Shown: in pieces, positions 1 through 41,792 of the stretch
Layout: every line of letters begins with the position of its first letter
How positions within the stretch are numbered: position 1 is the first letter of the stretch
Assembly: GCA_039208735.1 (NCBI GenBank)
Contig: JBCCQY010000073.1
Span: 1-41,792, forward strand
Reading direction: 5' to 3'
DNA length: 41,792 nucleotides
From: Myxococcota bacterium
Lineage (GTDB): Bacteria; Myxococcota_A; UBA796; GCA-2862545
The notes under the pieces: model-generated
The model's input: only the letters and a program-made list of their open reading frames with translations
Databases searched by the model: none
What the model was told of the DNA's origin: nothing
Translations under genes and position numbers: made by a program

Positions 1-745
1 CTCCAACCTTGGCCCGTCGGAGGTTGGCCCGTCGGAGTTTGGCCAATGGGAGTTTGGCACCTCGGAGGTCAGCCTCTCTGAGGTTGGCAACTTCGAGGCG
101 GGCCCCCGAAAGGTCCGCCCCCGAAAGGTCTGCCCCCGCGAGGTGGACCCCTTTGAATTTGGCCCCAGAAAGGTTGGCCCCTTTGAGGTTGGCACTTTGG
201 AGTCTAGCCTCCGAAAGGTCGGCCCCTTCGAGGTCGGCCCCAGAAAGGTTGGCCCCAGAAAGGTTTCTCCCTTTGAGGTCGGTGCCTTTGAGGCTCACTC
301 TTCTAAGGTGGACCCCTTTGAATTTGGCCCCTTCGAGGTCGGCCCCTTCGAGGTCGGCCCCTTCGAGGTCGGCCCCTTCGAGGTCGGCCCCCGCGAGGTG
401 GACCCCTTTGAGGTCAGCCTTTCGGAGGTTGACTCCTCTGAGGGTGGCTCTCTTGAGATTGGCCCCCTTGAGATTGGCCCCTTCGAGGTCGGCCTCTTCG
501 AGGTCGGCCCCTTCGAGGTTGGCTCCTTTGAGATTGACGCGCTTAAGGAAGGCGTTTTGGAGGTCTGCCTTGGCGAGGGGCGCATCCGTGAGGTCAGCGA
601 GCGCGAAGCTCCACACGTACTTCTTACCTGCGAACGATACTCCAGCTGTGACGTACGCCATCAGCAGTTGCCCTTTCTCCTCCGGCGTCATTCCCGGATG
701 AGGCACGGCGAGGTCGGGGTCGGGAGGGGTCTCGTCTTCCGCCAT
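1..745 (-). CDS. Pentapeptide repeat protein, 3' end outside the window
   Basis: Absent from the ORF track because it has no stop in the window. Manual translation: MAEDETPPDPDLAVPHPGMTPEEKGQLLMAY...ADLTDAPLAKADLQNAFLKRVNLKGANLEGADLEEADLEG...ANLREADLRGAKL, about 40 A(D/N)Lxx repeats. AGGAG RBS at 751-755; alternative ATG at 748. Confidence 0.9.
   Translation of the reverse strand, partial: MAEDETPPDPDLAVPHPGMTPEEKGQLLMAYVTAGVSFAGKKYVWSFALADLTDAPLAKADLQNAFLKRVNLKGANLEGADLEEADLEGANLKGANLKRATLRGVNLRKADLKGVHLAGADLEGADLEGADLEGADLEGAKFKGVHLRRVSLKGTDLKGRNLSGANLSGADLEGADLSEARLQSANLKGANLSGAKFKGVHLAGADLSGADLSGARLEVANLREADLRGAKLPLAKLRRANLRRAKVG
326..385. repeat. Four exact tandem copies of 15-bp GGCCCCTTCGAGGTC (coding repeat, EGADL on the minus strand)
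   Basis: Read directly; further exact copies at 221-235 and 476-490. Confidence 0.9.
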
Positions 746-958
746 CATCACTCCTGTTGCCCAGCACACGACGCTCTAAGACGATTATTGCATGGGTTGC
801 CGAATTGGCAGCCGACCTTGACAGGTCCTTCTGATGCCCAAGAGCCCACCGCATGGGATCCGAATCCTCGAGGTCATCGTCCTGGTTGCAGCTCGAGAAA
901 CATGTACAGCCAGTGGTGGTGAGGCTCGTGGCCAACTCCAAGACACATCGACGGAGGG

Positions 959-1507
959 ATGATGCCCCTCGCAAACCTTCAGAAGAAGCTGACTGTACCG
1001 GATGAATACATCACGGAGCGCGACGTTAAGCAGATGATTGGTAAGCTCGATCTGTCGAACGACGAGGACCGCAAAGTCGCACGGGACTGGTTTCTAGATC
1101 GGGGCAAAGCCGCTAATGCGAAGCTCGTTGGTCGGCACCAAAGCTTGTCCTTTCACTTCGGGGATTACCTGTTTCGCATCAAGGCTCATCTAACGCGGCC
1201 GCAGGAGGACGCCCTACTGGGCACTCTGCTCGGTGAGCGGCCCTGGACGAGCTTGCCAAAACACCTTCGAGAATTTGTGGTGCGGCTACTCCAGGCGCAG
1301 GGTCACCACGCCGCGGTGGCCGGGGCGACGAACCCGCAGACAGGCCGTAAGATCCAAGCCCTTACGGTCGACGGGCGACCTGTCACGCCGAGGCGCGCCA
1401 AGGTCCCTTGGCTGCCTGGAGACGCCGACATCGCCAAGTGGAAGCGCCAACAGCGAGAGAAGCTCGCCGAAGGCATGCCGGCGCGGCGCCCATTGGTGGA
1501 GGTCTGA
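959..1507 (+). CDS. Hypothetical phage protein, 182 aa
   Basis: GGAGG RBS, protein-like composition, stop overlaps the next start (TGATG). Confidence 0.75.
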   Translation: MMPLANLQKKLTVPDEYITERDVKQMIGKLDLSNDEDRKVARDWFLDRGKAANAKLVGRHQSLSFHFGDYLFRIKAHLTRPQEDALLGTLLGERPWTSLPKHLREFVVRLLQAQGHHAAVAGATNPQTGRKIQALTVDGRPVTPRRAKVPWLPGDADIAKWKRQQREKLAEGMPARRPLVEV

Positions 1508-1794
1508 TGGGTAACCTGCGCATCCGGGCGTTCTTCGCCTGGTACGATATGTGGGTGGGCGCATACATCGACCGCGTCAATCGTCGCATCTATGTCTGCC
1601 CGCTGCCGTGCTGCGTTTTCGTATTCGAGCGCCGCTCCGTGTTGGATCAACTCCCGCTTGTCCACGGTCGGTGCGAGTTTGCGCCGTCCTACACGGCCTG
1701 CGGCAGGCCAAGAGGTCGATGCGAGGTCGCCGTCGAGCGTCGCCTCGTGACGTGCCCCGCCTGTTTGGAAGAGATTCCGATGGTGGAGGCATGA
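1507..1794 (+). CDS. Hypothetical phage protein, Cys-rich C-terminus (MGNLRIRAFFAWYDMWVGAYID...TACG...VTCPAC)
   Basis: ATG at 1507 overlaps the upstream TGA and its own stop overlaps the next ATG. Confidence 0.7.
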   Translation: MGNLRIRAFFAWYDMWVGAYIDRVNRRIYVCPLPCCVFVFERRSVLDQLPLVHGRCEFAPSYTACGRPRGRCEVAVERRLVTCPACLEEIPMVEA

Positions 1795-2123
1795 TGGAAA
1801 ATCCCCTGTTCGCGATTCCGGAATCGAAAGCACCGTTGTGCGAGCGCTGCGGGCTCCATCCATCGGAGGAGCACGGACGACCCGGCCCGCCGTCCTACCG
1901 CCCCGATGCGGAAGGCGGCCTTCTGAGCACGTGGCAGACCGCGTGCCTCTGCACGAAGTGCTGGGACCGCCTGTGGTCGGCCTACGAGAGGCGGCAGCAC
2001 GACCCCAAGGTGCGTGACCGACTTGAGCGGTTGCGGGCTTGGAGGGTCGGGGAACTCATCGGGTTCCGGGAACCGCGCAAGCAACTGGCGCTTCCGGGCG
2101 CCGACACACAGATGGAGGGATGA
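1791..2123 (+). CDS. Hypothetical phage protein with two CxxC pairs (CERC, CTKC), possible Zn finger
   Basis: GGAGG RBS, ATGA overlaps at both ends. Confidence 0.7.
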   Translation: MMENPLFAIPESKAPLCERCGLHPSEEHGRPGPPSYRPDAEGGLLSTWQTACLCTKCWDRLWSAYERRQHDPKVRDRLERLRAWRVGELIGFREPRKQLALPGADTQMEG

Positions 2124-2350
2124 TGAGAAGGAGGTTGGAAGTTCGACCAAACCCCCGGCCAGACATGATTGAGGTCCGCGCCTGTCGCGGCGGCTCTGTA
2201 GGTATCACTCTGCTTAACTACATCGGTCGAAACCTCGAATACTTGACGCCGACCCAGGCTCGTGACTTGGCTGCGCTTCTCATCAACGCAGCCAAAGAAG
2301 CCGAAGAAGCTGCCAAAACCACCTGCGCCCCAGGCGTGACGGAGGGGTGA
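2120..2350 (+). CDS. Hypothetical phage protein, 76 aa
   Basis: GGAGG RBS and ATGA coupling; MMRRRLEVRPNPRPD...LTPTQARDLAALLINAA. Confidence 0.7.
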   Translation: MMRRRLEVRPNPRPDMIEVRACRGGSVGITLLNYIGRNLEYLTPTQARDLAALLINAAKEAEEAAKTTCAPGVTEG

Positions 2351-2628
2351 TGCACTTTGCCGCCTTCGCCCACGAGCCTCGGCACTCCGACTACACCGGC
2401 GAGCCGACTGCGACCTGGACGGTGCGGGGAGGCCCCGCAATCGGGGAAACCTTCGTGGTCGACGAACAGATGCGGTGGATCTACCGCGTGGTTGGCCGAG
2501 AGCATGCCGTCCAAACGCGCAACCCCGGCGATCAGCTTGAGGAAGCGCTCCAGGCCGTGTGGGAGGCAGGGTACCTCGCTGCGGTCGCAGACCCGGCCAA
2601 CGGTGGGCCGCCCGATGCGTCCGACTGA
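2347..2628 (+). CDS. Hypothetical phage protein
   Basis: GGAGG RBS and GTGATG coupling with the upstream stop; start is 2347 or 2350. Confidence 0.65.
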   Translation: MMHFAAFAHEPRHSDYTGEPTATWTVRGGPAIGETFVVDEQMRWIYRVVGREHAVQTRNPGDQLEEALQAVWEAGYLAAVADPANGGPPDASD

Positions 2629-2720
2629 TGGACCAGCTGGCCCTCGCAGCGCTGCTCCTGTTGCTCGTCGGGGCGTGGGTCTGGGCGCTGCTCACACACA
2701 AACCCGACCGAGGTGAATGA
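2628..2720 (+). CDS. 30-aa single-transmembrane miniprotein (MDQLALAALLLLLVGAWVWALLTHKPDRGE)
   Basis: Manual translation, below the ORF track cutoff. Fills the gap exactly, with TGATG overlap at the 5' end and ATGA overlap at the 3' end. Confidence 0.7.
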   Translation: MDQLALAALLLLLVGAWVWALLTHKPDRGE

Positions 2721-2932
2721 TGGTAGCAAAGCCCGAAATTGATCGCGCATCCCCACCCATGTGGCTCCCCGTCGAGCGGGTTTGGGTCGGTGGCGTCGAG
2801 GTGCAGGGCATCCGGTTCCGCGATGGGGCGGAGACCGAGACGACGTGGGTGGTTTGGGAGGACGGATGGGGGCGGTCGCTCCTGCGGGACGTAGACGTCG
2901 AACAGTTTGAGGGGCGCAATGAAGAGCGATGA
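2717..2932 (+). CDS. Hypothetical phage protein, 71 aa
   Basis: GAGGTG RBS, ATGA coupling, overlaps the next gene. Confidence 0.65.
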   Translation: MMVAKPEIDRASPPMWLPVERVWVGGVEVQGIRFRDGAETETTWVVWEDGWGRSLLRDVDVEQFEGRNEER

Positions 2933-3329
2933 GCAACCGCTCACGCATCGTGAGGTGCGTGAGCTGATGAAGATCAAGGCGGACGCACTACGGGCGCTCA
3001 TGGCTGACACGCCAGAGGGCGCGCGTCGGCCTTGGCGGAACATCGGATCCCCTCGTCGGCCACGATATCGCTGGTTTGGCGGGGTAAAGGCGATCGTAGG
3101 CTGGCTGGATGAGGTGCAGGAATGGCGAGCTACACGAAGCGAGGCGAAGGCTGGTCGATCCGCTGGCGGGACCCCGACGGGACGAGCCGGCGTAGGCAAG
3201 TCCCGGACGCCCGGACGCGCGACACGCTCCTCCGCGAAATCGACGCGGCGCACGCCCTCGGACGGCGATGGGAGCCCGCAGCGGTCGGAGTCGACCACAG
3301 CATGGCTGCTGCGGCAGTCGGATACCTAA
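2919..3329 (+). CDS. Putative excisionase-like HTH protein
   Basis: Basic N-terminal domain (PLTHREVRELMKIKADALRALM...RRPRYRW) immediately upstream of and overlapping the integrase, the usual xis position. Confidence 0.55.
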   Translation: MKSDEQPLTHREVRELMKIKADALRALMADTPEGARRPWRNIGSPRRPRYRWFGGVKAIVGWLDEVQEWRATRSEAKAGRSAGGTPTGRAGVGKSRTPGRATRSSAKSTRRTPSDGDGSPQRSESTTAWLLRQSDT

Positions 3330-4222
3330 GGGCTGTCCGACGCCGACTCAGGCCTCGCACCGTCGAGTCCCAGGCGCGTACCATCGCAGACTTCCTCGAC
3401 TGGGTGGGCGCCCGGATCCGACGGCAGCACGTCGGGGTCGATGTCCTGTCGCGCAAGCTTATGCTCGCCCACTACGACGACATGGTGGACCGAGGGCTAG
3501 CCTTGTCCACGGCAAAGGTGAGGATTTCGCACCTGCGCCAGTTTTGGGCCTGGTGCCACGACGATGAGGACTTCGGTGAGCATACGCCGCGCCCGCGAAA
3601 GATCGACGTAGCCTCCCCCACGCCACGCGAGACGATTGCGCCGACATGGGAGCAGATGGACGCCATGATCATGGCGCTTTCTCTCGTGCACTACCAGCGC
3701 CTTGCCACGGTCTTACGGTGTACGGGGCTGCGCAAGGTACAGGCCATGGGCCTGCGGTGGTCGGACATCGACCTCGATCGGGGCACGCTCTATGTTCGCC
3801 CCGAGCTTGGCAAGACCCGCCAGGAGCGATCCGGACGCGTCGTCCCATTGCCCCCGGTCTTGCTCGACGAGATCGCCTCGTGGGGGCAGCGCCGCGGATG
3901 GCTCATCGATTGGCCCACGGAGGCGCGAAAGCCGCATAGCGGTACCATCGAGCATGCGTGGCGGCTGGCGGGCGTCGATGAGCGGGTGTGGAGGCAGCGA
4001 ACCGTCCACTGCCTGCGCAAGGGCCATGCGTCGGGTCTCCGCGAGCTTGGCGCCAACCACTTCGCCGTCGAGTATCTGCAGGGTCGGACCATGGGTGTCG
4101 CTGGGACATACACGGATCCTCGCGCGCTGCCGCTTGCGGAGGCCGTGGCTCTCGTTCCCCCGATCGGGGGGGATCGCGAAGCTGCGGATCGGATCCCGAT
4201 CCTGCGTTCGGTTGAGGCATGA
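3122..4222 (+). CDS. Tyrosine recombinase/integrase
   Basis: Arm-binding-like N-terminus (GWSIRWRDPDG), TGLR...LRWSDID (catalytic R), GKTR (K), HCLR (HxxR), terminal GTY (Y). Confidence 0.92.
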   Translation: MASYTKRGEGWSIRWRDPDGTSRRRQVPDARTRDTLLREIDAAHALGRRWEPAAVGVDHSMAAAAVGYLRAVRRRLRPRTVESQARTIADFLDWVGARIRRQHVGVDVLSRKLMLAHYDDMVDRGLALSTAKVRISHLRQFWAWCHDDEDFGEHTPRPRKIDVASPTPRETIAPTWEQMDAMIMALSLVHYQRLATVLRCTGLRKVQAMGLRWSDIDLDRGTLYVRPELGKTRQERSGRVVPLPPVLLDEIASWGQRRGWLIDWPTEARKPHSGTIEHAWRLAGVDERVWRQRTVHCLRKGHASGLRELGANHFAVEYLQGRTMGVAGTYTDPRALPLAEAVALVPPIGGDREAADRIPILRSVEA

Positions 4223-4234
4223 AGAGGTGTTCAG

Positions 4235-4265
4235 CGATGTGTCCCGATGTGTCCGTGGTGTGTCC
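4235..4265. repeat. Three tandem direct repeats (CGATGTGTCC, CGATGTGTCC, GTGGTGTGTCC), putative integrase arm-type sites
   Basis: Read directly, 12 bp after the integrase stop, 10-11 bp period. Function is inferred. Confidence 0.55.
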
Positions 4266-4320
4266 GAGCCTCGCTTGGCTCCTCTCTCGACGATGACGAA
4301 ATCAGTGCAATCACATCGAG

Positions 4321-4346
4321 CCGAGCCGTATCCGGTTACGGCCCGG
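4321..4346. other. Inverted repeat CCGAGCCGTA-tccggt-TACGGCCCGG, candidate att core site or hairpin
   Basis: 10-bp arms with one mismatch and a 6-bp spacer, between the integrase and nudC. Confidence 0.4.
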
Positions 4347-4358
4347 CGCGGAGGCCGC

Positions 4359-5255
4359 ATGCGCGTACGACCCATACCCTTCACGGGCTATCCCTTGGAC
4401 CGCGCGGACGAGGTCCGGAAGCGACCCGAGGATTTGGAGGCAGCCTGGAAGAACCCTGAAGCTAGGGTCCTGGGCATGTGGCGAGGCAAGCCCTTGGTCA
4501 CCGCTGAACCGTTGGGCGTCAACCTCGATTCGGCCGACCTGCCAGGCGAGCCGTTCGTACGGTTGTTTCTTGGCTTCGACGAATCGAACGTCCCATGGTT
4601 TGCCGTCAGCTTCGATCCGGCAAAGGACGCTCTTGAGGTGTCGGATGGGACCTTTGGTGACCTCCGACCTCTCGCGGGACGACTGCCGCTCGACCAGGCA
4701 GCCCTGTTTGGAACGGCCCGTTCGGTGTTTGCTTGGCATCGAACGCATCGTTTCTGTGCCAATTGTGGGTCGGCGTCCGAGGCGGTCGAGGGCGGCTGGA
4801 AGCGACAGTGTCCATCCTGCGGAAAGGAACATTTTCCCAGAGTGGAGCCGGTCATTATCGCGCTGGTGACCCACGGGGATGCAGTACTGTTGGGTCGCGG
4901 TCCCAAGTGGCCTGAACGATTCTTCAGCTGTCTCGCTGGGTTTGTGGAGCCCGGCGAGACGATCGGTGATGCGACACGGCGCGAGGTTTTCGAAGAGGCT
5001 GGGGTCACCGTCGATGATGTGAGCTACCTGTTTGGGCAGCCGTGGCCGTTTCCCGCTTCCTTGATGTTGGGGGTCCAAGCCGAGGCGCGAGACCGCGCCG
5101 TACGGGTCGATGGTGTGGAGCTGGCCGAGGCTCGTTGGTTCACCCGTGAAGAGGTGCAGGCGATGCTGGCGGGAACCCATCCCGACGTCAGGCCTCCGTT
5201 CCCCATCGCGGTGGCTCACCATCTTCTGAGGCATTGGGTGACTTCGCCCAAATAG
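4359..5255 (+). CDS. nudC: NADH pyrophosphatase (Nudix, NudC)
   Basis: Zn ribbon FCANCG...CPSCG, Nudix box GFVEPGETIGDATRREVFEEAGV, QPWPFPASLM signature; GGAGG RBS before ATG 4359. Confidence 0.93.
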   Translation: MRVRPIPFTGYPLDRADEVRKRPEDLEAAWKNPEARVLGMWRGKPLVTAEPLGVNLDSADLPGEPFVRLFLGFDESNVPWFAVSFDPAKDALEVSDGTFGDLRPLAGRLPLDQAALFGTARSVFAWHRTHRFCANCGSASEAVEGGWKRQCPSCGKEHFPRVEPVIIALVTHGDAVLLGRGPKWPERFFSCLAGFVEPGETIGDATRREVFEEAGVTVDDVSYLFGQPWPFPASLMLGVQAEARDRAVRVDGVELAEARWFTREEVQAMLAGTHPDVRPPFPIAVAHHLLRHWVTSPK

Positions 5256-5346
5256 GCGTCCTGGAAGTGAGGGGTGAAAGTCTGTTCAGCGACTTCGCCG
5301 CTCTGGCTTCCGGGCCGCTCGGTCGAAGGGCGGATAGCGCACGGGC

Positions 5347-8300
5347 ATGCGTGACGACCTGATTGCAATCGTGGGCGTCGGGGTTCGATTGCCCGGCGGC
5401 GCCACAGACCGAACCAGCACCTGGCAACGTTTCCGGGAAGGCACCGACGCCATTGGGCCTGTCCCGCCCGGTCGATGGGCGCTCGAAGCGCGGACCACGT
5501 CGCGAGGCGTCGCCGTCCCCACCGACGGGGGCTTCCTGTCGGGCATCGATGCGTTCGAGCCAGAGGTCTTTGGCATTTCGCCTCGCGAGGCCACTGCGAT
5601 GGACCCGCAGCAGCGACTCTTGCTCGAGGTCGCCTGGGAGGCCTTCGAAGACGCGGGCCAGTCCCCGCTGGGCCAAGCACGTTCGCGAACCGGTGTCTAC
5701 GTCGGCATGGGATTGGTTGATTGGTCAAGGCGAACCTTTGGGTCCGGCGACACCCAACGCCTTGACGCCCACTCGGGCACGGGCGCGTTTGCCAGCGTCG
5801 CGGCGGGGCGCGTCAGCTATGTGCTCGGCCTCAATGGCCCGGCTCTGGCGGTCCAGACGGCGTGTAGTTCGACGCTGGTAGCGATTCACCTTGCGGTTCG
5901 AGCGTTGCGGGAGGGGTCGTGCGACCAGGCCCTGGCTGGTGGCGTCAACCTGCTGCTCTCGCCAGACCCTACGACCTACTTTGCCGAACTGGGAGCGCTG
6001 TCACCCACCGGGCGCTGTCGCACGTTCGACCACGAGGCCGATGGCTACGTGCGTAGCGAAGGGGCCGGGCTGTTCCTTTTGAAGCCTCTGTCGCGTGCGC
6101 AGGCTGACGGTGACCGCATCCTCGCCGTCATTCATGGGTCTGCGATCAACCACGACGGTCGTAGCAACGGCCTCACAGCGCCGAGCGGGCGAGCGCAACA
6201 GGCCGTCATCCAAGCGGCGCTTGCCGATGCAGAATGCGCGCCCGACGAGGTCGTCTGGATCGAGGCTCACGGCACGGGCACTCCGCTGGGTGACCCGATC
6301 GAGATGGCCGCGTTGCAAGCAGTCTTTCACTCCCGAAAACGGCCGCTCTACGTCTCGTCAGCCAAGACGATCATGGGCCATGGTGAAGCCGCGGCGGGTG
6401 TTGCTTCGTTGCTCCGCACCATGGGGGTGCTGAAGCACCGGGTCACCGCTCCACACCTGCATTTTACGCGTCTCAATCCGCGCATTCAGGAGGTGGAAGG
6501 GTTCGTGGTGCCCACGGCCGCTAACCCCTGGACCGACGGCGGTCTGGCGGGCATTAGCGGCTTTGGCCTGTCGGGTACGAATGCTCACCTCATCGTCGGA
6601 CCTCCTCCCGAGCGTGCCTGGAAGGGGGCAACGGGAGCCACGTTGCTCGCCGTTGGTGCGCAGTCCGAACCTGCCTTGCGAGCCCGATGGACTCAGCTGC
6701 GGGGTCTCGTTCAGCGAGGGGATGCTGAACTCGCGAGAGTGGGTCGGGCGGCCACGCTCGCCCAGTCAGCCCACCGCGTTCGCGTTGCCATGGTGGTGGA
6801 CGATGCGGAGTCGCTGCCCGAGACCGTGCAAGGGGTCAAACCCGAGGCCGACCCACCCCTTGTGTTCGCCTACACCGGCCAGGGAAGCCAAAACCCTGGC
6901 ATGGGGCGGGCGCTTTACGAGGGGTTCGCGGTTTACCGTGAGGCGCTCGATGCGGTCGAGGCCATCCACCAGGAGTGTACCGGCGAATCGTTGATCGAGG
7001 TCATTCATGGCGACGATGCAGATCGTCTCCGCGACACGAAGTACACCCAGCCCGCCATCGTGGCCGTGGGCTACGCGCTGACCCAGTGGTGGGCATCGCT
7101 CGGGGTTGTGCCCGACGCGGTCCTTGGCCACAGCGTAGGGGAAATCACGGCCGCCTTGACGGCTGGCGTCTTCTCGCTCGAAGACGCCATGGGCTTCGCG
7201 ATTGCGCGGGGGCGCGCCATGTCTGCGTTGCCCGAAGGCGGCGCCATGGTGGCCATTCGGGCCGATGCGGCTCGCGTCGAAGACGTCATCGAGGGGCTTG
7301 GGCATCCCGCCGATCTTGGCATTGCGGCGTTCAATAGTTCAGAAGAGACGGTCGTATCGGGTCGAGAGTCCGACATCGACACGTTGGTGGCCCGTCTTGA
7401 CGCTGACGACATCGAAGCCCGCAAGCTTCTGGTGTCGCATGCGTTCCACTCGCCGCTCATGCAGCCCGTGATTGAGGAACTGAAGGCCTACCTCGAAGGA
7501 CTCACCCTCCATCCGCCCCGACTGGACTTCTTCAGTGCGTTGGCGCGAGCAGAGCGTGAAGGCGAGGCCGAGTGGAGCCTTGCTTCGACGGAACACTGGA
7601 CGCGGCACATCCTTGAGCCGGTGCACTTCGCCGACGCGGTTCGAGCGGCGGCAGAGGCCGACTACGATGTGTTCGTTGAGGTGGGTCCCAAACGGGTCCT
7701 CGCGATTCACGGCGGTCGCGTGGTTCCTGGCGCGACCTGGCTTGGCGCGCTGCACCCCCATCAGCCCGATCGCGTACGGGTGCTCGACACGGTGGCGGCC
7801 CTGCTTCGACAGGGGGTGCACGCCGACCTACGACAGCTCTATACCGACGTCGAACCCGCCGACCTGCCGCCCTATCCGTTCCAGCGACAGTCGTTTTGGT
7901 TGCCGGAATTGGCCGGGCATGCTCGCGAAGGGGCGGCGGTACCGCGCTACCGCTACGCATGGGAACGGTCTACGCCCAATCCCGTGCCGGCGCTCGATGC
8001 TGAGCGCTGGATTGTGGTCGGTAACCCCGAAGGCATCGGGGCCATGCTTCAGCGGCAGCTCGACGACATCGGCCATTCCGCATCCTGCACGCCGGCATTG
8101 CCCGATGAGGCCGGTCCGTTCCAGGTGCTGGCGTTCGTAACCGAGCCTTTGCCGGAATCTGAGGGACTGAACCAACGGATTGCGAGCCAAACCACCGCAA
8201 TGAGGTTGGTGTTGACCGCCGTGCGAGGGTTCCTCGCCGACGCTCGGGTGGCCCGGCTCTGGGTGGTGCGCAGAGGCAAGGCCAACGATCTGTTTGCGGC

Positions 8301-11300
8301 CACCTTGGCCGGCTTGGGGGCGACCCTTGCCATCGAGGAGCCGGAGCGCTTTGCAGGCGTCATCCGCCTCGCACCCCGCCTCACGCCTGAAACGGCCACT
8401 TCCGAGCTGTTGGCCGCCATTCAAGCTGAGGACGGAGAGGATTTGGTCGTCGTGGGGCGGTCGGGCCGCTCCGTACCGCGGTTGGTGCCCGCGTTGGCGC
8501 AGAATCCTCTCCTTCCGCACCTCGACCCCGATGCACGCTACATCGTGTCCGGCGGACTGGGGGCCCTTGGTCTGCTCATCGCGAGTCAGCTCGTCGATTT
8601 GGGAGCGCGGCATCTCGTGCTCCTCACGCGCAGTGGTCCTCCATCGTCGGGCGATCATCCGGTGTCGGTAGCCCTGGCGAACCTCCGTGACCGCGGGGCT
8701 CGCATTCAGACGCCGAAAGCAGACGTGGCCGACCCAGAGGCCATGCTGCTGGCCCTCGAGATGGGGACCGGACCCATCAAGGGCGTGGTCCACGCGGCGG
8801 GCTTTGCCAGTGTGGGTCCCTTCATCGAGTTGACCGATGACGAGATGATGGGGCCCGTACGGACCAAGCTTGTGGGAGCCGAGGTGCTCGCATCCCTTAC
8901 GACCCGAGAGCCTCTCGACTTCTTTCTCTTGATCAGCTCGGTGTCTGCCATCTGGGGCAGTCAAGGAATTTCAAGCTATGGCGCAGCGAATCGCGCAATT
9001 CATGCGTTTGCGCGGCGTCGGCGCAAACAGGGGCGTCCGGCAACTGCGCTGGCGTTAGGCCCGCTTGCCCTGGGTGGCATCGCCAAGCCCGAAGATCTGG
9101 TCGAACTGGCTCGCATGGGCCTGCGTCCGATTGGCAACGAGGTACTGCTGGCCGCCATTGTGGGCGCTTTGCACCGTCAGGCCGAACCGGAGCTGATCGT
9201 CGCCGACGTGGATTGGAACACGCTCGCGCCGGTCCTCGAGGCCCGCCGTCCTCGTCCCCTCCTCGACCGCGTCCGTCCGCTCAAGGCGGCTCCTTCGGCG
9301 GCCGCCGAAGGGTGGTTGGGGCAATTGCAAGAGGCACCGGCCGAGCTTCGGCGATCGTTGCTCGTACGCCAGTTGTCGGCCTTGGTGAGTCAGGTGTTGG
9401 GATTCGATGGTCCGGTCGATCCAGGCGTCGGCTTCTTTGAGCTGGGCCTCGATTCGCTGTTGGCTGTCGACCTCGCCGATCGATTGCGGGCGACGACCGG
9501 ACTTGTGGTTCCGCCGACCGTGGCCTTTGACCATCCCACCGTGCATGCATTGGCACGACACGTCTTGGCCGAACTCGGCCTTTCGACCCACGCAGAGACC
9601 GCCGCGACGGCGCTCGTTGAAGACGAGCCCATTGCGATCGTCGGGTTCGCGTTGCGGTTTCCGGGGGCGTCCTCTCCCGAGGAGTTCTGGGCACTCTTGT
9701 CGCGAGGTGAAGACGCGGTCGGCCCCTCGCCGGCGTGGCGGTTCGGCGATGAACACCGACCTGTCGGAGGGTGGCTGGACGAGATTCGGGACTTCGACCC
9801 AGCTCGGTTTGCGATGTCGCCTTCAGAGGCGGCCGCCCTCGACCCCCAACAACGGCTGCTCCTCGAGGTTGCCACCGACGCCCTCGAACATGCAGGCCTT
9901 GCCCCAACCCGGCTCGAGGGTGCACCTGGAGCGGTATTCGTCGGTATTGGGCGTTCGGAGTATTGGTCGCGGCTTGACCCTCAGCGACCCGATGTGGAAC
10001 CCATCCACGCCTGGTCTGGAACGGGCAACGAAACCAGCTTTGCGGCTGGGCGACTGGCGTGGCATTTGGGCTGGTCAGGCCCTGCGTTGGCCGTCAACAC
10101 AGCCTGCAGCTCCTCGTTGGTGGCGGTCCACCTCGCTGCCCGGGCCTTGGCGAGGGGTGAGGCATCCATCGCTCTCGCAGGCGGCGTCCATGTACGCCTT
10201 GACGCCGATGCGGACCGCTACCTCGAACAGATCGGGGCCTTGTCGAAGTCCGGGCGGTGCCGGCCGTTCGATGCACGAGCCGACGGGTACGTTCGAGGCG
10301 AAGGGTGCGGCGTCGTTGTTCTGAAGCGCATCTCAGATGCCACCCGCGACGGGGACCGCATTTGGGGGGTGATCGCAGGTTCTGCGGTGGGTCACGATGG
10401 CCACAGCTCTGGGCTCACGGTGCCGAATGGGACGGCCCAGCAAGCAGTTTTGCGGCAGGCTCTCAGAGCGGCAGAGCTGGCGCCAGGCGACGTAGGGGTG
10501 CTCGAGGCGCATGGCACGGGGACCTCCCTTGGAGATCCCATCGAAATCGGCGCCGTCCAGTCGGTCTATACGGCTTCTCGGGGTCAGCCGCTGTTTGTGG
10601 GTTCCGTAAAAAGCCAGATTGGGCACCTTGAAACTGCGGCGGGGGTGGCCTCGCTTATCAAAATGGTGCTGGCTCTTCACCACCAACGGGTGCCGGGCAC
10701 GCTGCACCTCGAGCGCGTGAACCCTGCGCTGCCCACCGATGAGATGCTCCGCTTTCCCAAGCGACTGCAGCCTTGGCCGAAGGGAGCGCCCGCAGCTGCG
10801 GTCAGCAGCTTCGGGTTGTCAGGGACGAACGCCCATCTTGTGATCACGCCGCCCCCCAGCACGGTGGGCGACCCTCTTCCGGGTCTACCCGTTCAGCTCC
10901 TCACCCTGTCCGCGCATCACGAACAGGCGCTCGAAGAGGTCCGTCGGGATGTGCGGGCGGCCCTCAAGCACCACCCGCCGCGGGACGTCGCGTCGATGCT
11001 GACGTACGGCCGTGCAGGGGGGCGACATCGGGTGGCCGTCGTCGGCTCCGATGCAGCCGAACTTCGCCGGCGCCTCGTTCAGCCCGAATGGAAAGGTGAA
11101 GTCGACCCCGCGCGCACCCTGCGGGTGGGATTTCTCATCACGGGTCAAGGCAGTCAACGGCGGGCGATGGCCGCGGGTCTCGCAAAGTCCGACCGTCTCT
11201 TTCGGCAAACGCTGGAAGAGGCCCTTCAGGCGTTGCCGGCCGAACGCATGAGTCCCGATGATCTTCGTTCGGTCTTGCTCGAAGACGACCCTCGCATTGA

Positions 11301-14300
11301 CGACACGCGGTTCACGCAGCCCGCCTTGACCGCCTTCGCGTGGGCGCTCGCCGACCGTCTCGGGGATTGGGGCATCCGCCCTGAGGCGGTGGTGGGCCAT
11401 TCGGTCGGAGAGATTCCCGCCGCAGTGATCGCGGGCTCGCTGACCATCGGGGAGGCGTTGGGGTTGGCCTGCGCTCGGGGCGAGGCCATGGCGCAGTTGT
11501 CCGAAGGGGGTGCCATGGCGGCGGCTACGCTGCCTGTCGACGCATTGCGGGCGCTGGTTGAAGAGCGCCCTTCGTTGGCCATCGCCGCGATCAATGCGCC
11601 TGATGAGACCGTCTTCGCAGGCGCTGTGAGCGAGGTCGAAGCACTCTTGGTGACGTTGGAAGGCAAAGGTGTTCGAACGCGCCGGCTCGACGTGGCTCAC
11701 GCGTTCCACAGTGCGCTGGTGGAGCCTTCGCTGCGTGTCATCGCCGAGGCCAGCCCGACGGGGCGTGAAGCCTCGATCACCTGGATCAGCAGCACGACTG
11801 GGCGTCCCATCGCACGGCCTGATGCGAACCACTGGGTGCGACACGCCCGTTCTCCCGTCGACTTCGTTCGCGCTGTCGGTGCTCTCGCGGATCGGGTCGA
11901 CGTCATGGTCGAACTCGGTCCTACCCCCGTGCTTACCGGGTTGGCGGCCCGCATCGCCCCGAGCCACGTGACGGTGCCCGCGTTGCGGCACACAGACCAT
12001 CCCGTTTCGTCGTTGCTCGAACTGGCCGCTGAACTTTGGATTCGCGGGCAGCCGTTGCGCCCCGAGGGGTGGTTGCCCCGACGTCTCCCCATCGACCTCC
12101 CACCGACGCCATCGGTGCGCACGCGGTGTTGGGTTCCCGAACTCACCAACGGCCTGCCTTCTCCGGTCTCGGCCGTGACCTACGCCTGGGACTGGGCGGT
12201 GGTTTCCGAACCGGACCATGTGCTGGTAGGCAGGTTCGTGATTGTCACCGCGGAGCCCGATGGAACCGGGGTCGAAATCGCCGCACAACTCCGTTCGGCC
12301 AACCTCGAGGTCGTGGTGGTGGCTCCGTCTGAGCCCCTGCCACCGTGTGACCATGTGTTGCTCGTGCTGGTTGCTGATTCCACCCTGCATCAGCCCCAGG
12401 ACGCGGTGGTCGCCGGAGTGGCGTGGTTGAGGGCGCAATTGGCGGAGCGGACGCGCCCCCGGGTGTGGTGGATCACCCGAGGGGGCGTGGGCATCGGAGC
12501 CGACGACATTGTGGAGGTGTCGCAGGCTGCGGTTTGGGGTGCGGTACCCAGCATTGCCCTCGAACATCCCGCATTCGCCCATACGCTGGTCGATCTTGAC
12601 CCGGCCGATGAGGGCATCGGACTGGTGGAGGCGTTGCGAACGGGAGAGCGCCGAGTGGCGATTCGCGCAGGTGAGCCCTACCGGGTGCGATTGCGTCCGA
12701 CCGCACCCCTCGTCGCTCCGTCCCTCGACCCAGACGGCGCCTACCTCGTCACGGGTGGGGCGGGGGCGGTCGGGCGCGGGATTGTGAAGTTTCTCTTCGA
12801 CCAAGGGGTGGGGCACGTCTGGATATTCAGTCGGCGGCCACCGGAAGCCAAAGCCACGGCGGATTGGCCCGCTGACGGCTGGACGCATCTACCGGTCGAC
12901 TTGGGCGATGTAGAATCCGTTCGGGATGGCCTGACCGAAGTGCGAGCCGGTGGGCATCGTTTGGCCGGCGTCTTTCACGCGGCGGGCGCCCAACGCGATG
13001 TCCTGGTTCGTGACACGGCCACCAACGACTTCGAGGAGGCGTTTGCCGCCAAGGTACGGGGGGCTTTGGTGCTGCATCCGTTGCTCCACGACGTCGACCA
13101 CATGGTGTTTGTGTCGTCCGCGGTGGGGTGGCTGGGACTCGAGGGACAAGCTGCCTACGGTGCGGCCAATGCCGCGCTCGATGCGATTGCCGCCTCACGT
13201 CGGTCGCGAGGGCTTCCCGGCGTCAGCGTTGCCTTCGGACCCTGGAACGTGGGCATGGCTGCGGGTACCGACTTCGAGGCTCTTGGAATGCCTCCGCTCG
13301 AGACACCTTCGGCCACCCATGCCATGCACCTCGCGATGGATGGCCCGTCCAATGTGGCGGTCTTGCAGGCGGACTTCGGGGTGTTGTCGCGACGCTATCC
13401 CGATGGTGCGCCGGCGATTCTCGCCGATCTGCCCGGGGTTGAGTCTGGGCCGGTCGGGGCCAATGACGTGTCCAGCTGGGTCCGCACGTTGCGGCGGTCC
13501 AGCCCTTCGAGTCGGTCAAGCTGGCTCCAACAACAGCTTCGAGCGTTGGTGGCGGAGGTTCGTGGTGAGGAACTCCCCGACTCGTTTTCGGTGACCACCG
13601 GATTCGTCGAAGCGGGACTCGATTCGTTGATGGCGGTGGAGCTGGTCCGACGGATTTCGCGCCAAGTCGACCGTCCGCTACCTGCGACCGTCGCCTTCGA
13701 TCACCCCGACCTCGAGTCGCTGACGGCGTTCGTCCTCCGCACGCTGGAACTCGACGAACCTCCACCCGTCGTGCCGGTTGCCGCCCCGAAAGCGCCGGCG
13801 GTGCCTTCAGCCGACGAGCCCATCGCGATCGTTGGCATGGCGTGCCGATTCCCTGGCGCGTCGACGCCCGATGCCCTTTGGGACCTGCTCAAGCGGGGCG
13901 ACCAGCCGATTGTCGAGGTGCCAACGGATCGCTGGGATGTCGATGCCTGGTATGACCCCGACGCCCGAGGTGCGCTCGACCGGGCGTATGTGCGCAGCGG
14001 CGGGTTCATTTCCGACATCGATCAGTTCGACCCAGAGTTCTTTGGAATCTCGCCTCGCGAAGCTGACGCGCTGGATCCACAGCAACGGTTGTTGCTCGAA
14101 GTGGCGCACGAGGCCCTCGAGCGAGCGGGTCATGCCAACAAGCGGCTGCGCCATAGCCGCACCGGCGTCTTCGTCGGCATCGAGGATCGCCACTATCTCG
14201 AGCGCTTCACCCAGCCCGGACGCCCTCGCTACCCCGACGCGTGGGCCGGCATGGGGTCTGACGCAAGCTTTGCGGCCGGTCGGGTTGCCCACGCTCTGGG

Positions 14301-17300
14301 ACTCGAAGGGCCCGCCATCTCCGTCAACACGACGTGCAGCTCCTCGCTGGTTGCCGTGCATCTTGCACGTCAGGCGCTACTTCGGGGCGAGTGCGACCGC
14401 GCGGTAGCGGGTGGGGTCGCGCTCATGATGTTGCCCGACGACACCGCCTACTTGTGTGCAATCGGGGCACTGTCGCCCACCGAGCGGTGCCACACCTTCG
14501 ACGCGGCCGCCGATGGCTACGTCCGGTCCGAAGGCTGTGGAACCGTGGTGCTCCGGCGCCTCTCCGACGCAATGGCGGCAGGCGATCCCATCCTTGCGGT
14601 GATTGCCGGGTCGGCGGTGAACCATGACGGGCCTAGCGCGGGCCTTACCGTGCCGAACGGGGCCGCTCAGGCCGACGTCATTCGGGCGGCTCTCGCACAG
14701 GTAGCGGCGTCGCCCGGAGACCTTGGATTCATCGAGACCCACGGCACGGGCACGCCGTTGGGCGACCCGATTGAGGTCCATGCGATCCAGACGGTCCTTG
14801 GCGAACGAGGGAGCCGGCCCGACGTGGTGCTCGGCGCGGTCAAGGCTCACCTAGGGCATCTCGAACTCGCGGCCGGTGCGGCCTCGCTGATCAAGGCGGT
14901 CTTGGTCCTACAGCACCAACAGATTCCTGCTCAGCCGTTGCGTGAGTTGAACCCCGAGATCGACTCTCGAGGCATTGCGATCCCTACTCAGATGGTGCCT
15001 TGGCCTGCCAACACGCGTCTCGCGGGGGTCAGTGGTTTCGGGCTGTCGGGCACCAACGCCCACGTGTTGCTCGAACGGGGCCCCGCTGTCCGAACGCCGA
15101 CGTCCACCGCGGATCGTCCGGTGCATCTCCTCGCGTTGTCCGCGACGAGCGACGTAGCGCTGCAGGCGACGATCGACGGACTGCCCGCCGATGCGCCATT
15201 GGACGGGATTGCGCACGCCCTCCATCGGCGCGGGCCCTATCCACTGCGGGTTGCCGTGGTGGCATCCGACGTCGCCGAGGCACGAGAGGCGTTGGCGTCC
15301 GCGACGCCCCGAAGGGCCAACGCGGCCCCTGGGGTGGCGTTCCTCTTTTCGGGACAGGGCAGCCAAGTGGCGGGCGCCGCCAATGCGCTGGCGCGGGTGT
15401 GGCCGAGTTTTGACGACCACCTCATCCGTTGTGCGAAGGTGCTCGACCCACTGCTGAAACGGCCGCTGCGAGACGTGCTCGATGACCAGGCGGCATTAGG
15501 CCTCACCCAATTCACGCAGCCTGCGTTGCTCGCGGTCCAGACGGGAATGGCGTCGCTGCTCGAGCACTTTGGCGTCACCCCCACCGTCGTGTTGGGGCAC
15601 TCGCTCGGGGAGTTGACCGCAGCCACGGTGGCGGGGGTTTTCGACCTCGATGATGCCTTGCGCCTCGTCGCCAAGCGTGGCCGGTTGATGGCCGAGCAAG
15701 CTGCGGAAGGTTCGATGGCTGCGGTCTTTGCGTCGCCCGAAGCCGCGCGGCCTCACCTTGAGCCTGGGGTCGAGCTGGCCGCGGTCAATGGGCCCGAGGA
15801 GATTGCGGTGGCGGGCCCGCCCGAGCCGATGGCGCGCTCGGTCGCGGCGCTCGAAGCAGCCGGGTTTGAGGTTCGCCGTTTGAACACCTCGCGACCCTTT
15901 CACTCGGCTGCGGTCGATCCGGTGCTCGACGCCTGGACCCAGGCAGTCCATGAGGTTCCTCGACATGCGCCACGCATCGACGTTGTGAGCCTGCTGACGG
16001 GTCGCGTCGAGCGAGCGTCGCTTCAGGACGGCGACTTTTGGCGTCGCCACGCCCGTCAGCCGGTTCAGGCCCTCGAGGGCCTGCAGACGCTCGCTCAGCT
16101 GCCCGTTGGCTGGGCGGTCGATGTAGGGGGGCGACCCGTGCTGGCGGGCCTCGCCAGTCGGGTGCGGGCGCTCGATGAGGTAGGTCGGTCCTCTACGCAC
16201 GACGACGATGCGGTGCGCGGAGTCGTCCGTAGCGTGGCCGATGCTTTCATCGCAGGCGTCGACGTCGATTTTGCTGCCTGGGATGCCCCGTTTTCTCCTC
16301 CTCGAGTTTCCGTTCCGACCTACCCCTTCGCACGTCGTCGGCATTGGCTTGCAGAGCCCAAACGTGCGATCGACGAGTGGACGTACGGACTGTCCTGGAC
16401 GACGGTTGAAGCCGACGGCGAGTTGCCCCCACAGCTGACCCTCCTCGGCGAGGAAGCGTCGGGGGTGGTGGTGGGGTCCCTGCGCAAGGCAGGAGTCGCC
16501 ATTCGCACCCTCGAAGCCGAAGCGGGGACGACGCAAGGGCCGATTCTCGACCTTCGTTTTGTTGACGAGAAGCCCCTTGGCGATGTCATCGAGGCGATTT
16601 TGTCGACGTGGACGAACCGCGACGCGGAAGACCCTGACCCTTACTGGATTGTGACCACAGCCGCGTTGGCCGGTCCATCGGATCGACCTCCCGAGATGGG
16701 GGTTGTCGCCCAGGCTCACGCCATTCACAGCCTGATCGAAGCCCTCCGGGTCGAGTCACCTCGCGACATTCGGGCCATCGATGTGACGGCCCTTGACGGC
16801 GTACCCACAGCACTTCGGATGCGTGGGTCGGTGCTGGCAACCAACGGCGAGGTCGTGAAGGGCCGACGCCTCGAGCGAGTCCAATTGCCCGTTCGAGAAC
16901 CCGTCCTGCGGAGCGGATGGTGGTGGATCACCGGGGGGCTGGGGGCCCTTGGGCGCTCCGTTGCCGAGTGGCTCGCCGATCGTGGCATTCAAAGGATCGT
17001 ATTGACCGCTCGAACGCCCTTGCCCGAAGCGGAGACCTTGGCGGCGGTGGCCGATCCCGAAGCACGAGAGCGCATCGCAGGCGTGTTGGCGCTCCGAGAG
17101 CGTGGTGTGGAGGTGGTCGTTGAAGCCGTCGACGCAGCCGACGAGTCCGCAATGGCTGAACTCTGGAGTGAACGACCACCCGCGGGAATCGTGCATGTGG
17201 CGGGGGTCACGCTGCCTCAGGCGGCCGAGCACATGAGCCGCAGCGACATTGACGTCATCCTCGCAGGCAAAGCTCGTGGTGCACAGGTATTGACCCGCCT

Positions 17301-18183
17301 TGCCGCAGACCGCGAAGATCTCCCGATCCTCTTCTTTTCGTCGGTCGCCGCGACGTGGGGAAGCCGGGATCTGTCGGCGTATGCGGCAGCCAATGGCTAC
17401 CTCGATGGGCTTGCAACCTACCTTCGCCAGGCGGGTCGACCCGTCTCGAGCATCGCATGGGGCCCTTGGGGAGGCGGTGGCATGGTGGATGCTGGCCGGG
17501 CAGAGGTCCTGGGTCGAGCGGGGCTACAGTTGCTGGCGCCCGCGGAGGGACTCACCGCGCTGGGAGCCGTCCTGGCTGCGGGTCGGGCACTCACGCTGGT
17601 TGCACGTGTCCAATGGCGCACACTGCAGCCTGCGCTGTCAATGCACGGCCCACGACCCTTGTTCGACCTCATCGTGGACGAAAAAACTCGCCCCGAAGTA
17701 CCGGAGGCTCCAGATTCCTTATCGGCTTCGCCCCCTGCGGCCGCCGGGTCGCCGCCGACCGACCCTGACTTGCGGTGGTCGGCGTTGCCCGTTGCAGAAC
17801 GGGAACCGGAGGTGCGGCAGCATCTCGAGGGTGCGGTCCGCAAGGTGCTGCACCTCGAGGCGTCGCGGCCCCTGGCCCATGATGAGCCGATCGGGCGACT
17901 TGGGTTCGATTCGTTGATGGCGACCGAGCTAAAATCAAGCCTGAAGGCCGATGGACTCGAGGTGCCGCTCGGTCGACTCCTCGGTGGTCCCAGTCTTGAT
18001 GAGTTGGTGGTGATGGTGATGGCTCGATTCACACCTTCAGACTCGCTCGAAGAATCCGCTTCCTCTGTGGTAGATACGGCGAAAGATGGCCCCTCCCTGG
18101 TGTTCTGGAGTCACCTGACCGTGTTCATTTTGGGGCTTGCTATTGCGTTTGGCGTGTCCGCTTGGATTTGGGGGCCTCAATGA
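5347..18183 (+). CDS. Trimodular cis-AT type I polyketide synthase, [KS-AT-KR-ACP]x3, with C-terminal hydrophobic tail
   Basis: KS sites QTACSS, NTACSS, NTTCSS with HGTGT and GH motifs; AT GHSVG, GHSVG, GHSLG; KR GGLGALG, GGAGAVG, GGLGALG with YxAAN; ACP GLDS, GLDS, GFDS. No DH, ER or TE motifs seen. Confidence 0.96.
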
Positions 18184-18284
18184 CGACATTCACAGTCCGT
18201 GAATCATGATTTCGCAGATCGTGAACGGCAATCTGGTCCAGGAAGGACCGAGGTCATACCGGCGTCAGCGGAGATACCGCCGGG

Positions 18285-19037
18285 ATGCCCGTTCGCTACA
18301 GCGGCAATGACTACCGTGAATTTCTACGTGCGTTGCTCAAGGACCGAGGGCTTCTCCAGCGTGACCTCGCAGAGCGAATGGACCGTTCGCCCGCCTGGGC
18401 AAGCCAGATCTTGAACGGGCGCCGGCGGCTTCAGCGTGAACTTGCCGAACGCATCGCCGATGTGTTGCTCCTCGACGATGCGGAGCGGTGGGACCTTCTG
18501 CACCTCGTTGACCTCAGCGCTTCTCCGTCTCCTGCGATCCAGCGTCGGATGCCGCCTGCCGATCCCCACGGGATGCCGCTGGACCGTTGGTACGTCGACG
18601 CGATTCGCGAACTCATGCGGTGCGAAGACGTTCAATCTGAGCCCGCCTGGATTGCCGCCGCCCTTCGGCCCCGCATCTCGGAAGAAGAAGCCCGTGAAGC
18701 CCTTCAGGCCCTTCAGGAACGCAATCTGCTCGATGACGCGCCGTCCCCTCGCCGGGGGATTCGCTCCACGGATCGGCAGGCCACCCAAGTCCTTCAGTTG
18801 GCCTTGGATTCCCTGCTATCGACTCCGCCAAACGTTCGTCGGCATCTCACGGGAAGTGTCGCGATGTCCGAAGAGACCTACCAGCAGTTTCTCACCGCAT
18901 TGCAGGCGCTCCTCACCACGCTCCTTCAATCTCCCGCTTCGACAGAGACGCCGAATCGGGTGTACCAGGTGAGCCTGGCCGTGTTCCCAGTCAGCCTCTA
19001 CACAGACTCAGCAGCACATCCGAGCGACGTCGAGTAG
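18285..19037 (+). CDS. HTH (XRE-like) plus TIGR02147/DUF4423-like protein
   Basis: N-terminal HTH (LQRDLAERMDRSPAWASQILNGRR), WYVDAIRELM...WIAAALRPRIS, C-terminal VYQVSLAVFP. Confidence 0.75.
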   Translation: MPVRYSGNDYREFLRALLKDRGLLQRDLAERMDRSPAWASQILNGRRRLQRELAERIADVLLLDDAERWDLLHLVDLSASPSPAIQRRMPPADPHGMPLDRWYVDAIRELMRCEDVQSEPAWIAAALRPRISEEEAREALQALQERNLLDDAPSPRRGIRSTDRQATQVLQLALDSLLSTPPNVRRHLTGSVAMSEETYQQFLTALQALLTTLLQSPASTETPNRVYQVSLAVFPVSLYTDSAAHPSDVE

Positions 19038-19038
19038 G

Positions 19039-21462
19039 TCACTCGAGCGTGACCGTGATGCGCCATTGCGTGCCTTCGACGGGGTGCTCGGCGGGTCCTT
19101 CTTCCAGCCTTTCGGCGCGCGTCGCGGCAAGCAGTGTCGGGTGAAGGTCTCCCAACGGGCGGGGCGCTTCGACCACGAGACGTGCCAGGGGGCGCGACTG
19201 CGGAAACCGAGCCTGAGTGCGGGCGGTCCGGACGGCTCGGAGCACCGCCCACACGGCGGCCATCTCTGGAACTTCGGGATGACCGGCTGGCATGGGAAAT
19301 CGGGTTGTGTGCAGGGTCAAGCCACCCTCGCGTTCGCGGTAGCGCCGTTGCCAGATCGAATCGGTCACGAACGGCAGGTAAGGGGCGTACAGCGCAAGGA
19401 TGGTGCGAAGCGCCTCGTCGCACGTGGCTTGGGCCGATGCGGCACTTCCGGGCGCAAAGCGATCTGCTTGGTAGACTCTCGTTTTGATGGTTTCGAGCCA
19501 ATCATCGCAGAAACGACCGAAGAAAAACCGATCGAGAGCCGCCAAGCCTCGTGCGTAGTCGTACGCTTCGAAACCTGCGTTGGTCGTGGCGATGACCTGG
19601 TCGAGGTGGTGCAGGAGATCTCGATCCTCGGGGGGCCGGTCTCCGAGAGGAGGTGGCGTTTCTGGCAGGCCGAGCTGATCCGCCAGACGGGCCGCATTCC
19701 AGAGCTTCACCACGGATCGTCGGCCCGCTTTGACGTCGCGTTCAGCGAACCGCAGATCGTGGCCCAGCTGGCTCTTGGCGGCCCAGTGACGCAGGGCGTC
19801 GGCTCCGTAGCGCTCGATGAGGTGGGCTGGATTGTAGCGGTTGAAGCCATCTGCATCGGACTTCGCGAGGTTGCGCTTGCTGATCTTCTTGCCCTGTTCG
19901 TCGAGCCCCCACCCTGAAATCATCACGTCTTGCCAAGGCAATGCCTCATCGCCATGATGCAGCGTGGTTTTGACGAGGGTGTAGAACAGCCAGGTGCGAA
20001 TGATCTCGTGGGCTTGCACGCGAACGGTGAGCGGCAACTCCGTCGAGCGGCGTCCCTCGCTCTGGGCCCAATTCGTATGGATTTGGGGCGTCATCGACGA
20101 CGTCATCCACGTGTCGAGGACGTCGGGATCGCCAGTCAACGCGCCTCCGCATTCGGGACATGCCTCGCAGGGCGGAGCATCCTCAAGTGGATCAATTGGA
20201 AGATCCTCGATTCTTGCCAGCATTGGAGTTCCGCAATCGGTGCAGAACCACGCCGGAATGGGAACCCCGTAGAACCGCTGCCGCGAGAGGCTCCAGTTCC
20301 AAGCCAGCCCATCGATCCAGTGGTCGAGCCGGGCCTTCATGTGAGCTGGGAACCAGCGAAGTCGGGCGGCGGCGTTCCGGAAACGGTCTTCGTGGCCGAG
20401 TAGCTGCAGCGACCATTGGGGGACCACCTGCCACTCTACGGCGGCGTCGGTCCGCTCGGCTCGTGGCACCTGTTGCGGCAGCATCGTGAATCCGTCGGAC
20501 AGGCCAGCCGCCGTGAGCTTCCGCACCACGCCCGCACGCGCCTCATCCACCGTACGTCCTGCGAGGTCCCTAGCGAGTTCGGTCATGCGCCCATCGGGCC
20601 CGATGGCCAGCCGGAGAGGGAGTTCGTCGCGGCGCCACCGACGGACATCCTCGGCGTCCCCAAACGTGCTGGTCATGAGCAGACCCGTTCCCAGATCGCG
20701 GTCTACGGCCTGGTCGAGGAGGACCGGCACGCGGCGGTCCGAGAGCGGTACGCAAGCCTCGGTGAGTTCGGCGTAGCGGGGATCGTCGGGGTGTCGATGC
20801 AAGGCGACGCAGGCGAACAGAAGTTCGGGGCGGGTTGTGGCGATGTCGTACCCTTGGCCCTCAGGCGTCGTGAATCGGATCCGGTGGAGCTTCTGGCGTC
20901 TGGACATGGTGATCACGTCCGCCTGGGCGAGGGCGCATTGCGCCACGGGGTCCCACATCACCGGCGCTTCGTCGCGAACGATGTGGCCTTGTTGGGCAAG
21001 TTCGACGAAGGAGCGCTGGGCGGTTCGCCGACTGTGCGCATCGATGGTCGAATAGCGGAGTGACCAATCCACAGACAGGCCCAACGAGCGCCACAGCGTC
21101 TCGTAGATGGCCGCCCCGCGTTGGGTCTCTGCAAGGCAAAGGGCGCGGAATTCCGATCGACGAATGGTGGACTTGTCGATCTTGTGGGCCGCCTCAACGT
21201 AACGTTCCGTGGGAAGGCCATTGTCGTCGAAACCCATGGGGTAGTACACCCGTTCGCCACGCATGCGACGCCAGCGCACCACGATTTCGGCTTGGGTGTA
21301 GGACATGGCGTGGCCCACGTGTAGGTGAGCAGCAGATACGTAGGGGGGAGGCGTATCGACGGCGAACACGGGTCCCTCGCCGTGGGGGTCGAAGGCATAC
21401 ACGTCGTGGTCAGACCACAACCGCTGCAAGGACGGCTCTTCCGTCCGGTGATCGAAGCTCAT
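19039..21462 (-). CDS. valS: Valyl-tRNA synthetase, type 2 (archaeal-like, no C-terminal coiled-coil arm)
   Basis: DTPPPYVS...LHVGH, GFDDNGLPTE, ATTRPEL editing motif, WSLSRQRFYGVPIP, DVLDTWMTSS, QAHEIIRTW; KMSKS appears as KISKR. Confidence 0.92.
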   Translation of the reverse strand: MSFDHRTEEPSLQRLWSDHDVYAFDPHGEGPVFAVDTPPPYVSAAHLHVGHAMSYTQAEIVVRWRRMRGERVYYPMGFDDNGLPTERYVEAAHKIDKSTIRRSEFRALCLAETQRGAAIYETLWRSLGLSVDWSLRYSTIDAHSRRTAQRSFVELAQQGHIVRDEAPVMWDPVAQCALAQADVITMSRRQKLHRIRFTTPEGQGYDIATTRPELLFACVALHRHPDDPRYAELTEACVPLSDRRVPVLLDQAVDRDLGTGLLMTSTFGDAEDVRRWRRDELPLRLAIGPDGRMTELARDLAGRTVDEARAGVVRKLTAAGLSDGFTMLPQQVPRAERTDAAVEWQVVPQWSLQLLGHEDRFRNAAARLRWFPAHMKARLDHWIDGLAWNWSLSRQRFYGVPIPAWFCTDCGTPMLARIEDLPIDPLEDAPPCEACPECGGALTGDPDVLDTWMTSSMTPQIHTNWAQSEGRRSTELPLTVRVQAHEIIRTWLFYTLVKTTLHHGDEALPWQDVMISGWGLDEQGKKISKRNLAKSDADGFNRYNPAHLIERYGADALRHWAAKSQLGHDLRFAERDVKAGRRSVVKLWNAARLADQLGLPETPPPLGDRPPEDRDLLHHLDQVIATTNAGFEAYDYARGLAALDRFFFGRFCDDWLETIKTRVYQADRFAPGSAASAQATCDEALRTILALYAPYLPFVTDSIWQRRYREREGGLTLHTTRFPMPAGHPEVPEMAAVWAVLRAVRTARTQARFPQSRPLARLVVEAPRPLGDLHPTLLAATRAERLEEGPAEHPVEGTQWRITVTLE

Positions 21463-21732
21463 GGCAGATCCCAGAGAGTGAGGTTCGGAAGGTTGGAACC
21501 GTCCGACACCCGCCCTCGTCCGCCGAGCGTTCAGGGCTCCGCGCGCACGCGTGCGCTTAGGTCATGGGCGTCGGCCGAATCACCACGCTGTGGGGATGCC
21601 AGGCGTTCGGGCGGCGCGAACGACGGCTAGCACCCCCCCGGGAACTCGGACCCGGCGGGGCAGCGCTTCGAACCATGGCCGCTTGAACGACATGACGGCG
21701 TCTTATCGTCCGCCACCCATGCGTTCCACCCG

Positions 21733-22224
21733 TCAGTGACGACGGCCGTCTGCGCCGTGGGCCCGGCCATCGGCAAGTTCATCGGGCGTCGCTTCACGAA
21801 CGTGTGACACGCGTCCTGCGAAGCGAATCGTCTTGCCGGCCATGGGGTGTTCAGTGGTCACGAAGACCGAGGCGCCCTTGATAGCGGTGACCCAGAGCTG
21901 GTGGACCGTTCCGTCACTGGCGGGCGCGGCGAAGGGCATGCCGACCTTGAGCCCGTCTCGGATCCGCTTCGGGAGTTCGTTGCGCCGGACCGGTTGGGGG
22001 TCGAGACCCTTCTTCTCACCGAAGGCGTTGGCGATTGTCTCATCAAAGTCGTCGCCTTCGACCTTGCCTTCCAGCACCGCTTCGAGAGCTGCCGGCAGGT
22101 TGTCATGGCCGTGAAGGTAGGGGAAGAGACGGCCCTGGGTTGTGCCATCGAGAATCGCCCCTTCTTCATCGAACAATGCGTAGCTAAGCAGGCCCACTCG
22201 GCCCTGTTCCAAGATCTTCGTCAT
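21733..22224 (-). CDS. slyD: FKBP-type peptidyl-prolyl isomerase, SlyD-like
   Basis: PYLHGHDNLPAALEAVLEGK, HPMAGKTIRF, VREATPDELADGRAHG. Confidence 0.85.
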   Translation of the reverse strand: MTKILEQGRVGLLSYALFDEEGAILDGTTQGRLFPYLHGHDNLPAALEAVLEGKVEGDDFDETIANAFGEKKGLDPQPVRRNELPKRIRDGLKVGMPFAAPASDGTVHQLWVTAIKGASVFVTTEHPMAGKTIRFAGRVSHVREATPDELADGRAHGADGRRH

Positions 22225-22344
22225 GGAGGGGTTTTACCCCGATCCGGCAACCTGCAATCGCACAGCTTCAGGATGCGAATCGACGGCTCGTCCGGCGTAC
22301 GTGCCGGTTCTACGAAGAAGGTGACCCGTTGATGGGAGTCTTCA

Positions 22345-23166
22345 ATGAGCCGTCTAGTCGCCTCTACCCTCCTCTTTTCTCTCGTGGCCTGTGGTGGCCT
22401 TGCCGATATTCGTCCTGAGGCCCTGCAAACGGACATTCCGCGCTCCGTGCAAGATGATGGTGCCCAGCGATTTTCCCAGATGGTGGAGGCCCATGGCGGA
22501 ATGGAGGCATGGTCGCAATTCGAAACCGTCGACACCACCTTCCGTGACGAGTGGACGAACTGGCTCTTCTTTCAAATCACACCCTACGCCCAAAACAATC
22601 AGCTTGCTGCGCTCCATGCGCGATTGCAGGAGTTTCCGCACGGCCGGATCGAGTTTCTGGAAGGCAAGGGTGAGGGTGAGGTTTGGACGGCGAAGGGGAA
22701 CCGCATCACGCGTGACAAGCGTGGCAAACACAAGGTGTCCCTGGCGTGGGAGGATTCGTTCTTCGCGGTGTTTGTCCTAAATCCTGAGTTCATGGTGGGC
22801 ACGCCCTTCCGACTCGCATCGGCGGATCACTTCGCCCACGTAGGAACGCGTACCTGGAAAGATAAAGAATACGATGTCGTGCTGCTTTCTTGGGGAGACT
22901 TTGCGCCCCAGGAGCGTCTCGACCAGTGGCTGCTCTACATCGATCCTGACACGGGGCTGCTCGCGGCCACGGAATTCACGATTCGGATGTCAGGCCAGTC
23001 CCAAACGGGCTTCTACCACTACCGCGACTACCAAGAGACCGAAGGCCTGATGCTTGCCCATGCCATGGATGCGTACCTCAACAAGAACGACAAGAAGCCG
23101 GTTCATCGCTATGCCTTCGACGCATTTGAACTCTCAACCTCCGCGGTATCCGACGCAGTACAGTGA
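22345..23166 (+). CDS. Hypothetical lipoprotein
   Basis: Signal peptide with lipobox LVAC; beta-rich body; 3 bp from the downstream LysR gene. Confidence 0.8.
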   Translation: MSRLVASTLLFSLVACGGLADIRPEALQTDIPRSVQDDGAQRFSQMVEAHGGMEAWSQFETVDTTFRDEWTNWLFFQITPYAQNNQLAALHARLQEFPHGRIEFLEGKGEGEVWTAKGNRITRDKRGKHKVSLAWEDSFFAVFVLNPEFMVGTPFRLASADHFAHVGTRTWKDKEYDVVLLSWGDFAPQERLDQWLLYIDPDTGLLAATEFTIRMSGQSQTGFYHYRDYQETEGLMLAHAMDAYLNKNDKKPVHRYAFDAFELSTSAVSDAVQ

Positions 23167-23169
23167 GCC

Positions 23170-24051
23170 ATGGAAATCGATGACTGGGACGAGCTTCGCT
23201 GGCTGCTTGCCACCATTCGGGCCGGTTCCATCGCCGCCGCGGCCCGGGACCTCGGGGTCGATCCGACCACGGTGAGTCGTCGAATGCAGGCCCTGGAGTC
23301 TCGCCTTGGCGTCAAGCTGTTCGATCGGCTCCGCGGCGGGGTTTTGCTTAGTCCCGAAGGCTCACGACTGGCGGAGGGCGCGGCGGACGTGGAGTCGGTC
23401 GTCCGGCGGCTCGAGCGCGAGGCGGTGGGGGATTCGGCCGAGATTCGCGGCGTGGTGCGAATTGCCCTCGCGGAGCCATTGGCCTTTGCCTGGGCCGAGC
23501 CTCTGTTGTCGCTCGCCAAGCGGTGGCCTGCGTTGTCGTTGCAGCTGGTGTTGGGGGATCAGATGCACAGCCTCACCCGCCGGGAGACGGACATCGCGCT
23601 GCGCATCACCGAAGCCCCCCCTTCCCATCTCGTCGGTCGAGCGCTATCGAAGGTGGCGATTGGTGCTTACGCGGCGAAACACGCGGTGCCGGAGGATCCG
23701 ACGACCGCCCCTTGGATCGGATGGACGGGACTGGCCGATGACGAGACCACGATCGGGACCCTCCGTGCGCACTTGGGAGCATCCGGCCCCTATGCGCTCC
23801 ATGTCGAAAGCTACGGATCGCTCATGCACATGGGGCGGCTCGGGGCGGGGTTGATCGCTCTGCCCTGCGTGCTCGGGGAGACCGATCCCGACTTCGTTCG
23901 AGTGGGTTCCGTGCTGCCGCTGTCTCGACCGCTGTGGATCCTTACGCATGAAGACCTGCGGCGGTCTCCCCGCATTCGGGTGGTCATCGATGGGTTGATC
24001 GCGATTGCCAAGGCCCACGCGGACGCGCTTCAGGGTCATCCGCCACCGTGA
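23170..24051 (+). CDS. LysR-family transcriptional regulator
   Basis: GSIAAAARDLGVDPTTVSRRMQALESRLGVKLFDR HTH plus substrate-binding domain. Confidence 0.93.
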   Translation: MEIDDWDELRWLLATIRAGSIAAAARDLGVDPTTVSRRMQALESRLGVKLFDRLRGGVLLSPEGSRLAEGAADVESVVRRLEREAVGDSAEIRGVVRIALAEPLAFAWAEPLLSLAKRWPALSLQLVLGDQMHSLTRRETDIALRITEAPPSHLVGRALSKVAIGAYAAKHAVPEDPTTAPWIGWTGLADDETTIGTLRAHLGASGPYALHVESYGSLMHMGRLGAGLIALPCVLGETDPDFVRVGSVLPLSRPLWILTHEDLRRSPRIRVVIDGLIAIAKAHADALQGHPPP

Positions 24052-25763
24052 TCGAACGCCGCCCGGACGGCCTGTGCGTACTGACCAAGGTTTCCGGTTG
24101 CTTCGAGGCGAGTGAGGGCCTCGGCGGCTCGGGCGGCTCCTCGGTGGGTCACAAACCAGATGGGTTTGGGCGAGGTGTGCAAACGTCCTCGGCTCACCGT
24201 TCGGGGGAAGGGCTGGAAGGGACCTCGAAGAACCAGCTTCTCGGTGCGTTCCAACATGAGCGCGTTGTGGACCACGCCAATGCCGCTTTGGGCGTCATGC
24301 GGCAGATGCCCTGGAAAGGCGCCCCAGCGGGCCATGGGCAGCGCAAATCCTACTCCGCTCCAGGCATTGACGCCCACGCATCCGTATTTGAGGTCGTTGA
24401 TGGCGTTCTCCAACGCCTCACGATGCTCCCGAGAGGTGCGGGGGTGAACGATCAGCTGGCAGGCCAAGGAGCCCATCAGCTTGCGGTTCGCAAACTCCAC
24501 GGCCCGCGCGATGTATTCGTCCACGGTGGAGTAGCGTAAGTCGAGAATGCCCCACACCGGTCCGAAAGCCTCTTCGCGGTAGAGCATGTCGTCGGCGTCG
24601 GGGTTGAGATGTTCAACCAAGAGAAACGGTGCGCGGGTGCCGATGACTTGCGCCCGGGGGTGGGCGGTGAGAACGGCTTGCCGACGTTCTTCGGTGCCCG
24701 GGTAAAACGATGGCCGCTGGTCCACGACCTCCTGAAGCACCTGGCGCAGGTGCTGCAGCAGACGGACGCTTCCGTCCCACCCTGCCGGCAGGATCACGAG
24801 CTGCGAGGCGGTGCAGTTGAAGCCGCCGTTGTGGAGCTTTTGGGTCACGAGGTGCTCGGCCTGAAAGCGGAAGTCTGCGTCAGACCATGTGCCCGGCACC
24901 ACGATGGATGCGCTCACGCCTCCGAGTTCCGAAGTGATCGGGCGAGGATTTCGCGGCGCTCGCGCTTCTTTGCGTCGGGCGCCGTCTCGCCCAGCTCCAA
25001 ACACGATGGTGTCGTGGGTCTTCAGGGTTCCTGTGAGGTGGATGGAGTGCACCTCGGGATGCTCGCAAAGCCGTGAACCTACGCCCGCATTGCCGGTAAC
25101 GAAGCGAATGTAGCCTGGCCCCACCAACGGTGCGAAGATGGTATTGAAGGTATCGAGCAGGTAATCGTTAACCGGGCTCAGCTTTACCAGGCACACCTGC
25201 CCTTCGATGATCATCTTGTAGAGGGCATCGAGCACCGGAATGGCGTTGATGTTGCCCGCTCCGAGGATCAGCGTGACGCCAGGCTGCACGGACGTGCGAA
25301 ACCGACGGGCGGCGTGTTTGGTCAGGTTTTCCTTCGTGACGCCGTGCTCCATCCACACTTCGGCCGAGTAGCCAGAGAAGAGCACCCGTTCGCGGAGGGA
25401 CGTGGGAAGGACGCTGATGGCGGTTCGGCCATTGTCGAGGGTTCGAACCGTGAGACCGGCCACGGGACTGCGGTCTTTGGCCAAGTTCGACAGCGAACGA
25501 ATGAGGGCATTGATCGCAGAGATGAGGGCATAAGGACCGCTCAGCCACTCCTCACCGCGAAGGGGAGACGCTTCAGGCAGGCCTTTGGCCTCGGCACTTT
25601 GGGCTACCCAGTTGGCCGCGGACGAAAGCGCGTTCCAGCGGAGTTGCTCGAGCAGGGGCAGCAGGTCGACGGGGGCGAGTCGAGCCCAGGCTCCCGTAGC
25701 TCCGCTTAGTACCGCGATTTCCTGCTCGATAGCGTGGAATTTCGGATCGGGCGCGGCGTCCAT
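24036..25763 (-). CDS. Aldehyde dehydrogenase family protein
   Basis: GAGN, HLTG, TSELGG (catalytic Glu), GFNC (catalytic Cys), EAFGP; AGGAG RBS. Confidence 0.88.
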   Translation of the reverse strand: MDAAPDPKFHAIEQEIAVLSGATGAWARLAPVDLLPLLEQLRWNALSSAANWVAQSAEAKGLPEASPLRGEEWLSGPYALISAINALIRSLSNLAKDRSPVAGLTVRTLDNGRTAISVLPTSLRERVLFSGYSAEVWMEHGVTKENLTKHAARRFRTSVQPGVTLILGAGNINAIPVLDALYKMIIEGQVCLVKLSPVNDYLLDTFNTIFAPLVGPGYIRFVTGNAGVGSRLCEHPEVHSIHLTGTLKTHDTIVFGAGRDGARRKEARAPRNPRPITSELGGVSASIVVPGTWSDADFRFQAEHLVTQKLHNGGFNCTASQLVILPAGWDGSVRLLQHLRQVLQEVVDQRPSFYPGTEERRQAVLTAHPRAQVIGTRAPFLLVEHLNPDADDMLYREEAFGPVWGILDLRYSTVDEYIARAVEFANRKLMGSLACQLIVHPRTSREHREALENAINDLKYGCVGVNAWSGVGFALPMARWGAFPGHLPHDAQSGIGVVHNALMLERTEKLVLRGPFQPFPRTVSRGRLHTSPKPIWFVTHRGAARAAEALTRLEATGNLGQYAQAVRAAFDHGGG

Positions 25764-25784
25764 GGGAGCTCTCCTTGCTGCATG

Positions 25785-26408
25785 TCAGTTGCCGGCTGCG
25801 GCCTCCTCGACCACCGCGTCGTTGCCTTGGCGCGGACGTGGGGCCGCCGGTGTGGGGTCGAGGCCATCGCGGGCTTCGAACGACCAGCCTTCCCACTCCC
25901 AAAGCCAGACGTAGACCTCATCTTCATCATCGTCGATCGACCAAATGCGACCCGACGGGATGGCCACCGCATCGGCGACCGTCAGCTCTTGGCGAAACGC
26001 TTGGCCCGCGGGCGGGTTCCACCAACTGGGGGTTTCGAATCCAAAGGAGGCGAAGTCCGGCCAGTTGTCCGGGACCACCCACTGTTCGAGCGGCTCGACA
26101 TCCTCGTCACCAGCGAGTTCCTTACGGAGGTCGTCGAGGGCCTGGGGAGGCAGCCGATAGCGAAACCAAGTGGTGCGCACATTCTCTCGCGTGGCCTTTC
26201 GGTCGCGGATGAAGACCTTCTGCGCCTGCAGGGGCACGACGTAACCCTGGTCGACGGCTAGTTCGCGGTCCACCCCGATCATGTCGGTCTCGGTGGATAG
26301 CCATCCTGAACAGCCGAGCGTCCAAAGGCCGACCAGCAGCCCCAGGCCCAGTCTTCGCCGGAAACCCCGGCTCAATGTCGCGCGTTGTCTGGTTGCAGAG
26401 GGGATCAT
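25785..26408 (-). CDS. Hypothetical lipoprotein
   Basis: RRRLGLGLLVGLWTLGC lipobox-like signal; ATGA overlap with the upstream SRPBCC gene. Confidence 0.65.
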   Translation of the reverse strand: MIPSATRQRATLSRGFRRRLGLGLLVGLWTLGCSGWLSTETDMIGVDRELAVDQGYVVPLQAQKVFIRDRKATRENVRTTWFRYRLPPQALDDLRKELAGDEDVEPLEQWVVPDNWPDFASFGFETPSWWNPPAGQAFRQELTVADAVAIPSGRIWSIDDDEDEVYVWLWEWEGWSFEARDGLDPTPAAPRPRQGNDAVVEEAAAGN

Positions 26409-26965
26409 CGGTGCTCGATGCGGATTTCGGTCTCGAGGAAGGTGGCCAGCATATCCAGTTCCTGATCGACCGTGGTGTGCGAGCCTCGTGTCAGATGGTA
26501 GAGCCCGCGCCACAACGGGTTCTCGATTCGTCGGGACTCGGTGACGACCAGACGGCTACCGCTTCCGTTTGGCTCGATCTCGTAGTCCCAACCACCCTCA
26601 ATTCCGATCTGGTCTGGGGCTGCGATCGCGATCCCAATCCGGCGGCCGGGGTCCGCGACCTCGACCCGAAAATCGAAGCGGTCTTCGTCGTCGTCCAGTT
26701 CCCGCCACACGGCGCGGCCTTGGGCATCGTCGTCGATGCGACCGACGCGATCTACGCTTGGTCGCCATTCCGCTCGTCGTGAAGGATCACCCAGCACTTC
26801 CCAGAGGGCATCGGGTGGGAGGTCGAACTGCGCCTCGGATCGCACAACCTCGTCTTCAGGAAACGACCTTCCCCACGCGTAGATGCCTACGATGGTGAAA
26901 GACAATCCCATCGCGCCCACCCCTACGGCGGTTGCAAACCAACGTCCTGAGCCGTCCGCGTCCAT
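26405..26965 (-). CDS. SRPBCC/START-like protein with N-terminal membrane anchor
   Basis: PPDALWEVLGDPSRRAEWRPSV...GGWDYEIEPNGSGSRLVVTE pattern after a hydrophobic N-terminus; start trimmed to ATG 26965. Confidence 0.78.
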   Translation of the reverse strand: MDADGSGRWFATAVGVGAMGLSFTIVGIYAWGRSFPEDEVVRSEAQFDLPPDALWEVLGDPSRRAEWRPSVDRVGRIDDDAQGRAVWRELDDDEDRFDFRVEVADPGRRIGIAIAAPDQIGIEGGWDYEIEPNGSGSRLVVTESRRIENPLWRGLYHLTRGSHTTVDQELDMLATFLETEIRIEHR

Positions 26966-27023
26966 GCTGCAGGGCGTAACCCCCGGGCTGCGGGCCCGGG
27001 ATCGGAGGGCTATGGGGGGCCCG

Positions 27024-27665
27024 ATGGTCACGACCTGGTTCATCGCCACCGTTACGTTCGCAAACCCTGGGGCCCTGTTGGCTCCAAGTCCGCGTGAGCT
27101 ACAGGCGGCCGAAGCCGAGCTGTCCGAGCGTGTACTGCGGGCGGAGGCGATCGGTCGCGCGGCCTCGCGACTCCAGAATACCGCAGCGCGCGCGGAAGAT
27201 CCTTGTGAGGGGGGTCTGATCACGCGAGCCCGGGCGTTCGCATCGGCCTGGCGCGACGCGGCCCAACGCGCACGGGTCCAGGGGGAACGCACCCAGCGCA
27301 TGGCGTCGTCGCCCACGTTGGCCCCGATCATGAACGACGAGCGCAAGGCTCGGGTGGACGACCTGGCAAAGCGGGCCGAGCAACAGGCTCAGTCCTGGTT
27401 TGAATTCGACCGCCTCGAAGAACGATCGAAGGTGCAATGCGAAGACGGGGTGAAACCCGCCCGGGGCCTTCCTTCGCCCACGCCAATTCCTCGCGGGGAC
27501 GAAGGTCGCCCCGTCGCGATTTGGGTTCTGCAAGGGTCGTTGTGCCCAGGCCCCCGACGGGTGCGGGGTGTGGCGGTGGTCTCGGGACCCGTCTGCGTCG
27601 ACACGGACCCAGGTTGTGGTTGCGAGCCCGCCGAGGTCCTTCCGGGAGCGGTGCTCGCACCCTGA
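27024..27665 (+). CDS. Hypothetical, probably exported protein (helical N-terminal half, Cys cluster at the C-terminus)
   Basis: Protein-like ORF divergent from the SRPBCC gene; start is 27012 or 27024. Confidence 0.6.
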   Translation: MVTTWFIATVTFANPGALLAPSPRELQAAEAELSERVLRAEAIGRAASRLQNTAARAEDPCEGGLITRARAFASAWRDAAQRARVQGERTQRMASSPTLAPIMNDERKARVDDLAKRAEQQAQSWFEFDRLEERSKVQCEDGVKPARGLPSPTPIPRGDEGRPVAIWVLQGSLCPGPRRVRGVAVVSGPVCVDTDPGCGCEPAEVLPGAVLAP

Positions 27666-27685
27666 CCGGGGGTTACGACCGCTCC

Positions 27686-28411
27686 ATGACGTCGTTCGCA
27701 GCGTGGCTCGTGTTCTCCCTTTCGCCGTCTGCCGAGGCCAAGCCCTCGTGCCCGTCGGCGTCGCTTGGCTCCCTCACGGCGCAGCCAGCACCGGGCATTC
27801 TCGTGCTCGGCGAGCGTCCTGGGGTTCGCAAGGACGCCGCAAAAGCCAAGCGCGTGATTCAGTCGCTGGCGAAGCGTGGTCCCGTGACCATGGGCGTGGA
27901 GTTCATCGAAGCCCGCCGTCAGTCGGTGGTCGACAAGCTGAGTGCGGGAAGGGTGTCGCTCGATGCGCTGCCCAATGCCTTGGCGTTTGAAGACGACGGC
28001 CACACGTTTTCGGTGTACCGACGCATCCTGGCGCTGCCCGAGCGCATCGACAACCTCTCGCTCGTCGCCTTGGGGCAACCGTTTCTTGTGCGCCCTGCCG
28101 ACACCGCTGTGCCCATGCCGCCTGGCTACACGATGGTGCTCACCGACGCGATGGGCGAAAGCCCTGTGCCGCCCGAACTCGAAAGCCGTACCGTTCAGAT
28201 GGTCGCCTTCCACGACCGCCGGCTGGCCCAGACCGCACTCGACTCCTGGACGGGTGAAGGGTGGCTCGTCTTGCTCGTCGACCGCACCTGGGTCCAAGGA
28301 GGGTTGGGCGTCGCCTGGCAGCTGCAGCGGCTGACGGATGTGCCGGTGCGCTCGGCACTCCTCGCGAATGCCAAGAGCGACTGCTACCCCGACGACCTCA
28401 TCCTTCGCTGA
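27686..28411 (+). CDS. ChaN/EreA/TIKI-like exported protein with degenerate motifs
   Basis: Signal peptide (AEA), ILVLGE...VTMGVEFIE...RQSVVD...HDRRLA...GLGVAWQL follows the ChaN motif order. Confidence 0.6.
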   Translation: MTSFAAWLVFSLSPSAEAKPSCPSASLGSLTAQPAPGILVLGERPGVRKDAAKAKRVIQSLAKRGPVTMGVEFIEARRQSVVDKLSAGRVSLDALPNALAFEDDGHTFSVYRRILALPERIDNLSLVALGQPFLVRPADTAVPMPPGYTMVLTDAMGESPVPPELESRTVQMVAFHDRRLAQTALDSWTGEGWLVLLVDRTWVQGGLGVAWQLQRLTDVPVRSALLANAKSDCYPDDLILR

Positions 28412-31127
28412 GCGTCTTGCCCTCTGCCCTCTTGGGGGCAAACCGCTCGGGGCGGGACAACTCGACCTCCGGAGGCACGCAGCCGCCGATCGAGCCCTGG
28501 TAATCGTCCTGCACGTACCCCATTGCCGTGAGGGCACCCGCCATTTCATCGTCCGTGGCGTCGGTGAGTACAACGTCATCCGAGGGCAGCGGACTGATGC
28601 CGTATTGCAGGATGACCTGTCGCTGATCGAGCGCGGCTCGGGAAAGGGGGGTTCGGACCTTGCCCAACTCGGCTCGACGGGCGGGAACACTGAGCGTCGA
28701 TCGCTTGCCACCCTTCTCGTTTCCAGCGTATACACTGCATTTCAGTGTTCCACCGACCTCGGCGAGGGGTCCGTTGGGCATCAGGTACACCTCGCGGGTT
28801 CCTGCCTTGCCGGACCAGCAGATTTCATAGGCTCGCCCAGGGTTCTTGGGCAACTCGTGACCTAGGATCTGATAGGTGTCGAGCTTGTCCTTCATCGCTT
28901 TATGGTCATCGATGGGTCGGACGTCGGCCTCGCCAAACTTCAGCGGATCGTTGCCCGCCCACGACGCCTTCAGGCCGCCTTCGATCGTACACAACGCCCA
29001 GGTAGGCAGGACGTTCTTGCCGCCCGTGCGCGCTCGGGTCGGCGTGATGCGGTAGCCTGCATTAACGTCGCGCTGAAGAGCATTTGCGAGATGTTCGCGG
29101 TAGGGCTTGCCCTCGTCCCCGTTTGGCGTGCGGAGCCGATTGTTGGTTTCCTTGGGGTCCTGGGCGAGATCGTAGAGTGCTTCTCGCCCCTCGGTCGTGG
29201 TCCATTTGTCTTTGCCGTGCAGCACGCCCCAGCGTTCGAGACCGTAGAGCGGCAGGCCAAAGGCTTGGTCGCGTGCGATGAACTCGGACTCTGCATCGGG
29301 CTTTCCCTTCAGCACCCCCACCAGCGATTTGCCCTGGACGTTGCTGGGAATGTCGCGGCCCAACAACTCGAGTATGGTCGGCGTGAGGTCGAGGAGCGAC
29401 ACGGGAGTCTCGACGTGTCGAGCCTTTACGCCGGGCGCATGGATGATCATCGGGACATGGAGCAGTTCGTCGAACAGCGTATGGCCGTGCTCGAAGCCAC
29501 CGTGCTCCCAGAATTCCTCGCCATGATCGGCATAGAGCAGCAGGATGTCGTTGTCGTCGAGCCGCTGCACCAAACGGGCAACTTGGTCGGTCGCATAGCG
29601 AACGTTGTTGTCGTATCGGTCCTTGATGTACTGCTGACCGTCCGGATCGCCGCCCAGATTGGCGCGGCGCACATCCGAGAGATGGAAGGTGGTGCGGAGC
29701 CCGGCGGGTCCTGTGCCGGCATACATCGGTCGGTAGGTGATCGGCTCGATGTACGGCAGGTGAGCGTCCATGTAGTGGACCTGAATCAGGGCGTTTCGGC
29801 CTTCATGTTCGTCGAGCCACTCGATCGCATCGTCGGTGACCTCGGTGGCCGACGGCCAAAGGCCCACGCGATGCAGGTTCCAGTCCCGGTGCATCTCGAA
29901 GTTGGCCGAAAGGTAGACGTTGCCTGCGATGAACGCTGTGGCGAACCCCGCATCCCCCAGGATTCCGGGCAGCGTTTGGGTACTGGGGGCCAGGTAGTGG
30001 TCGGGGTAGCGGCCGGTCACGATGGTGCGGGCACTGGGAAGCGTCCAAGGGGCGACCGAACGCGCTTGGTCAAAGATCACCGCCGTGGAGGCTAGGCCAT
30101 CGATCGCCTTGGTCGTGTCACGGTGGTAGCCGTATAGCGACATGTGATCGGGCCGCAGAGTGTCGATGAACACCATGATCACGCGCACCGGGTTTTCGAG
30201 GCGGCTTGCGACCACCGGTTCGGCGACGAAGGCGTAGTCGAACGTTGGGGTTTCGCCAGGTTCGGTGCGGAAGCGGAGCCGCACATCCTGGTTTGCGTAC
30301 TTCGACAGGTCGACTCGGCGAGGCGTGAAGTCCCGAATGGCCAAGGGGAACGATCCCAGCGACTCTGACGTACCGTTGACCTCGAGTTCCACGATGAGGG
30401 TGGCCCCGTCGGATGGCGCCGCATCCTTGACTTCAGGCTCGGCCAGGCCGCTTAGGAACGTGAGTTCGCCCGCCTCCGGTACTGTGAGATCCCACGCCGC
30501 CGTCCCGGGTGCGGGAAGCAACAGGCCGCGTCGGTGATCCCAGTCATCTTGGATGGATTGCCAGACAAATTCTTCACGCTTGTCGGTGGTCGTCTGGTGG
30601 ATGAAGTTCAACGCCGCGTCTCGGATGAGCGCTCGGTCATAGCGGAGGTAGAGCGTTTCCTCTGGCGGCGTTCGTGTGGGCATGTACACGTAGACGTACT
30701 CACGATCGAGTGACCATTTGGGTCGCTTGGAGCTTCCAAATCGATCGTAGGTGAGTTCGGTTCCGTCTTTGAGGCTGAGCCCCATGCCTGGCTTCGGCTG
30801 GTTGAAGAACAATCCGCGTGGCCGAATGGGAGCTTCCGTCCGATACTTGTACATCCCCGAGCGGGTGGTACCCGTGTAGCGCCATGGCCCGTCAACCGGG
30901 ATCTTTTCGGGCGCATGCACGCCGCCGGGGCGGCTATGGTCGGGGTACGACAGTTCGGCGAAGGGCCTGTTGCGGAGCACCACTTCCGAACCCAGGTCCG
31001 GAGTGATGGCGTCGGGGCGCGGCGGCTCGCCCCAACAACCGCTAGCGAGCAGCGCGAACAAGCCAGACGCGAAAACCGACGGAGCCGTGAAGCACCGGCG
31101 GTTCAGAACACGCAGAAGGCGAAACAC
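28398..31127 (-). CDS. Sulfatase-like (alkaline phosphatase superfamily) lipoprotein
   Basis: Lipobox LASGC, IDTLRPDH, WTLPSARTIVTG, HYMDAHLPY, ADHGEEFWEHGGFEHG. Confidence 0.85.
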   Translation of the reverse strand: MFRLLRVLNRRCFTAPSVFASGLFALLASGCWGEPPRPDAITPDLGSEVVLRNRPFAELSYPDHSRPGGVHAPEKIPVDGPWRYTGTTRSGMYKYRTEAPIRPRGLFFNQPKPGMGLSLKDGTELTYDRFGSSKRPKWSLDREYVYVYMPTRTPPEETLYLRYDRALIRDAALNFIHQTTTDKREEFVWQSIQDDWDHRRGLLLPAPGTAAWDLTVPEAGELTFLSGLAEPEVKDAAPSDGATLIVELEVNGTSESLGSFPLAIRDFTPRRVDLSKYANQDVRLRFRTEPGETPTFDYAFVAEPVVASRLENPVRVIMVFIDTLRPDHMSLYGYHRDTTKAIDGLASTAVIFDQARSVAPWTLPSARTIVTGRYPDHYLAPSTQTLPGILGDAGFATAFIAGNVYLSANFEMHRDWNLHRVGLWPSATEVTDDAIEWLDEHEGRNALIQVHYMDAHLPYIEPITYRPMYAGTGPAGLRTTFHLSDVRRANLGGDPDGQQYIKDRYDNNVRYATDQVARLVQRLDDNDILLLYADHGEEFWEHGGFEHGHTLFDELLHVPMIIHAPGVKARHVETPVSLLDLTPTILELLGRDIPSNVQGKSLVGVLKGKPDAESEFIARDQAFGLPLYGLERWGVLHGKDKWTTTEGREALYDLAQDPKETNNRLRTPNGDEGKPYREHLANALQRDVNAGYRITPTRARTGGKNVLPTWALCTIEGGLKASWAGNDPLKFGEADVRPIDDHKAMKDKLDTYQILGHELPKNPGRAYEICWSGKAGTREVYLMPNGPLAEVGGTLKCSVYAGNEKGGKRSTLSVPARRAELGKVRTPLSRAALDQRQVILQYGISPLPSDDVVLTDATDDEMAGALTAMGYVQDDYQGSIGGCVPPEVELSRPERFAPKRAEGKTLSEG

Positions 31128-31214
31128 GGTGGGAACCTCACTTCCGCTACCCTACGCCGAATGACGTGGGCCGTAGGTGGAGTTCCCCGGTAACGACGTG
31201 GCGCCCTGGGCGCT

Positions 31215-32681
31215 CTAGCGGCGACGCCGCGCGAGCAGGCCGATCACGACCAGGCCGCCGAGCGCCGCGAGTCCAGCCGGCGCCGTGCCGGTGCTGCAAC
31301 CGAAGCCGCGCTGGGTTCCGCCGGTGCGGCTGGCTTCAAAGGTCAGCGTCGCGCCCCCCACTCCACCGATACCGCCGAGGCTCATGGCCACGGTATAGGT
31401 CCCGGGTTCGGGCAGATTGAGCTCGGGCTCCCAGGCCGCGATGGGCTCGCCGACGCGTTCGCCGTTTACGCTGTCGCCCTTGAAGACGTCCCACTGGATC
31501 TCGGAGATGCAGCCGAAGACCGACACATCCGAATCGTTGAGCAGCTGGTACCGCAGGCCATCGACCTGTTCGATCTCGAAGCTGGCTTCTGGCTCGCCAC
31601 AGGCGCGGACGTAGCCAATACGGCGGAAGGTGTTCGACCATCCGTCTTCACCGCAGGCCTCGCGGTCGCCGGTGACCGTCACTTCAACGGTGTAGTTGCC
31701 GGGCTCAACGTATTCGTGGCTCACGGTGAGGCCGTCGTCGACCGATCCGTCACCCCAACGCCAATCGGCGCCCGTCACTTCGTTGAGGAAGTCCGACGTC
31801 ACCGCACAGTTGATGGTGAAGGGGGCGACGCCAACGGACAGTCCCGCAGAGACTTCGTTCGAGCAGCTGAACGACGCCGAAGGACCGTACAGTGCCGTGA
31901 TCCCTTCGATGTCGTCATCGTTGATCGTGGCCTGCTCGTTGCTGCAGGAAGGACCCGTCCAGTACATCGTCGCTTCGAACAGACGCTGCTCGGTGCAGGG
32001 ACCGCCTTCGGGCAGGGCCGGATTCTCGCAGCTGTGCGCCATGCCGAAGTTGTGGCCGAACTCATGCGCCGCGACGGCCACGATCGAGTGCTCGCTGCCC
32101 TGGCACTGGTTGTTCTCGACCTCTTCGAACGTCCGGTACACGACATTGTCGTTGAACGAAACGTCGCCCGAGACCTGAACATCGTAGGGGCGTCCACCCA
32201 CGATGATCGAGGCGCCCGGGTCGAGCTGACGGTTCTGCGCCGCCAACACACCGGCGTTCATCTCGTCGCCAGGATCGTTGTACGTCACGTGATTGAAAAA
32301 ATCGCCAAGCGCAAAACTCGCCAGGTTGGGCGACGCTTGATCGGGGTTGGCAACCGTGTCGATCACGTCGAACTGTACGTCAGCGCACGGTGCGTCGAGC
32401 CACGCTTCGTAGCCGAGTCGGGTGGATTCGTAGCAGTAGCCCGCGGGAACGGTCTCTTCGCAACAGCCCGAAAGCCCGCCGCTTTCTTCACAAGCCGCAA
32501 CGGAATTGGGGGCGCCGTCGTCGGCCGTGTTGACGACGATCGGGAGTGCGTCAGGCGCCCACACCGTGCCGCTGTTGCCCGTGTTGTTGACGATGTGACG
32601 CCAGGCGTAGGCGTCGGACGCAACTGCGCCGGTGACCAGCAAGCCCAGGGCGACGACGATGGGGGTAGTGGCGTTCTTCAT
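31215..32681 (-). CDS. Matrixin (M10-like) metalloprotease with PKD domain and MYXO-CTERM tail
   Basis: Signal peptide, HEFGHNFGMAHS, Met-turn ATMYW, PKD WRWGDG...HEYVEPGNYTV, C-terminal GFGCST-hydrophobic-RRRR; ATG 32681 coupled to the upstream stop. Confidence 0.88.
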   Translation of the reverse strand: MKNATTPIVVALGLLVTGAVASDAYAWRHIVNNTGNSGTVWAPDALPIVVNTADDGAPNSVAACEESGGLSGCCEETVPAGYCYESTRLGYEAWLDAPCADVQFDVIDTVANPDQASPNLASFALGDFFNHVTYNDPGDEMNAGVLAAQNRQLDPGASIIVGGRPYDVQVSGDVSFNDNVVYRTFEEVENNQCQGSEHSIVAVAAHEFGHNFGMAHSCENPALPEGGPCTEQRLFEATMYWTGPSCSNEQATINDDDIEGITALYGPSASFSCSNEVSAGLSVGVAPFTINCAVTSDFLNEVTGADWRWGDGSVDDGLTVSHEYVEPGNYTVEVTVTGDREACGEDGWSNTFRRIGYVRACGEPEASFEIEQVDGLRYQLLNDSDVSVFGCISEIQWDVFKGDSVNGERVGEPIAAWEPELNLPEPGTYTVAMSLGGIGGVGGATLTFEASRTGGTQRGFGCSTGTAPAGLAALGGLVVIGLLARRRR

Positions 32682-33367
32682 CAGAGGCCCTCGGGATCGG
32701 CGTTGGGAATGTCGACAGGGAGGGGAACGTTGTTGACCTCGGCGAGGCGTTCCATCGAGATCCCCGGGATGGGCTGCCCGTCCCAACCCGCTTCAAGGCG
32801 AGCCGTGACCTGGGCACGAAGGTCATCGAGGTAACGGCGCTGTTCTTCTGGCGGATGCACGAGGAACCGGTGGTCGAAGACCCACCCCGGGTAGTGCTTC
32901 GGGTGGACCTGAAGCACGTGCTTGCGCTTCGCGTGAGCGGCGCGTCGGATCGTGAACTTGCCCAGGAACATCGACACCGGCATCAACCGGCGGCCGTCGT
33001 CGACAGGGTCAAGAAACACAAACACCTGCTCGCCCGGTGAGTACACCGCCATGCCCGGCACGTAGGTCGAAACATCGCCGTACGTCCCGCCCAGGCTCTC
33101 GATGACCAGCGTTTCCGGGTTACTCGGTCCCTTATGGACCGTTTCGACGGTCATCGAAGCGCGGGTCCACACCTTGGAAGGATCGTCGCTGTCGAGCTCG
33201 GTCCACACTTTCGTCACATGCCCCTCGACGATCCACGTCGAGGCATCGGTGAACTGCTCAATCGACAGGTCCGCGAAAGACGTGGCCTGGGCTTCGGGCA
33301 AATTGCCCAGGGTCGCGAACCAAAGTGCGATCCCGACGAGACTTCCTCGTGCGATCCGACGGATCAT
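32681..33367 (-). CDS. Exported protein, possible TIMP/NTR-like OB fold
   Basis: AGGAG RBS, AQA signal peptide, LSIEQFTDASTWIVEGHVTKV...VETVHKG...GGT...PGEQVFVFL pattern. Confidence 0.7.
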   Translation of the reverse strand: MIRRIARGSLVGIALWFATLGNLPEAQATSFADLSIEQFTDASTWIVEGHVTKVWTELDSDDPSKVWTRASMTVETVHKGPSNPETLVIESLGGTYGDVSTYVPGMAVYSPGEQVFVFLDPVDDGRRLMPVSMFLGKFTIRRAAHAKRKHVLQVHPKHYPGWVFDHRFLVHPPEEQRRYLDDLRAQVTARLEAGWDGQPIPGISMERLAEVNNVPLPVDIPNADPEGL

Positions 33368-33667
33368 GTCGTTCTCCTGACACGGGGGTGTGGCGCCGCT
33401 GAAACTGACGGAGCCCGTGTGTATCACGCGGCGCTGGAACACCAAAGCTCGTGCCGCGAGCCCTCACGAGGTTAACGGGCCGGGTCGCATGGCCACATGG
33501 TCCATCAACCGCCCGGTGGCTTCGTTGGCAGCCGTGTCGGTGAGTTGACTTCTCGGTGCCTGTCTTGTACCTCTACGCTGTTTCGCGCCCCACTCCCATC
33601 GCTCCGAACCGTGCCCCCGGGCATGACCTTCGGAGGGGCGCTTTGCCGGCTCAGGAGACGTGAGGGA

Positions 33668-36451
33668 ATGGTCTGGAAACGAATGATTGGCCTTGGGTTT
33701 TTGCCCATTCTGGCCGCCCTGGTCGCGCTCTTGGCCGCTGCTCCTGCGTGGGCTCAGACGACGGGTAAGCTCCGCGTCACGGTCATTGACACCATTGGGG
33801 GGTCGAATTCGCCCCTCGAAGATGCGGAGTGCTCGCTCGTCGGTGACACCCTCATCGGTGGGGCCGTCGTCAAATTCTCGGATTCGAACGGTGAAGTTCA
33901 GTTCGCCGACCTCCCTCCGGGAAGCTACGAGTTGGCCGTCACCTACCCCGGCTACCAATCCGCCCGGATCGGCGGCATCAAGATCCAGGTGAACCGGGTG
34001 GTTCAGCAGACCGTTCCCATGCGGGAAGGCGAAGTCGAAGAGATGATCATCGACTTCAAAGAGAAGGCGGTCGACGTTGAGAAGACGACGCGAAGCACGG
34101 TTCTGAGCAAGGAATTCCTACAGAAGATCCCGGCCGGCCGGTCGTATCAGAACGCCATCAATATCGTGGCGGGCGTGCAGCCTGGTGTGGGCGGTAACGC
34201 CTCCGTCGGCGGTGGTGCGTTTAACGAAACGACCTACCTCATCGACGGGGTCAACGTGACCGACCCCGTCACGGGGACCTTCGGCGTCAACTTCAACTTC
34301 GACGCGATTCAGCAGGTTGAGGTCCTCCTCGGAGGCTACCAGCCCGAGTACGGGACTTCGGTCGGTGGGATCGTCAACATCTTGACCGAATCCGGGACGA
34401 ACAACCTCGAATTCAACGCCGGCATTGTCTATCAGAACGGCAACCTGCGGCCCCGCCTCGACGAACGACTGTCGGCGGATGGGTTCGTGCTGGCGCCCAC
34501 GGGCTTCGACGTCAGCGTCCAGTCCTACCAGATTCCGGCGGTGCTCTCCGGTCCGATCGTTCGCGACAAGGCTTGGTTCTTCCTTTCGTACCAGGCGACG
34601 CGCACGCTCTCGAACAACGTTGCCATTCCGCAGCAGCGTGACTTCGATGGCCATTACTTCTTGGGCAAGATCACGGTTCAGCCGACGCCGGCGCACCGCT
34701 TGAGCGTCCAGTTGCAGACCAGCCCCACCAACATCGACAACACCCAGCAGTTCGACCAGTTCACACGCTCCGAAGCGCAGGAACGCCAGAGTCAGGGTGG
34801 CTACATCCTCACGGGTACCTGGCAGTGGTTCCTGAACTCGGATGTCACGCTTGAAACGCGCGCTACGGCGCAGAAGATCTACATCGAGCGCAGCTCGGTC
34901 GCGTGTACGCACAACCCCAACAGCGACAGCCACCGGTGTGAGCCGGGTGAGCGCGAGGCGAACGTCGACTGGTTCACCCCCGGTCGTTTGGGGCGCCAGG
35001 GGGCCTACAACTCGGTCAACTCCACGTTCTTCACCTTTGACGACCGCCTGATCTACACGCTCGACTCTCGCCTGTCGGTTTTGTCGGTGACAGACTGGTT
35101 TGGCGGCGCTCATGACTTCAAGTTTGGTGTCAACGCTCAGCAGCTTGTCTGGGACCGCATCTCCGGCTTCAACGGCAACATCCGGTACTTCGACATCTAC
35201 GCGGTGCCGTTCAACGCCGACACCTTCCAGAACTTCTTCACCGTCGAGTCGTCGGGGCCGCAGCAGTTCCGGGTCAGCTCGTCGCGCTACGCGATGTTCG
35301 CCCAGGACTCCTACAAGCCTGTTCCGAACCTCACCCTCAACTACGGCCTGCGCTTCGATGCCTTCGTCTTGCGCAACGACTTGGGTGAGCCCACGGTGTC
35401 GGCAGCGCTCCTCGGGCCCCGCCTGTTCGGTGCTTGGGACCCCTTTGGCGACCAGCGGACCAAGATCGCGACCGGCTACGGTCGCTTCAACGACACGGGC
35501 CGCCTTGGCATTGCAGGGTTCACCTCGGTCTCGGGTTTTGGTATCAAGCAGTACCTGACCGAGTTCTTCGCCATCGCGGGCGGCGACCCCGCCGACTATG
35601 TCAATGCCCAGCAGCAGATTTACTTCGCGACCGAGCAGCAGAACTTCAACTTCGCCAACGAAGATTTGCGCGCACCTCGGGTCGACGAGATCATCTTGCA
35701 GGTCGAGCGTGAAATCGTCGAAGACTACGCCTTGTTCTCGGACTTCTCGGGCAAGTACTCCCGGTTCATGTTTGAGCCTGACGGCACGAACTTCATCTAC
35801 GACAGCGATGGCTCGGCGATCATCGGGTCTCGCTACGGCGATGTCGTCAACGAGCGCCCTCGCCTGCGGACGCCAGCGCTTGCCAAGCGTGATTTCTACC
35901 AGTGGGATATCGGGATTCGGAAGGTCGAAAGCCGCCGCTGGGCCGGTTCGTTCACCTATACGTACGTCAACGGAGTCGGTTCATCGACCCAGGCGCTCTC
36001 GGGCTCCTTCCTGAACGACCAGCAGACGCAGTTCAACTACGGTCTGCTCAACACCGACCGTCGCCACCAGATCAACAGCTTCGTGTACTGGAACCTTCCC
36101 ACCGATCCCAACACGACCACGCTCTCGGCTACGTTCCAGTACGATTCAGGCTTCCCGTTCGACCGGTTGTACCCAACGGAAGGGTTTGGTGGGCAGAACG
36201 GCACCCTGCGGATTCGTGACCGCGGTACCTACGCTCGGTTCAACTCCTTCTGGGAGCTGTCGTTGGGTTTCCGCCAGGCCATCAACCTGCGGAAGGGCCA
36301 AGTCGAGCTGGGCGCTGACGTCCAGAATATCACGAACAACCGTTCCCCCATCAACGGTAACGGCCTTGTTGTCAACCGTTTCAACCGCCTGCTCGTTACA
36401 GCGCGCCAGGCCCCGCTGCGGATTCAGTTCCGTGCGCGGTACCAGTTCTGA
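33668..36451 (+). CDS. Oar-like TonB-dependent receptor with N-terminal carboxypeptidase-regulatory-like domain
   Basis: AWA signal peptide, LPPGSYEL, plug YLIDGVNVTDP...AIQQVEVLLGGYQPEYG...GGIVN, LTLNYGLRFD, terminal RARYQF. Confidence 0.9.
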   Translation: MVWKRMIGLGFLPILAALVALLAAAPAWAQTTGKLRVTVIDTIGGSNSPLEDAECSLVGDTLIGGAVVKFSDSNGEVQFADLPPGSYELAVTYPGYQSARIGGIKIQVNRVVQQTVPMREGEVEEMIIDFKEKAVDVEKTTRSTVLSKEFLQKIPAGRSYQNAINIVAGVQPGVGGNASVGGGAFNETTYLIDGVNVTDPVTGTFGVNFNFDAIQQVEVLLGGYQPEYGTSVGGIVNILTESGTNNLEFNAGIVYQNGNLRPRLDERLSADGFVLAPTGFDVSVQSYQIPAVLSGPIVRDKAWFFLSYQATRTLSNNVAIPQQRDFDGHYFLGKITVQPTPAHRLSVQLQTSPTNIDNTQQFDQFTRSEAQERQSQGGYILTGTWQWFLNSDVTLETRATAQKIYIERSSVACTHNPNSDSHRCEPGEREANVDWFTPGRLGRQGAYNSVNSTFFTFDDRLIYTLDSRLSVLSVTDWFGGAHDFKFGVNAQQLVWDRISGFNGNIRYFDIYAVPFNADTFQNFFTVESSGPQQFRVSSSRYAMFAQDSYKPVPNLTLNYGLRFDAFVLRNDLGEPTVSAALLGPRLFGAWDPFGDQRTKIATGYGRFNDTGRLGIAGFTSVSGFGIKQYLTEFFAIAGGDPADYVNAQQQIYFATEQQNFNFANEDLRAPRVDEIILQVEREIVEDYALFSDFSGKYSRFMFEPDGTNFIYDSDGSAIIGSRYGDVVNERPRLRTPALAKRDFYQWDIGIRKVESRRWAGSFTYTYVNGVGSSTQALSGSFLNDQQTQFNYGLLNTDRRHQINSFVYWNLPTDPNTTTLSATFQYDSGFPFDRLYPTEGFGGQNGTLRIRDRGTYARFNSFWELSLGFRQAINLRKGQVELGADVQNITNNRSPINGNGLVVNRFNRLLVTARQAPLRIQFRARYQF

Positions 36452-36462
36452 TTCCGAGGATC

Positions 36463-37407
36463 ATGAGCATGAAGACCACCACCATTCCTTTCTTGTGGGC
36501 GGCTTTGGCGCTCGCCCCGGGTTGCGCCTTCGACGAAGGCCTCATCATCGAGAACCTGCGAGGTACGGTCAGCATCCCCGTCGAAGCGGTGACGCGGACC
36601 ATCCAGGTGGACGAGGGTGAGTTCGTCGAAATCGAGGCGGATCCTCGACTCATCGGACCGGTTTATCTGGGACTGTACTCAAAGGTCGAGGAAGCGAACG
36701 TCATCGAGGAGTACCCGCATCCGGAGTTCGGACCCCAGTTCCAGCCCGGCCGTACCGGTGATGCGTTTCCCTACGGCGGAACCACCATCGGCGACTTGCG
36801 CTTTGCTTGCCTCCCTTCCCTGTCGTGCCGCCTGACCAGTGGTCGGTTTGAGACCTGGGACTCCATCGTCGAGTGGTTCGAGCTTCTTGAAACGCCGCTC
36901 ACCGACGTCAACGGCGCTCCCGTGCCCAACGGTGAGTACCTGCGGCAGGTTTGCTACGACTTCCTGAACATCACGTCCGACGAAGAGATTCGGGTCACAG
37001 CGTTCGAAGACCGCAACAACGATGGGTACATCAACTCTGGCGACCTCGACTTCCAGCGTGAAGACGACTTCTTCGTCGCCGAGTTCACCATGTTCCAGCA
37101 GGAGTTGTTCTACGACCAGGACGACCCCAACTGCACGCCCGGCCGGGATTGCACTGGGTTTTCGTTGTGGGGCTGGATGGACGCTCCGGATGTGGACCGG
37201 TTCGACTACACCACCTGTTTCGACGACCAGTTTGGTCTCCAGATCCAGGAGTACAACATCGAATTCGAGCCCGGGGCGTCGCCGCCTGATGTGCTCAACT
37301 TCCCATCCCGCTACATCGCGCGGGGCGATTGGGTATCGACCCAGCCGTTCATCTGGAGCGATGTCTTTGACGAGCCCAATCTGGTGCTCGACTTCGAGGT
37401 GCAGTGA
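36463..37407 (+). CDS. Acidic Cys-containing lipoprotein with an EF-hand/dockerin-like loop
   Basis: Lipobox LAPGC, DRNNDGYINSGD at 37009-37044, 11 bp after the receptor stop. Confidence 0.8.
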   Translation: MSMKTTTIPFLWAALALAPGCAFDEGLIIENLRGTVSIPVEAVTRTIQVDEGEFVEIEADPRLIGPVYLGLYSKVEEANVIEEYPHPEFGPQFQPGRTGDAFPYGGTTIGDLRFACLPSLSCRLTSGRFETWDSIVEWFELLETPLTDVNGAPVPNGEYLRQVCYDFLNITSDEEIRVTAFEDRNNDGYINSGDLDFQREDDFFVAEFTMFQQELFYDQDDPNCTPGRDCTGFSLWGWMDAPDVDRFDYTTCFDDQFGLQIQEYNIEFEPGASPPDVLNFPSRYIARGDWVSTQPFIWSDVFDEPNLVLDFEVQ

Positions 37408-38495
37408 TGACCTTCAACCATCGATGGCTCTTGGCCGGATTTGGAGCGGCACTGCTCTCTGGCTGCGACTACTCGGGGGATTGGCTGTTCAACGGGCCGA
37501 TTGACGGGCTGCCTCCGGTTTACCAGATCACATCTCCTGATGGTGGACCCATTGTCCCCGCCGACATCGATACGATCGAGGACATTCAGGCCAACACGAT
37601 CTACGGTGAGGTCGCAGCGTCCCAGAACACCCAGGTGGGTGGCATGACGGCCGAGTTCATCGGCACGGGCGATTCCGTCTGTGTTTGGGTCGATCCCGAA
37701 GTCGCCTACTGGACCCAGTCGGTTGCCGAGGGTGGCTCGATCATCGGCGAGAAGTTCGAGTACCCTGACAACCCGTGGGATGATGGTGACTTGGACCTCC
37801 GTGTGGGTCTGTCGGTCTACTATACTGGTTCGCCAAGCCGAATCGGTGACTTCAACGTCACCTATGAGGACTCACTGGGGAACCCGGTCGACATCGAATT
37901 GCAGGACTGTCCCAACGAAGAGGCGAGCAGCCCCTTTGCGGAGTTCGTCGATGCGGGCCGTGGCTCGGCCGAGCGCTGTACCATTCAGCGGACTGAGCCG
38001 GGTGTTTCGTACACCATTGCTCTGACCAGCTGGGCGGTACCGCTCGACGACGACCGTTTGGGCTACGGGTTGCTCGTGGCCAACGGGCCTTGCAACGGAC
38101 CGGGCGGCGTCGAAGGCGCGGCGGGACGGAGCAACCAGGCGACCGAAGAAAACCAGCTTGATGCCGAGTGCGTCATTCTTGGCGAGGCCATTCGTCCGTT
38201 GGTGCTCGAGAACGACGAAGAGGATTACCGGCCCTACTACGGGTTCGCGGAACTTGAGGCCGCGGGTGCGAACTATCCGCAGGTCTTCGATTTCGAGCTT
38301 CTCTATTGCTCGGACGCGACCGACGAGGTGAACGGTCCCATGCGCGACTACTGCCGTCCGGAGGCCCGCCAGGTCGCCGAAGAGGGCAGGGCATGTCTGT
38401 GGGACGGCTTCGAGGAAGACGAGACCAATCCGCTTGAGAAGGTCAAGTGCTTCTGCGGCGATCCGAACGATACCCCGCTCAACGGGCCCGGCTGA
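37407..38495 (+). CDS. Acidic Cys-rich lipoprotein
   Basis: Lipobox LLSGC, TGATG coupling to the upstream gene; alternative GTG start at 37404. Confidence 0.8.
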   Translation: MTFNHRWLLAGFGAALLSGCDYSGDWLFNGPIDGLPPVYQITSPDGGPIVPADIDTIEDIQANTIYGEVAASQNTQVGGMTAEFIGTGDSVCVWVDPEVAYWTQSVAEGGSIIGEKFEYPDNPWDDGDLDLRVGLSVYYTGSPSRIGDFNVTYEDSLGNPVDIELQDCPNEEASSPFAEFVDAGRGSAERCTIQRTEPGVSYTIALTSWAVPLDDDRLGYGLLVANGPCNGPGGVEGAAGRSNQATEENQLDAECVILGEAIRPLVLENDEEDYRPYYGFAELEAAGANYPQVFDFELLYCSDATDEVNGPMRDYCRPEARQVAEEGRACLWDGFEEDETNPLEKVKCFCGDPNDTPLNGPG

Positions 38496-38528
38496 TCCGC
38501 TTTCGTCGCTGACGCACCTGCAAGCTAA

Positions 38529-39764
38529 TCAACCAGCGAGGCGGCGCTGGGCTTCGGCCCGCGCCGCCTCGGCGGTCGTGATGATACCGTCGAGCTGCAG
38601 TGCGTAGACCTCGCGAATCAGCTCGCCCATTTTCGGCCCTGGCGCCATTCCGAGTTCCTTGAGATCCCGACCCTGAAGCAGAGGTCGGGGTTTTTCGTGG
38701 AGCACCCCAAGATGGTCTGCACGTTGCCAGGCCTCTGAGCGGTCGGTCTCGGTGAAGGCTTGTTGGACGTGAAGCAAGGTCCAGACTTGGGCACGGGTGG
38801 ATGCCCAACGGAGTTCCGCGTCGGTCGAGACCGGCGCATCGAGGGCTTGCAGGACGGCCAATACGCGGTCACGAACCGGAACTCGACCGAGGGTGTACAT
38901 CCAGAGCCGATCCAGGGTTGCGACGGCCGTGGTTTCGGTCGTTCCGGCAAACCAACCCGCGAGCATGAGGGCCCAGGCGGTTCCTTCGTCTTCGGCCGAG
39001 GCCCGGGCGTGATTGGCCAACGCATCCAGTACGCGGTCTGCGTCGTGACTGGCGATTTCGGGGAATACGCGTGCCAAGACTTGGGTTTGTCGGGCCACGG
39101 CGAAGCCCACCGAAGGTCGGCCTTTCAAAAGAAGTTTGCCCCATTCTCCGGCAATGCGTTCGGCCGGAAGCTCGTCGAGGGCGGCAATGCGGCAAAGGTC
39201 GACCAGAGCGGCATCGACCGAGAACGCAAGCCGGGAGGCGAACTGGACGACGCGGAGGGCCCGTAGTGGGTCCTCCAGAAAGGTTGTGTCGTCGACCGCT
39301 CGAAGCACTCGCGCTTCGAGGTCATCCAGACCGCCGTAGGGGTCCACGATTCTGCCGTCCGCGATGTCGTACATCAGCGCGTTGATCGTGAGGTCGCGTC
39401 GTCGCGCCGCCTCTTCGATCGTCATGTCGGGATCGCCTTCGACCGAGATGCCTCGGTGGCCGGGCCCCGTCTTCGAATCGCGGCGGGGGATTGAGACGTC
39501 GATTTCGGCGTCGTGCTGCGCATGCCGCGGCCGCCATTTGAGAACCCCAAAGGCCTTGCCCACCGCGTTCACTCGCCCCAGTTTGCGAAGGCGAGCCAGA
39601 AGGGTGTCGACGGGCAGGCCGAACACCTCGACATCCCAGTCCTTGACCGGATGGCCGAGAACGTGATCGCGGATGCCGCCGCCCACCACGTAGGCTCGGC
39701 CACCCGCGTCGCGGACGGCATCGGAGAGTCGATGGAGGCTGTCAGGAAGCTCAAGTGGCGTCAT
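38529..39764 (-). CDS. cca: CCA tRNA nucleotidyltransferase (class II), no HD domain seen
   Basis: VGGGIRD...KDWD, flexible loop RRDSKTGPGHRG, RRDLTINA, EDPLR template motif. Confidence 0.85.
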   Translation of the reverse strand: MTPLELPDSLHRLSDAVRDAGGRAYVVGGGIRDHVLGHPVKDWDVEVFGLPVDTLLARLRKLGRVNAVGKAFGVLKWRPRHAQHDAEIDVSIPRRDSKTGPGHRGISVEGDPDMTIEEAARRRDLTINALMYDIADGRIVDPYGGLDDLEARVLRAVDDTTFLEDPLRALRVVQFASRLAFSVDAALVDLCRIAALDELPAERIAGEWGKLLLKGRPSVGFAVARQTQVLARVFPEIASHDADRVLDALANHARASAEDEGTAWALMLAGWFAGTTETTAVATLDRLWMYTLGRVPVRDRVLAVLQALDAPVSTDAELRWASTRAQVWTLLHVQQAFTETDRSEAWQRADHLGVLHEKPRPLLQGRDLKELGMAPGPKMGELIREVYALQLDGIITTAEAARAEAQRRLAG

Positions 39765-39920
39765 CGCGCAGTGCGTAGCGCTACCAACGTCGCTCGTCGA
39801 GGCAAATGCCCTTGGTTTGGCCCCCGTGGCCCACGTTGACAGGCGACGGCCTCGGGATACGGTACCGTGGTCGTCGGAGCACTACCCTGCTTCGTCACCG
39901 CTCTTTGACCGGGTTCAATC

Positions 39921-40382
39921 ATGGCTTCCATACACGAGCCATTCATGCGAGAGGCCCTTGCGCTTGCCGATGAGGCAGCGGAGCACGGGGAGGTCCCCGT
40001 CGGAGCCCTTGTCGTCAAAGACGGCGAGATCATCGGGCGGAGTCACAATCTTCGTGAGACCGACCAAGACCCGACTGCGCATGGTGAGGTCCTCGCGCTG
40101 CGGCAGGCGTCGCAGAAACTGGGTTCGTGGCGTCTTGAGGGCTGCTGGGTCTACGTGACCCTTGAACCGTGCGCCATGTGCGCCGGCGCAATGGTCCTGG
40201 CCCGTGTGGCGGGATGCGTGTACGGCTGCCGTGATCCGAAGGGAGGATTTCTTGGTACGCTCGCGGATTTGTCGCGATGGCCCGGGCTTAATCACCAATT
40301 CGAGGTGATTCCGGACGTGCTTGCAGACGAGGCGAGTGAGCGATTGAAACGCTTTTTTCAGAACCTGCGACAACGAACGTGA
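39921..40382 (+). CDS. tadA: tRNA adenosine(34) deaminase
   Basis: GEVPVGA, DPTAHGE, YVTLEPCAMCAGAM, DPKGG, FFQNLR. Confidence 0.92.
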   Translation: MASIHEPFMREALALADEAAEHGEVPVGALVVKDGEIIGRSHNLRETDQDPTAHGEVLALRQASQKLGSWRLEGCWVYVTLEPCAMCAGAMVLARVAGCVYGCRDPKGGFLGTLADLSRWPGLNHQFEVIPDVLADEASERLKRFFQNLRQRT

Positions 40383-40392
40383 AGAGGATTTT

Positions 40393-40479
40393 GGAGAGAT
40401 GGCCGAGTGGTTGAAGGCGGTAGATTCGAAATCTACTGTGCGTTAACGCGTACCCGGGGTTCGAATCCCCGTCTCTCCG
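40393..40479 (+). tRNA. tRNA-Ser(CGA), CCA not encoded
   Basis: Acceptor GGAGAGA/TCTCTCC plus G discriminator, anticodon arm GTAGA-TTCGAAA-TCTAC, long variable arm, GGTTCGAATCC T-loop. Confidence 0.95.
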
Positions 40480-40509
40480 TACCTTTCGCGAAATCGAAGC
40501 CACCGCACG

Positions 40510-40529
40510 TTGTGCAGATATCTGCACAA
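40510..40529. repeat. Perfect 20-bp palindrome TTGTGCAGATATCTGCACAA
   Basis: Read directly, 30 bp downstream of the tRNA. Confidence 0.85.
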
Positions 40530-40560
40530 AGATAGGCCTCTCGCAAGCGGGGTTTGTGAA

Positions 40561-40717
40561 ATGGGCGGTACGTGGCGGATCTCGAAGGTAGACCGAGCGC
40601 GTGGAGCGTATTGGACGTGCATTCGAGGCCGAGGCGCATCACGGCTTCATCTCTTGCTCAAATACGTCTCCGAAGAGCAAGCGCACCGGGCGCTCCACCA
40701 ACTGCAGCTCGAGGAAG
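40561..40717 (+). pseudogene. Truncated gene stub, possibly an integrase N-terminus
   Basis: MGGTWRISKVDRARGAYWTCIRGRG...KYVSEEQAHRALHQLQLEE (beta-rich then helix) directly after the tRNA, joined to IS5 sequence. Identity is inferred from position and pattern. Confidence 0.3.
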
Positions 40718-41108
40718 ATTCCTCTCGCCTTCCTTCTCACCGGAGGGCAATGCCACGAGTCCCCCCTCTTCCCTGCCTTGATCGATGAGGGGATTGTTCG
40801 GCTCTGGGACCATGGAATCCCGCTTCTCCCGGAGCACTGCGCCGCCGACAAGGGATACGACGCACAGTCCAATCGAGAACACCTGCTCGAGGCAGGCATC
40901 GCTCCTGCTTGCTCGACGAGTGAACTCCCAAGGAAGGGAAGAGCCCTTCGACAAAGCCATCTACCGCAAGCGAAACATCATCGAGCGCATGATCGGATGG
41001 CTCAAGCGTTATCGCCGTGTCGCAACCCGATTCGACAAGTTGGCCGTGTCGTTCCGAGCCACCATTCAAGTCGCCATCATGCTGTTCATCATGCGGATGC
41101 CATTTTGA
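40718..41108 (+). pseudogene. IS5-family transposase remnant, 5'-truncated and frameshifted
   Basis: IPLAFLLTGGQCHES...AADKGYD...GI in one frame, continuing as FDKAIYRKRNIIERMIGWLKRYRRVATRFDK in another; shift near 40905-40915. Confidence 0.85.
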
Positions 41109-41120
41109 TACACGACCTAG
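40718..41120 (+). mobile_element. Partial IS5-family element, right end TTTTGATACACGAC followed by CTAG
   Basis: Transposase remnant followed by an IS5-like end and CTAG target. No matching left end seen. Confidence 0.7.
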
Positions 41121-41651
41121 TCTTGCGGCAAGATCCGGAGGGGACCACCGGAACGTTCGAAACCAATGCATGTCACTTTGGCCTGAGGATTCAGCGGGTG
41201 GGAGCAATATGCGACCAGGTGTGGTTTGGCTGAGCGCCCCCCCTTTGCCTGTACGCCCTGCGAAAGACGCGAAATGACCACGGCCGAACCAAGACGTTTC
41301 TTCGGTGTCCTGGAAGGGGAAAGTCCACTTGAGACTCGCACCTGAATGGACTTCTGAAAGCCGGCTTGCTCCTCAAGCGTGATTCGAGTGTGTAGTTCGA
41401 AATCGCTGTAGTCATTGGGTACCGGAAACGCACCGCCAAGTCGGGGTCGCGGAGGGGGCGGTGGCGGTTGACAATTCGGAGTCACAACCAAGATGTGGGT
41501 GGTCCAACTTGGGCTGGCCACTCCTCGAAGAGGCCCAAACTCCCTTCGCTTACCAGTAGATAGGTCGAATCCCGCAACCCATTCTCCGCCCTCGCGACTC
41601 GCCACGAGCGGCACGTAGATGTCGGTTACCCGGATTGGCCCTTGCCACTGC

Positions 41652-41792
41652 CTAGAGACCTGACCAACAGTCACGCGGCTTCCTTCAGTCGTCCGAGGAC
41701 GAAGCAGTTCGCTACAACCGCGCAAGCCGTAGTGTGGAACTGGTTCTTCTCGACGCCGCGGTAGCGAGCGTATCGCCCTTGGATGGCACCCA
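41652..41792 (-). mobile_element. Right end of a second IS element
   Basis: On the minus strand the transposase stop is followed by CTGTTGGTCAGGTCT then CTAG, a probable terminal repeat and target site. Confidence 0.6.
41671..41792 (-). CDS. C-terminus of a DDE transposase (IS1182/IS5-like), 5' part outside the window
   Basis: Manual translation: ...GAIQGRYARYRGVEKNQFHTTACAVVANCFVLGRLKEAA*; ARYRGxxKN is typical of these transposase C-termini. Confidence 0.75.
   Translation of the reverse strand, partial: GAIQGRYARYRGVEKNQFHTTACAVVANCFVLGRLKEAA

Follow-up and report, generated by a model that had tools for sequence, protein, structure and literature searches.

The described systems closest to the one considered here either carry acyl groups through the membrane or assemble envelope lipids on polyketide synthases (PKSs). 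In the Dlt pathway of teichoic-acid D-alanylation (DltA-DltC-DltB-DltX-DltD), DltC docks onto the cytoplasmic face of DltB, according to PMC11035591, and the PatA/PatB, AlgI/AlgJX and WssH/WssI O-acetyltransferases are presented in PMC12148441 as using an acyl-CoA donor and no carrier protein. The mechanism of the MBOAT-SGNH pair invoked below follows these two papers, and the general picture of the mycobacterial lipid PKSs that lack a TE largely follows PMC7261415. Against this background, we analyzed a PKS gene of a Myxococcota bacterium (contig JBCCQY010000073.1, assembly GCA_039208735.1) within a window, the whole stretch of DNA examined, of 41,792 nucleotides.

The PKS gene and its C-terminus

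The gene is a single unbroken ORF of 4,278 aa (5347-18183, forward strand) that encodes a trimodular cis-AT PKS of a group that we named subfamily A (hereafter PKS-A). Its architecture is 3x(KS-AT-KR-ACP), with three KS, three AT, three KR and three PP-binding stretches recognized by Pfam, and the repeated modules, along with the catalytic Cys/His/His, AT Ser, KR Tyr and ACP Ser, place it among the cis-AT modular type I PKSs. The Pfam search of the 4,278 aa detected no DH, ER, TE, condensation or reductase family, bearing out the description of the protein, made from the sequence alone, as a trimodular PKS without TE, reductase or condensation domains. The features are the following.

5347..18183, +, PKS of subfamily A: 3x(KS-AT-KR-ACP) and a C-terminal hydrophobic helix, without an N-terminal docking helix or loading domain
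5356..6606, +, KS1, beginning at residue 4, Cys-His-His intact (QTACSS / EAHGTGT / GHGE)
6856..7791, +, AT1, GHSVG and HAFH, which by a familiar motif rule we take to be malonyl-type
8527..9081, +, KR1, catalytic Tyr; A-type (W motif, no LDD)
9352..9576, +, ACP1, GLDS
9616..13746, +, module 2 (KS2-AT2-KR2-ACP2)
9616-10866, +, KS2
11122-12051, +, AT2, HAFH
12733-13266, +, KR2, W motif absent and LDD reduced to the second D; B-like, uncertain
13522-13746, +, ACP2
13813..17496, +, catalytic domains of module 3 (KS3-AT3-KR3)
13813-15081, +, KS3
15322-16236, +, AT3, GHSLG and an atypical RPFH
16912-17496, +, KR3, A-type W
17803..18030, +, terminal ACP3, GFDSL (GFDS, Ser4189), with a family-specific G.D[VL]P..R...GPS segment
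18031..18090, +, Ser/acidic linker of about 20 aa, unconserved, of low model confidence
18091..18171, +, predicted single transmembrane helix, residues 4249-4275 (27 residues)

The KRs were typed as A or B by the W motif and LDD, a rule taken from PMC11228615. At the AT3 position where the query has RPFH, 7 of the 10 other orthologues have HAFH.

Beyond ACP3, the protein passes through the Ser/acidic linker into LVFWSH...WIWGPQ-stop. Residues 4251-4278 (nt 18097-18180) comprise 28 residues with no D, E, K or R and a single His, much as the sequence-only reading had put it (a tail of roughly 25 uncharged residues), and at this terminus there is neither a TE/R/C release domain detectable by Pfam nor a C-terminal docking helix, an uncharged hydrophobic helix being found there instead. 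The best 19-residue window of the tail scores 2.12 on the Kyte-Doolittle (KD) scale, compared to 1.68 for the next-best window in the PKS, and among the top ten hydropathy windows, only the tail has a negative summed insertion score (-0.94, with position-independent scale values). An AlphaFold2 model built on a 39-row alignment shows the ACP helices, a linker with pLDDT of about 58 and a continuous helix over 4249-4275 with pLDDT 90-98. By hydropathy and this model, the protein would be tail-anchored, with a lone hydrophobic helix at the extreme C-terminus and no N-terminal signal. In its own genome, a lone C-terminal hydrophobic segment is present in 3 of the 233 called proteins of at least 1,000 aa, all three of them PKSs; a tail-motif regex run over the same genome matched 0 other proteins, which is uninformative because the query was missed as well. 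An Atlas search with ACP3 and the tail returned generic ACP clusters only.

This ending is genuine. Truncation or a frameshift at the 3' end was considered and ruled out, given that the homologues stop at the same place and that a Logan contig (run X1) covers 13431-19500 with 0 differences, albeit from a run that is possibly the source sample and hence not independent. Eleven homologues terminate likewise, in the W[ST]H motif followed by the helix. Among the 120 matches listed, the tail is kept in 12, the query counted, with W[ST]H in 12/12, and the remaining 108 all stay below KD 1.6 over their final 45 residues, although P0050 has a B-like helix placed further in. Tail-bearing PKSs, in four subfamilies, are found in 29 of the 49 genomes of the family, including D-type genomes in which a tail-less multimodular PKS occurs alongside a tailed single-module PKS. 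Outside the family, order and class searches matched 3/105 and 1/133 genomes, respectively, with no tail in the matches viewed. Of the 48 terminal ACPs from other lineages used as controls, none has such a tail, KD 1.6 never being attained over the final 45 residues; these controls were the output of a contig scan with the ACP-plus-tail alignment that matched the generic ACP motif only and recovered 0 family members. Conservation, hydropathy and the structure model together support the conclusion that PKS-A ends in a conserved predicted membrane anchor, not a release domain, and with it the original suggestion of a tail-anchored assembly line.

Candidate partners encoded elsewhere

The window holds no partner genes near the PKS. 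Its neighbors are nudC, a gene for an HTH/DUF4423 protein, one for a class I tRNA synthetase and phage-like genes; of these, the first three alone recur, in a single genome (G001). A KASIII/TPP/PKS locus on another contig (C34) was considered as a starter source and rejected, being present in 10/49 genomes with a pattern unlike that of PKS-A. No RNA run carrying the sequence is listed among the sequencing runs.

The candidates for transfer of the chain lie on other contigs of the genome. The MBOAT candidate (G000:C17:80248-81660) belongs to a clade, MBOAT-ii (16 rows, SH 100, one copy, that of G024, cut by a contig end), and has the His in GFWHG and a C-terminal DFVYFQF; H322, F465, Y467, F468 and F470 are invariant across 43 rows (clade motif FxYFQF), so that by its motifs it is an MBOAT with a catalytic His and a C-terminal FxYxxF shuttle motif. 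It aligns with DltB at 150 bits, against a DltB family cut-off of 375, and the shuttle motif is fused to the MBOAT, both of which separate it from the Dlt pathway proper; no D-Ala ligase or carrier was found in the linked loci. The SGNH candidate (G000:C13:8834-10999) is a putative membrane-anchored partner of a family in which G73, S75 and H322 are invariant across 15 rows (G-x-S, D-x-H His). Its model consists of an N-terminal helix and an alpha/beta domain, with the SGNH acetyl-mannan esterase 6HFZ as the top Foldseek match, at a low TM-score (0.17/0.32), and with LB_356 (0.84) and DltD (0.78) as Atlas leads; the family has no Pfam match and, in a sequence search with the SGNH alignment, no PDB match. 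A FAAL-ACP orthologue is encoded on contig C205. Complex prediction for MBOAT-ii with ACP3 and the tail scored 0.00 in two runs (mark 0.32), an outcome that we weigh on neither side.

The distribution of these genes follows that of the tail. The MBOAT clade is represented in 33/49 family genomes and in 29/29 with a tailed PKS, the SGNH family in the identical 33 genomes (29/29), the type II TE in 30/49 (28/29) and the FAAL-ACP orthologue in 29/49 at E<1e-130 (27/29), the FAAL and MBOAT E-value cut-offs having been set after the score gap was visible; 16/49 genomes have none of the five (tailed PKS included). With all 49 genomes related to one another, and the positives perhaps forming one clade, few independent events may underlie this co-occurrence. 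The genome under study encodes three tailed PKSs, three in-clade MBOATs and three SGNH proteins. Among the genomes with an A-type tail, MBOAT-ii is present in 15/15 and the C13-type SGNH in 14/15, the exception being G051; in G003, which has an A-like PKS fragment, neither was found, and in G043, MBOAT-ii is present and PKS-A was not found, all three being fragmented MAGs.

The proposed link between the PKS and the MBOAT as its acyl donor and acceptor is drawn from their shared distribution, from the pairing of paralogues and from the order of genes in related genomes, the query gene adjoining neither candidate. SGNH, MBOAT and FAAL-ACP genes are contiguous and co-oriented in three genomes (G041, G008, G006) and one gene apart in two others (G046, G017), and an MBOAT gene lies 3-8 kb from a tailed PKS at six loci (G013, G048, G050, G000:C123, G009:C3, G051:C87). 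In metagenomes, MBOAT and FAAL-ACP co-occur in one locus (L403), and MBOAT adjoins the PKS start in another (L399). Where MBOAT and SGNH occur without a PKS (G023, and also L445), they adjoin FkbH and two free ACPs, that is, another phosphopantetheinyl donor. For subfamily A itself, the closest MBOAT-ii seen on the same contig is 23 kb away (G024), MBOAT-ii and the C13-type SGNH being normally solitary.

Distances across 11 genomes correlate more strongly for A with MBOAT-ii (0.66) than with MBOAT-i (0.40), and for B with MBOAT-i (0.75) than with MBOAT-ii (0.49), contrasts that keep their sign in 11/11 jackknifes; across 10 genomes, A correlates with SGNH-C13 at 0.76 vs 0.47, and B with SGNH-C44 at 0.92 vs 0.75. 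The PKS and MBOAT trees are both quick versions, and the joint SGNH tree includes two mis-trimmed rows. The trees of A, MBOAT-ii and SGNH-C13 roughly follow the genus structure, so their agreement may result from vertical descent, an odd shared grouping being seen in the B set only. FAAL-ACP shows no such agreement with PKS-A (r = -0.16) and tracks the paralogous PKS-B instead.

Proposed mechanism and alternative readings

From the genomes, we consider it probable, at roughly 60%, that a PKS with a membrane-tethered last ACP hands a 3,5,7-trihydroxyacyl chain to an MBOAT for transfer onto an extracytoplasmic envelope glycan. Judging by the motifs, three malonyl extensions would each be reduced to a hydroxyl, with none dehydrated. 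The tail would insert N-in/C-out and keep ACP3 at a distance of about 20 residues from the cytoplasmic face, where it would act toward the MBOAT as DltC does toward DltB. As co-distribution and paralogue pairing suggest, MBOAT-ii would then take the chain onto its shuttle Tyr, and the SGNH protein would move it, via its Ser, to an extracytoplasmic sugar, with the single type II TE possibly editing stalled chains. Because FAAL-ACP tracks PKS-B, not PKS-A, the chain would be a fatty acid plus C6 (from a shared FAAL-ACP or an FAS ACP) or else a short C8 triol, if KS1 self-primes. The sequence-only reading had the chain passed to a membrane acceptor; transfer as such is supported and can be specified as the work of an MBOAT/SGNH pair of the DltB-DltD or PatA-PatB kind, but with the genomic evidence pointing to this pair, encoded elsewhere, an extracytoplasmic glycan is a likelier acceptor than a membrane lipid that would receive the chain at the cytoplasmic face.

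The commonest direct neighbor of PKS-A is a thioesterase, not an acyltransferase: a PF00975 TE lies directly downstream, co-oriented, at 5 of the 13 A-type loci with downstream DNA (G015, G022, G024, G045, G063), and this stand-alone type II TE, found in 28/29 tailed-PKS genomes, offers a serious alternative route for releasing the chain. The tail would then serve localization only, the TE would free a 3,5,7-trihydroxy acid or its lactone at the membrane, to be exported or activated afterwards, and the MBOAT and SGNH genes would be co-inherited for another job. We regard this as unlikely. The TE is mostly single-copy, whereas PKS, MBOAT and SGNH duplicate together; it adjoins FAAL-ACP equally often (5 genomes), as an editing TEII would; and release by the TE leaves unexplained both the SGNH-MBOAT-FAAL-ACP operons and the paralogue pairing.

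About equally unlikely, in our judgment, is that PKS-A forms part of a longer membrane-tethered line, with another tailed PKS (B or C) either supplying its chain or taking it over, and with the helices substituting, inside the membrane, for docking domains. An N-terminal docking helix is found in 0/13 A-type PKS N-termini, even where FAAL-ACP has a C-terminal one, and in 19/20 genomes this helix of FAAL-ACP and an N-terminal helix on PKS-B or another multimodular PKS vary together; the fragmented G015 is the one genome in which A was seen without a B-type paralogue; the tail His (His4256 in the query) is common to A and B (37/39 aligned tails); and the D-type genomes combine tail-less and tailed PKSs. 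However, A and B are each paired with a separate MBOAT clade and a separate SGNH clade, a pattern more in keeping with two exits in parallel than with a single line, and a longer line could describe how A is started and leave the MBOAT exit unaffected. Less probable still is a cytoplasmic transfer in which an ordinary acyltransferase would move the chain onto a lipid, be it a lysophospholipid, a glycolipid or a lipid A precursor, as in the TE-less mycobacterial PKSs with PapA. The combination of a TE-less PKS with a trans-acyltransferase is established, according to PMC7261415, and a weak PF01553 acyltransferase is convergent to PKS-B in two related genomes (G024, G045), but it has no homologue in the genome under study at E 1e-5 and was never seen adjoining an A-type gene, whereas the recurring partners are an MBOAT and an SGNH protein of the extracytoplasmic type.

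Held only slightly less firmly than the MBOAT exit for PKS-A is the broader proposition of a new mode of polyketide release, in which tethered PKSs would serve as built-in carriers for MBOAT-SGNH pairs, passing polyhydroxy acyl chains of defined stereochemistry through the inner membrane to an envelope glycan, with joint duplication of PKS, MBOAT and SGNH providing several acyl decorations per cell. A full-text literature search, judged mostly on titles and abstract openings, returned no description of a bacterial PKS with a TM tail or of an MBOAT supplied by a PKS. Schultz et al. 2023 reportedly survey MBOAT systems, which may bear on novelty. If the proposition is true, it joins assembly-line polyketide synthesis with transmembrane envelope acylation, two fields that are currently apart. 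PKS biology would gain a release route without TE, R or C and with a membrane-anchored terminal ACP, and the donors of MBOATs would widen from acetyl-CoA and D-alanyl-DltC to polyketides, contrary to the account of carrier-free non-Dlt systems in PMC12148441. Solitary, seemingly unfinished PKS genes in MAGs would then be parts of a dispersed, conserved pathway, and a polyhydroxy-acylated surface glycan would be predicted in this uncultured myxobacteria-like lineage.

Comparison with known systems

In its modules, the protein resembles ordinary cis-AT modular PKS subunits, with standard KS, AT, KR and ACP domains and intact motifs; unlike it, those subunits end in a TE, an R domain or an acidic docking helix. 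The mycobacterial PpsA-E, Mas and Pks2-5, with FAAL loading and PapA offloading, are closer in being envelope PKSs without a release domain, in KS-AT-KR-ACP modules that leave hydroxyls and in the FAAL starter. These enzymes are not known to have a TM tail, and their products are offloaded in the cytoplasm and exported as finished lipids by MmpL; in the pathway proposed here, it is the acyl group that would be passed through the membrane. PatA/PatB, AlgI/AlgJX and WssH/WssI share with the candidate pair an MBOAT with a C-terminal FxYxxF and a catalytic His and a separate, N-terminally anchored SGNH protein; the pair differs in its link to FAAL-ACP/PKS or FkbH/ACP donors and in the extra beta-sandwich domains of the SGNH protein. 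With the Dlt pathway, the proposed order of events has in common the succession of an adenylating enzyme, a phosphopantetheinyl carrier, the His/Tyr of an MBOAT and a membrane-anchored SGNH protein. In contrast to Dlt, there is no DltX, the MBOAT itself bearing the FxYxxF motif, and the host is a Gram-negative bacterium; a polyketide would be transferred, carried by the final ACP of a 4,278-aa modular PKS that its own helix would hold in the membrane.

Domain content and C-terminal end of PKS-A

The window takes in contig C73 in full, one of the 288 of a 9.4-Mb genome (G000). Its PKS-A (5347-18183, + strand) encodes 4,278 aa in a reading frame free of stops. Pfam recovers three KS, three AT, three KR and three ACP domains and no DH, ER, TE, condensation or reductase family, in keeping with the sequence-only reading, which had reported no TE, reductase or condensation domain. 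Cys/His/His is present in every KS, the GHSxG serine in every AT, Tyr in every KR and the DS serine in every ACP. Beyond the terminal ACP (ACP3) lie ~20 unconserved residues and then an uncharged end of 28 residues, the tail, whose best hydropathy window tops the whole protein (2.12 vs 1.68 for the next); residues 4249-4275 form a single helix in the AlphaFold2 model. Over 13431-19500, the sequence shows 0 differences from a contig of sequencing run X1, which may be the source sample.

Whether homologues keep the tail was a check proposed in that reading, and the tail proves to mark a family: a hydrophobic end is present in 12 of 120 homologues among the matches listed, query counted (KD at least 1.8; the remaining 108 score at most 1.55), and W[ST]H in all 12. 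The lineage name depends on source labels, and these differ (at NCBI, the homologue P0071 is a 'Myxococcales bacterium' and two fragments are 'Myxococcota bacterium'; another homologue carries the label Alphaproteobacteria). Of the family's 49 genomes, an ACP+tail profile matches 30; the tail is visible in 29, and G058 gives an ACP match alone. The tailed PKSs comprise the following subfamilies:

A (that of PKS-A, a clade of 13 rows with SH 99): trimodular, stops straight after the helix
B: trimodular, charged extension beyond the helix
B-like: tailed PKS of genus g10
C: single module, AT-less
D: single module, 2-3 ACPs

His4256 is conserved in 37 of the 39 A/B-type tails aligned. None of 48 terminal ACPs of other lineages (80 loci, 85 ORFs inspected) has a tail, and among 233 G000 proteins of at least 1,000 aa, called with a purpose-built codon model, a lone C-terminal hydrophobic segment is confined to PKS-A, -B and -C. 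Beyond the family, the profile matches 3/105 genomes of the order and 1/133 of the class, with no tail in the matches viewed. A 50%-representative library gave 145 new matches, with a tail in 32 of 105 terminal-ACP proteins, four of the 32 being of a distinct alga-like type. P0191, P0198, P0152 and P0184, PKSs of 4.7-5.5 kaa of this other type, which look algal, also end in ACP, linker and hydrophobic helix (the two read begin AMP-binding-ACP-KS), suggesting that tail-anchored PKSs arose there independently. Several tailed PKSs (P0149, P0246, P0236 and one on G000 contig C123) lack individual AT (or KR) domains and retain the tail, implying acylation in trans by adjacent modules.

No MBOAT, SGNH, FAAL-ACP or TE gene lies within the 41,792-base window, which holds besides:

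1-748, - strand: pentapeptide-repeat protein, truncated at the contig end
959-4222: short phage-like ORF cluster, tyrosine integrase at its end, immediately before nudC
28398-38495 (unrelated to the PKS): sulfatase-like protein, PKD/metallopeptidase with myxobacterial-style C-terminal sorting tail, TonB-dependent receptor and two lipoprotein-like genes
40392-40480, + strand: tRNA-Ser(CGA), then a transposase remnant, close to the contig end

The gene typA abuts nudC in G001 and starts contig C140 in G000, where an integrated element probably sits between the two, interrupting the assembly.

Candidate partner families and proposed paralogue pairing

Four partner families, picked from relatives' neighbourhoods, were searched in all 49 genomes. 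The type II TE is present in 30, the FAAL-ACP didomain (Pfam, NCBIfam) in 29 at E<1e-130, a post hoc cut with the next match at 6e-118, an MBOAT clade with C-terminal FxYFQF in 33 (E 1e-110 or better), and an N-terminally anchored SGNH-type protein in the identical 33. The SGNH-type protein has no Pfam match; Gly73, Ser75 and His322 are invariant, its model shows an alpha/beta domain followed by beta-sandwiches, and its top fold match is the SGNH esterase 6HFZ, with LB_356 and DltD as Atlas leads. The 29 tailed-PKS genomes contain MBOAT and SGNH in 29 each, TE in 28 and FAAL-ACP in 27; the incomplete MAGs G041 and G057 have all four partners and no tail match, and 16 of the 49 have none of the five. 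Genus g20 carries MBOAT and SGNH alone, adjoining FkbH and two free ACPs in G023; G044 contigs show no donor. Loci L331:11386-18001 with L332:1-9909 (G023:C2) and L445, with FkbH, two free ACPs, three methyltransferases, MBOAT and 3-4 SGNH-type genes, are likely a glyceryl-ACP-fed version of the MBOAT-SGNH transmembrane acylation system.

Gene order in relatives closes the circle, tying PKS, MBOAT, SGNH, FAAL-ACP and TE together. SGNH-MBOAT-FAAL-ACP operons occur in G041, G008 and G006, spaced by one gene in G046 and G017 and looser in G005 and G047; FAAL-ACP and TE are direct neighbours in G050, G048 and G013, with one TPR gene between them in G000 and G001; TE lies downstream of the PKS-A orthologue at 5 of 13 loci, and at six loci 3-8 kb separate an MBOAT from a tailed PKS. 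Eighty metagenome MBOAT loci include MBOAT-FAAL-ACP, MBOAT next to a PKS start and MBOAT-ACP-FkbH (one each), an SGNH-like gene adjoining MBOAT in about a quarter. Anatomy, conservation, co-distribution and this gene order are direct observations. Other neighbours include tandem membrane-anchored sulfatase/phosphodiesterase-fold genes beside MBOAT-i or its SGNH (G000:C44:21745-24863, L205; L029, L169, L171, L283), which may have a part in making or altering the acceptor; a cytochrome c maturation-like operon adjoining PKS-B in several genera (L033, L184, L186, L191), a housekeeping-type position; and a single-pass coiled-coil family (~300 aa) directly 3' of the tailed PKS in g10 (L029:11207-12154) and near MBOAT-ii on one metagenome contig (L389), with four G000 paralogues (C129:18064-18987, C26, C28, C6).

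In G000, tailed PKSs, in-clade MBOATs (C17, C74, C123) and SGNH proteins (C13, C44, C123) number three each, alongside a single TE and a single family-type FAAL-ACP. MBOAT-ii, the C17 type, forms a 16-row clade (SH 100, quick tree). Genomes with an A-type tail have MBOAT-ii in 15/15 and SGNH-C13 in 14/15; neither occurs where the PKSs are g10-type or D-type only, and the exceptions to the pairing (G003, G043, G051) are fragmented assemblies. Across the 11 genomes with every set, sequence distances correlate at 0.66 for A with MBOAT-ii vs 0.40 with MBOAT-i, and at 0.75 for B with MBOAT-i vs 0.49 with MBOAT-ii, a preference holding in 11/11 leave-one-out runs; for 10 genomes the values are 0.76 vs 0.47 (A, SGNH-C13) and 0.92 vs 0.75 (B, SGNH-C44). 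B, MBOAT-i and FAAL-ACP all place G000/G001 together with G051/G055, which is odd, and SGNH-C44, a set without G055, groups G000/G001 with G051. A, MBOAT-ii and SGNH-C13 do not share this grouping. The agreement among these three may be plain vertical descent, and related genomes are non-independent.

Starter unit and predicted product

A docking-like C-terminal helix is present on 22 of 28 FAAL-ACP copies examined. In 19 of 20 genomes, whether it is present agrees with whether PKS-B, or a different multimodular PKS, starts with a docking helix (G054 mismatches; two start positions are uncertain). Such a helix is missing from all 13 A-type starts, and the distances for A are uncorrelated with those for FAAL (-0.16); with the helices matching B, we infer that FAAL-ACP primes B. 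None of the three G000 proteins (FAAL-ACP, PKS-A and PKS-B) has a docking helix, and there FAAL-ACP could therefore be shared. The C34 KASIII locus was considered as A's starter source and rejected, its pattern not fitting. Separately, G000:C22:2201-10802 (L209) encodes a FAAL with matches across the family, an ACP and a PKS with a terminal PLP aminotransferase (AONS-like) domain, near a fatty-acid-hydroxylase-like gene; this is possibly a sphingolipid-type pathway.

The AT motifs are HAFH, a motif associated with malonyl specificity, with RPFH in AT3 of PKS-A and 2/10 orthologues. As PKS-A has no DH, each module would leave a hydroxyl, and the predicted chain is a 3,5,7-trihydroxyacyl thioester. 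The A-type W is present in KR1 (10/10) and KR3 (9/9, leaving out P0015's mis-numbered KR2) of the orthologue rows parsed; KR2 has no W, its LDD reduced to the second D at most, and B-type paralogues lack W in 8/9 KRs parsed. Under motif rules of 'moderate accuracy' outside actinobacteria (PMC11228615), A and B products would be different stereoisomers.

Proposed transfer and known systems

It seems somewhat more probable than its negation (roughly 60%) that membrane-tethered PKS-A hands its chain to MBOAT-ii and then SGNH, onto an envelope glycan. ACP3, held at the membrane by the tail, would be the carrier for MBOAT-ii, the conserved His-bearing helix a possible recognition element, and the SGNH protein, whose beta-sandwiches resemble carbohydrate-binding domains, would acylate the glycan; membrane insertion, pairing, chemistry and acceptor are what we infer here. 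Searches of full-text literature, mostly open-access papers, yielded no description of a TM-tailed PKS combined with an MBOAT. In the Dlt system, DltC docks at the cytoplasmic face of DltB, its arm reaching the active His (PMC11035591), and the acyl group then passes via Tyr of FxYxxF and Ser of the SGNH protein to the polymer; in non-Dlt MBOAT-SGNH systems, FxYxxF is on the MBOAT itself and, reportedly, there is no carrier (PMC12148441). Each part of the proposed pathway belongs to a known class, and any novelty would lie in their combination.
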